Positions 1 through 64,000 of a DNA stretch of 64,000 bases are shown piece by piece. Below the pieces are notes generated by a model, which searched no databases, was not told the DNA's origin, and was given only the letters and a program-made list of their open reading frames with translations. Made by a program: the position numbers and the translations under genes. Origin of the DNA: an uncultured Actinomycetes bacterium (GTDB lineage Bacteria; Actinomycetota; Thermoleophilia; RBG-16-64-13); assembly GCA_963775295.1 (NCBI GenBank), contig CAVZIK010000006.1, forward strand, positions 1,813,038-1,877,037, given 5' to 3'. Numbering within the stretch: the first letter of the stretch is position 1; the number at the start of each line of letters is the position of its first letter.

Positions 1-1
1 G

Positions 2-1276
2 GCAAACATTCTCATCGACTCGTGCATGCTTTGCGACCTTTGCACGACCGTGTGCCCCGAGGATTTCTCCATGCCTGATCTCTGTCTTTCGGCGCGGCGG
101 GACATGTTCGAGCGCGGAAAGATGCCGCCGTCGGCTCATGAATTTGCTCTCGAAGACTACCGCTGGAGCCACGGCGAGGCCTTCGCGTTCTCGCGTCACC
201 AACCCGGTGCCAACCGTAGCGCATATGTCTTCTTCCCGGGATGCCAATTGCCGGCGTCGAACCCCGGCCAAGTGGAGCAGGTCTACGAATACCTGCGCAG
301 CAGACTTTCCGGCGGAGTGGGCCTGATGCTCGACTGCTGCGGGGCTCCGGCTCACTGGGCCGGCAGACAGGAATTGTTCGAACGGGGAGTATCGGACATC
401 GCCGAACGTTGGGAGGAGTTGGGGTGGCCCACGGTCATATTTGCGTGCCCAACCTGTCTGACATTGCTCAAGACTCGGTTGCCCGAGGCGAGGACAATAT
501 TCTTCACCCAGGTGGTGGAGGAAGTCGGGTTACCGGCGGCAGTCGATGACAGCGTCTCAGGGCCCGCGACCGGTGAGAGCCCCCCATCTCTTCGCGCGCT
601 TCACGACCCCTGCACGACCCGCCACCAGCAGGGGGTGCTGGAGAGCGTGCGCCGGGTGCTCGCTCGGGCAGGGCAACCGGTGGAGGAACTCGCGCTCTCG
701 CGAGAGATGACCGAATGCTGCGGGTGGGGCGGGCTCGAGTCCACAGCCAACCCCGAGTTGGCCAAGAGAGTTGCGGTGAGGCGCGCCGCGGAGAGCGCTC
801 TTGAGTTCGTGACCTACTGCGCCGTCTGCCGCGACAATCTGGCCGCCGTTGGCAAACGGACGGTTCATCTGTTGGATATCCTGTTTCCCGGCGAGCAGGA
901 CTCGGCCGCTCGGCCCAGGCCGGGCTGGTCTGAGCGGAGAGAGAACCGGGCTCGTCTCAGAAGTCGGTTGCTCTCGACAGTATGGCAGGAAGGAGGCCCA
1001 CATTTGGAGCCCTGGCTCGTTATTGAACTCCTCATTTCCCCCGAGGTGCGGGACCTTCTGGAGGTGAGACGGATCCTCGTTGAGGATCTGCAACAGGTCA
1101 TTCACCACGCCGAGACTACTGGTGAGAAGCTCTGCCACAGTGGGACGAGAAGATTCAAGGCCTGTTATCGGCCGCGGGCCGTGACGTTCTGGGTGGAGTA
1201 CTCGCTCCGAGGATCGACGTATGAGGTGCACGACGCGTACTCCCATCGTATGACCGCCGTTAAGGGAACGCCGTGA
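2..1276 (+). CDS. Fe-S oxidoreductase, C-terminal part (ferredoxin motif plus CCG-type cysteine-rich domains); resembles the pyridine nucleotide-disulfide oxidoreductase/dicluster protein of DVU_1557-type clusters; 5'-truncated by window edge
   Basis: Frame open from base 2 (ANILIDSCMLCDLCTTVCP, CxxCxxCxxxCP); FFPGCQL, DCCGAPAHWAG, ACPTC, HDPC, ECCGWGG, YCAVC; C-terminal TFWVEY...HDAYSHRM; GTGA overlap with next gene. Confidence 0.8.
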   Translation, partial: ANILIDSCMLCDLCTTVCPEDFSMPDLCLSARRDMFERGKMPPSAHEFALEDYRWSHGEAFAFSRHQPGANRSAYVFFPGCQLPASNPGQVEQVYEYLRSRLSGGVGLMLDCCGAPAHWAGRQELFERGVSDIAERWEELGWPTVIFACPTCLTLLKTRLPEARTIFFTQVVEEVGLPAAVDDSVSGPATGESPPSLRALHDPCTTRHQQGVLESVRRVLARAGQPVEELALSREMTECCGWGGLESTANPELAKRVAVRRAAESALEFVTYCAVCRDNLAAVGKRTVHLLDILFPGEQDSAARPRPGWSERRENRARLRSRLLSTVWQEGGPHLEPWLVIELLISPEVRDLLEVRRILVEDLQQVIHHAETTGEKLCHSGTRRFKACYRPRAVTFWVEYSLRGSTYEVHDAYSHRMTAVKGTP

Positions 1277-1488
1277 GCGACCTGGGAGGCATAAGCCAGG
1301 ACGACATGCTCTGGACCTGCTGCCGGTGTTCCGTTGCCATGGAGGTCGGTCCGGTGGAGTTGACGTATCTGGGTAATTCGTTTTGGATTGATCTGCCCCG
1401 TTGTCCCAAGTGCGGGCTCTACCTCGTCCCCGAAGAATTGGCTACCGGCCGAATGAACGAGGTGGAACTCTTGCTGGAGGACAAATGA
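1273..1488 (+). CDS. Small CxxC...CxxC redox/metal-binding protein (DVU_1557 family-like)
   Basis: 71 aa; WTCCRC and RCPKCG motifs, ends EVELLLEDK; 4-nt overlaps with both neighbours. Confidence 0.8.
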   Translation: MSDLGGISQDDMLWTCCRCSVAMEVGPVELTYLGNSFWIDLPRCPKCGLYLVPEELATGRMNEVELLLEDK

Positions 1489-2891
1489 CTCTCAGGGTTA
1501 CCGAGACGCTCTGCCCGGTCTGCTTGGCGAAAGTTCCGGCGGCGCTCGTCGCCAAGGACGAAACGGTCTTGCTTGAAGGGCACTGCCCGGAACACGGCAT
1601 GTGGCAGACATCCATTTGGACAGGACCGCCGTCGTGGGAATCGTGGAATGGCGCCGGTTGTAGCGAACTCCCCCGCGTGAACGGCGCGACCATCCCCGCC
1701 AAAGCGGACAGGACCGGCGCCACGTATGCAGCGGCGGAGCCTGCGCCATACGATTCGTGCCCGGGTGAGTGCGGACTTTGTCCCGATCATGGGCAGCACA
1801 CTTGCACCGCGGTTCTCGAGGTGACCCGACGCTGCAATCTTGCGTGCCCGGTTTGTTTCGCTGATTCTTTCACCGACCCGATCGTCGCCGACTCCTCGGT
1901 GGACGACTTGGCCCGGGTCTTGCAGGAATTGTTCGAGAGCCAGGGCCCGGTGAACATTCAGTTGTCAGGCGGAGAGCCTACGATGCGGCGCGATCTCCCG
2001 GAGGTTATCGGCGCTGCGAGGGCGGCCGGTTTCACCTTCGTTCAGGTCAACACCAACGGTCTTCGTCTAGCGGTGGAGCCGGGATACGCCGAGGCGCTGC
2101 GCCGCGCGGGGCTGGAGTCCGTATTTCTCCAGTTCGACGGTCTCCGCGACGAGACGTATCGCACACTTCGCGGACGGCCGCTGCTGGAGCAGAAGTTACG
2201 GGCTCTTCATCACTGCGCAGCGGCGGGACTTGGTGTGGTGCTCGTTCCCACAGTGGTAGCGGGTGTAAACGATGACGAACTCGGCGACTTGGTCCGTTTC
2301 GCCGCGGGACGACCGGGCGTGGTGCGCGGTCTACACCTTCAGCCCGTCAGCTATTTTGGCCGCTTCGGAAACGGTGACCGTCCCCGGCTCACGATGCCGG
2401 AAGTGTTGCGCAGGTTAGAGGCGCAGACCCGAGGCGATCTGAAGACGTCCGATTTCAGGCCCAGCGGTTGCGAACACGTCCGTTGCTCGTTTCGGGCGCG
2501 GTACTGGGTGCGGGAGCATGGGAGGCTGGAACTTGTTCGGTCAGAGGCATCCTGTTGCACTCCCAAGTCAGATCAGCTGGGCGCCGCGGCTAGGCGGGCC
2601 ATCGCCGCCACCTCCCGTCAATGGCGTCGTCGAGCAGGGTCGACCCGCATGGGGCAAGCGGATGGATCGGAGGGGGCGGAGGCGCCGGCCGACACGCTTG
2701 CGAGATTCCTGGACGACGCCGATCGTATTCTCTGTGTCTCGGGGATGCTGTTTCAGGATGCTTGGAGCATCGACCTCGAGCGCATACGGCGATGCTGCGT
2801 GCATTCGGTGGTGCCCGGGCGCGGCCTGGTGCCGTTCTGTCTCTGGAACCTGACAAGCGAATCAGGCGAGAGACTCTACCCTAGGGCCTGA
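1485..2891 (+). CDS. trsS: Radical SAM protein, TrsS-like, with Tes/GDGT-MAS (MJ0619)-type architecture
   Basis: ATG at 1485 overlaps upstream TGA; CPVC...CPEHG, CPGECGLCPDH, CNLACPVC, SGGEPT, NTNG, LQFDG, C-terminal FQDAWSIDLERIRRCCVH...PFCLWN. Confidence 0.8.
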   Translation: MTLRVTETLCPVCLAKVPAALVAKDETVLLEGHCPEHGMWQTSIWTGPPSWESWNGAGCSELPRVNGATIPAKADRTGATYAAAEPAPYDSCPGECGLCPDHGQHTCTAVLEVTRRCNLACPVCFADSFTDPIVADSSVDDLARVLQELFESQGPVNIQLSGGEPTMRRDLPEVIGAARAAGFTFVQVNTNGLRLAVEPGYAEALRRAGLESVFLQFDGLRDETYRTLRGRPLLEQKLRALHHCAAAGLGVVLVPTVVAGVNDDELGDLVRFAAGRPGVVRGLHLQPVSYFGRFGNGDRPRLTMPEVLRRLEAQTRGDLKTSDFRPSGCEHVRCSFRARYWVREHGRLELVRSEASCCTPKSDQLGAAARRAIAATSRQWRRRAGSTRMGQADGSEGAEAPADTLARFLDDADRILCVSGMLFQDAWSIDLERIRRCCVHSVVPGRGLVPFCLWNLTSESGERLYPRA

Positions 2892-2988
2892 GCCCACCTC
2901 GACACATTGCCCGGCTCTTTGGGAGACACGGCCGCGGGGAAGATGATATGTTCCACGCGTGCGGTCCATGCCGACTCGGGGGAAAACA

Positions 2989-3432
2989 ATGGCCACCCAA
3001 GAGAATCCTCGTATCGAAGTCATCCACACTGCGAAGAACGACCCCACATACAATCTTCCGTATTCACCAGCGATCAAAGTGATCGGGGGCAGGTTGTTGT
3101 TCACGGCGGCCATGGCCGCTCCTACCTACCACCACCATCCACACCGGCCGGAGGAGTTCGACCATCTCCCCGAAGATACGGCCGAGCAGGCACGCCTCAC
3201 CATGGAGCAACTCAAAGAGATACTCGCCGCCGCGGGCGGGACGTTGCAGGATGTGGTCTTCGTCACCCGCTTCATCCGGGACATAGCCGAAAATCAAGAC
3301 GCCATCAATCGAGTCTGCGGCGAGTACTTCGGAGACCATCGACCGTCCAGCGTGACCGTGGAAGTGGTCCGCTTGGCGACAGATCCCCGCCTGAAGTTCG
3401 AGATGAGTGTCGTGGCCGTGGTGCCCGAGTAG
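2989..3432 (+). CDS. RidA/YjgF/UK114 superfamily protein
   Basis: YSPAIKVIGGRLLFTAAM, EQARLTMEQLKEILAAAGGTLQDVV, EYFGDHRPSSVTVEV, LKFEMSVVA. Confidence 0.85.
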   Translation: MATQENPRIEVIHTAKNDPTYNLPYSPAIKVIGGRLLFTAAMAAPTYHHHPHRPEEFDHLPEDTAEQARLTMEQLKEILAAAGGTLQDVVFVTRFIRDIAENQDAINRVCGEYFGDHRPSSVTVEVVRLATDPRLKFEMSVVAVVPE

Positions 3433-3520
3433 GACTCCGAGGGAGCAGCGTTGGTCGAGGCCTTGCCGAAAAAATACGAGTCCCGGGGGAGACGCCACGG
3501 CAAAGGATTGTCTTGAAACT

Positions 3521-4129
3521 GTGAGGCCGACGAAGCGTGCGCGGAGCGCCGATCGACGGCGGCAGGTCGCGGAAGTGACTCTCGGTTTGATAGCCAGACA
3601 CGGTCTGCCAGGAGTAAGGTTGGCGCAAATAGCGGACGAGATCGGCATCACCGACGCGGCGCTGTACAAGCACTTCGCCTCCAAGGAAGACATACTCATC
3701 GCCGCCTACGATATTCTTGCCAAAAGGGTTTTCGACTGGATCGACGCGCGCCCCGGTGCGACCGCCATCGAGCGGCTCCAATCCATTGGGGAGACTCATG
3801 CGTCCGCGTTCTCTCGAGACGTCGACGGTTTCAACGTGCCCATGTCGCAGTTCAACGTCTGGATTCCCCAAGATCGTCTTCGCGACCACGTCGACCGCAC
3901 GCACAGGGCGATAATGGACGCCTTTGTCAGACTGCTGGACAAGGGGAAGACCGAGGGTTCCGTGCGGAACGAAGTCGATTCGGAAGTCATCGTGTCCGAA
4001 CTTTACGCGTGGATCTGGTGGGAAGATCTCAGCCATCTTCGCGGACTCGACCCGAGAAGCATTTCCAAAGGCTCGGCCGAGATGTTCAGTCGCATACTGG
4101 CCGATGTTGGGCTCGAACCCGGCCTCTGA
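3521..4129 (+). CDS. TetR/AcrR family transcriptional regulator
   Basis: HTH ARHGLPGVRLAQIADEIGITDAALYKHFASKEDIL; GTG 3521 after AAAGGA, start approximate. Confidence 0.85.
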   Translation: MRPTKRARSADRRRQVAEVTLGLIARHGLPGVRLAQIADEIGITDAALYKHFASKEDILIAAYDILAKRVFDWIDARPGATAIERLQSIGETHASAFSRDVDGFNVPMSQFNVWIPQDRLRDHVDRTHRAIMDAFVRLLDKGKTEGSVRNEVDSEVIVSELYAWIWWEDLSHLRGLDPRSISKGSAEMFSRILADVGLEPGL

Positions 4130-4164
4130 GGGCCTTATTCGCTAGGAGGATCCCGCGTCGCAGA

Positions 4165-4199
4165 CCACCAAAAAGGGTCCCGCTCGCGCGAGACCCTTC
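4165..4199. terminator. Hairpin between convergent genes (possible terminator)
   Basis: AAGGGTC...GACCCTT inverted repeat preceded by an A-run, between the TetR and lipoprotein stop codons. Confidence 0.45.
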
Positions 4200-4256
4200 T
4201 GGCTGCTTCGCCGCCCTCATGCGGCAAGGGCGTTGAAAAGACCCTGTCGTGGCGGC

Positions 4257-5318
4257 CTACTGATTGCTCACCGGAGCAGTGGCCGTGCCGTCCAGTCCCG
4301 CGCCGCCAAGCGCTGCTCCGCCCAGGGTTCCGAGCGGGCCAAGCAGTGACGGGTCGGCCTGAAGAGCCTTCTGGAGCGCGTCCCACGACTCGGCAGAAGC
4401 CGGGGCAACGACAGATACCGGTTGGTTGACGTCTTTCATAGCCAGTGTGAGGGAGAGGTTGATAGCGTTGATCCCCCCAGAGTCCTGCCCGGCGGGCGGA
4501 ACGATCTGGGCACCCAACGAGGCCTTCATGACCGTGAGTCCATCTTCGGCGACCCACAGATCGGCCTTGAGATTGCGGAACATCTCAGGCAACTGAGTCT
4601 CAAGGCCATCCAGACTTTGGAGGCCGGGAAGGCCGCCGTTGGTTCCGGCTGCGGCATTCGTTTGCCCCATCATGCCCGAGAACTGGCCACTCTGCAGGAG
4701 CTTGAAGACGTCGTTGGCGATCGCTGTGAGGTCCGGAGCAGCTTCGAGGTGATAGACCGCTACGCCGTCAAGCGTCTCCTCGCCCACCATCGTAACGTTC
4801 TTCATCCAAGTCGCGGGATTTATGCCCGCATCCGTGAGCATCTTCTGTACGTCAATGGTGGTCGTGGTCTGCGAGGTGGAACCGCCGAGCGTCTGCATCA
4901 TCTCCGCCGGGGCCTCGTACCATTTGCCGGCAACTGACAGGAACAACTTGTCGCCGACCAGCTTTGCGCCAAAGTTCATCGCCTTCCCAGACAGTGAAGC
5001 GTCGACGGTCAGGTCGAGGGCCCGGGTCTGGCTTGCGAAAGTGAGCTGGCCCGATACCTGCATCGGTTGGCCGACGAAAGAAAGCTCATCAGCGGGGACC
5101 TTGGTCTTGTCCAGGTCGAAAGATACTGAGAGATCGAAGTTCGCTTTGGCGCTCGTGATGTTCGAGGTGGCTTCCATCGAGGCAGCCAAGATGCCTGCGG
5201 GGGTCTGGTCGTCGCCGGCCCCGGCGTTCTGGGGAGCGGTACCGCAACCGGCAAGCACTAACCCGAGCGCGAGCACCAATGCAACGACTATCAACGGTGC
5301 GATCAACTGCCTTCTCAC
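4257..5318 (-). CDS. Lipoprotein, LppX/LprAFG-like (lipid-carrier-type) fold suspected
   Basis: Signal peptide with lipobox LAGC; beta-rich pattern, GKWYEAP, VGEETLDGVAVYHL, DVNQPVSVVAP. Confidence 0.65.
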   Translation of the reverse strand: MRRQLIAPLIVVALVLALGLVLAGCGTAPQNAGAGDDQTPAGILAASMEATSNITSAKANFDLSVSFDLDKTKVPADELSFVGQPMQVSGQLTFASQTRALDLTVDASLSGKAMNFGAKLVGDKLFLSVAGKWYEAPAEMMQTLGGSTSQTTTTIDVQKMLTDAGINPATWMKNVTMVGEETLDGVAVYHLEAAPDLTAIANDVFKLLQSGQFSGMMGQTNAAAGTNGGLPGLQSLDGLETQLPEMFRNLKADLWVAEDGLTVMKASLGAQIVPPAGQDSGGINAINLSLTLAMKDVNQPVSVVAPASAESWDALQKALQADPSLLGPLGTLGGAALGGAGLDGTATAPVSNQ

Positions 5319-5664
5319 GGTGACTCCTTTGTTGGCGGCGATACCGTAGTTCTATCGGCTAAAAACTCCCGCAACTTCAGTCATCTGCTCAAATGGGCGT
5401 TTGGAGGTCCGACGTCGCCATGGAAGACATTACGCAATGAGCTTACAGGATATCCCGGCCCTAGCCTTTCGGCCAACCCCGCGGGATTCTTTCGCCAGAG
5501 CCTTGCAATTCAGTGCTTCTTGCTGGACATTGAGCAATCAAATGCGAACTTGCCAGTGAGGCGCCGATGCGGAAGGAGTCGACATGTTCCGGTCATCGCC
5601 CCAGGGGCTCGTCCCCGACCGAAGCATGAGCCCGCTTTGCCTCGACCGGGCGATGAGCTAGCAG

Positions 5665-6246
5665 ATGGAATACGTCGCCTTTGTCCGCGGCATCAACGTA
5701 GGTGGACGCAGGCCGGTCAAAATGACCGGCCTGCGGAGTGCGTTCGAAGCCATGGGCTTTTGGGACGTGCGGACCGTCTTGGCCAGTGGGAACGTGATCT
5801 TCGAAACTGAGCGGCCGGTTCCCGCGGGTGAGGCCGCCGCGTCGGCCGTCGACGACGGTCTGCGCGACAGCGTCGCCCTTGCCGAGCGTGTGGGGCGTGG
5901 TCTGCTGGAGACGTTTGGCCCGTCGCTCTCGGTGTCGGTGCGCACTATCGTCGATATTCGGCGGCTGGTGGACTCTGACCCCTTTCGAGATCTGGCTCCG
6001 ACCCCGAGCACGAGACTCTACATCACCTTTCTCTCACGGCCGGAAGAAGGACGTCTGGATTTCGTGTACGAGTCCCCAAACCGTGATCTCACGATCCGTC
6101 GGATCTCCCCGGGCGAGGTTGCCGGCACCGTGGTTCTCTCGCCGGGGCGCGGGACCACCGACCTGATGAAGCTTCTGGACAAGGAGTTCGGACCGACCGT
6201 GACCACCCGTAACTGGGACACCCTAGTGAAGGTGGCGAAGGCGTGA
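5665..6246 (+). CDS. DUF1697 family protein
   Basis: YVAFVRGINVGG...VRTVLASGNVIF and terminal TTRNWDT. Confidence 0.85.
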   Translation: MEYVAFVRGINVGGRRPVKMTGLRSAFEAMGFWDVRTVLASGNVIFETERPVPAGEAAASAVDDGLRDSVALAERVGRGLLETFGPSLSVSVRTIVDIRRLVDSDPFRDLAPTPSTRLYITFLSRPEEGRLDFVYESPNRDLTIRRISPGEVAGTVVLSPGRGTTDLMKLLDKEFGPTVTTRNWDTLVKVAKA

Positions 6247-6352
6247 CCACTCGAAGCCGAGGGGTAACGTTATAAAGGCCTGATAATTGGCGAGACGGCA
6301 GGGATCTGATACAAGATTGAAAGACTAGCGGTGGACTTGAACGAGGAGCGTG

Positions 6353-6480
6353 ATGGTAGAAGTCCTTGGCATCTCATGCGTGCGACGCATGAGCAACACC
6401 GAGATCCTTGTCGAAGAGGCGCCGATGGGCGCGTATGGGGGCCGAGGTCGAACTCGTCCGCCTGCACGATCTTCATGCTC
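6353..6480 (+). pseudogene. Frameshifted remnant of a flavodoxin-fold (NADPH-dependent FMN reductase/iron-sulfur flavoprotein) gene
   Basis: After GAGGAG: MVEVLGIS..RRMSNTEILVEEA in one frame continues as MGAEVELVRLHDL in another; together they match the family N-terminus (compare 60064..60642); no CxxCxxC follows. Confidence 0.55.
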
Positions 6481-6592
6481 AAGCCGCCGACCAACACGAG
6501 CGAGTTGCCGACGAAGCTGGAGAAGTGCAAGGGAAATCCGCAATACTCGAAACCCTAGCGTTCCCAGGCGCTCGAGCAGCGAAGGAGAAAGC

Positions 6593-6880
6593 ATGCCGGC
6601 CTATGTGATCGCGAAGATCCGCGTGGATGATGCCGAGACTTACGAAGAGTACCGTCGCATGGTTCCTGCCGTCATAGAAAGTTTCGGCGGCCGCTACCTC
6701 GCTCGCGGCGGGCGCCACGAAACTGTCGAGGGCGACGCATCCCCCGGCCGGGTGGTCGTTCTGGAGTTTCCGAGCTACGAGGACGCCCGGCGCTGGTACG
6801 ACTCGCCCGAATACGGGGTCGCGAAGGAGATCCGCCAGCGCTGCTCGGTGGGCGAAGTCCTGATAGTCGAGGGCGTGTAG
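6593..6880 (+). CDS. DUF1330 family protein
   Basis: AAGGAG RBS; PAYVIAKI...FGGRYLARGG...VVVLEFPS...WYDSPEY. Confidence 0.9.
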   Translation: MPAYVIAKIRVDDAETYEEYRRMVPAVIESFGGRYLARGGRHETVEGDASPGRVVVLEFPSYEDARRWYDSPEYGVAKEIRQRCSVGEVLIVEGV

Positions 6881-6944
6881 GGCTGCAGCGCTCCGTAGAA
6901 CTGTCGTCTCGAGGCGGAAGCCGGGTAAGTACTAGAATGGCGCT

Positions 6945-8045
6945 ATGCAAGGCTACCAATACCGCTTCGAGGAACGGCAAACCCTGTTGCCGTGGGTGGG
7001 GCGACCCGTCCCCGTTCCGCCAAGGGTGGACCGGGTGGAGCTGCAGCAACTGGCCGACCGGACCCGTGGCATGTTGCTCGGGGTGGCGATCGGAGACTCT
7101 TTAGGCAATACCAGCGAGGGGATGACCCCAGCTGAGCGGAGTCGACTCTACGGCCAGATTCGCTATTATCTTCCTCACCCTCGCGAGGACATGCGTTGTA
7201 TCGGCTTCCCGTCGGACGATACTCAGCTCGCATTCTGGACGGTGGAATCCTTGCTGCGTCGCGGTTTTCTGGATCCAGCAGACTTGGCCGACACGTTTGT
7301 TGGACCACGCATTTTCGGCCTGGGCAAGGCGGTGACGGACTTCGTTCTCGCCTATCGGTTCGATCACAAGCCGTGGTATGAAGCCGGGAGCCCCAGTGCC
7401 GGTAACGGCGCCTTGATGCGGATCGCCCCTGTGATCCTGCCGCACCTGCGCGACATGACCGCCGACCTCTGGTCCGACGCCGTCGCGGCCACGATCGTAA
7501 CCCACAGGGATGAGGCAGCCGTGGTCGCGGACGCCGGGTTCGTGGGATTGCTCTGCGAATGTCTGGCTTGGTCGGGTGATCAAAGTCCGCCCGCTCATTG
7601 GTGGTCGGAGACCTTTCTGCGCTACGCTCGACCGATGGAGACCGGGCGCGTCTACGCCTCGCGGGTCCTGGGCGACTCGTTCAGAGGCAGCCTCTGCGAT
7701 AGGGTGGAGCAGTCGGTAAGGCCCGCGGTCGAGTCAGGAATGACCGTCCTGCAGGCCGCCGAACTGTGGAACTCGGGGACGTATCTCTTGGAAACGGTGC
7801 CGTGTGCGCTTCACATCCTTGCTCGGCACGGCGCCGACGCGGAAGAGGCCATCGTTCGTTCTGTCAACGACACCAGAGACAACGACACCATAGCCGCCGT
7901 CGTCGGGGCGGCCGTGGGGGCGCTACACGGGCTGCGCAATTTGCCACTCCCTTGGCAGGAAGGACTGCTCGGGCGAACGGTCGAGGACGACGACGGTCGT
8001 GTCCAGGAGTTGGTGGAGAAGGCCGTGCAGGCTTTCGTCGTCTAA
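6945..8045 (+). CDS. ADP-ribosylglycohydrolase family protein
   Basis: GMLLGVAIGDSLG, SDDTQL, GNGALMRIAP, DNDTIAAVVGAAVGALHG. Confidence 0.9.
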   Translation: MQGYQYRFEERQTLLPWVGRPVPVPPRVDRVELQQLADRTRGMLLGVAIGDSLGNTSEGMTPAERSRLYGQIRYYLPHPREDMRCIGFPSDDTQLAFWTVESLLRRGFLDPADLADTFVGPRIFGLGKAVTDFVLAYRFDHKPWYEAGSPSAGNGALMRIAPVILPHLRDMTADLWSDAVAATIVTHRDEAAVVADAGFVGLLCECLAWSGDQSPPAHWWSETFLRYARPMETGRVYASRVLGDSFRGSLCDRVEQSVRPAVESGMTVLQAAELWNSGTYLLETVPCALHILARHGADAEEAIVRSVNDTRDNDTIAAVVGAAVGALHGLRNLPLPWQEGLLGRTVEDDDGRVQELVEKAVQAFVV

Positions 8046-8064
8046 GAGAGGAGATTGGCTGCTG

Positions 8065-9315
8065 GTGATAACTCCTAACGCCTACTTCATAGCAGCTCTG
8101 GCCGGGGTCCTCATAGTGGACGGGCTGGGGAGCGCTGCGGAGGTGCTGAACCTGCGCCGTCTCAGTTCCGATCTTCCTCCCGAATTTTCAGAGGTCTACG
8201 ATGCTGAGACCTATGCCAAGTCCCAGCGTTATACGCGAGTTCAGACCCGATTCGGTTTCTGGGCGGCGGGGTTCGATGTGGTGGCACTGCTCGCGTTCTG
8301 GCTGTCCGGTGGCTTCGGCTGGCTGGACGGTCTGCTGCGAAACCTCGACATGGGCCCGATACTGACCGGGCTCATCTTCTTCGTGGTGCTGGGAGTGGCG
8401 AAGAGCATACTCGATCTCCCTTTCAGCCTCTATGCGGTCTTCGTGATCGAGGAACGCTTTGGTTTCAATCGTACGAGCGGGCGAACCTTCGTCCTGGACT
8501 TGCTCAAAGGGGCGGCGGTGTCGGCGCTGCTGGGACTCCCTCTTCTCGCTGCCTTTTTGGCGATCTTCCAGTACCTCGGCTGGTATGCGTGGCTCATAGC
8601 CTGGGCGGTTGGGGCCGTCACCACTATCGTGCTGCAGGTGATAGTGCCCACCTTCATACTGCCGCTGTTCAACAAGTTCACCCCCTTGGAGGATGGTGAG
8701 CTTCGGTCCGCGATCTTCTCGTATGCGGAAAGGGCAGACTTTCCGCTCAAGGCGGTCTATGTCGTCGATGCGTCCCGTCGCTCTACAAAGGGCAACGCCT
8801 ATTTCACCGGGTTCGGCAAGAGCAAGAGGATCGCCCTTTTCGACACCATCGTGAATCGTCACCCGACTCCGGAGTTGGTCGCCGTCCTGGCCCACGAGAT
8901 AGGGCACTACAAGAAGAAGCACGTGCTCCTGGGAAGTGTGACCGGCGCCGTCGAGATGGGACTGTTCTTGGGGCTATTCTCCATCTTTCTGAAGCAGCAG
9001 GGCTTGTTTGCCGCTTTTGGCGTGTTGCAGCCCTCGGCTTACGTGGGTGTCGTGGCCGTCGCTATCCTGCTCCGTCTCATGCAGTTCGTGCTTTCCATGG
9101 GTAGCGCCGCGCTATCCCGTCATAACGAGCGGCAGGCGGACGCTTTTGCAGCCACGACCACCGACGGCGGAGCACATCTGGCAGACGGTTTGGCGCGACT
9201 GTCCAAGGACAGCCTCTCCAACCTCACGCCTCATCCGTTTTATGTCTTTCTGAACTACTCACATCCACCGGTGCTGGAGAGAGTGCGGAAGTTGCGGGGC
9301 CAGCAGAGAGGATAG
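8065..9315 (+). CDS. M48 family (Ste24-like) membrane zinc metalloprotease
   Basis: Multiple TM segments; SRRSTKGNAYFTGFG, HEIGH, ERQADAF, YSHPP; start approximate (GTG after GAGGAG). Confidence 0.9.
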   Translation: MITPNAYFIAALAGVLIVDGLGSAAEVLNLRRLSSDLPPEFSEVYDAETYAKSQRYTRVQTRFGFWAAGFDVVALLAFWLSGGFGWLDGLLRNLDMGPILTGLIFFVVLGVAKSILDLPFSLYAVFVIEERFGFNRTSGRTFVLDLLKGAAVSALLGLPLLAAFLAIFQYLGWYAWLIAWAVGAVTTIVLQVIVPTFILPLFNKFTPLEDGELRSAIFSYAERADFPLKAVYVVDASRRSTKGNAYFTGFGKSKRIALFDTIVNRHPTPELVAVLAHEIGHYKKKHVLLGSVTGAVEMGLFLGLFSIFLKQQGLFAAFGVLQPSAYVGVVAVAILLRLMQFVLSMGSAALSRHNERQADAFAATTTDGGAHLADGLARLSKDSLSNLTPHPFYVFLNYSHPPVLERVRKLRGQQRG

Positions 9316-9382
9316 GTGGCTTCAGGCCGTGACGAGGTTCGGGATGGTGGCGGAGGCACCGGAACACTGTCTTGGTCAGACG

Positions 9383-9419
9383 GCGGGAGATGCGTCGCGG
9401 ACCGCGACGCATCTCCCGC
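9383..9419. terminator. Perfect ~17-bp-stem hairpin between convergent genes
   Basis: GCGGGAGATGCGTCGCGG-A-CCGCGACGCATCTCCCGC; no U-tail. Confidence 0.6.
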
Positions 9420-9457
9420 ACTGACAACGTCGGCCGCGACGGCCGGTGACGCCGGGA

Positions 9458-10132
9458 TCAATCCCTAACGCGACCGTCCAGCATGTGGATAACTCGGTCG
9501 CAGGTGCCGGCCACGCCTGGGTCGTGGGTGACGAGGACGAAGGTCGTGCCGGTGTCGCGGTTGATCTTGTGCATCATGGCGACGATCTCTTCCGAACTGG
9601 CTGAGTCCAGGTTGCCGGTGGGCTCGTCACCGAAGATCACCTTGGGGCCATTCACGAGGGCCCGGGCGACGGCCACACGCTGCTGCTGCCCACCCGACAG
9701 CTCCGAGGGCTTGTGCTTGTGTCTGTCTGCCAGACCAACCTGAGCTAAAGCCTCCCTGGCGGCCTCGTTCGCAGCCCGACGCCCTTTTCCGGCGTACTGC
9801 GCCGCGAGCGCGACGTTCTCCAGAGCATTAAGGCTCGACACGAGGTTGAATGTTTGGAAGATGAAGCCGACTTCCTTCCGCCTAAGTTCTGTGAGGTCTT
9901 TGCCGTTGAGCGTGTCTACTCGACGCCCCGCGAGCCAAACCTCTCCTTCGTTCAAGGAATCGAGGCAGCCGAGGATATGGAGGAGGGTGGATTTGCCCGA
10001 TCCCGACGGACCCATGATGGAGACCATCTCGCCCTGTTTCACTTCCACCGAAGCCCCTTGAAGGGCGTCGACGTAGTTGTCCTTGCTCATGACGTAGCGT
10101 TTGTGTACGTTCAGTCCTTTGATGAGGGTCAT
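9458..10132 (-). CDS. ABC transporter ATP-binding protein (LolD/MacB-type)
   Basis: GPSGSGKST, LSGGQQQR, DEPTGNLD, VTHD. Confidence 0.92.
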   Translation of the reverse strand: MTLIKGLNVHKRYVMSKDNYVDALQGASVEVKQGEMVSIMGPSGSGKSTLLHILGCLDSLNEGEVWLAGRRVDTLNGKDLTELRRKEVGFIFQTFNLVSSLNALENVALAAQYAGKGRRAANEAAREALAQVGLADRHKHKPSELSGGQQQRVAVARALVNGPKVIFGDEPTGNLDSASSEEIVAMMHKINRDTGTTFVLVTHDPGVAGTCDRVIHMLDGRVRD

Positions 10133-10151
10133 GGGGTCTTCTCCATCCTTC

Positions 10152-11312
10152 TCATTCATAGCGCAGTGCGGCCACCGGCTTCATCCGAGCGGCGTGGAGT
10201 GACGGATAGAGTCCGCTCACCAGCCCGAGGACCACGGCGAACCCCACCGATCCGATGGCGAGTCTGCCCGTCACAAGGAAGAGGTTGAGGTTGGAAGCTT
10301 CCAGGCCCATGTTGGCCAGAGTTACTGCCACCCAGCCCAGCACCAGTCCGGTGAGCCCGCCGATGAGCCCGATCACTCCCGCTTCAGCAAGGAACTGTCG
10401 CACGATCTGCCCGTCGGACGCGCCGATGGCCTTCCGTACACCAATCTCGCGGGTTCTCTCGCTCACCGACATGGTCATGGTGTTGATCACCGACAGCCCG
10501 CCAACAATCAACGAAATAATGGCGATGCCGTAGAGGATGGCGTTGAATATCCCGGTTGTGCTGGCGATTTGCTCCTTGAAGGCGCTGGGACCGGTCGCGC
10601 TGACTCCGGGCACGGAGTTGTTGATGTCTGCGGCGAGAGTCTCCGGATCAGTGCCCTTTGCGGGGTAGACGACGAACGAGGTCACGAGGTCCGCCTGATT
10701 GATCTGGCTCCGGACCATCTCAGGTAGGTCCTTCACATACACGCGCTGCGCATCGGGTAAGGTCATCCAGACAGACGTATCGGGGGCGGTGAGCGTCTTG
10801 TCGAGAATTCCGACCACTTTGAACTGCTCGTCTCTCACGGTTACTGTCCCACCGACCTTCGCAGACAGCTTCTTGACGAGGTCGGAGCCCACCACGACCG
10901 AGCCGACGTCCGCCGAAGTGAGCGCCCGGCCTTGGGCGTAGGTGACCTTGAAGCTCTCCAATTGGTCGCCGCGCATGTCGCTGCCCGCGATCATGGCCGG
11001 CATGCCGAAGGACATGCCCGATTCGGTCGAAAGCAGGGTGCCTATCTGTCCCGAAACCTCGGCGACCCCTGGCACGGCCTTGATTTCGCCGAGTTTGCTG
11101 AGGGAAAGCGGACCACTGGAAAACATGGCGGACGACCCCTCCGCCGAAACCGTGACCTTGTCGGCGTAGTAGCGGGTGCCACCGGAGACCAGCAAATTGA
11201 TCTTCTCGGCCATGCTGCCCATGACCACCAGCGCCAGCACCCCGATCGTGATACCGAATATGGTGAGAAAGACCCTCAGCTTCCGTCTGAACACATTTCT
11301 CAGAATCTGCAT
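10152..11312 (-). CDS. ABC transporter permease (MacB/FtsX family)
   Basis: LRVFLTIFGITIG, periplasmic-type domain, VSERTREIGVRKAIGA, YPSLHAARMKPVAALRYE. Confidence 0.9.
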   Translation of the reverse strand: MQILRNVFRRKLRVFLTIFGITIGVLALVVMGSMAEKINLLVSGGTRYYADKVTVSAEGSSAMFSSGPLSLSKLGEIKAVPGVAEVSGQIGTLLSTESGMSFGMPAMIAGSDMRGDQLESFKVTYAQGRALTSADVGSVVVGSDLVKKLSAKVGGTVTVRDEQFKVVGILDKTLTAPDTSVWMTLPDAQRVYVKDLPEMVRSQINQADLVTSFVVYPAKGTDPETLAADINNSVPGVSATGPSAFKEQIASTTGIFNAILYGIAIISLIVGGLSVINTMTMSVSERTREIGVRKAIGASDGQIVRQFLAEAGVIGLIGGLTGLVLGWVAVTLANMGLEASNLNLFLVTGRLAIGSVGFAVVLGLVSGLYPSLHAARMKPVAALRYE

Positions 11313-11492
11313 GCAATCACTCCCGTCGTTTCGAGACGACGCGCATGCCGCCCCTTCCAAGCAATGCAGCATACCGGAAAGGTCCGGAATCTGTGTTAAC
11401 AAATGGCAGCATTTCCGGACAATCGGCGTCTGGAGAAAACCGATGGGGCCGGAAGGTTCGACCGGGGATCGCGCACCGCGCGAAACGGGCGG

Positions 11493-13040
11493 TCAGCCGG
11501 TTGACGCCGGATTCTTAGGCGTCTTTGCTTTTCGTCCCTGGTCGGCGACGAAGTCTTTCTCGCGGATGAAGAAGAATGACAGTAACGCCGCGGAGAAGGT
11601 CAGCAAAGCCGTGATGAGCAGAATCAGGTTGAGGCCGTCAACGAAACCCATCCGGGTCGCCGCCGACACCGCAGGACGCGCAGACGCGGGAAGGGCCGCC
11701 AGGGTGGGGCCGAGTTGGCCGCTCGCGGCCGCCACCGCTATCGCGTGAGACTGTCCCGCAAGGGCCGTCCCTGCCAGTTGACTGATGACCGTCGACCTGA
11801 TGCGTGCGATAAACAGAGCCCCGAGGACGGCGATCCCCGTCGCAATGCCTATCTGGCGGAAGGTGGAGCTAATGCCCGAAGCCATGCCGGCCCGGCGCGG
11901 CTCAACAACCCCCACGGCGGTGGCAACCAAGGGAACGTTCACCAGTCCGGCGCCCACTCCCGAGACGATCATTCCCGCCAAGAGGTGCGTCCAGGTGGAA
12001 CTCGGAGTCAATCCGCGCATGAGCAGGAGGCCGACCCCAAGAAGCACGAATCCAGGACCGATCAGGAAACGCTTTGAGAGGTTGGCGGTCAGTCGTCCCG
12101 CTATTCCCGCGGCTACGAATATCGAAAGTGACAGTGGAAGGAATCGCACTCCCGTCGAGAAGGCCGAGAGCCCAAGTATGTCTTGCACCCACAACACGAG
12201 ATAGGTCAGGACCGAGAAGATCGAGGCCGAAATGGAGAAGGCCGCCACCAGCCCGCCGTCAAAGGTGGGGACGCGCAGAAGTCCCAAGTCGAACATCGCG
12301 TCCCGCTGCAAAGCTTCAGCGGTGACGAATGCCGCCAACAGGATAGCGGCCGCGACAAGGGAGGCTATGACGGTGACGGAACCCCAGCCCGCGGTGTTGC
12401 TGCGGATGAGCCCAAAGATCAGAGCCCCGAGGCCGGTACTGAAGGTCACGAACCCGAGTAGGTCCAAGCGCTTGGGCGTCGGGTCACGCGATTCGTCGAC
12501 ACGCAGCGCGGTGACGACGAAGACAATCATCCCCACGGGAATGTTGACGAAGAAGATCCACCGCCAACCCAACCCGCTGACCAGGGCGCCGCCGATCACG
12601 GGGCCGATCGCTATCGCCAGCCCCGTCACAGCGCCAAATGCCCCAAAAGCAATCCCGCGTTCCCTGCCTTTGAACGACTCGGACAGCATGGCGAGCGACG
12701 TGGCGAACATGATCGCACCGCCGATACCCTGGAAGGCTCGCGAGATTGTGAGGAACAAGATTCCTGTCGACGCCCCGCACAGGATCGAACCTGCGGTGAA
12801 GACACCAATCCCGATGAAGAAAAGGAGTCGTCGGCCAGATCGGTCGGCCAGGATCCCGGCCGTGAGAAGGAGGGCCGCCAACGCGAGAGAGTAAGCGTCG
12901 ATGACCCACTGCAGTCCGGAGAACGTGGCCCCGAAGGCCTCGGCGATATCGGGAAGGGCCACGTTCACGATTGTGAGGTCTAGGAGTAGCATAAAGACAC
13001 CCGTGCACACCACCCCAAGCGTCCACCACCTACGCGTCAC
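11493..13040 (-). CDS. DHA2 (EmrB/QacA) family MFS efflux transporter
   Basis: LDLTIVNVALPDI, DRSGRR, QGIGGA, WRWIFFVNIPVG; about 14 TM. Confidence 0.9.
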   Translation of the reverse strand: MTRRWWTLGVVCTGVFMLLLDLTIVNVALPDIAEAFGATFSGLQWVIDAYSLALAALLLTAGILADRSGRRLLFFIGIGVFTAGSILCGASTGILFLTISRAFQGIGGAIMFATSLAMLSESFKGRERGIAFGAFGAVTGLAIAIGPVIGGALVSGLGWRWIFFVNIPVGMIVFVVTALRVDESRDPTPKRLDLLGFVTFSTGLGALIFGLIRSNTAGWGSVTVIASLVAAAILLAAFVTAEALQRDAMFDLGLLRVPTFDGGLVAAFSISASIFSVLTYLVLWVQDILGLSAFSTGVRFLPLSLSIFVAAGIAGRLTANLSKRFLIGPGFVLLGVGLLLMRGLTPSSTWTHLLAGMIVSGVGAGLVNVPLVATAVGVVEPRRAGMASGISSTFRQIGIATGIAVLGALFIARIRSTVISQLAGTALAGQSHAIAVAAASGQLGPTLAALPASARPAVSAATRMGFVDGLNLILLITALLTFSAALLSFFFIREKDFVADQGRKAKTPKNPASTG

Positions 13041-13235
13041 GGGACCTCCGCTCTCCGCTGTACACACGCCGCTTCATCGCCTGCCTCAGGGACCGTTCGT
13101 CGCATCTTTGCCCCGGCGAAGGGCTATCGAAACTCGAAGGGTGACAAATCGGCGCGGGGCCGACTGAACATCGGCCCCGCTCGTCGACCGGTCGATCTCA
13201 AACGGCAGCGACCGGGTTGTTTGCAGATAGTCGCA

Positions 13236-15812
13236 CTAACGCGCGGCCAATCCCGTGCAGGTCGCCGGAAGTCCCGTGATGCTTGGAAGTTGGGCTAGCG
13301 AGCCGTCTGCCCGCATCATGAAAGCGCCTATCGCGTCCTCAGTCCCAACTGCCAACGCGTATAGGAAGCGGCCATTCCCGCTGATAGCGAGGTCCAGCGA
13401 ACTTCCGGTAGGCGTTGGTCCTGCCGCGCTCGTGAGAAGCGCAATCTCGCCCGAAGGCTGCACCATGTAGCTGGAAACCGGGCCGCCCCCGTTACCGATG
13501 TATGCATAGCCTCCGCTCGGAGTGGTCGTCACCCAGCAGGGCGCCGTCTGCAGACAGGGGATGGACGAACTGATCGTGTCAAGGCCCGTCGCAGAGATTG
13601 AGTATGAAGAGTTGGCGTTGGCCGCGGCCTCGGAAACAATCAGCGTTCCCGACCGCGAGAAGTCGAACCCGTAAGGGGTCGCGCCATTGGATGGGTAGGA
13701 GACGGCCGGATCGGCTTCACCGTTATCATCCACCGGGTAAACGTCGATCAGGTTTGTGCCCCGCTCCGTGACCACCAGATGAGTGCCGGTTGGGTCGAAC
13801 TTGATCTCCGCCGCATTTGTGCCGCTGGTTGCGCTGAGCGCCTCGATGGAGTCGGGGATAAGGGTGAGGTGTCCGTCGGCGCCGATCGTGAAGCCGGTTA
13901 TGTTGCCAGGGTCACCGGCGTTTAGGACGTAGAGCCAATCTCCGTGGGTGGTCGCGCTGATAGGGAGAGAACCGGCGGTCTGAACTTGATCGACCAGAGT
14001 GAGACCGTCCGCCGCGACCGAGAAAACCGAGATGTCATCGCTCCCGCCGTTGACCGCGAAAAGCCACCGGTTGTCGGAACTCAGGGTTACCGCGCCTTGG
14101 GGATGGCCCACGCCCGTCGCTCCGAGGCCGTTGGTGTCGACAGCTCCAACTTGGGTAAGTGTGCCGTCAAGCCCTCGAGAGAATTCCAAGACTTGGTTCA
14201 TGGAGGGGTTGTTGGTCTGGGTGTAAACCATCCCGGTCGTCATCCAGCTTGCTTCGATCTCTCCACATGCCACCGGAACCGTCGCGTCGAACACATCGTT
14301 GACGGTCAGACCATGCATGACGATGGCTCGATTCGTGAGAGGAGTCGTGCCCAGATCGAGAGATGTCAAATCGGCGCCAGAATACACGTGAGAGTAGAAG
14401 ACACGGCCCGCGCTCCCATGAGCGGTGGGATATGGGTCGTCAAGCGGCCGCAAAACCGGGCCATAGTAGGGCAGACCTTCTGCAAGACTGATAATCCCGT
14501 CCATGTTCGTATCGGCCGTGAGAGGTGGGCATGTGGAATTGCTGCCATTGGCAAGACCATGGATGTGCTGCAAATGCTGGAGACCCGTCTCTAGGCCGTC
14601 GGCGACGGTGATGACCCTCAGCGAGTCGTTTCTCAACCACAAGAACGCTTGACCGCTGACCCCGGAATTGTTCAGCTCGTCAAGGTCGGCGTGATACGCA
14701 AGACTAAGTGCGGTCACTTGGCCGCATGCGACCGGGACGGTCGCGTCGTAGACGCCGTTGACCGTCAGTCCGTGCAGCACGACCACTCGCTTGGTGAGCG
14801 TGACGGTGCTGAGTTGGAGCGCGTCCAGATCGCTCCCCGAATACGTGTGAGAGTAGAAGACCATCCCGTCGGGGCCCTGTGCAGTCGGGTAGGGGTCGTC
14901 AAGCGGACGCAGCACGGGGCCATAGTAGGGCAGTCCTTCCGCCAGGGAGATGATGCCGTCCATGTTGGTGTCCGCCGCGAGTGGGGGACAGTCCGCTTGG
15001 CTGCCGTCCATCATGCCGTGGATGTGCTGCGGGTGTTCCTTCCCGGTCTCCAGCCCGCGGGCGAGGACGAGGGTTCTCAACTGGTCGCCACGGAGGTAGA
15101 GCAGTGCGACCCCGGTGACGCCGGAATTGTTGAGAGAGTCGAGATTTGCCATGTAGACCGAAGCCAGGACTGAAGACGAACGCGCCAGCAAGGCCGCGCC
15201 CTCGATCCTCAGAAGGGTGCCTACCGGCCTCAGATTCCCGCCCGACCCCTGCAGCAACCCCAGCTTGATGGCGATCGCCACTTCGGCTCGGAGCGACGTC
15301 GATATCGAGGAGGCGTCGCCAAATCCTCCGACAGCGTCCGTGACGTCTTCCGAGGCGATGGCGTTCGTATCGAAGCCGTTGGCCTTGGCGATCCAACGGA
15401 CAAGCACAGCCGCCGACTCCTGTCGCGTTATTTCACGGGTGGGGGCGAACATGTTGTCGCCCACCCCTTGGATCAAGCCGGCAGCCACAGCCCCCTCGAT
15501 GTACTGATAATAGATACTGTCCGCCGGCACGTCGGAAAACGTGGGTGACGTTGGATCGGCCAGCGGAATGCCGAAGTTTTCCACCGCCATCTTGACGAAC
15601 TGCTGTCGCGGTAAAGGATTGGACGGAAGCCAAAAGCCACTGGGATAGCCTTGGCTTAGCCCCCGCACCTCCGCTTCTTGCAGACCGTAACCGTTGAGGA
15701 CGTTGGGGCCGAGGTCAGGGAACTGCGACGCAGAGGCTGGAGGGGAGAGGGCCAGAAAGGCCACCAACGTGATGGCGGCGGCCAGCCCAACGAGCAGGAC
15801 CAATCTTCGCAT
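13236..15812 (-). CDS. Secreted SLH-domain protein with two Cu/Zn-SOD/CHRD-like repeats and a C-terminal lactonase-like beta-propeller
   Basis: Signal peptide; SLH motifs FSDVPADS, FAPTREITRQE, LRPVGTLLRIEGA; two repeats with HPQHIHG/HLQHIHG; propeller LFAVNGGSDDISVF, FDPTGTHLVV, ISGNGRFLY. Confidence 0.75.
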   Translation of the reverse strand: MRRLVLLVGLAAAITLVAFLALSPPASASQFPDLGPNVLNGYGLQEAEVRGLSQGYPSGFWLPSNPLPRQQFVKMAVENFGIPLADPTSPTFSDVPADSIYYQYIEGAVAAGLIQGVGDNMFAPTREITRQESAAVLVRWIAKANGFDTNAIASEDVTDAVGGFGDASSISTSLRAEVAIAIKLGLLQGSGGNLRPVGTLLRIEGAALLARSSSVLASVYMANLDSLNNSGVTGVALLYLRGDQLRTLVLARGLETGKEHPQHIHGMMDGSQADCPPLAADTNMDGIISLAEGLPYYGPVLRPLDDPYPTAQGPDGMVFYSHTYSGSDLDALQLSTVTLTKRVVVLHGLTVNGVYDATVPVACGQVTALSLAYHADLDELNNSGVSGQAFLWLRNDSLRVITVADGLETGLQHLQHIHGLANGSNSTCPPLTADTNMDGIISLAEGLPYYGPVLRPLDDPYPTAHGSAGRVFYSHVYSGADLTSLDLGTTPLTNRAIVMHGLTVNDVFDATVPVACGEIEASWMTTGMVYTQTNNPSMNQVLEFSRGLDGTLTQVGAVDTNGLGATGVGHPQGAVTLSSDNRWLFAVNGGSDDISVFSVAADGLTLVDQVQTAGSLPISATTHGDWLYVLNAGDPGNITGFTIGADGHLTLIPDSIEALSATSGTNAAEIKFDPTGTHLVVTERGTNLIDVYPVDDNGEADPAVSYPSNGATPYGFDFSRSGTLIVSEAAANANSSYSISATGLDTISSSIPCLQTAPCWVTTTPSGGYAYIGNGGGPVSSYMVQPSGEIALLTSAAGPTPTGSSLDLAISGNGRFLYALAVGTEDAIGAFMMRADGSLAQLPSITGLPATCTGLAAR
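14256..15155 (-). repeat. Intragenic tandem duplication of a ~147-aa domain (about 15155..14715 and 14696..14256)
   Basis: Both copies contain LNNSGV-GLETG-QHIHG-CPPL-ADTNMDGIISLAEGLPYYGPVLRPLDDPYPTA-HG-DATVPVACG. Confidence 0.9.
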
Positions 15813-16085
15813 GGTAGCTCTCCTTCTTTTGGGGACAATCCTTCGTCCCGGACGTCTGAAGAGATTGCCCGCGCTTCGTCGTCTCTGCGGCTTTTACCCT
15901 TGAGTTCGGTCGTCAAACCGCCGCCCTGCGGAGAGTGCGATAGTCCACGTAGCGATTCCGTTACCCAGCCGATCCGGATATCCAGGCACACGTCAGTGCA
16001 TCTTCATCAACTCCGCGATTCCGGCTCTGGCTTGCATATCTATTCGAAAGGGGACAACACCTCCGTGGGCGTGAGAGGAGACGAA

Positions 16086-16376
16086 ATGTGTCGCAACATA
16101 AAGGTACTGTTCAATTTCGAGCCGCCGGCGACCGAGGAAGAAGTTCGCGCTGCCGCGCTTCAGTACGTGCGGAAGATAAGCGGCTTCGCCAAGCCTTCGG
16201 CGGTCAACCAGGAGGCGTTCGACGCGGCCGTGGCTGCCGTATCGGTGGCGTCCCAGAGCCTGCTGAGTTCGTTGATTACCTCTGCCGCACCGCGGAACCG
16301 TGAAGCAGAAGTCATCCGGGCACACGCTCGGGCGGTCCGCCGCTTCGGTGTACCGGGGCAGTCTCCGAGCGCATAG
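16086..16376 (+). CDS. DUF2277 family protein
   Basis: MCRNIKVLFNFEPPATEEEVRAAALQYVRKISG. Confidence 0.9.
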   Translation: MCRNIKVLFNFEPPATEEEVRAAALQYVRKISGFAKPSAVNQEAFDAAVAAVSVASQSLLSSLITSAAPRNREAEVIRAHARAVRRFGVPGQSPSA

Positions 16377-16432
16377 GGGACGCGAGGTCAAGGTGGGCCT
16401 GGGCTTGGGGGAAGGGTCAGCGAAGCCCGGAC

Positions 16433-16488
16433 TTGACATACAGGCATCAGTCGTTTACGATATGTCACGATATATCGCAAACATATCG
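16433..16488 (+). promoter_or_regulatory. Sigma70-type promoter of the PadR gene with overlapping palindromic operator
   Basis: TTGACA (16433-38), 17-nt spacer, TACGAT (16456-61); CGATATGT...ACATATCG inverted repeat (16458-65/16481-88) around palindrome CGATATATCG (16468-77). Confidence 0.7.
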
Positions 16489-16505
16489 CTGGAAGGAGTC
16501 ATGCG

Positions 16506-17024
16506 ATGCATCATCATATGTGGGGAGAATTTGGACATCACGGGCGCGGAGGCCGGCGGGGATTCTTCGAGAGAGGTGGAATCATCCTCGTTATCCTGGA
16601 TCTTTTGAAGGAACAGCCTCGGCACGGATACGACATCATCCGCGAGTTGGAGGAGCGGTCCGGCGGGTTCTACAGTCCGAGCCCAGGAGTCGTCTACCCG
16701 ACGCTCCAGTCGCTGGAAGACAGGGACTTCGTCACCGCCGTGGCAGAACCCGGGGGCAAGAAGATCTATTCCATCACCGATGCCGGTACCGCCTGGTTGG
16801 ACTCTCACAAGGAGGAAGCGACGCGTACCCGCGAGCATATGGCCTCCTTTGGCGGCCGGATGGGCGCCGGTCAGTGGCCGGGCGCGATGGACGACATGAG
16901 GTGGTTCTTCCGCGACGTGGCGCAGGCTATGCGCCGGACCATGAACGATCCCGAGAAGATCCGCGCGATACGCGAGGTCATCGTCGACGCAAAGAAGAGG
17001 ATCGACGACATCGTCGCGGGCTAG
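16506..17024 (+). CDS. PadR family transcriptional regulator
   Basis: LLKEQPRHGYDIIRELEERSGGFYSPSPGVVYPTLQSLED...KKIYSITDAG; GGAGT RBS. Confidence 0.92.
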   Translation: MHHHMWGEFGHHGRGGRRGFFERGGIILVILDLLKEQPRHGYDIIRELEERSGGFYSPSPGVVYPTLQSLEDRDFVTAVAEPGGKKIYSITDAGTAWLDSHKEEATRTREHMASFGGRMGAGQWPGAMDDMRWFFRDVAQAMRRTMNDPEKIRAIREVIVDAKKRIDDIVAG

Positions 17025-17261
17025 GCTCGGCCTCCGCGAGCGCCCGGAGGGACCGATCTCGGGATGACGCCGGAGCCGCGACTTCGCGGCAGTCACCGCC
17101 GCATCCGGCGAGAGCCGCCGTCAGTGTCGACGGTTTGACGTGGAAGAGACTCTTACCGGGCTGGCCGCCGTCGTGGCGGCCAGCCCCACCCTCATTAGAT
17201 TGGCATCACGGCCCTTCTTGACCGCTGCCGGTCCCCGTGCTAAGAATGGTCTGCTTCGATA

Positions 17262-17468
17262 CGGAGCTGGGTGTCGCCGGGTATCCTTGGATGTCCGGCG
17301 GAGAATAGGGAATCGGGTGTGAGTCCCGAACGGTCCCGCCACTGTGAACGGGGAGTGAGCCCGCAGAAAAGCCACTGTGTCACCGCCGTCGCCGGTTTTC
17401 CGGGGAGGTAAGGGGGATGGGAAGGCGCGGGTAAGCCGAGATCCGTCAGTCAGTAGACCTGCCCGGCA
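17262..17468 (+). ncRNA. Cobalamin (AdoCbl) riboswitch
   Basis: AATAGGGAA (17304-12), P4 TCGGGTGTGAGTCCCGA, CCCGCCACTGTG, second GCCACTG, GGGAAGG, B12-box AGTCAGTAGACCTGCC (17448-63); P1 GCTGGGT/GCCCGGC. Confidence 0.92.
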
Positions 17469-17514
17469 TTCTGGTTAGGACCCTCAAGGAAGGGTCACGA
17501 CTGGAGATGATGGC

Positions 17515-17555
17515 AAAGTCTCCGGCCCTCTGGGCTGGGGACTTTCTTGTTTGTT
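17515..17555 (+). terminator. Intrinsic terminator forming the riboswitch expression platform
   Basis: 14-bp stem AAAGTCTCCGGCCC/GGGCTGGGGACTTT (two G-U pairs) followed by CTTGTTTGTT; upstream CTGGAGA can pair with TCTCCGG as an alternative. Confidence 0.75.
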
Positions 17556-17599
17556 GCGCCCCGCCTCGAGATTGTTCTCTTTGTCATAAGGGAGGCGGA

Positions 17600-18466
17600 T
17601 TGCGGACAACTGCCAATGATTCTCTGCCTGCCGAGCGATCGCTCTCGGCTGAACGACGGCTTCAAGGTGAGCCGCAACCCGCGCGTGAGCGTCGGGTCAA
17701 GAAGCGGGAGTTCCCCGCCGCCCTGGTGGGCATTCTGATACTGGTCGCGGCGTGGGAGTTGATCGTGCGAGCGGCCAGGGTCCAGGCGTTCGTGGTTCCT
17801 CCGCCCTCGGCCGTGTTGCGCGAGTTGGTCACGCAACCGGGCGTCTTTGCCACGGCCACCCTCGCGACGTTGGCCGAGGCTGTGGGTGGGTTCTTCCTGG
17901 CTGCCGTCGCGGCTCTGGTCTTTGCCGTGGGAGCTCTCCACTCTCGCCTGTTCGACAGGGTTGTCACGCCGCTCGTGGTCATCAGCCAAACGATTCCGGT
18001 AATCACCCTTGCGCCGCTGCTGATCCTGTGGTTCGGGTACGGGACGCTGCCCCTTGTCGTGGTGTGTGCCTTGGTAGCGTTCTTCCCCATGGCTGTGACC
18101 GGTCTGGAAGGATTCCGCTCAGCCGATCCGGAGCTCGTGTTGTTTCTCCGATCCGTGGATGCCTCGCGTTGGGACGCCTTCTGGAAGGTGAGGCTGCCCC
18201 ATGCCGGGCCGTTTCTTGCGGCCGGCGCGCGAACAAGCGCCACTCTCAGCCTCGTGGGAGCCGTGGTCGCCGACTGGATGGGGTCGGGTCGAGGTCTCGG
18301 CTACATCGTGCTCAGTGCCAATTCGCGGCTCGCGACGGCGCAAGCGTTAGCGGCCGTAGTCGTGATCTGCCTTCTTGGACTCGCTGCTTATGGGTGCGTG
18401 GGTTTTCTCGAAAGGCGGATCGGATGGTGGAACCGTTCCGATCCCAGTATGAAAAGGATGTTCTGA
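17600..18466 (+). CDS. ABC transporter permease, NitT/TauT/SsuC (ThiX-like) family
   Basis: TTG start after AGGGAGG; VPPPSAV, SQTIPVITLAPLLILWFGYG, LSLVGAVVADW...GLGY. Confidence 0.9.
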   Translation: MRTTANDSLPAERSLSAERRLQGEPQPARERRVKKREFPAALVGILILVAAWELIVRAARVQAFVVPPPSAVLRELVTQPGVFATATLATLAEAVGGFFLAAVAALVFAVGALHSRLFDRVVTPLVVISQTIPVITLAPLLILWFGYGTLPLVVVCALVAFFPMAVTGLEGFRSADPELVLFLRSVDASRWDAFWKVRLPHAGPFLAAGARTSATLSLVGAVVADWMGSGRGLGYIVLSANSRLATAQALAAVVVICLLGLAAYGCVGFLERRIGWWNRSDPSMKRMF

Positions 18467-19566
18467 TGAAACAAATAGCGCGCGATTATCGCTGCCCTGC
18501 GACGGTTGCCTTCGCCCTGCTGCTTGCGGCGGGCGTGTTGTTGGGAGGGTGTGGAAGTGTCCAACCCCCAACCACCACCGTCTCTTCGGACGGCGCCTCC
18601 GCCGCGACCGCGAGCACCGCAGCCGAGACCGGGACCACCACCGGCCCCAAGGTTGAGATGCAGCAAGTAGACCTGATGATGGATTGGATTCCCTGGGTCC
18701 TCGACATCCCGGTTGACGTGGCCCAAGTAAAGGGATTCTACGAGCAGCAAGGCCTGAGGGTCCGTCAATCAGTTCCTGCCGAAGCTACGGACGTAGTGAA
18801 GTTCGTGTCCACCGGTAGGAGCCAGTTCGGCCTCTACTACTCCCCCGACATGCTGATGGCTCTGGATGAGGGCGCCCAACTGGTTTCGGTGGGCAGCCTA
18901 ATGTCCCACGCTCCTGTGGGGATGGCTCTCAGGCCGGGTCTCACCGCGGATTCGCCCGCGGCGCTCAAAGACAAGGTGGTCTCGGTGCCGCTCATTCCGT
19001 CCACACGCGCCTCCTTCACCTCGATGCTGGACGCCGCCGGCGTGGATTCAAGGACTGTGAAAGTCGTCGATCCCGGCTTCGAACTGGTGGCACCGCTGCT
19101 GAAGGGGACGGTCGACGCCGCCGCCTTCACCGAGTTCGGGGAGTTGGTCGAGGCTGAGGCTCAGGGGCAGAAGCTTGACTATCTGGACTTCCGCGACTGG
19201 GGCACTCCCGACTACGCTTTTCTGGACGTGATTACGACTCAAGAATTCGCCGCATCCAATCCCGAGACAACCCGTGCATTTCTGCGCGCCACATACGAAG
19301 GGCTGGCCTATGCCGTTGCCAGTCCCGAGGCCGCCGTTGCTCTTTACGTGAAGGCGCACCCGGAACTCGACGAGGGATTGTTGCTTGCCCAATGGAAAGC
19401 CGCCGTCCCTTTTCTCGCCGTTGCCGCCAGCGGCCGTCCCGCCGGCTGGCAGGACAGTGAGGGCTGGGGAAGGCTCAAGGTGTGGATGAAGAGCGCCGGT
19501 TTGCTGAAGACCGAAGTCGATCTTGTCCCGGCCGTGAAGAACGACTATCTCGACCCCGCCAACTAG
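18466..19566 (+). CDS. ABC substrate-binding lipoprotein, NMT1/THI5/SsuA (ThiY-like) family
   Basis: Lipobox LLGGC, Thr/Ala linker, LMMDWIPW, AQVKGFYEQQGLRV, GTPDYAFLDVITT. Confidence 0.88.
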   Translation: MKQIARDYRCPATVAFALLLAAGVLLGGCGSVQPPTTTVSSDGASAATASTAAETGTTTGPKVEMQQVDLMMDWIPWVLDIPVDVAQVKGFYEQQGLRVRQSVPAEATDVVKFVSTGRSQFGLYYSPDMLMALDEGAQLVSVGSLMSHAPVGMALRPGLTADSPAALKDKVVSVPLIPSTRASFTSMLDAAGVDSRTVKVVDPGFELVAPLLKGTVDAAAFTEFGELVEAEAQGQKLDYLDFRDWGTPDYAFLDVITTQEFAASNPETTRAFLRATYEGLAYAVASPEAAVALYVKAHPELDEGLLLAQWKAAVPFLAVAASGRPAGWQDSEGWGRLKVWMKSAGLLKTEVDLVPAVKNDYLDPAN

Positions 19567-19763
19567 AGGGCGGCTGAAAAACGAAACCATGGCTGCCAAG
19601 ACACGCTGGCCGGCACGATGAAGCCTCCTCGGTCGCGCGAATAGCTCTGCCATTTGCCCTCCCTGGGTTCTTTCCCCGTCCGCGGCGGGAGTGCCCTGAC
19701 AGCGCAGAGACATTCTCCACCAGCCTGCCAGACGGGCCGGGCGATCGGACAAGCGCCCGAGGC

Positions 19764-20624
19764 GTGCACTTGCTCGCAACCGATCTCACCCTTGGCTACG
19801 CGAGCGGAGCCGGCGCACGGCTGGAACCTGACTCCCGACCCGTCATCCGGAACGTGAGCCTGACGCTTCGCCCGGGAGAGCGGGTGGCTGTGGTTGGGGC
19901 CAGCGGTAGCGGCAAGACCACTCTGTTGCACGCTTTGGCGGGCTTGTTGCCGCCCGTGGCGGGGCGCGTGATCGTCGACGGGGCCAGCGTGGCTTCACCT
20001 AAGGGTCCCTGCACGTCGCGGCACGCCGCATACATGTTCCAGCGGGACCTGCTTCTCCCGTGGCGGACCGCCCGAGACAACGCCGCTCTGGCGCTTACAG
20101 TCGCGCGGCCCGCACCCGCGGGGCTCAACTCCGCGGCATTGAAGACGCGGGCGCGCGAGCAGGCTGAAGCCCTATTGACGGAGTTCGGCCTGGGGAACGC
20201 TCTTGATGCTTACCCGTACCAGCTTTCGGGCGGCATGCGGCAGCGCGTGGCGCTCGCCCGGACCCTGCTGCTCGAGAGAGGGCTCGTCCTGCTCGATGAA
20301 CCCTTTGCCGGGCTTGACGCCCTGACCCGTGACGACCTGGGGGTATGGATGAGGGGGGTGATGAACACGCACTCCGCGACCTGGGTACTGGTGACCCACG
20401 ATATCCGCGAGGCTGCGTCATTGGCAGATAGGGTGGCGGTGCTGGGTGGAAATCCGGCTGGAGTGGTGGGCTGGGTGGAGACGCGGGATGGCTCTGATAA
20501 GGCCATCGGCGAGCTGCAGCGGCTATTGGCGGAAGCTCGGGCACCAGCGGGGCGCGGCCCGTCCTCGCCAGTCGTTATCATGGGAGGCCATGAAAGTGAC
20601 ACGCCACGATACGACCAGTCTTGA
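19764..20624 (+). CDS. ABC transporter ATP-binding protein, TauB/SsuB (ThiZ-like)
   Basis: GASGSGKTT, FQRDLLLPWRT, LSGGMRQR, LDEPFAGLD, VTHD. Confidence 0.9.
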   Translation: MHLLATDLTLGYASGAGARLEPDSRPVIRNVSLTLRPGERVAVVGASGSGKTTLLHALAGLLPPVAGRVIVDGASVASPKGPCTSRHAAYMFQRDLLLPWRTARDNAALALTVARPAPAGLNSAALKTRAREQAEALLTEFGLGNALDAYPYQLSGGMRQRVALARTLLLERGLVLLDEPFAGLDALTRDDLGVWMRGVMNTHSATWVLVTHDIREAASLADRVAVLGGNPAGVVGWVETRDGSDKAIGELQRLLAEARAPAGRGPSSPVVIMGGHESDTPRYDQS

Positions 20625-22542
20625 ATCCGGAGCCAGTCCCGAGCAAATCCTTTCCAGGGTCTTCGGCTACTCCGAGTTCCGCTGCAATCAGAGGCAGGTC
20701 ATCGACACGGTGCTGGCCGGTGACGACGCTTTCGTTCTCATGCCCAGTGGGGGCGGCAAGTCGCTCTGCTATCAGATTCCGGCCATGCTGCGTCCAGGGA
20801 CGGGCATCGTGGTGTCGCCGCTCATCTCTTTGATGAAGGACCAGGTCGACGCTCTGCGTGCCAACGGCGTTCGAGCGGCGGCCTACAACTCGTCGCTGGA
20901 TGCGGCCACGGCGCGTAAGGTTCTGGCCGACCTTGCGAAAGGACGCCTCGATCTTCTCTACGTCTCGCCGGAGCGAGTGACCAGCGAGGGTTTTCTCAAC
21001 CGGTTGGCAGGTTTGGGCGACGGCGACGGGAGCGGCCCGAGACCGGCGCCGGATGGGGTTGGTCTCGCTCTCATCGCGGTGGACGAAGCCCACTGCATTT
21101 CCCAGTGGGGGCACGACTTCCGGCCCGAGTACGTGGCCCTCGGTATGCTGCGCGGCCGTTTTCCCGGCGTGCCGATCGTGGCCCTCACAGCCACAGCAGA
21201 TCCACATACCCGCGAAGACATTCGCGACAAGCTGGGGCTGCAGCACTCGGCCTGCTTCGTGTCCAGCTTCGATCGGCCAAACATCCGTCTCGAGGTGGTG
21301 GAAAAGCATAATCCTCATATTCAGCTTCAGCGTTTTCTGTCTGGGCACGCGGACGATGCCGGCATCATCTACTGCTCCACCCGCAAGCGCACGGACGATC
21401 TGGCCGCTCATCTGCGAGGGCGGGGTATCGCCGCGGCGGCCTACCACGCGGGGCTGCCGGCGGAGGAGCGGGACCGGGTTCAAGAAGCGTTCATTTTCGA
21501 CGACATCCAGATCGTGGTGGCGACTGTGGCCTTCGGGATGGGTATCGACAAGACCAACGTCCGTTTCGTGGTCCACTGGGACCTGCCACAACATCTCGAA
21601 GGCTACTACCAGGAGATCGGCCGGGCGGGCCGGGACGGGTTGCCGGCGGAGGCGATGCTGCTGTTCGGTTGGGAGGATGTTCCCCGGGTGCGGGCACTCA
21701 TTGAATCGGGGGAAAACGTTGAACGGGTCGCTATCGAGCGGCACAAGTTCGGGGCACTTCTCAGCTTCGTTCAGGCGCTCTCCTGCCGGCGCCGGGCTCT
21801 TCTCGGATACCTGGGTGAGGGCATGGATCGCGATTGTTGTAACTGTGACGTCTGCCTCGAGCCGCCCGAACTGTACGACGCGACCGAAGACGCCCGCATG
21901 GCGCTCTCTTGCGTCTACCGGGTGCGAGAGCGCTTCGGGGTGGGGCACGTGGTTGACGTGCTTCGCGGATCGAAGAACCAGCGCGTCATCGACCTCCGAC
22001 ACGACCATCTCTCCACCTACGGGATCGGAGCGCATCTCAGCGGGGAAGCTTGGCGAAGCTTGCTGCGGCAACTGGTCCATCTGGGGTACCTCCGCCAGGA
22101 CATAGGCGAGTATCCGGTGCTCACGCTTGCTTCGGCCGCGGCTCCACTGCTGCGTGGGGAGGAGTCGCTCATGCTGGCCAAGCCTCGGGTTAGAGTCATC
22201 CCGGCGAAAGAGCCAAAAACCAAGCGGGGGCGGAGCGCCCGACTTGATAGCATCCTCGGCGGGGAACCGCGAAGCGGACCGTCGGACTCCGGCGGCGTCG
22301 AAGACGCCGTTGAGATCCTTTTCGAAGAACTGCGCACGCTCAGACGGCAGATCGCCGACCGGGAGCGTGTGCCGGCCTACGTCATCTTCCACGACTCCAC
22401 TCTGCGGGAGATGGCGGTATTGCGCCCCCTGGATGCCGACGGGCTGCTCGAGGTCGGCGGGGTGGGCGTCAAGAAATTGGAAAAATATGGGGAAGAGTTT
22501 CTCGCACTGCTGCGCGGCAGTCCGCCCGTCGACTTGGAGTAG
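20590..22542 (+). CDS. recQ: ATP-dependent DNA helicase RecQ
   Basis: MPSGGGKSLCYQIP, VDEAHCISQWGHDFRPEY, ATVAFGMGIDK, YYQEIGRAGRDG, Zn-binding CRRR..CCNCDVC, RQC, HRDC (PAYVIFHDSTL). Confidence 0.95.
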   Translation: MKVTRHDTTSLESGASPEQILSRVFGYSEFRCNQRQVIDTVLAGDDAFVLMPSGGGKSLCYQIPAMLRPGTGIVVSPLISLMKDQVDALRANGVRAAAYNSSLDAATARKVLADLAKGRLDLLYVSPERVTSEGFLNRLAGLGDGDGSGPRPAPDGVGLALIAVDEAHCISQWGHDFRPEYVALGMLRGRFPGVPIVALTATADPHTREDIRDKLGLQHSACFVSSFDRPNIRLEVVEKHNPHIQLQRFLSGHADDAGIIYCSTRKRTDDLAAHLRGRGIAAAAYHAGLPAEERDRVQEAFIFDDIQIVVATVAFGMGIDKTNVRFVVHWDLPQHLEGYYQEIGRAGRDGLPAEAMLLFGWEDVPRVRALIESGENVERVAIERHKFGALLSFVQALSCRRRALLGYLGEGMDRDCCNCDVCLEPPELYDATEDARMALSCVYRVRERFGVGHVVDVLRGSKNQRVIDLRHDHLSTYGIGAHLSGEAWRSLLRQLVHLGYLRQDIGEYPVLTLASAAAPLLRGEESLMLAKPRVRVIPAKEPKTKRGRSARLDSILGGEPRSGPSDSGGVEDAVEILFEELRTLRRQIADRERVPAYVIFHDSTLREMAVLRPLDADGLLEVGGVGVKKLEKYGEEFLALLRGSPPVDLE

Positions 22543-22603
22543 GCCCAGGCCACGGCTTCATGCCGAGGGGTGGAGTGGGCCGGTTACGCCGCCTGGGTGC
22601 TTC

Positions 22604-24130
22604 TCATTGGCCCAGCTGTCCAGTTCCCTGCCCGGCGACAAAGTCTTTCTCCCTCACAAGGAAGAACGAGAGAATCGCCGAAACAAAGGCGAGAATGGCT
22701 GCTATCACCATGATCAAGTTCAATCCATGAACAAAACCCAGTTTGGTCGCCGCGGCCACGGTTGCGCGCGCCGACGGGGGCACGGAGCCCATGATCTGAC
22801 CGATGCGTCCGCTTGCCGCCGCGGACGCTATCTCCTGAGCCTGCCCCGCTACCGGAGTTCCCGCCAGCTGCGCCACGACCGTGGAGCGGATGTGCGAGAC
22901 GAACACCGCTCCCAGGACGGCGATGCCCGTCGCGATCCCCACCTGGCGGAACGTGGAGTTGATGCCCGACGCCATGCCCGCGCTTTGCGGCTCCACTACA
23001 CCCACCGCCGTGGCCACCAAGGCTACATTCACCAAGCCTCCGCCGATACCGCCAACGATCATCCCCGGTAATAGATGCATCCAGGTGGATGCCGCGGTCA
23101 CGCCGCCCATCAGGAGCAGTCCCACTCCCATTATGACGAACCCCGGCGCGATGAGCAGGCGCTTGGGCATAGTGGACGTGAGACGTCCGGTTGCGGCCGC
23201 TGCCACAAAGAGGCAGAGCGATAGCGGAAGGAACCGTATGCCCGTCGAAAGGGCCGAAAGGCCGAGAATGTTCTGCAGGTAGATGGTCAGATAAGTGAAG
23301 ACCGAGAACAGGGACGCCGATATCGCGAAAGCGGCCACCAAGCCACCGTCGAACGTGGGCACACGCAGAAGGTGGAAGTCGAACATGGGGTCGCGGCGCA
23401 GCAACTCCAGAGCCACAAACGTCACGAGTAGGACCATCGAAGCGACGAGCGAAGAGATCACCGTCACCGAAGTCCATCCGGTGGTGTTACTGCGGATGAG
23501 ACCGAATATCAGCGCTCCCAGGCCGATGCTGAAGGTCGCGAAGCCGGGGAGATCCAGGCGCCGTGGGGTAGGATCGCGAGACTCATCCACCTTGAACGAG
23601 GTCGTCACGAAGAGGATCACTCCCACGGGGATGTTGACCAGGAAGATCCAGCGCCAGCCAAGGCCGCTGACCAAGGCCCCTCCGATGACCGGTCCCACGG
23701 CAACCGCCAAGCCTGTGATGGCACCGTAGGCGCCGAAGGCTATCCCTCGTTCCCGTCCTTGGAACGACGCTGACAACATCGCGAGAGACGTGGCGAACAT
23801 AACGGCGCCGCCAACGCCTTGGAAGGCACGGGCGAGGGCGAGAAACACGATCCCGGTGGAGGTTCCGCACAGGATGGAACCGACCGTGAAGATGCCGATG
23901 CCGATAAGAAAAAGGAGACGGCGGCCAGCCCTGTCTGCCAGTATCCCTCCCGTGAGAAGCACCGCGGCCAATGCAAGCGTGTAAGCGTCGATTACCCACT
24001 GCAGTCCCGAGATACTGGCCCCAAAGGAACCGGCGATGTCGGGAAGGGCCACATTCACGATCGTAATGTCGAGAAGCAGCATGAACGTGCCGAGGCATAC
24101 CGCCCCCAGGGTCCACCATCTACGGGTCAC
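22604..24130 (-). CDS. DHA2 (EmrB/QacA) family MFS efflux transporter, close paralog of 11493..13040
   Basis: MTRRWWTLG, LDITIVNVALPDI, DRAGRR, WRWIFLVNIPVG. Confidence 0.9.
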   Translation of the reverse strand: MTRRWWTLGAVCLGTFMLLLDITIVNVALPDIAGSFGASISGLQWVIDAYTLALAAVLLTGGILADRAGRRLLFLIGIGIFTVGSILCGTSTGIVFLALARAFQGVGGAVMFATSLAMLSASFQGRERGIAFGAYGAITGLAVAVGPVIGGALVSGLGWRWIFLVNIPVGVILFVTTSFKVDESRDPTPRRLDLPGFATFSIGLGALIFGLIRSNTTGWTSVTVISSLVASMVLLVTFVALELLRRDPMFDFHLLRVPTFDGGLVAAFAISASLFSVFTYLTIYLQNILGLSALSTGIRFLPLSLCLFVAAAATGRLTSTMPKRLLIAPGFVIMGVGLLLMGGVTAASTWMHLLPGMIVGGIGGGLVNVALVATAVGVVEPQSAGMASGINSTFRQVGIATGIAVLGAVFVSHIRSTVVAQLAGTPVAGQAQEIASAAASGRIGQIMGSVPPSARATVAAATKLGFVHGLNLIMVIAAILAFVSAILSFFLVREKDFVAGQGTGQLGQ

Positions 24131-24241
24131 GAGGCCTCCACTCAGCGAAAAAGTTCACAACAAACCCGCATGTTACCTGATGAGGGTCCCCAAATGTCCG
24201 GTACACCTCCCGGCAGAATGATAAGGTTGGATCTGAAAAGT

Positions 24242-27200
24242 ATGTTGCGCTTCTTCAGAACACCCAGCATGACCCCAACGCGGGTCGAGGCGGTCATCGC
24301 GATCGTCGAACGGGTCGTAGGGCGGCCTGTCGGGCAGGTGGGTACGGAGTATTGCTTCTACGTCGAGCAGACGGACGAGCCGCTTGAGACTCAGGATGTC
24401 ACCGTTCTCCGCTACCTGCTGTCGGAGACCTTCGAACCCCAGCAATTCGGGTCGGCAAGCTTTCTGGACGGGCGCTTCGTCACGGTGATCGAGTACGGTC
24501 CCCGTCTGAATTTCGAAACCGCTTGGTCCTCCGCCGCGGTGGAGATCTGTCGACGGTCCGGTGTTCGGGCCGTGCGCCGCCTCGAGCGATCCACGCGAAT
24601 AGGATTCTCGGCAGCCGTCGACGACGAGCAGGTGGATGAGCTGCTGGCCCCTCTCCATGACCGCATGACCGAGATGAGATACTGCGCGCCTCTGTCCTCG
24701 TTCGAGACGGGTCTTTCGCCTCAGCCCGTGAGGGCGATCCCGCTGTTGGCAGAAGGGATCGCCGCCCTCCAGGAATTCAACTGCGAACGCGGGTGCAGTT
24801 GGGATACCAGCGATCTGGATTTCATTGCAGGAATCTTCCAAAGGTTGGAGCGAGATCCCACTGATGTCGAACTGTTTCAAATCGCGCAGGCCAACTCCGA
24901 GCACTCTCGGCACTGGGTCTTCAAGGGCGAACTCTGGGTCGACGGTGTGCGCGTGCCAGAGCGGAACCTGATGGACATCGTCAGGCAGCCCCTCGACTCT
25001 TCCGCTCCCAACTCGGTGATAGCTTTCCGCGACGACAGTTCGGCTATCAGAGGAACCAAGGTAAACGCCCTCACGGCGTCGGAACCGCTGGGCCCATCGC
25101 CCCTGGCGCCCACGCCGGTGGTGTTGCACCCCACACTCACCGCTGAGACTCACAACTTCCCGTCGGGTGTCGCTCCCTATCCGGGCGCGGAAACAGGTGG
25201 GGGAGGGCGGATTCGCGACAATCAAGCGGTTGGCCAAGGCGGGCTCGTTTGCGCCTCGGGTGCGGCCTACTGCGTCGGTAATCTGCACATCCCGGGCTAC
25301 GCGCTCCCCTGGGAGGAAGACGGTCATTCCCATCCTTCCGATCTCGCGTCGCCGCTGGAGATCTTGGTCGAGGCCAGCAACGGCGCTTCCGACTACGGCA
25401 ACTGCTTCGGCGAGCCTCTCATCTACGGCTTCACTCGCACCTTTGGCCTCGAGCTGCCCGACGGCTACCGCTCCTGGTACAAGCCCATCATGTACAGCGT
25501 GGGGGCGGGCCAGATAAGAGACGAGCACACGGTCAAGGGAAAGCCGGAGAAGGACATGCTCGTGGTCCAGGTGGGCGGGCCGGCATATCGCATCGGTATG
25601 GGCGGCGGGGCCGCGAGCAGCATGGAGCAGGGCGAGAACGTCCAGGAACTCGACTTCAACGCCGTCCAGCGCGGCGACCCGGAGATGGAGCAGCGCGTCA
25701 ACCGGGTCATGCGCGCTTGCGTGGAACTTGGAACCGCGAATCCCATCATATCGGCTCACGACCTGGGGGCCGGGGGCGACTGTAACGCTCTGCCCGAGAT
25801 CGTGGAACCGACCGGGGCCGTCATCGACCTGCGGGCCATTCCCGTGGGCGACCAGACTCTCTCCGTCCTCGAGATTTGGGGCAACGAGTCACAGGAAAGA
25901 AACGCCCTTCTCATCATGCCGGCCAAACTTGAGGTCCTCGAGACCATGGCTGCGCGGGAGAACGTCCCGCTGGCGGTCGTGGGTCGAGTCACGGGCGATG
26001 GGTTGCTGGTGCTGCACGACTCGGTCGACGACAGCAGGCCCGTTGAACTCCCCTTGGACGACATTTTGGGGCAGCTCCCGCCGAAGAAATACGAGTTCGA
26101 GCGCCTCGTCCGCGAACTCGAGCCTCTGGTCCTGCCCCCGACCGCGGACCTCCACCGGGTGCTCCACATGGTTCTCCGGCTTCCCGGCATCGGTTCCAAG
26201 CGCTTCCTCACCAACAAGGTCGATCTCGATGTCACCGGGCTTGTCATCCAGCGGCAGTTGGTGGGGCCGCGGCATCTGCCCCTGTCCGATTATGCACTGA
26301 TCGCCCAGAGTTATGCCGATCCTTCGGGCACCGCTCTGAGCCTGGGCGAACAGCCCATCAAGGGGATCATCAGTCCGCGGGCCGGCGTGAGAATGGCCGT
26401 CGCAGAGGGGCTCTTGAACCTGGCGGGCGTCGTGATCTCCGACATCAGCGAGATAAAGTGTTCGGCCAACTGGATGCTGCCGGTGAGGCAGCCCGGCGAA
26501 GGGGCTTGGCTCTACGACGCGGCCTGCGCGCTGCGCGACATCTTGATCGCGCTCGGCATGGCGATCGACGGTGGCAAGGACAGCCTCTCTATGGCAAGCC
26601 AGGGAGTGACCCCGGACGGGAGCAGCGAACTGGTGAAAGCGCCCGGGGAGATGGCCATTTCTCCTTACGCCCTTGTCTCGGATGTCGGTGCTCGCGTGAC
26701 CTGCGATCTCAAGCGGGAAGGCAACAGACTTCTGCTGCTGTCCGTAGGAGATAAGAAGCGGTTGGGGGGGAGCGCGTTCGCTCAGGTCCTTTCCCAACTT
26801 GGAGACGAGACCCCCGATATCGAAGATCCGGGGGCCCTGAAGGCCGTATTCCAGGCGGTTCAGGACATGGTCGCAGGCCGGGCGATCATCTCGTGCCACG
26901 ACGTGAGCGACGGCGGGCTTGTCGTCACTCTCTTGGAAATGGCGTTCGCGGGGGACAGGGGCTGGAATGTGGACCTTAGGGGCGACGAGCTGTTCGCATC
27001 TCTGTTTGCAGAGGAGGCAGGGGTCGTCGTGGAGGTCGCGGACGACGATGGTGCACGTCGCGTTCTCGAACGCCACGGAGTACTTGCGACGGAATTGGGG
27101 CGCGTCGAAGGCGACATGGTTGAGTTGGCCTTCAACGACCAAGTTGTCCTGAAGGAGTCGGTCCGCGGGTTGCATGCCATATGGGAGGAAACCAGTTACC

Positions 27201-28129
27201 AACTCGAGCGTCTGCAGCGGAACGCCGAGTGCGCGGAGCAGGAGTGGAGTTCCCATCGGTTTGCGGCAGGCACAAAGCCATATCGCCTCGGTTTCGACCC
27301 CGATCTGGATCCCTTCGCGGGCACTCGGCAGGGCCTTTCCAGCGTCAAGCCGAAGGCGGCCATCCTGCGCGAAGAGGGCAGTAACGGCGACCGGGAAATG
27401 GCTGCCTCGTTTCTGGCCGCCGGGTTCGAGCCCTGGGACGTAACCATGACCGACCTCATCAGCGGCGCCGTCACCCTGAACGAATTCCAGGTGATCGCTT
27501 TCGTGGGCGGGTTCTCGTTCGGCGACGTTCTGGATTCCGCCAAGGGGTGGGCGTCCGTCATCCGCAACAACCAACGCCTGTCGGAGCAGTTCGACCGCTT
27601 CTTCGCACGCCCGGACACGCTGTCGCTGGGAGTGTGTAACGGCTGTCAGCTGATGGCGCTGCTGGGCATTCCCGGCTTCGATCTCTCCGACGCTTTCATG
27701 CCCCGGTTCATCAAGAATCAGTCGGAACGCTTCGAGTCGCGGTTCACCACAGTCCGCATCGACAGAAGCCCGGCCGTCATGCTGAAGGGGATGGAGGACT
27801 CAGTGCTGGGGATCTGGGTGGCTCACGGCGAGGGCAGGCTGCACGTTCCCGATGCGGCGACTCAGGATTGGATCGTTCAGAACCGTCTGGCACCCGTGCG
27901 CTACGTCGATCCCGACGGCAATCCCACCGTCGCCTACCCATTCAACCCCAACGGCAGTCCCCTGGGCATAGCAGCGCTCTGCTCTCCCGACGGTCGCCAC
28001 CTGGCCATCATGCCTCATCCCGAGAGGAGCTTCCAACTTCGCCAGTGGCCCTGGGTGCCGCCCGAGTGGAACTGTCGAAACAGCCCGTGGCTGAGGATGT
28101 TTCGGAACGCCAAGGCGGCTTGGCGCTAG
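24242..28129 (+). CDS. purL: Phosphoribosylformylglycinamidine synthase, large single-chain type
   Basis: AQANSEHSRHWVF, AETHNFPSGVAPYPGAETG, AHDLGAGG, DGGKDSLSM, HDVSDGG, GGFSFGD, GVCNGCQ, MPHPER; start may be 24218. Confidence 0.95.
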   Translation: MLRFFRTPSMTPTRVEAVIAIVERVVGRPVGQVGTEYCFYVEQTDEPLETQDVTVLRYLLSETFEPQQFGSASFLDGRFVTVIEYGPRLNFETAWSSAAVEICRRSGVRAVRRLERSTRIGFSAAVDDEQVDELLAPLHDRMTEMRYCAPLSSFETGLSPQPVRAIPLLAEGIAALQEFNCERGCSWDTSDLDFIAGIFQRLERDPTDVELFQIAQANSEHSRHWVFKGELWVDGVRVPERNLMDIVRQPLDSSAPNSVIAFRDDSSAIRGTKVNALTASEPLGPSPLAPTPVVLHPTLTAETHNFPSGVAPYPGAETGGGGRIRDNQAVGQGGLVCASGAAYCVGNLHIPGYALPWEEDGHSHPSDLASPLEILVEASNGASDYGNCFGEPLIYGFTRTFGLELPDGYRSWYKPIMYSVGAGQIRDEHTVKGKPEKDMLVVQVGGPAYRIGMGGGAASSMEQGENVQELDFNAVQRGDPEMEQRVNRVMRACVELGTANPIISAHDLGAGGDCNALPEIVEPTGAVIDLRAIPVGDQTLSVLEIWGNESQERNALLIMPAKLEVLETMAARENVPLAVVGRVTGDGLLVLHDSVDDSRPVELPLDDILGQLPPKKYEFERLVRELEPLVLPPTADLHRVLHMVLRLPGIGSKRFLTNKVDLDVTGLVIQRQLVGPRHLPLSDYALIAQSYADPSGTALSLGEQPIKGIISPRAGVRMAVAEGLLNLAGVVISDISEIKCSANWMLPVRQPGEGAWLYDAACALRDILIALGMAIDGGKDSLSMASQGVTPDGSSELVKAPGEMAISPYALVSDVGARVTCDLKREGNRLLLLSVGDKKRLGGSAFAQVLSQLGDETPDIEDPGALKAVFQAVQDMVAGRAIISCHDVSDGGLVVTLLEMAFAGDRGWNVDLRGDELFASLFAEEAGVVVEVADDDGARRVLERHGVLATELGRVEGDMVELAFNDQVVLKESVRGLHAIWEETSYQLERLQRNAECAEQEWSSHRFAAGTKPYRLGFDPDLDPFAGTRQGLSSVKPKAAILREEGSNGDREMAASFLAAGFEPWDVTMTDLISGAVTLNEFQVIAFVGGFSFGDVLDSAKGWASVIRNNQRLSEQFDRFFARPDTLSLGVCNGCQLMALLGIPGFDLSDAFMPRFIKNQSERFESRFTTVRIDRSPAVMLKGMEDSVLGIWVAHGEGRLHVPDAATQDWIVQNRLAPVRYVDPDGNPTVAYPFNPNGSPLGIAALCSPDGRHLAIMPHPERSFQLRQWPWVPPEWNCRNSPWLRMFRNAKAAWR

Positions 28130-28213
28130 TAGGCCGCTGAAGAATGGCCCCGAACCGTCAGGAGACGATCGCTGCGACTGAGGGCGCTCCGTCGCGCCGA
28201 CTCGTTGCCGGCT

Positions 28214-29005
28214 TCAGGACAGTCGGACGCCCCGGTCCAACGAATCCAGTGCCGCCATGTCCTCGTCGCTGAGAGAGAAATCGAACACCGCCAGATCTTC
28301 CTCGATGTGATTTCGGTTTATCGACCTTGGGATCGGAACGAAATCGTGCTGAAGGTGCCAGCGTAGGACTACTTGTGCGGGCGTGCGCCCGTGTTTCTTC
28401 GCAATCCGGTCGACAGTTTGGTCGAAAAGACGCATCCCTTGGTTGAGCGGACTGTAGGACTCCACTTGTATCCCGTGGGCCGCGCAGAACGTCACCAGCC
28501 CGCGTGGAAGCAGGAAGGGGTGTAGCTCGATCTGGTTTACGGCCGGCACCACTCCCCCTTGTTCGAGAAGCTCTTTGAGGTGGCCGACCGTGTAGTTGCT
28601 GACGCCGATCGCCCGGCACGGTTCGTTCTCCAGCACCTCTTCCATGGCCTTCCACGTCTCTATCCAATCGCTTCCGGGCCAGTGCACTAGGTAAAGGTCG
28701 ATGTAGCCGATGTCTAGCTTGGCCAGGCTGCGCCGAAACCCCCGCGTGGCCCCACCGGAACCGTGATCCTCACCCTCCAGCTTGGTGGTCACGAAGATCT
28801 GCTCCCGCGGTATCCCCGAATCGCGCACAGCCTGTCCCACCTCCCGCTCGTTCCAATAGTTGAGGGAGGTATCGATGAGGCGATAGCCGGTCTGGAGCGC
28901 CCACAGAACGGCTGCTCGAGTGTCGCGGGCCGGAACCTGCCACGTGCCGAACCCGATGCTTGGCATCCGCACGCCGTTGTTTAGGGTGATTGCCTCTGCG
29001 AGCAT
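28214..29005 (-). CDS. Aldo/keto reductase (2,5-DKG reductase-like)
   Basis: IGFGTWQ, GYRLIDTSLNYWNE, IFVTTKL, DLYLVHWP, IGVSNY, NQIELHP, YSPL, IPRS. Confidence 0.93.
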   Translation of the reverse strand: MLAEAITLNNGVRMPSIGFGTWQVPARDTRAAVLWALQTGYRLIDTSLNYWNEREVGQAVRDSGIPREQIFVTTKLEGEDHGSGGATRGFRRSLAKLDIGYIDLYLVHWPGSDWIETWKAMEEVLENEPCRAIGVSNYTVGHLKELLEQGGVVPAVNQIELHPFLLPRGLVTFCAAHGIQVESYSPLNQGMRLFDQTVDRIAKKHGRTPAQVVLRWHLQHDFVPIPRSINRNHIEEDLAVFDFSLSDEDMAALDSLDRGVRLS

Positions 29006-29073
29006 GCGTCTATTGTTGCCGCAAAGAGGGCAACGCGAAACCTCCTAGCGGTAGTGGCCGGTCTCGTGACGTG

Positions 29074-29829
29074 CTACTCGCTTTGGGCGTCTTGGAAGGC
29101 CGCTTCGCGCAGTCGTGCCTCGCGCTCTCGGAAGGCCTCAGGTCCTTCGGCGTAGGACGGCAGCACCCACTTCATTACCTTTAGGTTGTCGAGCACTACC
29201 TTCATCTTGTCCCATGGCAGGGAGATTAACATCAACCCCTCCGGAAACACTCGTTTTGCCTTGGACCCAAAGCTCATCCCGGTCGCCATGTAGTTGACCT
29301 TTCCGGTGAGGTAGGGGTAGTTGTAGATCCACGCGCATCCCATCACCGGCGTCTTCTTCGACTCCCATAGCTCTCCGGAGGCGTAGCTGAGCGCTCGCAT
29401 TATGATCTCTGCCTGGGAAACGGTGACCATGAAGATAAGCAGGTCCGGCTCGAAGGTGAGCGCGTCCACGATAGAGTAGGCCACGTAGTTGACCGTGCCT
29501 TTGGGGAATTTCACGATGTGCTGGTAGATGCGCTGATTGGCCCGCGGCTCGTCGAAGATCTCGAAGGCTTCCCCCAGCTCGCCAGCCTCGGCGAATGCCG
29601 GCACGTCGACCATGCCAAGGGTCATGGTCCCGAAACAATCTTCATTCTCTTTGGCAAAGTAAAAAGGCGTCTTTCTCTCCTGCGCTTCTCGGATCATTCC
29701 GCAGAAGGGCAATTGTTTGTCCAACTGTTCGATCCCTTCGGGTCTCTTGAAGAGGAATTTCACGCCCACGGGTGCGTAGTTGAAGTCAAAGCCCTTGAGT
29801 ATCGACATGTCGGTGCGAAGCGGTTTCAC
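29074..29829 (-). CDS. DUF169 family protein
   Basis: PVGVKF, FCGMI..A, EDCFG, EPDLLIF, GCAW, VNY...G; GTG start after GGAGG. Confidence 0.75.
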   Translation of the reverse strand: MKPLRTDMSILKGFDFNYAPVGVKFLFKRPEGIEQLDKQLPFCGMIREAQERKTPFYFAKENEDCFGTMTLGMVDVPAFAEAGELGEAFEIFDEPRANQRIYQHIVKFPKGTVNYVAYSIVDALTFEPDLLIFMVTVSQAEIIMRALSYASGELWESKKTPVMGCAWIYNYPYLTGKVNYMATGMSFGSKAKRVFPEGLMLISLPWDKMKVVLDNLKVMKWVLPSYAEGPEAFREREARLREAAFQDAQSE

Positions 29830-30028
29830 TGTAGCCTCCAAGGCGGTTGGGGATAGTCAGCGAGCGCAATCCGAACCTGTTGCGGCCGGTCCCGGCGGGG
29901 GTTTTTACAAGCTTCTTGGGGCACGGCCCGATTCCTCCAAGACGAAGTAGTCACGCCGCCCACGGTTCGAAGGATTTTAGTCGGGGTAATAGGACAGCGA
30001 CCGTGCTCGCAAGAAAGGAGAACTAGCG

Positions 30029-30850
30029 ATGCCGACCATCGTCATGAAGGATGGCACCTCGATCTATTACAAGGACTGGGGCGAAGGGCAGCCCGTGGTC
30101 TTCAGCCATGGGTGGCCACTGAGCGCCGATGCCTGGGAAGACCAGATGATCTTCCTTGCCGGACACGGGTACCGATGCATCGCGCACGACCGTCGGGGTC
30201 ACGGCCGGTCCGATCAGCCGTGGACCGGCAATGAAATGGACACCTACGCGGACGATCTCGCGACCCTCGTGGACAATCTCGATCTCGAGAACGCTGTATT
30301 CGTCGGTCACTCCACTGGCGGCGGTGAGGTGGCCCGCTACATCGGCAGGCACGGCACCAAGCGAGTCGCCAAGACGGCTCTGATCGGCGCGGTCCCGCCG
30401 CTCATGTTGAAGACCCCGGCCAACCCCGGGGGGTTGCCCATGGAGGCGTTCGACGAAATCCGTGATGGGGTGATCAGAGATCGCTCGCAGTTCTTCAAGG
30501 ACCTCAGCATTCCTTTCTACGGGGCGAACCGGCCCGGCAGCGATATCTCCCAGGGCTTGAAAGACTCCTTCTGGCTCCAAGGGATGATGTGCGGGCACAG
30601 GGCGGCGTACGAGTGCATCAAGGCCTTTTCGGAAACGGACTTCACGGAAGATCTGAAGAAGATCGACGTGCCGACGCTCATCCTTCACGGAGACGACGAT
30701 CAGATCGTACCCATCGCCGACTCTGCGCTCCTCTCGGCGACTTTGGTCGAGCCGTCAACACTTCGGACAATACCGGGTGCACCTCACGGTATGTGCTCCA
30801 CCCACAAGCTGCGGATCAACGAGGAATTGCTCGCGTTTCTTCAATCCTGA
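30029..30850 (+). CDS. Alpha/beta hydrolase, non-heme chloroperoxidase/arylesterase type
   Basis: [50 protein letters not shown]. Confidence 0.92.
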
Positions 30851-30866
30851 TTAGAGGAGAGTAGCC

Positions 30867-31742
30867 ATGGCCGAATCGTTCGAACACGAGTACGAGTTGG
30901 TGCAGCAAATTAACTCTTCGGGACGTCCACCGGTGGTGTTCATCCATGGACTGTGGCTGCTGCCCAGCAGTTGGGACCGATGGGCTAAGCTCTTCGAATC
31001 CGCGGGCTACGCGACCATTACTCCCGGGTGGCCCGACGATCCCGAGACCGTGGAAGAGGCGAAGGCCCATCCGGAAGTTTTCGCACACAAGTCCATAGAG
31101 CAGGTGGCGAAGTACTTCGCGGACATCATCTGGGAGTTGGGGAAGAAGCCGGCCGTAATCGGCCACTCTTTCGGCGGGCTGATCACCCAGATCATTGCCG
31201 GACGGGAATTGGCCGCCGTTTCGGTGGCGATCGATCCGGCGCCGTTCCGGGGGGTGCTGCCTCTGCCGATCTCGGCTTTGAAGTCGGCGTCGCCCGTACT
31301 CGGAAATCCGGCCAATCGCAACCGGGCGGTGCCGCTCACGTACGATCAATTTCGATATGCTTTTGCGAACGCTGTGAGCGAGGAAGAGGCCAAAGAGCTG
31401 TATGACACCTTCGCAGTTCCGGCGTCCGGGAAGCCGCTCTTCCAGGCTGCGGCCGCCAATCTTAACCCCTGGACCGAAGCCAAGGTGGACACCGAAAACC
31501 TCGAACGCGGACCGTTGCTCATAATCTCTGGCGACAAGGACCACACCGTACCGCCGGCCATCGCCCACGCCGCGTACAACAAGCAGAAGGACAACAAGAG
31601 TGTCACGGAGTTGGCCGACATGCCGAACAGAGGCCACGCTCTCACCATCGACAGCGGCTGGCCGGAAGTTGCTGAGACGGCTCTCAACTTCGTGAAGCGG
31701 TTTCTGCCGCCCGGTAGGGCTGCGTTCGACGTAGCCAAGTAG
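30867..31742 (+). CDS. Alpha/beta hydrolase
   Basis: VVFIHGLW, GHSFGG, GDKDHTVP, RGHALTID. Confidence 0.9.
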   Translation: MAESFEHEYELVQQINSSGRPPVVFIHGLWLLPSSWDRWAKLFESAGYATITPGWPDDPETVEEAKAHPEVFAHKSIEQVAKYFADIIWELGKKPAVIGHSFGGLITQIIAGRELAAVSVAIDPAPFRGVLPLPISALKSASPVLGNPANRNRAVPLTYDQFRYAFANAVSEEEAKELYDTFAVPASGKPLFQAAAANLNPWTEAKVDTENLERGPLLIISGDKDHTVPPAIAHAAYNKQKDNKSVTELADMPNRGHALTIDSGWPEVAETALNFVKRFLPPGRAAFDVAK

Positions 31743-31919
31743 CCATAAGCAGCCAATCGGGGGCCGTCGGACATCGGCAACCATTGAGCCCCAACGGCAT
31801 GCGGAGAGTTACGCGGGGTCTCGCCCCGGCCGCACCAGGCTCGTGTACACCGGCTCCACTGAACGGGCAGGGCAGATGGGAAGGGGCGTTGTCTCACTCA
31901 GCGATAGTTGCTACTATTT

Positions 31920-31949
31920 GATAGTAACAGTCAGATAACTGTAACTATC
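31920..31949. promoter_or_regulatory. Inverted repeat, probable TetR operator of the MFS-tetR operon
   Basis: GATAGTAACAG (31920-30) / CTGTAACTATC (31939-49), one mismatch, in an AT-rich patch just upstream of the MFS RBS. Confidence 0.6.
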
Positions 31950-31965
31950 AGCAAGGGAGAGAGGC

Positions 31966-33522
31966 GTGGCTCCTTCTAGGAACGGAAAATGGTGGGCGTT
32001 GGCGGCGCTGTCGCTGACGAGCCTGGTTGTGGGTCTGGACGCCACCGTGCTCAATCTGGCCCTGCCCACGTTGGCCACGGAGCTCAAGGCCTCGACGGCA
32101 TCGCTTCAGTGGTTCGTCGTCGCCTACAGCCTGGTTTTTGCGGCCTTGCTCATACCGGCCGGACTTCTCGGAGACCGGTACGGGCGAAAGAGGCTGCTGC
32201 TCAGCATGCTGGCTCTATTCGGTGCGGCTTCGCTGGGGTGCGCGTTCTCCCCGTCGGCGGGCGCGCTTATCGCGGCCCGCGCGGTCCTCGGCATCGGTGC
32301 GGCCTTCTTGCTCCCCTTGTCGATGGCCGTGCTGCCCGTCATCTTCCCTGAGGAGGAGCGGTCCAAGGCGATCGCGGTCTGGGTGGCGTCGACGGCCATC
32401 AGCTTCCCCATCGGGCCGATCCTGGGAGGTTGGTTGCTCAGCAACTACTGGTGGGGTTCGGTGTTTCTCATCAACGTGCCCGTTGTCGCGGTGGCGCTCG
32501 TGGCCGTGGCAGTATTCCTGCCTGAATCGAAGAGCTCCACGGCCCCCAAAGTGGACCTGGTGGGCGCGGCAAGCTCCAGTCTGGGCCTGGCCGCCTTCGT
32601 CTACGGCGTTATCCAGGGCGGCGATAAGGGATGGACCAGCGCTGAGGCTCTGGCCTTCCTGTGCGCGGGCGTACTGGTGCTCGCGTTCTTCATGCTGTGG
32701 CAGCGCCGGCAGGGAAGAAATCCTGACCGGCAGCCACTCGTCGATCCCTGGCTGTTTCGCTCGCGGAGTTTCGCCTGGGGGGCGATCCTGGCCACGCTGG
32801 TCTCCTTTGCCATGTTCGGCGTCCTTTTCACCCTGCCTCAATATCTCCAGGAGGTTACGGGTGAAAGCCCGCTCGGCACCGGCCTTCGCTTACTGCCGAT
32901 GATCGGCGGCCTGTTCGTGGCGTCCCAACTCGGCGAGCAGTTGGCCCGCCGGGCAGGGGCCAAGGTGGTGGTGGCCTTGGGATTCGTGATGCTCGCCGGA
33001 TCCCTGATGATGGGGGCGGCGACATCGTACGGCGACCCGTACTCCTTCGTAGCGATCTGGCTGAGCGCAATGGGTCTCGGTCTGGGCTTCGCCTTGCCGA
33101 CCTCCATGGACGCGGCCCTGGGCGCGCTGTCTGTGGAGCGGAGCGGTGTGGGATCCGGAGTGGTCATGGCGCTGCGGCAGGTGGGGGGAACAATCGGCGT
33201 TGCCATCCTGGGCGCGGTTCTGGCCTTTGGCTACCACAGCGGGCTCGATCTTACGGGCGTACCCGCGACTGCTGCGGGGGCGGCGAAGCAGAGCGTCTCG
33301 GCCGGGGTGGCAGTGGCCGGACAGCTTGGCTCCACCCAGTTGCTGGACTCGGCCCGAAGCGCCTTCGTGCACGGCATGGACATGACTCTTTGGGTCTGTG
33401 GCGGGCTGATGGTTCTGGGCATCCTGCTGGCCCTGGCCTTCCTTCCCCAACGGATCACCTCCCGGGAGCCGGAGACTTCTCATTTGATACCATCAGCGAA
33501 TGAGTGTCTCGCCGATGAGTGA
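31966..33522 (+). CDS. DHA2 family MFS efflux transporter
   Basis: LDATVLNLALP, GDRYGRKR, WWGSVFLINVP. Confidence 0.9.
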   Translation: MAPSRNGKWWALAALSLTSLVVGLDATVLNLALPTLATELKASTASLQWFVVAYSLVFAALLIPAGLLGDRYGRKRLLLSMLALFGAASLGCAFSPSAGALIAARAVLGIGAAFLLPLSMAVLPVIFPEEERSKAIAVWVASTAISFPIGPILGGWLLSNYWWGSVFLINVPVVAVALVAVAVFLPESKSSTAPKVDLVGAASSSLGLAAFVYGVIQGGDKGWTSAEALAFLCAGVLVLAFFMLWQRRQGRNPDRQPLVDPWLFRSRSFAWGAILATLVSFAMFGVLFTLPQYLQEVTGESPLGTGLRLLPMIGGLFVASQLGEQLARRAGAKVVVALGFVMLAGSLMMGAATSYGDPYSFVAIWLSAMGLGLGFALPTSMDAALGALSVERSGVGSGVVMALRQVGGTIGVAILGAVLAFGYHSGLDLTGVPATAAGAAKQSVSAGVAVAGQLGSTQLLDSARSAFVHGMDMTLWVCGGLMVLGILLALAFLPQRITSREPETSHLIPSANECLADE

Positions 33523-34105
33523 TCGACCTGCCGGCCTTCGCGAACGCAAGAAGGCGAAGACCCATGCGGCCATCCAGGAGCATGCGCTTCGCCTTTTCAA
33601 AGAGCGGGGTTACGAGGCCACCACCATCGAGCAGATTGCCGAGGCCGCCGAGGTATCGCCGAGCACCTTCTTCCGCTATTTCCCCACAAAGGAAGATGTC
33701 GTTCTGCACGACGCGTTGGACCCGCTAATGATCGAGGAACTGCGGAAGCAACCGCTCGATCTGACCCCGATACAGGCCCTGCGTGCGACCCTTCGCGTCA
33801 TACTCGCCGAGCTTTCGCCCGAGCAGCGCGAACTGGAGGAAGAGCGCGAAGCTCTCATACTCACCGTTCCGGAGCTCAGGGCCAAGTCGCTCAACTCGCT
33901 GGCGAGCGCCGTCGGCATGATCGCCGAACTGATTGCGGCTCGAGTGGGTCGAAATCCCTCAGACTTCGAAGTTCGTAATTTCGCGGGCGCCATCGCGGGC
34001 ATAGCCATCGCTGCCGTGTACGGCGAGCCCAGAGGATCTTTCGGCGACTATATGCAACGCATGGATGCCGGAATGGCGCATCTGGAGGCCGGGCTACCGC
34101 TGTAG
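33515..34105 (+). CDS. TetR family regulator
   Basis: GLRERKKAKT...GYEATTIEQIAEAAEVSPSTFFRYFPTKEDV. Confidence 0.92.
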   Translation: MSDRPAGLRERKKAKTHAAIQEHALRLFKERGYEATTIEQIAEAAEVSPSTFFRYFPTKEDVVLHDALDPLMIEELRKQPLDLTPIQALRATLRVILAELSPEQRELEEEREALILTVPELRAKSLNSLASAVGMIAELIAARVGRNPSDFEVRNFAGAIAGIAIAAVYGEPRGSFGDYMQRMDAGMAHLEAGLPL

Positions 34106-34126
34106 CTGTAGCCGAAGAGGGGCTTC

Positions 34127-34939
34127 TTAGTCCCCCTTGACGTACCTCCGTATGGCGTCGGCAACCTCTTGGGGCCGATCTCGTTGAGGGGTGTGAGCTC
34201 CTCCCAAAGAAATCACCTCTGTTCCCAGCCGCGCGGCCAGCCATTCCGCCGCGGGACGGAAGAACGGCGCGCTCTCCTTGCCGGCGAGAAGCACGACCGG
34301 CCGCGACACCGCGGCCATTTCCTCGTCGGATGGGCGGTACCACTCGTAGCGATCGAACTCGTGAACGAGGAAGGTCGAGGCTCCCGCGAGAAGCCGCTCC
34401 CGCTGATCCTCGGGAAGCGCAGCATAGTTGGCTTCGCCCATGCCCGCCCTCAGAAATGCTTCCCGGCCTCCGCGCAGCCCGCCGGTCGCCTTGCCCTCGC
34501 TCACCACGCGGCGCAGATGGGCCATGCCCTCGGTCGGGTCAGGCAGACCGGCCAGAAGAGGCGGCTCGTGAAGCATCACCTTCGTCACCACCTCGGGGTG
34601 GTGCAGCAGGAGACTCAGCCCCGTCAGGGCCCCGATGCTATTGCCGTACACGGCCGCGGGCGCGAGTCCGAGTGCGTTCAACAAGGCGGCGGCGTCGTCG
34701 GCCTGCTGATCCACCCACGTCCACGTCGCGCCTTCGGGCCAAGGGCTGCGCGCATAACCACGCCGGTCGTATGTGATCGTGGTGAACTCGTCGGCGAGCA
34801 GCGCCGCTACCCCGGCAAAGTCCGCGGCGTCTCCTCCGGCCCCCACTATGAACAGCAAGGGCGGTCCATCGCCCCGCCTCTCGTAATACAGCGAGGTACC
34901 GTTGGCTTCGACCATCCCGCTGGTGCGTGGCGCACTCAT
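34127..34939 (-). CDS. Alpha/beta hydrolase
   Basis: AAGGAG RBS; LYYERRGDGPPLLFI, YDRRGYARS, GNSIGA, GAH. Confidence 0.88.
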   Translation of the reverse strand: MSAPRTSGMVEANGTSLYYERRGDGPPLLFIVGAGGDAADFAGVAALLADEFTTITYDRRGYARSPWPEGATWTWVDQQADDAAALLNALGLAPAAVYGNSIGALTGLSLLLHHPEVVTKVMLHEPPLLAGLPDPTEGMAHLRRVVSEGKATGGLRGGREAFLRAGMGEANYAALPEDQRERLLAGASTFLVHEFDRYEWYRPSDEEMAAVSRPVVLLAGKESAPFFRPAAEWLAARLGTEVISLGGAHTPQRDRPQEVADAIRRYVKGD

Positions 34940-35188
34940 CTGCATCTCCTTGGGTGAACTTGCGGAGCCGCCGCACACCACGACGGGTGAGGTCGGTCCC
35001 TCGAGTAACTCATGCGCCAGGATACACCAGCACTATTGAGTGAGGGCCATCGCAAAGATAGAGAAGTTCAGCAAGTACTGCGGCCGACACAATCTGCGGG
35101 GCGGTGTCGAGACTCGCTGCCAGTCAGCGCTGTCTAGGCATCCGTGTATAGACCTTGACCTGAGGTTTATGCAGAATCCGAAGGAAAC

Positions 35189-35368
35189 ATGCGGAAGATC
35201 CGGCTTGTCATCGCCTTGCAGCACCGCCCGGAGTTCCTGACCCTGGAGGAATCCGCCTCTGGTCTCGGCCCTCTGGTTCACATCATCGGTGAGGCTCGCT
35301 CGGGCGACCCGGGCGGTCGTCCACCCGTGGGCTCGTCCGAACTGCCCATCTGGGCAGTGGAAGACTGA
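35189..35368 (+). other. 59-codon ORF upstream of the radical SAM operon (response-regulator receiver remnant or small peptide)
   Basis: AAGGA RBS, ATG 35189, TGA 35366-68; MRKIRLVIALQHRPEF...VHIIGEARSG resembles a receiver-domain start; below the 60-aa ORF-track cutoff. Confidence 0.35.
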
Positions 35369-35460
35369 CCTGGAGGGGGAAGCGGCTCGGCGCCGTTGCG
35401 CCTAAGATTCGAGTTGGAAAGAACGTACTCTTCCGCAGACGTCTGAGGCGAGGTGACGGG

Positions 35461-36699
35461 ATGAGCAATGATACCCACACAGGAGTGAAGGCCGAGAAGC
35501 TCGCGACCGCCCGCGTCCTCGCGGCCAATCCCGACATGATCCGAGTCCGGCCCGGAGCGGCGACCTTCATGGCGCGGTACATGCGCAAGTTTCCGGCCAG
35601 GCGGTTCGGCGACAACCTGATTCTTCACTCGCACCTCCCACCGCTCACGAGTCGGGCCTACTCGCGTTTCGTGTCGCACCACTTGGTCAAGCGCCTACCC
35701 GGGTCTTCGCATGCGCAAATCGGGGTGACGAACGCTTGCCCGCAGGATTGTGAATACTGCTACAACAAAGGTCGCGTGGGGCGACCGATGGACACGCCTA
35801 CCATCTTGAGGGCTATCGACGACCTCAGGGACGCGGGCGTCGCCTGGCTGGGCCTCACCGGCGGTGAGCCGCTTCTGAATCCCGATCTTGCGGAGATCGT
35901 CGCTCACGGGTCACCGGACATGGCGGTCAAACTCTTCACCACCGGGGTGGGGCTCACCCCGCAATCCGCCCGCGAGTTGGCGGAAGTAGGACTTTTCTCG
36001 GTGGCCGTCAGTCTCGACCATTGGGAACCCGCCCGCCACGACGCCTCCCGCCGCTACGAGGGTGCTTTCGAGGCTGCGCTTCGGGCCATTTCCATCTTCC
36101 AGCAGGTGCCGGGGTTGCACGTGAGCGTTTCGTCGGTACTCAGCCGGAAGGCGATCCGGAACGGCGACACGGAGAGGCTGGTGGCGTTTCTCGATTCTCT
36201 GGGCGTGCACGAGGCCTGGCTCAGCGAACTCAAGCCCACATTGCGCGACTTCTGGTCGGAGGAGAACGTCATTACCGAGGAGGACCGTAAATACCTGGCG
36301 CATCTGCAGGACGAACGCAACCGCGCGGTCCGCGATTCCGGCGGGGTGGTGATCAACTACCTCGGTCACTTCGAGGGATGCGAGAACTTCGGGTGCAACG
36401 CCGGCTGCAAGATGGTGTACGTGGACGCCTTTGGGGAAGTGAGCCCGTGTGTGTTCCTGCCCATGTCGTTCGGTAACGTTCGCGAGCGGCCGCTGGCCGA
36501 TATCCTGCAGGACATGCGCGACAAGTTCCCCGGGGAGTCCGCGTGCTTCGTCAACAGGAACTATCAGGCGCTCGGCGCCGGTGAGGGCGCGAGTCTCCCC
36601 CTCGATCGAGAGCGAACCATCGACCTACTCGAAGGGGTGACGTTCGGCCCGCCGTCGGAGTTCAATCAGCGGCTGTACGGGAGGAGGGTTGCGGCATGA
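35461..36699 (+). CDS. Radical SAM protein with SPASM/Twitch-type C-terminus
   Basis: CPQDCEYC, TGGEPLL, FTTG, SLDH, GCNAGCKMVYVDAFGEVSPC..SFGN. Confidence 0.9.
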   Translation: MSNDTHTGVKAEKLATARVLAANPDMIRVRPGAATFMARYMRKFPARRFGDNLILHSHLPPLTSRAYSRFVSHHLVKRLPGSSHAQIGVTNACPQDCEYCYNKGRVGRPMDTPTILRAIDDLRDAGVAWLGLTGGEPLLNPDLAEIVAHGSPDMAVKLFTTGVGLTPQSARELAEVGLFSVAVSLDHWEPARHDASRRYEGAFEAALRAISIFQQVPGLHVSVSSVLSRKAIRNGDTERLVAFLDSLGVHEAWLSELKPTLRDFWSEENVITEEDRKYLAHLQDERNRAVRDSGGVVINYLGHFEGCENFGCNAGCKMVYVDAFGEVSPCVFLPMSFGNVRERPLADILQDMRDKFPGESACFVNRNYQALGAGEGASLPLDRERTIDLLEGVTFGPPSEFNQRLYGRRVAA

Positions 36700-37112
36700 C
36701 CGGCGCCCATTCAACTCGAATGGTGGGGACGGGCTTGGCGGTAACCTTCGCGGTCGTGGGCGTAATCTTCCTGGCGATTCCGGGCAAGGTGCTGGCCGCG
36801 TTCAACTGGCTGGCCGCCGGTCTGGATTGGCCCTTGTCCACGACGCAGCCTTACACGCTCTTCTTGGCGCTCGCCCTCGGCTACATGTACGTGGTGACGC
36901 TGCTTGCCTGGCAAATGGCGCGCCATCCGGAGATGCGGGTGTATCCGTGGCTGCTCGCCCAGGCGAAAGGAGCCAGTGCGGTGATCTGTCTGGGGCTGTT
37001 CGCACTTCAGGATCAGTATCTCCTCTATCTGGCCAACTTCGTGGTCGACGGCGCAATCGCCTCGTTCGTGTGGACGTTGTGCCTGCGGTCGCGGCCCAAA
37101 GAATCCCGATGA
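36696..37112 (+). CDS. Small integral membrane protein (about 4 TM)
   Basis: Hydrophobic helices; ATGA overlaps with both neighbours. Confidence 0.75.
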   Translation: MTGAHSTRMVGTGLAVTFAVVGVIFLAIPGKVLAAFNWLAAGLDWPLSTTQPYTLFLALALGYMYVVTLLAWQMARHPEMRVYPWLLAQAKGASAVICLGLFALQDQYLLYLANFVVDGAIASFVWTLCLRSRPKESR

Positions 37113-37663
37113 ACGTGCGTCTGGCCCTCTTCAGACCCGCCCTGGCTTCGGGTCTGAAGCTGCGCATGTTGAACGAGCTTGCGGTTGTGACGGCCCTGGC
37201 ATTCCAGGTCGACGTACCGATATGGGCGGGCAGGACATTTCGCTCCCGGCTGACGGAATACGCTCGTTTTACCGCCGAACGAGCCGAACTGCTTGCGTCC
37301 ACCGGGGACACCTCGGCGATCGAAGCGGCCAAAGAGCGTCTTCGGTCTGGTGCTCTCGACCTCGGAGCCTCCTTGCGGCGAACGCTTCACACTCGTAACG
37401 CGGAACAGGCCTTTGAGGCTCTGACCATCCTGTACGGCGGAATGGGGATAGACATGCGTGCAGAAGCCGACGGCGAGGTCGCCGTCGCTCGCTGCTTCTT
37501 CGCCGGCTTCTACCGCCCGGACGTCTGCCGGATCGTGGAGGCACTCGACCAAGGCTTGGTCTCCGGTCTGTTCGACGGCGCGTCGCTCGAGTTCAGCCGG
37601 CGTCTCACCGAAGGCCGATCGCAGTGCCGAGCCTGCCTGCGTCTCGCCGAGGCCGAAGCGTGA
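37109..37663 (+). CDS. V4R/ATC-hydrolase-like small-ligand-binding protein
   Basis: RCFF...VCRIVEALDQGLVSGL...LTEGRSQC pattern; operon-embedded. Confidence 0.55.
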   Translation: MNVRLALFRPALASGLKLRMLNELAVVTALAFQVDVPIWAGRTFRSRLTEYARFTAERAELLASTGDTSAIEAAKERLRSGALDLGASLRRTLHTRNAEQAFEALTILYGGMGIDMRAEADGEVAVARCFFAGFYRPDVCRIVEALDQGLVSGLFDGASLEFSRRLTEGRSQCRACLRLAEAEA

Positions 37664-38967
37664 AGCGCGCGATCGTGATCGGTAGCGCCGCCGGGGGAGC
37701 GATGGCCGCCCGGGAACTGGCGGCCGCGTTCGATGTCACAGTGGTCGAGGCAGGGCCCGAGTTCAAACCCTTCGGCGGCAATCTCGAGCGTCTCGCCAGG
37801 ATCCGCTCGTCGGGGCTGTTCATCGATCCGCGGATGATCCGGGCCCTGTTTCCCGTCATGCACGTGAAGATGGTCGCAGACCGCATGGCCTTGGTGTACG
37901 GCGTCGCGACGGGAGGGACTACCACTCTTGCCACCGCCAACGCGCTCCGTTGTGACGACGAACTGCAGCGCATAGGCATCGACCTGGGACCTGAGTTCGA
38001 CGCCCTTTTCTCCGAACTGCCCATTTCCACCGAGCACGAGCGGCGATGGCGGCCGGTCACCCGGGAATTGTTCTCAGCCTGCGACACGCTCGGTCTGAAG
38101 CCCGCGGTGACCCCGAAGTTGGTTGACGACTCGCGTTGCGTGCGGTGCGGCCGCTGCGTGCTGGGCTGCGGCACCGGGGCCAAATGGGACAGCCGGAATC
38201 ATCTTCGGCAGGCAGTAGCGCGGGGTGCCTCCCTGCTCACGGGTGTGAAGGCCGAACGGCTGCTGGCGGAGACGTCTACAGGAAGCACCGGTAGGGCCAC
38301 CGGGGTCCTTGTCCGTCGCAAGGGACACACCGAGGTCATTTCCGCTGATCTGGTCGTCCTCGCCGCCGGCGGCTTGGGAACTCCGGCCATCCTGGCGAGA
38401 TCGGGGCTGCCGGCCCAGGACCGCCTCTTCGTCGACCCGGTGCTCTGCGTCGCCGCGCCTGCCGAAGGCTGTCTCTCCGATCGAGAAGTGCCCATGCCCT
38501 TCTATGTCCAGGGCGACGGCTACATCATCTCGCCCTACTTCGACTACCTAAGTTTCTTCTTCGAACGGACCTGGAGGCGTCCCCGCCACGACATCGTGTC
38601 GCTCATGATCAAGTTCGCCGACTCGGAGACCGGTTCCGTGAGTGCCCGGCAGAAGCTGTCCAAGGGCTTGAGTTCGCGCGACAAGCGACGGATGGCTTCT
38701 GCTTCCGAGTCCTGCGTGGAGATCCTCACGCGTTTCGGCGCCCGCCGGGATTCCGTGTTCCTGGGAATGCTGAACGGCGGTCACCCGGGCGGCACCATGC
38801 CGCTCACGGGACTGGAACGCGATCACCTGCATGCCGACGAGCTTCCGGCAAACGTCTACGTCGCCGATGCTTCGCTCTTGCCGCGGTCTCTCGGAAAGCC
38901 GCCCAGTCTCACCATCATGGCCCTGGCCAGGCGGGTAGCCAGCGTCTGCAAGGAGCGCTTTGCCTGA
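37660..38967 (+). CDS. GMC-family FAD oxidoreductase with Fe-S-like cysteine motif
   Basis: IVIGSAAGG..VVEAG, GGTTT, CVRCGRCVLGC.TGAKW, VLAAGGLGTPAIL, HPGGT, VADASLLP...PSLTIMALA. Confidence 0.85.
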   Translation: MKRAIVIGSAAGGAMAARELAAAFDVTVVEAGPEFKPFGGNLERLARIRSSGLFIDPRMIRALFPVMHVKMVADRMALVYGVATGGTTTLATANALRCDDELQRIGIDLGPEFDALFSELPISTEHERRWRPVTRELFSACDTLGLKPAVTPKLVDDSRCVRCGRCVLGCGTGAKWDSRNHLRQAVARGASLLTGVKAERLLAETSTGSTGRATGVLVRRKGHTEVISADLVVLAAGGLGTPAILARSGLPAQDRLFVDPVLCVAAPAEGCLSDREVPMPFYVQGDGYIISPYFDYLSFFFERTWRRPRHDIVSLMIKFADSETGSVSARQKLSKGLSSRDKRRMASASESCVEILTRFGARRDSVFLGMLNGGHPGGTMPLTGLERDHLHADELPANVYVADASLLPRSLGKPPSLTIMALARRVASVCKERFA

Positions 38968-39047
38968 GGCGCGACTCCCTCCTGCGGCCGGCGGCTTCCA
39001 GCGCAACCGCTCTTCGTCGTATAGTGCTGTAGGAGATCAGCCAAGGA

Positions 39048-40196
39048 TTGGGGCAGGCGTTGAGACATCTCCGTTGGTGGCTGTCGGGTTTCGGCATCCT
39101 TGTGGCCGCGGCGGCAGTCGCGGCCGTGGTGGTTTTGGTGGTTCCGCATTTTGGCGGCAATGGCGGTCCGCGGGTGGTGGGCCTTCTCGGCTCGCCCAAC
39201 AACTGGGCCGAAGTGCGCGCGCCCAAGGGATCCACTCCCCCTCCGCGGGACAACGCCTGCATGGTCTACGATCCGGCGATAGACCGCGTGCTTCTCTTCG
39301 GTGGCAACAGCCCGCTGGGGAACGACACCTGGTCCTACGACCTCGACTCGAACACCTGGACCAACATGCAGCCTGCCGGACCCGCGCCTATGGCTCGCTA
39401 CGGTCCCGCTCAAGCCGTCCTGGCCGTCCCTGGATCGTATCTGAACGGCCGAGTGGTCATGTTTGGGGGCTACAACAGGGAGAAAAGCCTCTCCTTGAAC
39501 GACACCTGGATGTACGACCCAACGGAGAACAGGTGGCAAATCGTCATCGCGAGCGACGAGAATTCACACGCGCTTCCCACTCCGCGCCTGGGGGCGAGCA
39601 TGGAATACGATCCGGCATCGGGCCTGGTCTTCATGTTCGGAGGATGGAACGCCGCGAAGTACAAGCTCTTCAACGATCTCTGGGCCTACGACCCGGTTAA
39701 GAACACCTGGACCCAGCTCGAGCCCGACGGCCCGCTGCCGCCTGTGCGCGACGGCTCGGGCTTCGTCCGGGACCCCAAGACCGGAAAGATCGTTCTCTTT
39801 GCGGGGGTGGGCTTCGATTCCGCCCGCAATTTGGTCGAGTTGGGCGACACATGGACGTATGATCCTATGAGCAATGCGTGGACGGAACTCTCGCCGGCGA
39901 CCGCTCCGAGCCCTCGCGACGGCATGTTCATGGTCTCCGACCCGGGTCATGGACTCATGCTCCTCTTCGGCGGCGGCGAGGAGGGCGACAACGTCAAGAA
40001 CGACACCTGGGCCTACGACCCGGCGGCGAACACCTGGAGAAACCTCAACCCTACCGGCTTGCTGCCGTCGGCCCGTATGAACTACAACATGGTCTTCGAC
40101 AGCAAGCGCGGTCGCGTGGTCCTATTCGCCGGCGCCTACGACCACTGGAACGTGCTCCTGGGCGATACCTGGATCTACACTCCTCCGGGAGTCTAA
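39048..40196 (+). CDS. Membrane-anchored Kelch-repeat beta-propeller protein
   Basis: N-terminal TM; about six repeats of (YD)..LFGG..NDTWxYD..N.W; start approximate. Confidence 0.88.
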   Translation: MGQALRHLRWWLSGFGILVAAAAVAAVVVLVVPHFGGNGGPRVVGLLGSPNNWAEVRAPKGSTPPPRDNACMVYDPAIDRVLLFGGNSPLGNDTWSYDLDSNTWTNMQPAGPAPMARYGPAQAVLAVPGSYLNGRVVMFGGYNREKSLSLNDTWMYDPTENRWQIVIASDENSHALPTPRLGASMEYDPASGLVFMFGGWNAAKYKLFNDLWAYDPVKNTWTQLEPDGPLPPVRDGSGFVRDPKTGKIVLFAGVGFDSARNLVELGDTWTYDPMSNAWTELSPATAPSPRDGMFMVSDPGHGLMLLFGGGEEGDNVKNDTWAYDPAANTWRNLNPTGLLPSARMNYNMVFDSKRGRVVLFAGAYDHWNVLLGDTWIYTPPGV

Positions 40197-40969
40197 ATCG
40201 ACCTCCGGTAGACGCGGAACGCCCGTGCCGCCAGCCAGGCGCAGACTAGAAGGAAGGCAAGCAACGCCAACATCCGCGGCCAGATGATGTTCCAGTCCGG
40301 GGTGGCCAGCAGCGCCTCCCGGCCCGAGACCACCGCCCAGTCCACCGGGTTGTAGCGGGCGATGGCCTGCATCCAACCGGGCATGAGGTTCGGTGCCATG
40401 AACACCGAGGACAAGAAGGTCAACGGCAGGAGCACGAAGTTCGAGGCCGCGATCATGGTCTCCTCGCGTCGCGATAGCACGGCGATGGAGTTTGAGAGTC
40501 CGCCTATGCCTGTGCCGAGCATGACCGACCCGACCACCAGCACCAGGATCCCCACGAATCCGCCGGGGAATTTCGCGCCGATGATCAGCGCCAATACCAG
40601 GATGATCGCCGACTGCACCACCGCGACGAGCGCGCCCTGGATAAGCCGGCCCCATATCAACGCGCCCGGTCGGACGGGGGAGACCAGGAAGCGGTCGATG
40701 ATGCCGTGGTTGATGTCGTCGATGAGACCCATGCCGCTCCAACCGGCCGAGAACAGGGCGGTCATCACCACGATGCCGGGGGTGAGGAAGTCGACGTAGG
40801 AGCCGGTGCCGAATCCCGGCAGCTCCACGATCCTGCGGAAAAGCGCCCCGTAGAGCAGCAGCCACACGATCGGCTGGACGAGGCTGATGAGGATCCATGC
40901 CGGCTGGCGGAAAAGGTTCATGAGATGCCGTTTGGTCATGAACCAGGAGTGGGCGAGGGTGGCGGTCAT
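40193..40969 (-). CDS. ABC-2 type (DrrB-like) permease
   Basis: ISLVQPIVWLLLYG, YVDFLTPG, GIIDRFLVSP, FLSSVF, NPVDWAV. Confidence 0.9.
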   Translation of the reverse strand: MTATLAHSWFMTKRHLMNLFRQPAWILISLVQPIVWLLLYGALFRRIVELPGFGTGSYVDFLTPGIVVMTALFSAGWSGMGLIDDINHGIIDRFLVSPVRPGALIWGRLIQGALVAVVQSAIILVLALIIGAKFPGGFVGILVLVVGSVMLGTGIGGLSNSIAVLSRREETMIAASNFVLLPLTFLSSVFMAPNLMPGWMQAIARYNPVDWAVVSGREALLATPDWNIIWPRMLALLAFLLVCAWLAARAFRVYRRSI

Positions 40970-41934
40970 TTCTTCACCTCCGAGTCGGCCTGGGCAAACG
41001 CCCGACCGGCGTGGCGTAGATACACGTCGTCAAGGGAGGGCCGGGACACGGTGACCGACTGGACAATCATGCCCTCCGCCTCCAGTTCGGCGATGGCCAG
41101 GGGCAGAGCGCGCGCACCCACGTCGGCCCGGGCGCGTACGGTCCGCTCCTCCACGCCGACCTCGCTCACTCCCGCCACCCGAGCCAGCACTTCGCGCACT
41201 CGCTCCAGCCGCCCCGGCGCTTCCAGTTGCATGACGATGGCATCTCCCTGCAGCTCGCTCTTGAGCTCGTCCGGAGTGCCCTCGGCCACCACTTTTCCCT
41301 TGTCCACGATGGCCAAGCGCTGGGCGAGTCTGTCCGCCTCCTCCAGGTAGTGCGTGGTCAGGAGGATGGTGAGGCCTTCGTCGCCGGCCAGATGGGCCAT
41401 CTCGGTCCACATGTCCACCCGGGCCTCGGGGTCGAGGCCGGTGGTGGGCTCGTCGAGGAAAAGTACTTGGGGACGGTGCATGAGCCCCACGGCCACGTCC
41501 AGCTTGCGCTTCATGCCGCCGGAGTAGGTCCGCACCACCCGCTTGCCCGCTTCGGCGATGCCCAGCCGCTCCAGCAGTTCGTCTGCGCGGCTGTTGAGCG
41601 TACCGCCTGACATGCCGTAGACCCGGCCCTGCAGGATGAGGTTCTCGCGCCCGGTGGCGTTGACGTCCAGCCCGGAATTCTGGGCCACGACCCCGATCAT
41701 TTTTCGCACCTTCGCCGGTTCGCGCAGCACGCTGAGTCCGCCGACCCACGCCTCCCCGGAGTCGGGGTGGGACAGCGTGGTGAGTATCTTCACCGCGGTC
41801 GACTTGCCCGCTCCGTTCGGTCCCAGCAACCCGAACACCGTCCCCGGCGCGGCCACCAGGCTGACGCCGTCCAAGGCCCGTATGCCTCCCCGGTAGGTCT
41901 TGACCAGATCCCGGGCTTCTATCGCATTGTCCAT
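40966..41934 (-). CDS. ABC transporter ATP-binding protein (DrrA-like)
   Basis: GPNGAGKST, YSGGMKRKLD, LDEPTTGLD, TTHYLEEAD. Confidence 0.93.
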   Translation of the reverse strand: MDNAIEARDLVKTYRGGIRALDGVSLVAAPGTVFGLLGPNGAGKSTAVKILTTLSHPDSGEAWVGGLSVLREPAKVRKMIGVVAQNSGLDVNATGRENLILQGRVYGMSGGTLNSRADELLERLGIAEAGKRVVRTYSGGMKRKLDVAVGLMHRPQVLFLDEPTTGLDPEARVDMWTEMAHLAGDEGLTILLTTHYLEEADRLAQRLAIVDKGKVVAEGTPDELKSELQGDAIVMQLEAPGRLERVREVLARVAGVSEVGVEERTVRARADVGARALPLAIAELEAEGMIVQSVTVSRPSLDDVYLRHAGRAFAQADSEVKK

Positions 41935-42066
41935 ATGGGGTTTCCCTTCGTGATCTCGAATCCTGAGCAATAGTTTAGGCAGAGTCTCTTTCGATTGTCA
42001 AACAGTTGCATGATTAAAAAGTATCTGTTATAAAAAGGATGATCACGTTCAAGAAGGGAGGTGCCC

Positions 42067-43188
42067 ATGGCACCGGGTAACGACACGCGAACTGAACTCA
42101 TCGAGGAAGTGGGCCTGGAATTCACCGAACTGCGCCAGGCGGCCGACAGGCTGGACGAGGCGGTGGCGGCTCTGTACGGACTCAACCGCACCGACCTGCG
42201 CTGCCTGGGCATCCTGTATCGACGGGGGAGAGTGACCGCGGGCGAACTGGCCGAAGAGAGCGGACTCACTCCTGGAGCCATCACTACCGCGCTCGACCGG
42301 CTGGAGAAGAGCGGCTATGCCAACCGAGTGGCCGATCCGGAAGACCGGCGCCGCGTGCTGGTGCTCTCGACAGTCGCCGCGCGCGAGGTCGGCGCGCGCC
42401 TCTACGGCGAGGTGGAGGTGGCCGGTCACCGTCTACTCGAGCCGCGAAGCGCGGACGAACTCACGGCCATTCGAGACTACCTGCGGGGGACCCGCCAGGT
42501 CTACGAGTCTCAAACGGGGCAGATCGCCGTCACCCTTTCGGGCGGAGAAGCTGTGTCGGCCGAGGGCGGCGCTGGAGAGAACCTGGAATTCTCGGCTCCT
42601 CTCGCGAAGGTTGACCGCGCCAGCTTCTATTTCGTCAAAGGGATCTCCCGGCTTTCCCTCCGTGGTGACCCCACGCTCAAGGACCTCTACCGCGGCCGGT
42701 TTGACGGTCAGGCCCCCGAGGTGAGCGTGCGGGGAAACACCGTGGCCATGCAGTACAAGCGCCGGTTCAGTCCGTTCACCTGGGGCGCCCAATCGTCCGA
42801 CGTCACCCTGAACGCGAACATCCCCTGGTCGATAACGCTGAAGGGTGGCCTGTCCAGCCTCAGCGCCGACCTGCGCACCCTGCGGATCGAATCGCTCGAA
42901 ATCAGCGGCGGGGCGAGCGAGGTAGAGGTCTGGTTGCCTGCGGCCCAAGGGAAGGTGCCGGTACGTCTGTCCGGCGGCGCGAGCAACGTGACGCTGCACC
43001 GCCCCGCGGGCGTGGCCATGCGCGCGGACATGAACGGCGGAGCCAGCCAGCTCATCTTCGACGGCCAACGCGCGAGCGCGCTGGGGAGTAGGACTCACTT
43101 TGAGACTCCCGGCATCAATGAGGCCGCCGATCGGTACGAGGTGTCGTTTTCCGGGGGGGCCAGTCAGATCACGATTGATGTGGTGTAG
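42067..43188 (+). CDS. MarR family regulator fused to a C-terminal DUF4097/adhesin-like beta-repeat domain
   Basis: GLNRTDLRCL...TAGELAEESGLTPGAITTALDRLEKSGYANR..DPEDRRRV; C-terminal GG(A/L)S.... repeats. Confidence 0.8.
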   Translation: MAPGNDTRTELIEEVGLEFTELRQAADRLDEAVAALYGLNRTDLRCLGILYRRGRVTAGELAEESGLTPGAITTALDRLEKSGYANRVADPEDRRRVLVLSTVAAREVGARLYGEVEVAGHRLLEPRSADELTAIRDYLRGTRQVYESQTGQIAVTLSGGEAVSAEGGAGENLEFSAPLAKVDRASFYFVKGISRLSLRGDPTLKDLYRGRFDGQAPEVSVRGNTVAMQYKRRFSPFTWGAQSSDVTLNANIPWSITLKGGLSSLSADLRTLRIESLEISGGASEVEVWLPAAQGKVPVRLSGGASNVTLHRPAGVAMRADMNGGASQLIFDGQRASALGSRTHFETPGINEAADRYEVSFSGGASQITIDVV

Positions 43189-43319
43189 GGAGGGCGCGAA
43201 GACCCGGAAGCTTTCCGCCAAGCAACAAATAGTTGTATTGTGGCCTCGCGCCATGTAATGACCAGACGCATCCCGGACATTCCAGGGATGTAGGAGTCGT
43301 CGCAATGCGAGGGGGAAGC

Positions 43320-43646
43320 ATGACGGACTACGATCCCATGGCGCCGAGCCCAATCTCCAGCCGGCGTTGGAGTCCTTATAGCTCTGTCGGTCGTGGCCTG
43401 GTCGCCGCGGTAGCCCTCATCGCTGCATCGCGCTCGGCTGGTTATGCCATCGTGGGTGTCGCCATTCTTCTCGCCATGTGGGCTCGAGTGGGTCAGGCTG
43501 GCTTTCAGCACAAGCAGACCACGGTCGAACTGTGGAAACTAAGATCGGGGAGGGAAGTGCCCAAGATCCAATCGGAAGGCGTCGGGACGCGCAGATTCGA
43601 CCCGCCAATAGACATGGAAGGAAACCCGGAGAAGTTCTCATGGTGA
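43320..43646 (+). CDS. Hypothetical small membrane protein
   Basis: ATG after GGGGGA, two hydrophobic stretches, stop overlaps next start; no recognised family. Confidence 0.35.
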   Translation: MTDYDPMAPSPISSRRWSPYSSVGRGLVAAVALIAASRSAGYAIVGVAILLAMWARVGQAGFQHKQTTVELWKLRSGREVPKIQSEGVGTRRFDPPIDMEGNPEKFSW

Positions 43647-44224
43647 ACAGGGGTGGCTTCTCCTGGAAGAGGGCGGTGGGTATCACTCGGGCGAAGCAGC
43701 GGGTCTCAAGGGCCACTGGTATTCCGTGGACTAAGTCGGGTCGACAGCGCAAGGTCGGGAAGTTACTGACTGGCGGCTGCGTGGTTCTTCCCGGGATCGT
43801 TCTTCTGCTCTGCGCTCTTGTGTTCGGGATATTCTTCCTGGTTGGCTGTGGGGGGCCATCCGAGTCTCTTGATCTGATCGTTACCACATCATCGGCCCCC
43901 GCCACTTCTGAGGCGCCCCCCAACTCCGTGACAACCACTGAGGCACCTTCGACGACCACGATTGTTGAGGTCAGCACAACGGTTGGCGCGATCGCAACCA
44001 CGACGACGACGGAACCGGCGACGACAACCACTGCGAAGCTGACAACGACCTCGCTCGCGGCGGTTGCCGCAGATGACGACCCGACGGTCTATATCACCAA
44101 GACCGGCGAGAAGTATCACCGCGCGACCTGCCGCTACCTGAAGGAGAGCAAGATCCCCATTAGCCTGAGCGAAGCGAAGAATCAAGGATACGAACCGTGC
44201 AAGGTCTGCAAACCGCCGAACTGA
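43640..44224 (+). CDS. Membrane/lipoprotein with basic N-terminus, Thr-rich linker and C-terminal Cys/His metal-binding (Ada-like) module
   Basis: GGFSWKRAVGIT...KSGRQRKVG; FFLVGC; TTT-rich tract; VYITKTGEKYHRATC...GYEPCKVCKPP. Confidence 0.7.
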   Translation: MVNRGGFSWKRAVGITRAKQRVSRATGIPWTKSGRQRKVGKLLTGGCVVLPGIVLLLCALVFGIFFLVGCGGPSESLDLIVTTSSAPATSEAPPNSVTTTEAPSTTTIVEVSTTVGAIATTTTTEPATTTTAKLTTTSLAAVAADDDPTVYITKTGEKYHRATCRYLKESKIPISLSEAKNQGYEPCKVCKPPN

Positions 44225-44690
44225 CGAATGGCTAAGCTGCGATGAGGAGCGTCCGGCACAAGAGTGGGCGGAGTGAGGCTTTTGCGGCGTCTGTGGCAAT
44301 GTGGAGCCTGTCGAACCTGAATCGCCGAAGGAGGAACTATCCGTGGCAAGTGGACAGAAAAAGCAGGTGGCGCCAAGCCATAAGGGACATCAAGAACTAC
44401 GGACTTCCGACGGACAGCTCGAGTGCCGATAGTTGAGTGCGCCACTCCCGTCTTTGTGGGTGGCCAGCTACCGAGCCGGACTTGGCAAGGTCGGTCGACG
44501 CGTAACGATACCAAGGCCACGGGTCCCCAGGGCGAAGCGCAGATTGCAAGTGTTCATCCCCATCCGGCTGCCCGTGAAGAAGAAGCAAAGAAGAGGCCAC
44601 AATCTATTCGGCTAACGCGAGAACTCCCGATTCTCTCGCCGCTTTCGGACCTCTTCAGTCGGCTTAGGGCCGTCGGGCCAGGGTCCTCCC

Positions 44691-45359
44691 CTAAACCCTA
44701 TGCTCCTCCCGCACCACCTTACGCGCCCCGGCATGCCAGGAACAGCTCCAGTCCTTGGCCGGGAGGATCTCGTCGAGCCGGTCCAGCTGGCCGATATTCT
44801 CAAGGCGCTTATAGATCAACTGCCAGGCACAGGGACGATCCGGGTCCACTTCGCAGTGATCTTCGGTCGAGCCGCCGCAGGGGCCGTTCAGTAGGCGCTT
44901 GGCGCAGCGGGTCACCGGGCAGATGCCGCCGAACTGGGCCAGCATGCAGTCGCCGCAGCCCAGGCATTTCTCGGTCCAGACGGCCTGCTCCTCCAGGGTC
45001 CCCATGAATTGGGTATTCAGTCCGGCGTAGACCGGTTTGTTGGGGAACCTCTCGGCGATGGCTTGCACGCCCACGCCGCAGCCGAACGACACGATTGCGT
45101 CGACGTCGGCCGCCTCTTCCGCCAGGTCCTTGATGAACTCGTTCTCGCATTGGCGTTCGATGGTGACCTGGGTCAGCTCCAGGGATTCGCCCTCGAGCTT
45201 GCGGGCCATGCGGATGGCGTAGGAAGCAATGCCCACCTCGCGCTCGCCGCCGGCCAGGCAGACGGTGACACAGGTGCCGCAGCCCACAAAAAGGACCTTC
45301 TTGTGGCCTGTAATGAGGCTCTTCAGCTCGGTGATCGATTTAGGGGAAGCGACAATCAT
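44691..45359 (-). CDS. metV: Methylene-THF reductase Fe-S/Zn partner subunit MetV
   Basis: GCGTCVTVC..GGERE, QCE.EF, GCGVGVQ, CLGCGDC, CPVTRCAKRLLNGPCGG...CE...CAW. Confidence 0.9.
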   Translation of the reverse strand: MIVASPKSITELKSLITGHKKVLFVGCGTCVTVCLAGGEREVGIASYAIRMARKLEGESLELTQVTIERQCENEFIKDLAEEAADVDAIVSFGCGVGVQAIAERFPNKPVYAGLNTQFMGTLEEQAVWTEKCLGCGDCMLAQFGGICPVTRCAKRLLNGPCGGSTEDHCEVDPDRPCAWQLIYKRLENIGQLDRLDEILPAKDWSCSWHAGARKVVREEHRV

Positions 45360-45361
45360 TG

Positions 45362-45826
45362 CTATCCTTCACTTTCCAATTGCTGGGACTCATCGGAGCC
45401 CGCCGCCCTGAGCGGGCTCGGTCCCAGGGCCCTGACCGTCTCCACCATCTCCTGCACGGATTTCACGAACGTGGGGGCTTCTGCGGCGGACAGATTCACC
45501 ATCTTGAGCCGATCTTCGCCCACGCCGATCTCGGCCAGCATCTCGCGGATGCGGTTCGTGCGCTTGCGCGCGCGCAGGTTGCCTTCCAGGAAGTGACAGC
45601 CGCCTTCCAGGCAGCCCGCCACCAAAATCCCGTCGATACCCTTTGTGAAGGCATCGAGGATGTGCTCCATCTCGATCTTGCCCGTGCACGGCGCATGGAT
45701 CACGCGCACGTTGACCGGGTATTGCATGCGTTTCGATCCCGCCAGATCGGCTGCGGCGTACGCGCAATAGTTGCACGCGAAGACGATGATCTCCGGCTCC
45801 CAGCCGTTTCCGTTGGAGGCCGTCAT
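45362..45826 (-). CDS. mvhD: MvhD/FlpD [2Fe-2S] subunit
   Basis: FACNYCAYAAADLAG, PCTGK, GCLEGGCHFLEGN. Confidence 0.93.
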   Translation of the reverse strand: MTASNGNGWEPEIIVFACNYCAYAAADLAGSKRMQYPVNVRVIHAPCTGKIEMEHILDAFTKGIDGILVAGCLEGGCHFLEGNLRARKRTNRIREMLAEIGVGEDRLKMVNLSAAEAPTFVKSVQEMVETVRALGPSPLRAAGSDESQQLESEG

Positions 45827-48800
45827 GCTTTCACTCCGTCCACGAGCAGTTCGTCCAGCATGGCGACCAGCGCGTCGTCTTCCTGATGCTGCAGGGTGAT
45901 CGCCCTGGCCGGGCACGACGCGGCGCAACTGCCGCAGCCCATGCACATGGCGCCCTGTATCTCCGCCTTACCGAGCACGTTGATCATGGGAGCGCCGTAG
46001 GGACAGACCTTGACGCAGGTGGCACACGCCACGCAGTTCTCCGGATCGACCTTGGCTACCTGTCCCGGGATCTCCAGATGCGTCTTGGAGAGGACGGTCG
46101 TGGCGCGGCCCACCGTGGCCTGAGCCTGGGCGATGGTCTCGTCCATGAACCTGGGGGAGTGAGCGAGGCCGCACAGGAACTCACCCTCGTTGGCTAGATC
46201 GACCGGGCGGAGCTTGGGATGCGCCTCCAAGAAGAATCCGTCGGCGGTGAGGGCGCTGCGCAGTTGTCCGGAGAGCACCGGGTTTCCCTCGGCCGGAGCG
46301 ATGCCGGTGGAGAGCACCAGCAGGTCGGGGCGCAAGACCAGGTCGCGATTATTCGACGCGTCGTTCACCGTCACTTTGAGCCGCCCGCCGTCTTCGACCA
46401 CGATGGGGTCGTTCTTCTCGGGATAGCGCACGAACAGCACGCCTTCTTCTCTGGCTTTTTGGAAGAATGTCTCGCGGAATCCGTAGGTGCGGATGTCCCG
46501 CCCCAGGACCGCCACGTTGGCGTCGGGTAGACGGCGCTTGATCTCGAGGGCGTTCTTGACCGCCTCCGAGCAGCACACCCGGCTGCAGTACTGGTGTTCG
46601 TCGTTGCGGCTCTCCACGCACTGGATCATCACCACTGTGGGATTCTGCTTGCCCTGCAGTTCCGCCGGTAGAGCGCCGTCCAGCAGAGCCGCCTCCAGCT
46701 TGCTCTGGGTGGTCACGTGCGGGTTCTTGCCGTGCAGGTACAACTCGGTTTGCCGTTCCCGGCCGCCGGTCGCGACGATGATCACTCCGTGGCTGATGGG
46801 CACTTCCGTGCCGGCCGCGTTGAGGACGCTCTTGAAGTCGCCCACATGTCCACTGAGGCTCGCCGCCGTGGTGTTGAGATAGACCGTGATGCCGGGATGG
46901 GCCTGGACCTTCTCCACCAGTTCGCGGAGATAGGATTCGACGTCGGCTCCTTCGAGCGTGCCGTGGACCTCGCGCAGCAGGCCGCCCAGGGCCGGTTGCT
47001 TCTCCACCAGGTGGACGGCGAAGCCTTGGTCGGCGATGCCCAGAGCCGCGGTCATGCCGGCCAGCCCGCCGCCGAGGACGAGCGCCGAGGCCGTTACCGG
47101 AAGTTGCCCGGTCTGCAGGGCCTTGAGATGCCGGGCCCGTCCCACGGCCATGCGGGTGAGGTCGACGGCTTTGTCGGTCGCCCCCACGGGGTCGTCCTTG
47201 TGCACCCAGGAACCCTGATCGCGGATGTTGGCCATCGTGAATAGATACTGGTTGAGACCGCTCTCGCGCAGCGTCTCCTGGAAGAGGGGCTCGTGCGTGC
47301 GCGGCGAGCAGGAGGAGACCACCAACCTATTGAGGTGATGCTTCGCGATCATGTCCTTGATGTGCTGCTGGTTGGTATCCGAGCAGGTGTAGATGCTGGT
47401 CTCGGCATGGGCGACGTTGGGCATGGTGGAGGCCTGCTGGGCCACCCGTTCCACGTCGATGACCGAGGCGATGTTCTGGCCGCAATGGCAGATAAAGACG
47501 CCCACCCGCGGCTCTTCGTCGGTGATGTCGCGTTCCCAGGGGTACTCGTGCCGTTGGATGAGGTTGCCCCGAACCTGGGCCAGTTGGTCCATGGCGCACG
47601 CCGCCGCCGCAGATGCTTGAGCCACCGACTCGGGGATGTCCTTGGGTTCCTGGAAGGCGCCCGCCACGTAGAGACCGGGCTTCGAGGTCGCAAGCGGGGC
47701 CAGTCGGTCGGTCTGGGCGAAGCCGAACTCGTTGAGGTCCACTCCCAGCCTGGCCGCGGTTTCGCGGACGCTGTTGGGGACCTGGATGCCCACGCTCAGT
47801 ACCACCAGGTCGAATTCCTTCTCCTGCTCGGTCCCGTCCGGGTCGAAGTAGCGGACCCGCGGGTTCTTCGTGCCGGGCATCTCGACCACGCGCGAGGGAA
47901 TGGCCCGGATGTATTTGACGCCATGCTCGTCGCGGGCGCGGTTGACGTAGCTGTCGAACTCCTTGCCGAAGGCTCGGACGTCCATGCAGAAGATGGAGAC
48001 GTCGAGGTCTCTCCCGTGCGCATGCTCCATGGCGACCATGGCTTCCTTGGTGGCGCTCATGCAGCAGATGGAAGAGCAGTATCCCTTGCCTCGGGCGGTG
48101 TCGCGGCTGCCCACGCATTGGATGAAGGCGATCCGTTCCACTTCCCCGCCGTCCGAAGGCCGCTCCACGTGTCCGCCGGTGGGACCCGCGGCCGAAAGCA
48201 TGCGCTCGAACTGGACGCTGGACAGCACATTGGAGTAGCGGCCGTGGCCGAACTCGCCCCGTCCCGCACCCTGGAACTCTTCGAAGCCGGGGGTGACGAT
48301 CACGCTGCCCGCATCGATCTCGATCTCCGTGGGCTGCATGTCGTGTTGCACCGCGCCGACGGTGCAGACCTTCACGCACTGCATGCATTCGCTGCACATA
48401 CCGCAGGCCAGGCAGCGCTTGGCTTCGGCGACGGCCTGTTCCTCGGTGAAGCCTTCACTCACTTCGCCCCAGTTGTGGCGGCGCTCGCCTCCCGGATGTT
48501 CGGTCATGTGCAGGCGCGGCGCCCGGGCGATTCTGGCCAGTTCGGTTTCGTCGGGGCGGGCGTCGGGCATCAGCTCGCCCCCGAAGGCGACCAGCTGCTT
48601 GCCGCGCAGATAGTTGTGGATGTTGGCCGCGGCCTTGCGGCCGGCGGCTATGGCTTCGATCGCCGTGAGCGGACCTTGCGGGGCCGCGTCGCCGCCGGCG
48701 AATACGCCGGGGCGGCCGGTGGCCATAGTGGTGTCGGTAATCTTGATGGCGTTGCCCTCGATCTCGACGCCTTCCAGCGAGGTTCCCTCGGTGCCTCTGG

Positions 48801-50355
48801 CGAAGTCGTCCACCAGTGCCTGCCCGATGGCGAAGATCACCGTATCGCACGGGATCTCGAAGAAGTCGCCGGGGATGGGCTCCGGACGGCGGCGGCCTTT
48901 CTCGTCGGGTTCGCCCAGCTTGTTCCGCTGGAACTTGACCCCGCTCACCTTGCCGCCACTGCCGATGATCTCCACCGGCGCGGCCAGGAATTCCACTTTC
49001 ACCTGTTCGGCGAGGCCTCCCTCGATCTCGTCGGGCGTAGCCGGCATCTCCTCGCGCGTGCGGCGATAGGCGACGGTGACCTCGGGGGACTTCCCGTTGA
49101 CGGACTTGAGACGCGAAGCGGCGCCCGCGGTATCGAAGGCCACGTCGCCGCCACCGATGACGACCACGCGATCGCCCACCGGCAGGGGCCGACCCAGGTT
49201 GACCGCCTGCAGGAACTCGACCGCCTTAATGCAGCCGTCGAGATCGTCGCCCTTGGCAGGAGCCGGGGCGCTGGCGTGCAGGCCTGGGGCTAAGAAGACG
49301 GCACGGTAGCCCTCTTCGAGCAGTCCGTCGACGGTGAAGTCGGTCCCGCAGCGCTGGTTGACCCGCAGGTCGACGCCGAGGGCGCAGATGTTGTCGATCT
49401 CGCCCTGAAGGACGTCCTGGGGCATGCGGTAGTCGGGAATGCCCACCCGCAACATGCCGCCGGCGACCGGAAGGGCTTCGAAGATGGTGGTTGCGTAGCC
49501 GTACTGGGCCAGGTCGCGGGCGCAGCTGAGGCCGGCCGGACCGCCGCCTATGATCGCCACCTTGTCTTCGTAGACGAGCGGCAGCTTCGCCGGCTGGTCG
49601 TCGGGGGTGCCGTGATCGGAGACGTAGCGCTTCAGACTGGCGATTGAGATGGGCTCGTCCACCGAGCCCCTCGTGCAGGCGGTCTCGCAGGGATGCGGGC
49701 ACACCCGGCCGCAGGCGGCAGGCAGCGGGCAGTCCTCGCGGACCAACTCGTAGGCTTCCTTGAACTTGGAGGCGGCGATGAGGGCCACGTAGCCCTGGGC
49801 GTTGACGCCCGCTGGGCATGAGGACTTGCAGGGAGCGCGCCCTTCACGCTTGGATATCCCAAAGACGTTGGGGATGGCCTGCGGATAGGGGCGGAAGATC
49901 GCCTTGCGGGTGCCGAGATTGCGGTCGAACTCGTTGGGCAGGTCGACCGGGCAGGCGTCGACGCAGTCGCCGCAGGCGTTGCACTTCTCCAGATCCACGT
50001 AGCGCGGGGCCTGCAGGAGCTTCACCTTGAAATTGCCCGGCTCTCCGGAAATGCCCTGGACGTCGGCCATGGTGATGATCTCGACGTTCTTGTTACGGGC
50101 TACCTCCACCAGCTTGGGGGAGAGGATGCACATGGCGCAGTCGCCGGTGGGGAAGGTCTTGTCCAGCTGCGACATCCTTCCGCCGATGGCCGGGGAGGAG
50201 TCCACCAGGTAGACCTTGAAACCGCTCTCGGCCAGGTCCAGTGAGGCCTGGATGCCGGTGATGCCCGCGCCACAGACCATGACGGCGCCAACCGGCTCGG
50301 TGGCGGTCGCCCCGCTGCCGGCGCCGTTCCCGTTGCTTTTGATGATCTCGCTCAT
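45823..50355 (-). CDS. hdrA: Large HdrA-like flavoprotein (HdrL type): two HdrA FAD modules plus an embedded GltD/NfnA-like NAD(P)H module and ferredoxin domains
   Basis: GAGITG, LDKTFPTGDCAMC, QCVGSRD, YCSSICCMSATK, PKDIPES; insert CKSSCPAG..CGRVCPHPCE.AC.R, GGGPAG, GGGDVA, YRR; second module FICHCG, CSPRTHE, GGGLAG, YCSRVCCSEAVK; C-terminal 2x CxxCxxCxxxCP. Confidence 0.93.
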   Translation of the reverse strand: MSEIIKSNGNGAGSGATATEPVGAVMVCGAGITGIQASLDLAESGFKVYLVDSSPAIGGRMSQLDKTFPTGDCAMCILSPKLVEVARNKNVEIITMADVQGISGEPGNFKVKLLQAPRYVDLEKCNACGDCVDACPVDLPNEFDRNLGTRKAIFRPYPQAIPNVFGISKREGRAPCKSSCPAGVNAQGYVALIAASKFKEAYELVREDCPLPAACGRVCPHPCETACTRGSVDEPISIASLKRYVSDHGTPDDQPAKLPLVYEDKVAIIGGGPAGLSCARDLAQYGYATTIFEALPVAGGMLRVGIPDYRMPQDVLQGEIDNICALGVDLRVNQRCGTDFTVDGLLEEGYRAVFLAPGLHASAPAPAKGDDLDGCIKAVEFLQAVNLGRPLPVGDRVVVIGGGDVAFDTAGAASRLKSVNGKSPEVTVAYRRTREEMPATPDEIEGGLAEQVKVEFLAAPVEIIGSGGKVSGVKFQRNKLGEPDEKGRRRPEPIPGDFFEIPCDTVIFAIGQALVDDFARGTEGTSLEGVEIEGNAIKITDTTMATGRPGVFAGGDAAPQGPLTAIEAIAAGRKAAANIHNYLRGKQLVAFGGELMPDARPDETELARIARAPRLHMTEHPGGERRHNWGEVSEGFTEEQAVAEAKRCLACGMCSECMQCVKVCTVGAVQHDMQPTEIEIDAGSVIVTPGFEEFQGAGRGEFGHGRYSNVLSSVQFERMLSAAGPTGGHVERPSDGGEVERIAFIQCVGSRDTARGKGYCSSICCMSATKEAMVAMEHAHGRDLDVSIFCMDVRAFGKEFDSYVNRARDEHGVKYIRAIPSRVVEMPGTKNPRVRYFDPDGTEQEKEFDLVVLSVGIQVPNSVRETAARLGVDLNEFGFAQTDRLAPLATSKPGLYVAGAFQEPKDIPESVAQASAAAACAMDQLAQVRGNLIQRHEYPWERDITDEEPRVGVFICHCGQNIASVIDVERVAQQASTMPNVAHAETSIYTCSDTNQQHIKDMIAKHHLNRLVVSSCSPRTHEPLFQETLRESGLNQYLFTMANIRDQGSWVHKDDPVGATDKAVDLTRMAVGRARHLKALQTGQLPVTASALVLGGGLAGMTAALGIADQGFAVHLVEKQPALGGLLREVHGTLEGADVESYLRELVEKVQAHPGITVYLNTTAASLSGHVGDFKSVLNAAGTEVPISHGVIIVATGGRERQTELYLHGKNPHVTTQSKLEAALLDGALPAELQGKQNPTVVMIQCVESRNDEHQYCSRVCCSEAVKNALEIKRRLPDANVAVLGRDIRTYGFRETFFQKAREEGVLFVRYPEKNDPIVVEDGGRLKVTVNDASNNRDLVLRPDLLVLSTGIAPAEGNPVLSGQLRSALTADGFFLEAHPKLRPVDLANEGEFLCGLAHSPRFMDETIAQAQATVGRATTVLSKTHLEIPGQVAKVDPENCVACATCVKVCPYGAPMINVLGKAEIQGAMCMGCGSCAASCPARAITLQHQEDDALVAMLDELLVDGVKA

Positions 50356-51245
50356 GATCGCGCTCCAACCGGCTGAGCCGGCTTACCGCCGAGCCCTTTG
50401 GATTCCAGCAGCTTCCGCGGATCCACTATGAGGCTGTCGAGCGACACCTCGCTCGCCGAGCAGCCCATGGCCAGACCCAGCAGTTGCGTGAAGTAGAAGA
50501 TGGGCATGTCGTAACGCCGCCCGTACTTCGCCGCGACGTCCTTCTGCCTCATGTCCAGATTGAGCTGGCAGAGCGGGCAGGCGGTGGCGATGCAGTCCAC
50601 GCCCGACGCCTGCGCCATGGCAAGGATCCTGTCGGTGAGTTCCACCACGATGCTCGAATCGGCGATGGAGAAGCTCGCTCCGCAGCACTCGGTCTTGTGC
50701 GGCCAGTCGACGACGGTGGCTCCCGCGGTCTCGAGGAGGCGATCCATCAGCGTGGGATTCTCGGGGTCGTCGAATTGGGTGACTTCCGGCGGACGGGTCA
50801 GCAGACAGCCGTAGTAGCAGGCCACTTTCAGGCCGGTGAGCGGGCGGCGGATGGCAGCGGCGATCTCGTTCTGCATGTCCTGGCCCATAATCTCCAGCAT
50901 GTGTCGCACGGGCGTGTTGCCGTCGTAGTCGCCGCCGACCACTTGAGCCACCCTGGTCCGCACCTCGGCGTCGCCGGCGATGTGATGATTGGCCATCTTC
51001 AAGCGGCTGTAGCAGGCCGCGCAGGAGACCGCGACCGTGGTGCCGTTCGCCGCGCGCAGGTTCTGCGCCGGCAGGGCGTCTGCAAGCAGCGGGTCGCTGC
51101 TGTGGGCCGCGGTGGAACCGCAGCAAATCCAGTCCTTTATCTCGGGGAGTTCCAGTTCCAGCTTGGATGCGACTGCCAGGGTGGAACGATGGAAGTCTTT
51201 GGCCGTGCCCTCGAGCGAACAACCTGGGTAGAAGACGTAGTTCAA
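50352..51245 (-). CDS. hdrB: Heterodisulfide reductase subunit B
   Basis: YPGCSLEG, WICCGS, CAACY, YYGCLL.RP, ECCGAS, CPLCQLNLD: two complete CCG domains. Confidence 0.93.
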   Translation of the reverse strand: MNYVFYPGCSLEGTAKDFHRSTLAVASKLELELPEIKDWICCGSTAAHSSDPLLADALPAQNLRAANGTTVAVSCAACYSRLKMANHHIAGDAEVRTRVAQVVGGDYDGNTPVRHMLEIMGQDMQNEIAAAIRRPLTGLKVACYYGCLLTRPPEVTQFDDPENPTLMDRLLETAGATVVDWPHKTECCGASFSIADSSIVVELTDRILAMAQASGVDCIATACPLCQLNLDMRQKDVAAKYGRRYDMPIFYFTQLLGLAMGCSASEVSLDSLIVDPRKLLESKGLGGKPAQPVGARS

Positions 51246-51808
51246 GGCTTACCTCCCTGGGCCGCCCGGCGGAACAGCTTCTCGCGCTCGCTTCGCCCGC
51301 GCATCCGCGTCCCGAACAGGGGCAGCTTGCCCTTTCTCAACATCGTGGGGGCTTTGTCGAAGTCCTCGAAGAACCGCTTCGTACGAAGCTTGAAGCTCGC
51401 CATGAGGCTGAGCTCGTGCACGCGACCGCGTTTGCGGACGCTGTTCAGGAAGATCTCCGTAAAAGCGGGTACGGCCGAGCCCGCAGCCATCTTCCTCTCG
51501 GCGAGACTCAGGGCTCGCAGAGCGTCGTTCATGGCGGCGATGTCCACTTTCTGCGGGCAGCGAGTAATGCAAGTCTGACACGACGTGCATTCCCAGATGA
51601 GGCGGCTGCGCAGCGCGGCTTCGCGTTGGTTGGTCTGAACGAGCCGCACGAGTTCGTGCGGCCTGATATCCGTGCGGCCGGCCACGGGGCAGCCGCTGGA
51701 GCACTTGGTGCATTGGAGGCAGCTCATGGGGGATACGCCGCTGGAGCTCTTCACCTGGTTGGCCAGGTTGCCGCCGATCTCTTGGATCTCTATCGTCAGG
51801 GGGGTCAC
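51242..51808 (-). CDS. hdrC: Heterodisulfide reductase subunit C
   Basis: CLQCTKCSSGCP, WECTSCQTCITRCP, GRVHE; GTG after GAAGGAG. Confidence 0.9.
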   Translation of the reverse strand: MTPLTIEIQEIGGNLANQVKSSSGVSPMSCLQCTKCSSGCPVAGRTDIRPHELVRLVQTNQREAALRSRLIWECTSCQTCITRCPQKVDIAAMNDALRALSLAERKMAAGSAVPAFTEIFLNSVRKRGRVHELSLMASFKLRTKRFFEDFDKAPTMLRKGKLPLFGTRMRGRSEREKLFRRAAQGGKP

Positions 51809-54408
51809 TTCTTCTCCTTCGAGCCGGCGAGCACCGTCAGCTTGACCGCTGTCACCTTGCGGTAGACGTCTTGCGGGTTGCGGAGTTGGCCGTCCACCGT
51901 GAGCAGGTCCTCGACTCGGATGCCGAAGAGCCGCTCGTTCTCCTCCAGGTAGCCGCGGATCAACCGCCAATCCTTCTCGTCGATGGAGGAGACCACGCCT
52001 CCGTTCAGTTGGCGATCGACCACCTGATCGTGAGGATCGCGGATGTAGATGGCGCCGCCGCTGGCCAGCGAGAACAGGTTGCTGCCCGGATATGGCGACG
52101 CCTGAGGAACGATCTGGCCGCAACCGTCGAACTCGATGCCGTTGAGGATGACGAATCCGCCTCCCGCCAGGGGATCTCCGGCCATGAAGGACTCAGCCAG
52201 GAAGTCCAGGCAGGTGCCGTTGATGACCACTCGCGGCCGTCCCACGGCGTTGATGAGCGGGCGGCCCGCTCCGTTACCGAGGACGAAGACGTCGCCGCCT
52301 TTGGCGCCGTACATGAAGGTCTGGCCCACGTCGCCGTAGATGACCAGCTTGCCGCGCTTGGCGATCTGGGCCAGCTGATCTTGCGCGTTGCCGTGGATAT
52401 AGAGCTCGAGGCCGTCCATGCCGCTCGCGGTGTAGTCGCCGTTGGAACCGTACAGGTCGATGCGGACGCCGTCGGTCCCTGCTCCCAGACCTGCTCCATG
52501 GAAACGTTGCCCGCGCAGGCGATAAACGATGAACCGCTTCCAACCCAAGCGGTATCCGGCGCGGAGCAGGACTGCGTCGCAGTCGTCGCCCTCCGGCGGG
52601 AACCCCTCGGCGTCGATGCAGAGCACGTCTTCGCCGGTTTGCGGCGCCGCCAGGCTGTCGCGCGTGTCCCAGGTGATCCTTCGCCAATAACCGGTGGCAG
52701 GCTCTCCGAAGAGCGGAGCTTGGTCGAACAGGTCGTCGAGGGTCTCCTCGAGCACCTGGACGACAGTGGCGCGGCGTTTGTCCCCCGTGGGGAAGCGGCG
52801 GTCGTGAAGTTTCGTGAGCAATTCGACGGCGGCGGCGCGGGACTTGGAGTTGTCCGTTCCTCCGAGCACCGCCCGGCAGAACTGGCGCAGCCGGTCGGCC
52901 GGCCACGAAGGCATGTCGCGTACGACCTCCGCGAAGAGGCCTTCCACGTCGCCTTGGCGCAGCTTCTCGGCAAGACCCTCGATGGGGCTCGCCTGATCGA
53001 CGTCGGCACACGGTAGGTCACAGCGCACCGTGCCCACCTCGTTCTTGACCTCGCGGCCGAACTTGTCGGCGCATGAAAGTCGCATCTTGCCGCTGTCGCC
53101 GTTGCTGCCGGGCGCCACCGTGAAGATGAAGGCGCCGCCATCGGTGGAGGAGCCGCCGCGGGCGTTCCAGTACTTGTCGGCCACCGGGCAGAAGCGCGGG
53201 TCTTCCTCGGCCAGGCTGCGCAACGTGGCGTCGATGGCCTGCTTCTCCGAGCATATGAGCCCGATCTGAACGTCTCCGCTGTCGGAAAGCGCGAAGACCT
53301 GCGGGCGGAGCATGGCGGTGTCGGTGATGCCCATGAGCTGGAACCTGTCTCCCTGGCTCCGGGCGATGATGAAGAACCACGGACCGTCCGGCGACGCGTG
53401 GATATGGGTCGCCTGGATCTGCCGGTAGATGGCTTGCTTCTCGGAAGGCAAGTTGTCGAAGTCGAGTTCGGTGGTGGGAGCCAGCGCCTCGATGATGTAC
53501 TCCAGCGGATACTGGTAGACACGGTCCCACAGATCGAAGAGTTGGACCGAGACCTCCGTGTCGGTGAGGAACTGTTGCCGGATGTTGCGTTGGCGCAGGT
53601 ACTCGCAGACCGAATGGTAGTTGGCGAAGTCGCCATTGTGCACCAGCGCCTCGTTCACTCCCACAAAGGGGTGGGCTCCACCTGGGTGCCAGACGCGGCC
53701 CTTGGTCGGGTAGCGCTGGTGGGCGATCCACACATGCGCCTTGAAGTCTTGGAGCTTGTAGTACTCCACGTTCTGCTCGGCGTATCCCACCATCTTGAAG
53801 ACGAGCAGGTTCCGGGAGTGGGAGAGTACGAATGCGCGTTTCTCGCCCAGCGAGGCGTAGTACGTATCGTTGAGCCGATAGGTGTTGCGGAACATGAACT
53901 CGTCTTCGAGCGCGCGTGGGGCCAGGTCCTGCAGCCCCGCGGATTCGGCAAAAGCCCTCAACGCGGCCGGCTTAGCGCGCACCACATAGCGGTGCACGTC
54001 GGGCGGGCGCACTTCCAGGCCGATGTCGCGATAGTCTTCGATGTGCTCCTGCCTAGTGGACAGGGCCACGTCGAAGTTGGGGAGGATGAACTCACGCTCA
54101 AGTTCAGCGTGACAGTCGTCGTCGAGCAAGGCTATCTGCAGCAGGTTGTGGCTTTCGAGTAACTCCGAGGAGATGCCCAGTTGCTCGGGGACGAGGCCCG
54201 CCGCTGCGATGCCGCCCCCCTTGCCGTTGCCACGGTTCTGCATCTGCTTGGAAGGCTCGTAGATGAACTTTCCCTTCACCGGAACGGTGCAGGCAAAGCC
54301 GGTGACGCCGCAGCCGCCTTCTTCCACCCGCTCGGCTCCGATGGGCTCTTCCGGACGGGTGTAGACCTGTGACCTGCTGGCCAGTAGACGTTCGGCATAA
54401 TCGCTCAT
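51805..54408 (-). CDS. gltB: Glutamate synthase-like subunit: class II glutamine amidotransferase domain fused to GXGXG (GltB3/FwdC-like) domain
   Basis: EEGG|CGV Ntn cysteine site, NRGNGKGGG, HQRYPT, HNGDF, TDTE; C-terminal GNAQDQ, GDVGQTFMYGAKGG, LAESFMAG, SLASGGAIY. Confidence 0.88.
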   Translation of the reverse strand: MSDYAERLLASRSQVYTRPEEPIGAERVEEGGCGVTGFACTVPVKGKFIYEPSKQMQNRGNGKGGGIAAAGLVPEQLGISSELLESHNLLQIALLDDDCHAELEREFILPNFDVALSTRQEHIEDYRDIGLEVRPPDVHRYVVRAKPAALRAFAESAGLQDLAPRALEDEFMFRNTYRLNDTYYASLGEKRAFVLSHSRNLLVFKMVGYAEQNVEYYKLQDFKAHVWIAHQRYPTKGRVWHPGGAHPFVGVNEALVHNGDFANYHSVCEYLRQRNIRQQFLTDTEVSVQLFDLWDRVYQYPLEYIIEALAPTTELDFDNLPSEKQAIYRQIQATHIHASPDGPWFFIIARSQGDRFQLMGITDTAMLRPQVFALSDSGDVQIGLICSEKQAIDATLRSLAEEDPRFCPVADKYWNARGGSSTDGGAFIFTVAPGSNGDSGKMRLSCADKFGREVKNEVGTVRCDLPCADVDQASPIEGLAEKLRQGDVEGLFAEVVRDMPSWPADRLRQFCRAVLGGTDNSKSRAAAVELLTKLHDRRFPTGDKRRATVVQVLEETLDDLFDQAPLFGEPATGYWRRITWDTRDSLAAPQTGEDVLCIDAEGFPPEGDDCDAVLLRAGYRLGWKRFIVYRLRGQRFHGAGLGAGTDGVRIDLYGSNGDYTASGMDGLELYIHGNAQDQLAQIAKRGKLVIYGDVGQTFMYGAKGGDVFVLGNGAGRPLINAVGRPRVVINGTCLDFLAESFMAGDPLAGGGFVILNGIEFDGCGQIVPQASPYPGSNLFSLASGGAIYIRDPHDQVVDRQLNGGVVSSIDEKDWRLIRGYLEENERLFGIRVEDLLTVDGQLRNPQDVYRKVTAVKLTVLAGSKEKK

Positions 54409-56039
54409 CGAGACACCTGCCCCGCCGCCGCCGGCTCGTCGTCGGAGAGCGGCTCGTCGCTGATGTAGCACAGCACGTCGCTGCGCCCGCGAAGTTCACG
54501 GATGGACTTCATTCCCAGGCGCGACAGCACGGCGATCATTTGTTCTTGCCAGGCGTTGTTGAGGTTGATAAGCCGCTGAGTGGACCACTCCAGGCTCATC
54601 TGCGTCATGAGGTCGGGGTCGGTGGTGGCGATACCGCGCGGGCAACCCCGGCCGCTCTCGCAGCAGGCGCAACGCACGCAACCCAGCGCAACCAACTCGA
54701 CAGTCCCCACCACCACGCCGTCCGCGCCGAGAGCGATGGCCTTCAAGGCATCGTAGGCCGTGCGGATGCCGCCCGAGGCGATCAGCGTGATCTGGTCGCG
54801 TATGCCTTCGGCCACGAGAAACTTGTGTACTTTGGGAATCGCGAACTCGATGGGCATGGCGATGTTCTTCTTGGCGATGTCGGGGGCCGCGCCGGTGCCG
54901 CCGTAGCTGCCGTCCAGGTGGATGATGTGCGCCCCGGCGTAGTAGCTGCCCACGGCGACCATATCGACATCGGTGGGGGTCGACACCTTCACGCTCACCA
55001 GACAGTCGGGATTGACTTCCTTTATCCAATCGAGGTGCTTCTTGTGGTCCTCCACGCTGTAGACGCTGTGGAAGGGAAACGGGCTGAACAGCGCGTTGCC
55101 GGCCACGGCCTCACGCATGCGGGCGACTGGAGGAGTATTTTTGTCGCCCAGGAGGTGCCCGCCCAAGCCGGGCTTGGCGCCCTGCGCGTACTTGAACTCC
55201 ACGATGCGCACGCGCTGGATGGTCTCGTCGCGCACCCCGAAGAGGCCCGTGGCCACCTGGGTGATGACGTGGTTGTCGTAAGGCCTGAGGCGGTCGTGAT
55301 ACCCGCCCTCGCCGGTGCAGGTGAAGCTGTTCCAGGCGGCGGCGGCGCGGGCCTTACCCAGGATGGCGTGGATACTCACGCTTCCGAAGCTCATTCCCCC
55401 GCCGTAGACGGGAATATCCAGGTGCACCTGCGGACGGCCGTCGCTGCGTTGGTTCAGGTCCAGACTCATGTCGATGTCTTCAGCGGGAACCGGTTCGACG
55501 GCGCTCGTCTCGTTCTCGAACCCCTGGACCTCGAACTTGAAGCGCATCTTGTCGAACCCGCCTCCCGAGAGGCCGGTGCGAGATTCGAGATGCGGCGGGG
55601 CGGCATGGCCGGTGGCGGCCTGATGCCAGGTGGAGATGATCAGGTCACCGGGCCAGCGCGGATCGCCCATACAATCGGCGGCGGGGTTGCGCCGCACCGA
55701 AAGCGCGTTCTGCGGGCATTGGGCAATGCAGGACTCGCGCGAATTGGCGCATTCGGGGCCGATGCAGAGGTGATCCTTCGGCCGCAGGGTGAAGGCGTAG
55801 CCCTCGGGCTTGACGTGCACCCCGTATTGGCAGACTTCGACGCACCGGCCGCAGGATATGCAGCTGGCGAGACGGTCGACCTTGTATTTGCCCACGGCGT
55901 TACGGTAGCGGTCGGGAGCGGGGCGGACCTCGCGGTCCACCTTCTCACCAGGCCACTCGCTCTGGCCGAGATGTGTGACCGGCGCTCGCGCCGGTTCGCC
56001 CTGGACTTCGGCAGGAATGGTTTCAAGTTCGATCGTCAT
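54405..56039 (-). CDS. gltB: Glutamate synthase FMN-binding (GltB2-type) subunit with N-terminal ferredoxin domain
   Basis: GGGMSFGS, TGEGG, QVATGLFGV, KYAQGAKPGLGGHLLGDK, VSVKV, DGSYGGTGAAP, SGGIR, GCVRCACCESGRGCPRGIATTDP. Confidence 0.9.
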   Translation of the reverse strand: MTIELETIPAEVQGEPARAPVTHLGQSEWPGEKVDREVRPAPDRYRNAVGKYKVDRLASCISCGRCVEVCQYGVHVKPEGYAFTLRPKDHLCIGPECANSRESCIAQCPQNALSVRRNPAADCMGDPRWPGDLIISTWHQAATGHAAPPHLESRTGLSGGGFDKMRFKFEVQGFENETSAVEPVPAEDIDMSLDLNQRSDGRPQVHLDIPVYGGGMSFGSVSIHAILGKARAAAAWNSFTCTGEGGYHDRLRPYDNHVITQVATGLFGVRDETIQRVRIVEFKYAQGAKPGLGGHLLGDKNTPPVARMREAVAGNALFSPFPFHSVYSVEDHKKHLDWIKEVNPDCLVSVKVSTPTDVDMVAVGSYYAGAHIIHLDGSYGGTGAAPDIAKKNIAMPIEFAIPKVHKFLVAEGIRDQITLIASGGIRTAYDALKAIALGADGVVVGTVELVALGCVRCACCESGRGCPRGIATTDPDLMTQMSLEWSTQRLINLNNAWQEQMIAVLSRLGMKSIRELRGRSDVLCYISDEPLSDDEPAAAGQVSR

Positions 56040-57460
56040 GTGCACACCTGACCCTGAGGCACGCGGGCAAGATCGCCGAATGCCTCTTTCTCGATGTCTT
56101 CCATAAAAATGGCGCGTCCTACTTCGCCGCGCAGGCGGCGGACTTCTCGGATACCCATTGCCCCCAACACCTCGATGAGTTGCCCATGCCACGCACCCAT
56201 GAGGTTGACCATGCGCTGGGAGGCATAATCGGTGTCGACCGAGGCGATATGGGCCGGACAGGCCCTGGCAGCGTCGCACTCACCGCCGCCACCGCACACG
56301 CGGCAGCCCAGGGCGACTAGGAGCGGTGTGCCCACGGCTATGAGGTCGGCACCGCAGATGATCGACTTGGCCATGTGCTCCGCCAGAGCGATCCCGCCGG
56401 CGATAATGAGGGTCACCTCGTCTCGCAGACCTTCCTTGACCAGTCGCCCGTGAGTCTCCCGGAGAGCGTCCTTGATGTGCCGCCCGGGCTTCCCGTTGGC
56501 CAAGCGCTCGCGGCCGTGCGTGTCGGCACACAGGTGGAACACCTTTACACCCGCCTGCGACAACTCGACGATGCGATCGGCGGTCTTGGGGGTGAGTGCC
56601 AGGCGCACGGAGATCACTAACTGGGGGTTGATGCTTCGAATCCGGGCGATGAGTGGAGCCGCGTCCGGGCCGTCCATTACCTGCACCATGCGTATCGCCT
56701 CGAGGAGGCGCGGGTGCCGCTCGATGTCGCCCACGCCCATGACGGGCACGACGTGGGACAGTTGCTCCGAGGGCAGATCTTCGGTGTCGTCGGCCGGCAT
56801 CACGGCCACGGAGTCGAGGGCCACGGCCGCTTCGGCCCGTGCGGCGGCCAGATGCTCGCTCTTGACGGGCCAAGCCGGCATGTCCAGGATGACGGGAAGT
56901 TGGATCTCCAAGAGACCGGCAGCCGGAGTAATCAGGGCGCCGTCGGGCGAGAAGCTCAAGCGCATGGGCTTGGGGCCTATGTCCACCGAGGTGGATATGT
57001 ACTCGCGCCCGTGGATGCCGTCGCGGGTGGGGCGGACGATCTCGGACATGTCCGTCCAGATGGAATCGAAGCCCGGACCGCTGAAGCGACCCCGATAACC
57101 GGCACCCGAGACGGGAATTCGGCCGTTGTCGGCCTGGTTCCAGGTGGTGAGAAGAATGTCGCCCTTCCAGTAATCGTCGCCCATGTCCGAATAGGTGGGG
57201 TTGACCGAGACGCTCAACAGGCCCTTGGTGCAGCCCTGGACGCACGATAGACACGCCTTGCATTGGTCGAGCGTTTCGGTGGAGGTATGCGGATCGCGGT
57301 TGAACGCTGCCTCGTGCGTGTACACGTCGTAGAGGCAACGCAGCTTGACGCAGTTGGTGCAGCGAGAACAGTCCTCACGCCAGTCGACGTTACCGAACTT
57401 GCCCACGCGATGGAATCGGGGAGCCACCGGAGCGGTGTGGATGTGGTAGCGGTCGGGCAT
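56036..57460 (-). CDS. Degenerate paralog of the glutamate synthase FMN subunit with N-terminal 2x[4Fe-4S]-type domain
   Basis: CSRCTNCV..C / CKACLSCVQGC; GFDSIWTDMSEIVRP; AGGI..KSIICGAD..GCRVC; MGIREVRRLRGEVG; lacks GMSFGS, TGEGG and QGAKPG. Confidence 0.82.
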   Translation of the reverse strand: MPDRYHIHTAPVAPRFHRVGKFGNVDWREDCSRCTNCVKLRCLYDVYTHEAAFNRDPHTSTETLDQCKACLSCVQGCTKGLLSVSVNPTYSDMGDDYWKGDILLTTWNQADNGRIPVSGAGYRGRFSGPGFDSIWTDMSEIVRPTRDGIHGREYISTSVDIGPKPMRLSFSPDGALITPAAGLLEIQLPVILDMPAWPVKSEHLAAARAEAAVALDSVAVMPADDTEDLPSEQLSHVVPVMGVGDIERHPRLLEAIRMVQVMDGPDAAPLIARIRSINPQLVISVRLALTPKTADRIVELSQAGVKVFHLCADTHGRERLANGKPGRHIKDALRETHGRLVKEGLRDEVTLIIAGGIALAEHMAKSIICGADLIAVGTPLLVALGCRVCGGGGECDAARACPAHIASVDTDYASQRMVNLMGAWHGQLIEVLGAMGIREVRRLRGEVGRAIFMEDIEKEAFGDLARVPQGQVCT

Positions 57461-57471
57461 GCCGATCCGCC

Positions 57472-58344
57472 TTACGCCAGTTGGGCGGCGGAAATGACCT
57501 CGCCGGCCAGCGCTTCGAACCCACCGCAGAGGATGTGAATGCCACGTACGCCCGGAATCGCCTTGATCTGCGCAGCTAGAGCGGCCGCCATGGCGAGACC
57601 CTCCTTGGCCGCGTCGGAGGCCTCGCTCAATTTGGTGACCACCGACTCATCCAGCGGGCCGTAGGTCTGCTGCTTGTGCAGGGACCGGGCTTGCTCTGCG
57701 CTCTGAAGGGGAAGCACGCTCGCGATAATGGAGGTTCGTCCGTCCAAACCGGCCGCCCGAACTGCATCCATCCACCCGGCAAAACCGGCCACGTCGAAAA
57801 CAGGCTGGGTGAGGAGGAAGTCCGCACCGGAGGCGATCTTCTTCCTGAGACGGAGCAGGTTCAACTCCAGCGGCTGCAGGTAAGGATGGGCTATCGCTCC
57901 GACGACCATGTCGGGAAGCTCCAGGCTCTTCACGGCCTGAGTGAGTTGCAGGGAGTCGAGATCGTTCGCCGAGGCCGCCTGCGGGCAGGCGCCGAGAGAT
58001 TGATGGTTGCCGCTCAGGCAGAGAATGGCGCTGACCCCGAGGGCAGACGCTCCCAGGGCATCACTTTCGAGGGCGATGCGGTTGCGGTCCCGGGTGGTCA
58101 TGGTGACCACAGAGTCGCGGCCTTCGCGGGCCAGGAGAGCCGCACACGCCAATGCCGAACCATGGATTTCGTCAGGGTTGTCCGCCACCACCACCGCATC
58201 GAGGCCGGAAGCCAGTACGTTGGAAAGCTTCTTGACCGCTTCCACGCCGCCCGTGCGCGGCGGCAGGCATTCGGCCGTAAGCACCAGCCGGCCCGAACTC
58301 AGTGCCTGAGCGAACCTACTCTTCGTTGTCGTCATCGCTTGCAT
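57472..58344 (-). CDS. metF: Methylenetetrahydrofolate reductase-family flavoprotein (divergent MetF)
   Basis: TAECLPP, DNP, TTRDRNRIALESDALGA..LG..ILCLSG, KKIASGADFLLTQPVFD, GIHI; start may be 58335. Confidence 0.85.
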   Translation of the reverse strand: MQAMTTTKSRFAQALSSGRLVLTAECLPPRTGGVEAVKKLSNVLASGLDAVVVADNPDEIHGSALACAALLAREGRDSVVTMTTRDRNRIALESDALGASALGVSAILCLSGNHQSLGACPQAASANDLDSLQLTQAVKSLELPDMVVGAIAHPYLQPLELNLLRLRKKIASGADFLLTQPVFDVAGFAGWMDAVRAAGLDGRTSIIASVLPLQSAEQARSLHKQQTYGPLDESVVTKLSEASDAAKEGLAMAAALAAQIKAIPGVRGIHILCGGFEALAGEVISAAQLA

Positions 58345-58924
58345 CCAATTCTTGGTAAGCCTCTTCGGCCTCTTCGGCTGTCGGCCCGGTGTACAGGGGA
58401 TTTGGGGCCAGGCGGTCCAAGGCCCGTAGTACTTCCTCGCGGATGGCAGCTATTCGGGGGTCTTCTATTTCGACCGCACAAACCGACTGGTGGTTTCCGG
58501 CATCCAGCGCCATGTCTTCGGCCGCGGTGCCGGGGAGATGGAACAGCATGAGGCGCTCGGCACCCAGTCCGACCTCATCGAGAATGTCCCGGAGAAAGTC
58601 CACCCGGCGGGCACAGCGTTTGCTACCCTCGAGCGTGTGACAATTGTCTTCCGCGCAGGCCACGGCGCAGACCAAATCGGCGCCCAACTCGAACGCCTTG
58701 AGGATGTGTTCCGGCTGAAGGCGGCCTGTACAGGGCACAAGCACTTCCTGGACCGAGAAGGGCCAGCCGAAGTCGGGCGCGGTGGGACGAGAACGCCCTG
58801 CGCTGTCGGGGGCGCTGCCGGGGCGGGCGCAATTGGCACAAATGAAGGCTGTGACGGCCGTGGTGGCGTCATCAGCACGGGTGGGCAGCTGGAGATCGCT
58901 GTAAGTCGGCAAAAGAGCTATCAA
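58316..58924 (-). CDS. mvhD: Second MvhD/FlpD-like [2Fe-2S] protein
   Basis: FICANC, VPCTGRL.PEHILKAFELGAD, ACAEDNCH..EGS..C.RR, GLGAERL.LF; start uncertain (TTG 58924). Confidence 0.8.
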   Translation of the reverse strand: MIALLPTYSDLQLPTRADDATTAVTAFICANCARPGSAPDSAGRSRPTAPDFGWPFSVQEVLVPCTGRLQPEHILKAFELGADLVCAVACAEDNCHTLEGSKRCARRVDFLRDILDEVGLGAERLMLFHLPGTAAEDMALDAGNHQSVCAVEIEDPRIAAIREEVLRALDRLAPNPLYTGPTAEEAEEAYQELDASDDDNEE

Positions 58925-59155
58925 AGCCCATGCCCTCCTCTAAGGCCTTTTTAGGGTCCATGAGAATACCAGTATCCGTATCAGGATGGCTTGTCCGGAT
59001 GGCCAAGACTTTGGAGCTGGGGCTTGTACGTTTGGACAGCGCCCCAGATCCAGAGCGATTATTCGCTGACAGCTTTGGCCAGAACAGGTAACCTTCAAAT
59101 CCGAGCGTATCATGGGACAGAGCCCGGGCCGGCACCGACACTGGGGGATGAAGAG

Positions 59156-60016
59156 ATGACTCGTTCTATCGACCCGATCGTCTCGACCGACTGGCTGCAG
59201 AGCCAACTGCCCAGCGGCGAGTTGGCGATTATCGACATCAGGTGGCCTGAGGAATACCAGGCGGGTCATATCCCGGGCGCGATCTCGGTGCCTTTCGGCC
59301 TCAATTCAGTCTGGGCCGAGTCGGACGACGAACTCATTCTCGAACTCCCCGCCGATGAAGACCTGTTCAAGGTGATCGGGGACTGCGGGCTCACGAAGGA
59401 TTCGAGGGTGGTCGTCGTGGGCAGGGTGGAGGAACCGCCCGCTCCGCCATATCCGCTCGCCGACGCTGTCAGAGTCGCAGTGACCCTCATCTACGCTGGA
59501 GTCGTGAACGTGGCGGTTCTGGCCGGCGGGCACGCGAAGTGGGACGCGGAGGGGGGAGAGACCACCACCGCACTCCCCGTCATCGCGCCCCTTACATACA
59601 GCGGAGTGCCGGATAAGCGATCGTGGGTTTCGACCGAGTACGTGAAGGCCCACATCGGCACGTCGGTCATCATCGATGCGCGCGACCCCGACCAGTACTT
59701 CGGAACCTCCATCGACCCGTTCACCGACATGCGTGGTCACGTTCCCACCGCCCGCAGCCTTCCTTTGATCTGGGTGTGGGAGGCAGACGGCACCTACAGG
59801 CCCATCGAACTGATCGAAGGGATGGCGGCAGGTGTCATTGGCAACGACAAGGGGCAGGAAGTGATCGCGTACTGCGGGGTCGGCGGTTACGCCAGCACCT
59901 GGTGGTTCCTTCTCACGCAACTTCTCGGATTCACGAATGTCAAGATCTACGACGGTTCTATGGAGGCTTGGGCAGACGGGCAGAATCCCCTGGTGCGCTA
60001 CAGTTGGAATCTCTAG
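59156..60016 (+). CDS. Tandem-domain rhodanese/sulfurtransferase
   Basis: IVSTDWL, GHIPGA, LAGGHAKW.AEG, IIDARDP.QY.G, GHVPTARS, active-site YCGVG, YDGSMEAW. Confidence 0.9.
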   Translation: MTRSIDPIVSTDWLQSQLPSGELAIIDIRWPEEYQAGHIPGAISVPFGLNSVWAESDDELILELPADEDLFKVIGDCGLTKDSRVVVVGRVEEPPAPPYPLADAVRVAVTLIYAGVVNVAVLAGGHAKWDAEGGETTTALPVIAPLTYSGVPDKRSWVSTEYVKAHIGTSVIIDARDPDQYFGTSIDPFTDMRGHVPTARSLPLIWVWEADGTYRPIELIEGMAAGVIGNDKGQEVIAYCGVGGYASTWWFLLTQLLGFTNVKIYDGSMEAWADGQNPLVRYSWNL

Positions 60017-60063
60017 CCTCAACCGTTCGACCGTTTGATGTCGAAGGAGAACAGAGAGGTTCA

Positions 60064-60642
60064 ATGAAAGTTCTGGGCATAAACGGCAGCCCTCACAGGA
60101 ACGGCAACACGGCGGTCATGCTCGGCTGGGCTCTGGACGAGCTTCAGGCCAACGGCGTCGAGACCGAACTGTTCGAGTTGGCGGGCAAGCCTATCGCCGG
60201 ATGCATCGATTGTCGTCGCTGCTTCAGCAACAAGGACAGGAGGTGCGCGGTGACTTCGGACGCGTTCAACGAGATTTTGGAGAAGATCCTGGCGGCCGAC
60301 GGCGTTCTCATTGCTGCGCCTACGTATGTGGCAAACATCCCGGCCAACGTCAAGGCGGTCATCGAAAGAGCGGCCTACGTCAACAAAGCCAACGACTGGA
60401 TGCTCAAACGGAAGATCGGGGCCTCGGTGATAGCGGCCCGGCGGGGCGGCGCCATAGATGCGTTCAACGCCATCAACCATTTGTTTCTCCACGCCCAGAT
60501 GATCATTGCTGGGTCTTCCTACTGGAACATGGGTTACGGCTGGCGCGACCAAGACGTTCTCGAGGACGCCGAGGCCCACGCGACTATGCGCACCCTGGGA
60601 CAGAACGTGGCCTGGTTGCTGGAGAAGACCGTCGAAGGGTGA
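60064..60642 (+). CDS. Flavodoxin-fold iron-sulfur flavoprotein / NADPH-dependent FMN reductase
   Basis: KVLGINGSPHRNGNT, GCIDCRRC..N...C, APTY, RRGG, SSYWN. Confidence 0.9.
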   Translation: MKVLGINGSPHRNGNTAVMLGWALDELQANGVETELFELAGKPIAGCIDCRRCFSNKDRRCAVTSDAFNEILEKILAADGVLIAAPTYVANIPANVKAVIERAAYVNKANDWMLKRKIGASVIAARRGGAIDAFNAINHLFLHAQMIIAGSSYWNMGYGWRDQDVLEDAEAHATMRTLGQNVAWLLEKTVEG

Positions 60643-60673
60643 GTCGCCGCGGCGCGGCCCCTGGCCACAGTCG

Positions 60674-61225
60674 CTAGCGAGGGACTCCGGCCGGTAAGCG
60701 GGCATCGGCGGCGTCAAGGACGAGATTCAGCAATGCGGTCGAATGGCCGTCGTCCATGAAGGCGGGCAGTCCCATGAGGCAGCTCATGTTTTCGCCCCAC
60801 AGCACCGTCTGCCATTGCCAGACCAACCTGTCCGAGTCCACCAGCGGCCGGATGGCACCGTCGGCCTTTCCCTGTTCAACCAGACCCTTTAGCATGGAAA
60901 AAGCTCTAACCTGAACCATCGCCACTTCGGGGCCCAGGCCCTCGTGCATTCCCGCCGCGACAAACTCCATCCAAGCACGAACAAAACTGCGGCCGCTCTT
61001 CATGAGTTCCGCGTGGCGCCGTACCTCTTCTCTGATGCGATCGATGGGGTGGGGCTCGGTGACATTGAGAAAGAGGGCCTCCATTTGGGCAAATATCTCG
61101 TCCAGTGCGGCGGCGAACATCTCCCGCCGGCTTGCGAAGTACTTGTAGAGCGTTCCCTGCGAGACGCTGGCGGCTCTGGCCAAGCGCGCCGTCGATGCGC
61201 CGGAAACCCCGTGCTCGCCGACGAC
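60674..61225 (-). pseudogene. 5'-truncated TetR family regulator
   Basis: GEHGVSGASTARLARAASVSQGTLYKYFASRREM HTH without first helix or start; C-terminus resembles TetR at 3521..4129. Confidence 0.65.
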
Positions 61226-61390
61226 TACGAAGCCTACACCGGCGATCAGTGGACCGCCGCCATGGCCGGCTATTCCAAGTTTGAGTGGGCGATTGACGTG
61301 TTCAAACGTGCCGCTGACCCCGAGGATAAGGAGAAGGTCGTCGACGCCATCCTGGCGACCAACATGACCACCATGCAGGGCCCGATCAAC
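61214..61390 (+). pseudogene. Internal fragment resembling the C-terminal part of an ABC (branched-chain amino acid type) substrate-binding protein
   Basis: LADDYEAYTGDQWTAAMAGYSKFEWAIDVFKRAADPEDKEKVVDAILATNMTTMQGPIN; no start and no own stop. Confidence 0.5.
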
Positions 61391-61391
61391 A

Positions 61392-61781
61392 GCCCTGAAG
61401 ATCATGGTGGCCCAGAAGAGTGGGAAGATCATCAACATCTCGTCCATATGGGGCTTTGTAGGTTCCTCGTTGCTCCAATCTTGTCCCGCGTACAACGCGG
61501 CCAAGGGCGCCCTTGTGAACCTCACTCGAGAAATGGCCCTCTGCTACGCCCCCTATGGCATCAACGTAAATGCCATCTGCCCGGGCTTCACCAAGACGAA
61601 GATAGGCAATAGCTGTTCGGACGATCCGGAGTGGCGTAAACAGGCCGAACCTCTGGTGCCACTGGGCCGGATAGGGATGCCGGACGAGTTGAAGGGGCTG
61701 GCCCTTCTCCTGGCCTCTGACGCAGGCAGCTACATCTGCGGCGATTGCATCGCGGTGGATGGGGGTTATCTGGCGGGCTAG
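61392..61781 (+). pseudogene. C-terminal half of a short-chain dehydrogenase/reductase
   Basis: ALKIMVAQKSGKIINISS, YNAAKG (YxxxK), INVNAICPG, PLGRIG.PDEL, DGGY; TGxxxGxG Rossmann N-terminus absent. Confidence 0.8.
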
Positions 61782-61954
61782 CAGCACACCCTGACCGAAT
61801 GGCCAGTGAAAGTACCGGCCTTTGGCTCAGCATGGATTCCCAACCGCTGTCCGGGGCGCGGATGCGCTCGACACCATACTCTGTTGCTAGGTGAACGGTG
61901 GGCGACCTGATCGCCTCGGCCGCGGGAGAGCCAGCAACAGGAATGGGGTGCGTC

Positions 61955-64000
61955 ATGATGAAGTTCGGTCTTGGATCAATCGCTCGGGCCTGCGCCCGTC
62001 ACCCATGGAGAACCCTGGGGGCTTGGGCCGTCATACTGATCTGTGCAGGTGCCGTCACCGTCTTGTACCTGGGCGGAGCTCTCAGCAACGAGCAGCGTTT
62101 CACCAACGACCCCGAATCATCGCGGGCCACCGCTCTCATCAGCGCCGCCTTCCCCGGCAACGACCAGTCAAGGGAAATAGTCATCGTTCGTTCGCCCGGA
62201 CTCACCGTCGACGACCCGCAGTTTCGCGAGCAGGTAAAGAGGGTCACGACTCAGGTCATGGCGCTCGGCCCTGGGGTTGTGAAGGCCGGCGTCGACTACA
62301 CGGCCAATCTCTCACCGGTTCTTATCTCCACCGACCGGCACGCCGCCCTCGCGTTCTTCGACATGGCGAGTGCGCCCGACAACGCCACCGCCGACGCCAC
62401 TGCGCTCGAGGCCGCGGCTCGCAGCGCCGCCGGATCCTCGGGTTTCGAAGTCCTAGTCACGGGTGAGGCGAGTATCAACGGCGACTTTGGCACCACGGCG
62501 GAGAGCGATCTGCGCACGGGTGAGATCTTCGGCGTGGGAATCGCCTTGGTAATCCTGGTCCTAGTGTTTGGGGCCTTGGTGACGGCAGTGGTCCCTCTGA
62601 TACTGGCGCTGGCATCCATCCTCCTGGCCATGGGAATCACCGCCGGGGTAGGGCATTTCATGGACCTATCCTTCTTCATTACGAACATGATCACAATGAT
62701 CGGGCTGGCGATGGGTATCGACTACTCGCTCTTCGTGGTCTCCCGTTACCGGGAAGAGAGGGCCGCCGGGCACGACAAGGTCGAGGCCGTGGGACGCGCC
62801 GGCTCGACGGCCAGCCGTTCGGTGCTCTTTAGCGCCATGGCAGTCATCCTCGCCCTCGGCGGGCTCTTTCTGGTGCCGTCCACCCTGTTTCATAGCATGG
62901 CCATGGGCGCCATCATCGCAGTCTTTACCGCGCTGCTCGCCGCACTTACCCTGCTGCCCGCTTTGCTAGGTGCCCTGGGTGACCGAGTGAACGCGCTACG
63001 CGTACCCTTCCTGCGCAAGGCCACCGGTGGGGCCGGGCGGCCGGGGGGGTTCTGGGACCGGCTGAGTAACGGTGTCATGCGCCGCCCGGTCATCAGCCTG
63101 GCAGCAGCCGCGGCCGTGCTCGGGGTCATCGCCGGACTCTACTTCTCCATCGATCTGGGCTCCGCCGGGGTCGACACGTTGCCGGCCTCTATGGCTTCCC
63201 GTCAAGGGTTCGAGGTGCTGCAGAGCGACTTTCCGGGGGCTTCTCTTGAGCCGGTCGAGGTCACCGTAATCGGCGACGCCACGTCTCCGGCCGTAGCGAG
63301 GGGCATCGGGAACCTGCGGGCCATCCTCTCCACGGATGCCGCCTTCGCCGGGGCCGGAACCACTCGGACGAGCGCGGACGGGGGCCTCACCGTCCTATCC
63401 TTAGTGGTCGCCGGTCAGCCGAACGGCGAGGGGGCGCAGGCGTCCGTGAGGAGCCTGCGCGCCGACTATCTGCCCCGGGCCTTCTCCGGGACGGGGCTGA
63501 TCGCTGGAAGTGACGTTCTCACCACGGGTCAGACATCCTTTGTCATCGACTACCTCGACACGATCAACGGAGCCACACCCTGGGTCTTCCTCTTCGTCCT
63601 CGGCCTGTCCTTCGTGCTTCTGATGGTGGTCTTCCGCTCGCTGATAGTCCCGCTCAAGGCCATTATCATGAACTTGCTTTCCGTCGGCGCGGCCTACGGT
63701 CTCATGGTCGCCGTGTTCCAGAAGGGCTGGGGAGCGGATCTCCTCGGGTTACAGAAGGTGGACTTCGTCGAAGCCTGGGTGCCTCTCTTCCTGTTCGCGG
63801 TGCTCTTCGGCACCTCCATGGACTATCACGTGTTCCTTCTCAGTCGGATTCGCGAGCGTTTCGACCGGACCGGCGACAACCGGGAGTCGGTAGCATTCGG
63901 TCTGCGCCGGACCGGTGGGATCATCACCGGAGCGGCCCTGATCATGGTCGCGGTCTTTGGCGGCTTCGCGGCGGGCGATTTGGTCATGTTCCAGCAATTG
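61955..64000 (+). CDS. MMPL (RND) family transporter, 3'-truncated by window edge
   Basis: Frame open to the end: ARACARHPWR, MIGLAMGIDYSLFVVSRYREE, LTLLPALL, VLFGTSMDYHVFLLSRIRE, TGGIITGAALIMVAVF; absent from ORF track because it has no stop. Confidence 0.92.
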   Translation, partial: MMKFGLGSIARACARHPWRTLGAWAVILICAGAVTVLYLGGALSNEQRFTNDPESSRATALISAAFPGNDQSREIVIVRSPGLTVDDPQFREQVKRVTTQVMALGPGVVKAGVDYTANLSPVLISTDRHAALAFFDMASAPDNATADATALEAAARSAAGSSGFEVLVTGEASINGDFGTTAESDLRTGEIFGVGIALVILVLVFGALVTAVVPLILALASILLAMGITAGVGHFMDLSFFITNMITMIGLAMGIDYSLFVVSRYREERAAGHDKVEAVGRAGSTASRSVLFSAMAVILALGGLFLVPSTLFHSMAMGAIIAVFTALLAALTLLPALLGALGDRVNALRVPFLRKATGGAGRPGGFWDRLSNGVMRRPVISLAAAAAVLGVIAGLYFSIDLGSAGVDTLPASMASRQGFEVLQSDFPGASLEPVEVTVIGDATSPAVARGIGNLRAILSTDAAFAGAGTTRTSADGGLTVLSLVVAGQPNGEGAQASVRSLRADYLPRAFSGTGLIAGSDVLTTGQTSFVIDYLDTINGATPWVFLFVLGLSFVLLMVVFRSLIVPLKAIIMNLLSVGAAYGLMVAVFQKGWGADLLGLQKVDFVEAWVPLFLFAVLFGTSMDYHVFLLSRIRERFDRTGDNRESVAFGLRRTGGIITGAALIMVAVFGGFAAGDLVMFQQL

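What the first reader, a model, noticed from the sequence alone, without database searches (positions are those of the whole stretch)
51805..57460. Unusual glutamate synthase split: GATase+GXGXG fusion plus a catalytic/degenerate pair of FMN subunits
Seen: the amidotransferase domain (propeptide site EEGG|CGV with Cys1 intact) is fused directly to the GXGXG domain and skips the FMN domain. The FMN domain comes as two tandem paralogs. One keeps GMSFG, TGEGG, QGAKPG.GG.L and the 3Fe-4S motif; the other has lost these but keeps a ferredoxin domain and C-terminal cysteines. Known: bacterial GltB is a single chain, and archaeal-type enzymes have separate GltB1/2/3. Inference: the degenerate copy is a structural or electron-relay subunit wiring the catalytic FMN to Hdr or MetF.
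Basis: partly seen in the sequence, partly recalled or inferred. Interest (0 to 1): 0.7.

Follow-up and report, generated by a model that had tools for sequence, protein, structure and literature searches.

The report
Three-piece glutamate synthase with dead twin
These three genes encode an undescribed but very widespread form of glutamate synthase, the enzyme that brings ammonia into amino acids; its flavin subunit is always paired with a catalytically dead, iron-sulfur-bearing copy of itself, which probably plays the part that a built-in "central domain" plays in the textbook enzyme.

Summary
On the minus strand, 51805-57460 encodes three translationally coupled proteins. The first is a 474-aa ferredoxin-fused glutamate-synthase barrel that has lost every FMN/2-oxoglutarate motif ("deg"). 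The second is a 544-aa paralogue that keeps them all ("cat"). The third is an 867-aa fusion of a class-II glutaminase and a GXGXG beta-helix, with Cys33 behind an invariant EGG|C site.

The arrangement is not rare. The fusion occurs in at least 588 species genomes of about ten phyla, always in the order deg-cat-fusion. In three genomes deg and cat are one polypeptide. Neighbours elsewhere are often ammonium transporter, PII, glutamine synthetase and carbamoyl-phosphate synthase genes, so a real GOGAT is likely.

The "degenerate" copy is not decaying:
- It keeps 8+3 invariant cysteines.
- It carries the trio's longest run of invariant residues, WTDMSEIVRPTRDGIHGREYI, which AlphaFold leaves disordered.
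- The motif survives where no Hdr, MetF or MvhD gene lies nearby, so its partner is inside the trio.

I read deg as an obligate non-catalytic partner: an Fe-S relay plus a stand-in for the canonical central domain. It is not an adaptor specific to Hdr or MetF. I found no paper describing this enzyme.

The parts
56036..57460 (-). GluS_deg: 474-aa non-catalytic paralogue of the FMN subunit (ferredoxin domain plus rudimentary (beta/alpha)8 barrel plus cluster loop)
   Evidence: Pfam PF01645 matches profile positions 183-368 only. Paralogy to the catalytic copy: E 3e-41. Motif losses are shown. The AF2 barrel is confident over residues 160-390, and the best PDB folds are GltS and FMN-dependent barrels.
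57230..57370 (-). GluS_deg ferredoxin-type cysteines C31,34,37,42 and C67,70,73,77
   Evidence: All eight are invariant in 66/66 orthologues and in alignment A1.
56996..57058 (-). Invariant loop WTDMSEIVRPTRDGIHGREYI (residues 135-155) of GluS_deg
   Evidence: Nearly letter-perfect in the 66 orthologue rows (one row has a single G-to-S change), at 43-75% overall identity. AF2 pLDDT is below 50 for residues 117-154. The loop is also present in L064, where no Hdr/MetF/MvhD gene is nearby.
56258..56305 (-). GluS_deg C-terminal cluster loop CRVCGGGGECDAARAC(P)
   Evidence: C386, C389 and C401 are invariant. A fourth Cys lies in a variable loop. The anaerobe clade has CxxCxxCx5CP, as in the catalytic copy.
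54405..56039 (-). GluS_cat: 544-aa ferredoxin-fused FMN/synthase subunit (archaeal GltB2 type)
   Evidence: Pfam Glu_synthase 299 bits. NCBIfam GltB large subunit, model positions 864-1177. Alignment to 1ea0/2vdc residues 857-1172, E 5e-53.
55716..55862 (-). GluS_cat ferredoxin-domain cysteines (C60,63,66,70,92,97,104,108)
   Evidence: Invariant in 67/67 orthologues and in alignment A3.
55047..55184 (-). GluS_cat substrate/FMN loop QGAKPGLGG...SPFPFHSVYSVED (residues 286-331); this stretch is deleted in GluS_deg
   Evidence: Aligned to E. coli and A. brasilense GltS. Almost every residue is invariant in A3.
54642..54680 (-). GluS_cat cluster site CVRCACCESGRGC(P): four invariant Cys (454, 457, 460, 466)
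   Evidence: Three of them align with the GltS [3Fe-4S] ligands.
51805..54408 (-). GAT_GXG: 867-aa fusion of propeptide, Ntn glutaminase, helical linker and GXGXG beta-helix
   Evidence: Pfam hits. AF2 pTM 0.80. Best PDB folds are GltS alpha (6s6s_A, E 7e-11), then PurF.
52999..54312 (-). Glutaminase domain starting at Cys33 (codon 54310-54312), with a roughly 130-residue insert relative to PurF
   Evidence: PurF alignment. C33, R232, N258, G259 and D283 are invariant.
52723..52974 (-). Five-helix linker (residues 479-562) between the glutaminase and the beta-helix; no family match
   Evidence: AF2 secondary structure, with pLDDT mostly above 90. No significant hhalign match to E. coli GltB.
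51829..52551 (-). GXGXG beta-helix domain
   Evidence: PF01493 at 46.3 bits. hhalign to E. coli GltB 1283-1359, E 2e-5.
58316..58924 (-). Context: MvhD/FlpD-like protein 1, first gene of the operon
   Evidence: PF02662, 82 bits.
57472..58344 (-). Context: MetF-like flavoprotein (the Asp120-equivalent residue is Asn113)
   Evidence: PF02219, 75 bits. E. coli MetF alignment. Column statistics.
51242..51808 (-). Context: HdrC-like protein (GTG start overlaps the fusion's stop codon)
50352..51245 (-). Context: HdrB-like protein (two CCG domains)
45823..50355 (-). Context: HdrL-type HdrA with an embedded GltD/NfnB-like NAD(P)H module (residues 173-683)
   Evidence: NCBIfam HdrA2 922 bits and NAD(P)-binding PRK12771 507 bits. 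The name HdrL comes from PMC2702500.
45362..45826 (-). Context: second MvhD-like protein
   Evidence: tblastn cross-matches with MvhD. ATGA overlap with the HdrL stop codon.
44691..45359 (-). Context: MetV (DUF5981)
   Evidence: PF12225, 128 bits.

Best explanation
The three genes encode the catalytic core of a glutamine-dependent glutamate synthase (GOGAT) built from three polypeptides.

(1) GAT_GXG is made with a 32-residue propeptide. Cleavage at G32|C33 exposes the Ntn nucleophile, which hydrolyses glutamine. The C-terminal beta-helix is structural, as in GltS.

(2) GluS_cat binds FMN and 2-oxoglutarate. Ammonia adds to 2-oxoglutarate and the imine is reduced to glutamate. Electrons reach FMN through two ferredoxin-type clusters and a four-cysteine cluster sitting at the GltS [3Fe-4S] position.

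(3) GluS_deg is an obligate, catalytically inert paralogue that pairs with GluS_cat. I assign it two roles. Its three Fe-S sites extend the electron path toward whichever donor the genome supplies; in this window that is MvhD, MetFV, HdrBC and the NAD(P)H-reading HdrL. Its stripped barrel and invariant loop do the structural job of the central domain in single-chain GltS, which is itself a truncated barrel: holding the glutaminase and helping to form or gate the ammonia path.

Shown: domain content, motif presence and loss, cysteine and loop invariance, gene order, fusions, and neighbourhoods. Inferred: propeptide cleavage, cofactor types, heterodimer geometry, tunnel role, and direction of electron flow.
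For: - Domain maps and residue-level alignments.
- The catalytic glutaminase tetrad and the EGG|C site are invariant in 44 orthologues.
- GluS_cat motifs are invariant in 47 orthologues.
- GluS_deg keeps 11 invariant cysteines and a 21-residue loop that is letter-perfect in all but one of the 66 orthologue rows, while its barrel interior is poorly conserved.
- AF2 gives a confident barrel but disordered invariant segments at 117-154 and 436-457, as expected for interface elements.
- deg and cat form one ORF in L039, L077 and L078, in the same N-to-C order as the central and FMN domains of GltB.
- The order deg-cat-GAT_GXG is constant in all loci with enough flank, across Actinomycetota, Acidobacteriota, Myxococcota, Desulfobacterota, Chloroflexota and Planctomycetota.
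- The trio stands alone in L064.
- Amt, PII, GlnA, CarAB or sigma-54 activator genes flank the operon in 29 of 80 loci.
- The fold of the fusion is closest to GltS alpha.
- Vanoni 2021 (PMC8097209) states that the central domain is a truncated barrel, possibly a duplicate of the FMN barrel, and that it lines the ammonia tunnel.
Against: - No biochemical data exist, and I found no paper on this enzyme.
- The glutaminase is not a member of the GltS-type GATase_2 family. It matches only GATase_6 (30.6 bits) and PurF/GlmS models, and hhalign to E. coli GltB is not significant in that region.
- The central-domain profile PF04898 hits the C-terminal half of both paralogues about equally. The central-domain role is therefore an analogy, not demonstrated homology.
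- GluS_deg retains the SGGIA...GAD segment that binds the FMN phosphate in relatives, so a bound flavin cannot be excluded.
- I could not search this genome for a canonical gltBD, because the genome tools were shut.
Confidence: 0.6

Rival explanations
1. GluS_deg is an enzyme or ligand sensor in its own right. The invariant loop (R143, R146, D147, H150, R152, E153), together with the retained phosphate-binding end of the barrel, would form a new active or allosteric site, for example for a flavin, 2-oxoglutarate, glutamine or a folate. It would then not be a passive scaffold or relay.
For: The loop is the longest run of invariant residues in the trio and is rich in charged residues. SGGIA.AEHmaK and ICGAD are conserved.
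Against: The barrel interior (residues 160-330) has almost no invariant positions. All the loops that carry FMN-ring and substrate contacts in GltS are replaced or deleted. AF2 sees the loop as disordered in the monomer. No family other than PF01645, ferredoxin-type Fe-S domains (mostly below cut-off) and related FMN barrels matches, and no catalytic-domain family of another kind does.
Confidence: 0.15
2. The trio is not a glutamate synthase. It would be a glutamine- or amide-dependent imine reductase acting on another keto acid or on a one-carbon unit, coupled chemically to MetF. One form of this idea is a methyl-/methylene-tetrahydrofolate-linked reaction. Another is an N-methylglutamate-synthase-like exchange.
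For: MetF, MetV and MvhD genes accompany the trio in most loci. The glutaminase lies outside the GltS GATase_2 family. N-methylglutamate synthase uses the same three domain types (background knowledge).
Against: The 2-oxoglutarate/FMN motifs of GluS_cat match GltS closely. No NCBIfam model other than GltB fits. Neighbours are ammonium-assimilation genes, not methylamine genes. The trio occurs without MetFV (L043, L053, L064, L076, L077). The folate-site Asp of MetF is not conserved in the family (D 33, N 16, A 5 and others among 59).
Confidence: 0.15
3. One reading: GluS_deg is specifically the docking and electron adaptor between the catalytic subunit and Hdr or MetF.
For: It has an Fe-S-rich N-terminus. 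Its gene lies between metF and the catalytic gene in this window.
Against: It is retained, invariant loop included, in loci that have only MvhD or no such partner at all (L064, L076, L077). It is fused to GluS_cat rather than to MetF or Hdr in the three fusion cases.
Confidence: 0.1

Closest known systems
Bacterial NADPH-glutamate synthase alpha subunit GltB with GltD (A. brasilense 1ea0/2vdc/6s6s; B. subtilis 7mfm; E. coli b3212/b3213)
   Same: The same four structural modules are present: an Ntn glutaminase with Cys1, a rudimentary barrel, an FMN (beta/alpha)8 barrel with identical substrate/FMN motifs, and a GXGXG beta-helix. A cluster sits at the same loop after beta8. A GltD-type NAD(P)H module is encoded in the same operon, inside HdrL. 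GltS gives the best PDB sequence and fold matches.
   Different: The modules lie on three polypeptides in permuted order: barrel' | barrel | glutaminase-helix-GXGXG. The rudimentary barrel is a full-length, ferredoxin-fused, cluster-bearing paralogue rather than the cofactor-less central domain. The cluster site has four conserved Cys rather than three. The glutaminase lies outside Pfam GATase_2 and carries a large insert. Each barrel subunit has a 2x[4Fe-4S]-type ferredoxin domain.
Archaeal-type split glutamate synthase (separate COG0067, COG0069 and COG0070 proteins; mentioned in PMC8097209; details from background knowledge)
   Same: The domains lie on separate polypeptides. The FMN subunit has an N-terminal ferredoxin domain. 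There is no canonical central domain. JGI annotators assign the same COG-type names.
   Different: Here domains 1 and 3 are fused through a new helical linker. A second, inactive copy of domain 2 is always present. The operon is usually tied to MvhD/MetFV and often to HdrCB/HdrL.
MetFV-HdrABC-MvhD methylene-tetrahydrofolate reductase of Moorella thermoacetica (Mock et al. 2014, as quoted in PMC7325909 and PMC6085437)
   Same: The surrounding genes (MvhD, MetF, MetV, HdrC, HdrB, HdrA-type) belong to the same set.
   Different: That complex has no glutamate-synthase parts. Here HdrA is the GltD-containing HdrL type, there are two MvhD genes, metF and metV lie 12 kb apart, and the folate-site Asp of MetF is Asn.
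N-methylglutamate synthase MgsABC (background knowledge)
   Same: The same three domain types are used: a class-II amidotransferase-like domain, GXGXG and a PF01645 FMN barrel.
   Different: No NCBIfam model other than GltB large subunit fits the barrel subunits, and the fusion matched only GlmS, PurF and FwdC models, all far below cut-off. MgsABC has no ferredoxin domains, Fe-S sites or second barrel. The genomic context here is ammonium assimilation, not methylamine use.

Membership tests
Glutamate synthase (GltS/GOGAT) catalytic core | Ntn (class II) glutaminase with an N-terminal Cys nucleophile plus Arg, Asn-Gly and Asp | tested here: met
   C33, R232, N258-G259 and D283 align to PurF Cys1, Arg73, Asn101-Gly102 and Asp127. 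All are invariant in 44 orthologues.
Glutamate synthase (GltS/GOGAT) catalytic core | The glutaminase belongs to the GltS-type family (Pfam GATase_2, PF00310) | tested here: not met
   Only GATase_6 (30.6 bits) and GATase_7 (below cut-off) match. hhalign to E. coli GltB in this region gives E 0.04. The fold search nevertheless ranks GltS first.
Glutamate synthase (GltS/GOGAT) catalytic core | FMN/synthase barrel (PF01645) with the GMSxG, GEGG, QGAKPGEGG, SPPPHHDIYSIED and GGTGA motifs | tested here: met
   Met by GluS_cat: 299 bits, all motifs present and invariant. GluS_deg fails every one of these motifs.
Glutamate synthase (GltS/GOGAT) catalytic core | [3Fe-4S] cluster ligated by Cx5Cx4C after beta8 | tested here: inconclusive
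   The three ligand positions are conserved, but the motif is Cx2Cx2Cx5C with a fourth invariant Cys. The cluster type needs spectroscopy.
Glutamate synthase (GltS/GOGAT) catalytic core | Central domain (PF04898) between the glutaminase and the FMN domain | tested here: not met
   No such domain is present. PF04898 gives only sub-threshold or partial hits to the C-terminal half of both barrels (deg 39/49 members, best E 7e-8; cat 47/47, best E 9e-7). GluS_deg is proposed as a functional stand-in; this is an inference.
Glutamate synthase (GltS/GOGAT) catalytic core | C-terminal GXGXG beta-helix | tested here: met
   PF01493 at 46.3 bits against a cut-off of 32.5. hhalign E 2e-5 to E. coli GltB 1283-1359.
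Glutamate synthase (GltS/GOGAT) catalytic core | Catalyses Gln + 2-oxoglutarate + 2 e- to 2 Glu | not testable with these tools
   Indirect support only: Amt, PII, GlnA, CarAB and sigma-54 activator neighbours in other loci.
Archaeal-type split GltS | Domains 1, 2 and 3 on separate polypeptides, with domain 2 carrying an N-terminal ferredoxin domain | tested here: not met
   Domain 2 is separate and ferredoxin-fused. However, domains 1 and 3 are fused in all 81 loci fetched (80 distinct; L001 and L028 are the same stretch), and an extra inactive domain-2 copy is present.
Pseudoenzyme partner (inactive paralogue retained with its active twin) | Loss of catalytic residues together with purifying selection and obligatory co-occurrence | tested here: met
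   Motif loss. 43-75% identity across phyla, with 70+ invariant columns. Always adjacent to the active twin, and fused to it three times.
N-methylglutamate synthase (MgsABC) | Matches to the curated Mgs family models, and a methylamine-utilisation gene context | tested here: not met
   NCBIfam gives only GltB, PurF and GlmS models. The context is ammonium assimilation.

The most novel reading that the evidence does not exclude
This would be a fifth structural class of glutamate synthase. It would preserve, as two separate genes (or a simple fusion), the duplication state from which the central and FMN domains of textbook GltS are thought to derive. In this reading the inactive twin is the electron-entry subunit through its three Fe-S clusters. 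Its invariant loop would complete or gate the ammonia path to the glutaminase. Together with MvhD, MetFV and HdrL it would let the very exergonic GOGAT reaction be driven by, or coupled by bifurcation to, donors other than NADPH or ferredoxin.
Probability: 0.25. Interest if true: 0.78.

Novelty: new variant of a known kind. Interest (0 to 1): 0.6.

Why it matters
Glutamate synthase is the main gate for nitrogen into biomass. If this trio is a working GOGAT, thousands of soil and sediment bacteria assimilate ammonia with an enzyme form that has never been purified. Carriers include Acidobacteriota, Actinomycetota, Desulfobacterota, Chloroflexota and Planctomycetota. Databases label its parts only as "glutamate synthase-related protein", "ferredoxin" or "hypothetical".

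The active/inactive barrel pair gives a direct experimental handle on an open question in the field. That question is whether the central domain of GltS arose by duplication of the FMN barrel, and what that domain contributes to the ammonia tunnel and to coupling between the sites.

The four-cysteine cluster site and the variable donor modules (none, MvhD only, MetFV, HdrL with or without HdrBC) also make this a natural series for studying how electron input to one catalytic core is rewired.

Tried and rejected
- Specific orthology of GluS_deg to the GltS central domain: rejected. hhalign of the deg profile against E. coli GltB finds only the FMN domain (976-1169, probability 95). The central-domain hit has E 0.12. 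PF04898 matches both paralogues equally.
- Selenocysteine or real gene breaks in HdrL of L028, L005 and L029: rejected. The pieces lie in different frames, which is typical of indel errors in long-read MAGs.
- Sigma-70 promoter and terminator scan of the operon: nothing above the shuffled expectation.
- Literature: seven searches combining Hdr, MvhD, MetF/MetVF, HdrL, glutamate synthase, sulfate reducers and Acidobacteria found no description of the trio or the operon.
- Transcription evidence: only one soil DNA run holds 7% of the words, and no RNA run was found.
- Searching this genome for a canonical gltBD: not possible, because the genome search and the fetch from genomes were shut.
- Chance or pseudogene: rejected, given coupled starts, codon bias (GC3 0.77-0.82) and cross-phylum conservation.
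Full report
**What is there.** The stretch 51805-57460 lies inside a ten-gene, co-directional operon on the minus strand. The gene order is MvhD (58316-58924), MetF-like (57472-58344), GluS_deg (56036-57460), GluS_cat (54405-56039), GAT_GXG (51805-54408), HdrC (51242-51808), HdrB (50352-51245), HdrL (45823-50355), a second MvhD (45362-45826) and MetV (44691-45359). Six of the nine junctions are four-base start/stop overlaps (ATGA, GTGA or TTGA). MvhD and MetF overlap by 29 bases, and the other two junctions are spacers of 11 bases or fewer. GC3 of the three genes is 0.77-0.82.

**Checking the observation.**
- *Fusion protein.* Pfam places GATase_6 (residues 223-294) and GXGXG (638-807) on the 867-aa protein, with no FMN domain.
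- *Catalytic copy.* The 544-aa protein is ferredoxin domain plus Glu_synthase (299 bits). It aligns without large gaps to A. brasilense GltS 857-1172 (E 5e-53), with GMSFG, TGEGG, TQVATGLFGV, QGAKPGLGGHLLG, SPFPFHSVYSVED, GGTGAAP and SGGIRT.
- *Degenerate copy.* The 474-aa protein matches only the C-terminal half of the Glu_synthase profile (60 bits). BLASTP shows it is collinear with the catalytic copy from the ferredoxin domain to the C-terminus (28% identity, E 3e-41).
- *Motif losses.* A three-way alignment with E. coli GltB (L082) shows what deg has lost. GMSxG becomes LDMPAW, GEGG becomes MPADD, and GGTGA becomes DTHGRE. The 44-residue QGAKPG...SVED loop is deleted. None of the replacement residues is conserved among deg orthologues.
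- *Glutaminase.* PurF alignments put Cys33 on Cys1, HQRYPT on Arg73, HNGDF on Asn101-Gly102 and TDTE on Asp127. These residues and E30-G31-G32 are invariant in 44 orthologues. This supports a propeptide cleaved before Cys33.
- *One correction.* The catalytic copy has four invariant cysteines (C454-x2-C457-x2-C460-x5-C466-P). Three align with the GltS [3Fe-4S] ligands, so a [4Fe-4S] cluster is possible.

**How common it is.**
- The fusion has more than 7,600 relatives at 90% clustering, and the top 120 are 75-93% identical.
- The 80 best loci come from Actinomycetota, Acidobacteriota (Bryobacterales), Myxococcota, Desulfobacterota, Syntrophorhabdaceae, Dehalococcoidia, Planctomycetota, Armatimonadota and Latescibacterota.
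- Wherever the flank is long enough, the order GluS_deg - GluS_cat - GAT_GXG is the same.
- Around this core the partners vary. Some loci have the full ten-gene form, as here. Others have HdrL without HdrBC, a six-gene MvhD-MetV-MetF form, MvhD only (L043, L053, L076, L077), or nothing recognisable (L064, Desulfofervidaceae, where the neighbours are UbiD/UbiX/UbiA-family and lipid genes). The six-gene form includes the cultured Desulfospira joergensenii (L083).
- The arrangement is therefore unusual relative to textbook enzymes, but it is a major natural family.

**What the inactive copy is.** It is under strong constraint, at 43-75% identity with more than 70 invariant columns.
- All eight ferredoxin-type cysteines are invariant, as are C386, C389 and C401 at the cluster loop. 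In the anaerobe clade the loop reads CxxCxxCx5CP, exactly as in the catalytic copy.
- The barrel interior (about residues 160-330) is poorly conserved. The longest run of invariant residues in the whole trio is a 21-residue loop just before the barrel, WTDMSEIVRPTRDGIHGREYI (compare).
- AlphaFold2 with 49 sequences gives a confident barrel (pLDDT 85-96 for residues 160-390) but pLDDT below 50 for 117-154 and 436-457, which are the two most conserved segments. Segments that are both invariant and disordered in the monomer are typical of interfaces.
- Foldseek puts the model with GltS and other FMN-dependent (beta/alpha)8 barrels.
- In L039, L077 and L078, deg and cat are one open reading frame of 980-998 residues, with deg first. 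This is direct genomic evidence that the two act as a pair.
- The loop is unchanged in L064, where no Hdr, MetF or MvhD gene is near. Its partner must therefore be GluS_cat or GAT_GXG.

**Link to the canonical enzyme.** Single-chain GltS has four domains in the order glutaminase, central, FMN and beta-helix. [quoted passage not shown]

The present family has the same four kinds of module. Here, however, the "rudimentary barrel" is a separate, full-length paralogue lying immediately N-terminal (in gene order and in the fusions) to the FMN barrel.

I tested whether deg is specifically related to the central domain, and it is not. hhalign finds only the FMN domain of E. coli GltB (probability 95), and the central region scores E 0.12. 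Pfam's central-domain model hits the C-terminal half of both paralogues about equally. The parallel is therefore functional and architectural, possibly convergent, and it remains an inference.

**The fusion protein.** AlphaFold2 (pTM 0.80) predicts an Ntn fold with a roughly 130-residue insert, a confident five-helix linker (residues 479-562) with no family match, and the beta-helix. The best PDB fold matches are GltS alpha subunits (E 7e-11 to 3e-8), followed by PurF. At sequence level the glutaminase is outside the GltS GATase_2 family.

**Function.** Recurrent neighbours in other loci are ammonium transporter, PII, glutamine synthetase, carbamoyl-phosphate synthase, class-I and class-II amidotransferases and sigma-54 activators. 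At least one of these occurs in 29 of 80 loci from several phyla. Together with the intact 2-oxoglutarate/FMN motifs, this favours a true GOGAT over an N-methylglutamate-synthase-like or folate-linked chemistry.

The electron source in this window is probably NAD(P)H, read by the GltD-like module embedded in HdrL (the name HdrL is from PMC2702500) and passed on through MvhD, MetV and Hdr clusters. I cannot tell whether MetF contributes catalysis. Its Glu28 equivalent is kept, but the folate-site Asp120 equivalent is Asn here and varies across the family (D 33, N 16, A 5 and others among 59).

**Earlier notes of this scan.** Other agents described the same operon type in more than 30 other genomes and likewise found no paper. 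I treated these notes as leads. I checked nitrogen-related neighbourhoods myself rather than taking them from the notes.

**Verdict.** This is a new variant of a known enzyme kind. It is widespread and uncharacterised, and it carries a testable evolutionary and mechanistic angle.

Noticed in passing
window 57472-58344 (MetF-like), residue 113: The residue equivalent to E. coli MetF Asp120 (folate binding and catalysis) is Asn here. It is not conserved among operon-linked MetF orthologues (D 33, N 16, A 5, Y 2, H 1, L 1 of 59). The Glu28 equivalent and the TRDRNRIAL motif are conserved. This MetF may be an electron-transfer flavoprotein rather than a folate reductase in part of the family.
   Followed up: partly
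window 45362-45826: A second MvhD/FlpD-like gene lies between HdrL and MetV, with its ATG overlapping the HdrL stop codon. The operon therefore has two MvhD proteins.
   Followed up: partly
L039:7054-9993, L077:2300-5293, L078:6964-9942: These are natural single-ORF fusions of the inactive and active barrel subunits (980-998 aa), found in a Planctomycetaceae MAG, an unclassified MAG and a Deltaproteobacteria MAG.
   Followed up: yes
L064:7084-12592: In a Desulfofervidaceae MAG the trio stands alone between UbiD/UbiX/UbiA-family genes and lipid genes, with no MvhD, MetFV or Hdr gene within 7-10 kb. Its electron donor is unknown; it may be free ferredoxin.
   Followed up: partly
L077:9700-11280: A further 527-aa protein lies about 1.7 kb downstream of the trio. 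It also matches only the middle part of the Glu_synthase profile (positions 185-309, 59 bits), so it is another truncated or inactive barrel of unknown role.
   Followed up: no
L083:6788-7531: In Desulfospira joergensenii a GAF-ANTAR regulator and a PAS histidine kinase sit directly upstream of the six-gene operon. A NAD synthase gene and a sigma-54 activator lie downstream. This points to regulation by antitermination or by nitrogen status.
   Followed up: no
L028:14012-18500, L005, L029: HdrL appears split over several reading frames in these long-read MAGs. This looks like assembly indel error rather than selenocysteine or real decay.
   Followed up: partly
window 58991-60016 (+) and about 60150-60642 (+): Two genes are transcribed divergently from the operon start. 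By eye, one is a two-domain rhodanese-like sulfurtransferase and the other a flavodoxin-like/NADPH-dependent FMN reductase-like gene. They were not analysed with family tools.
   Followed up: no
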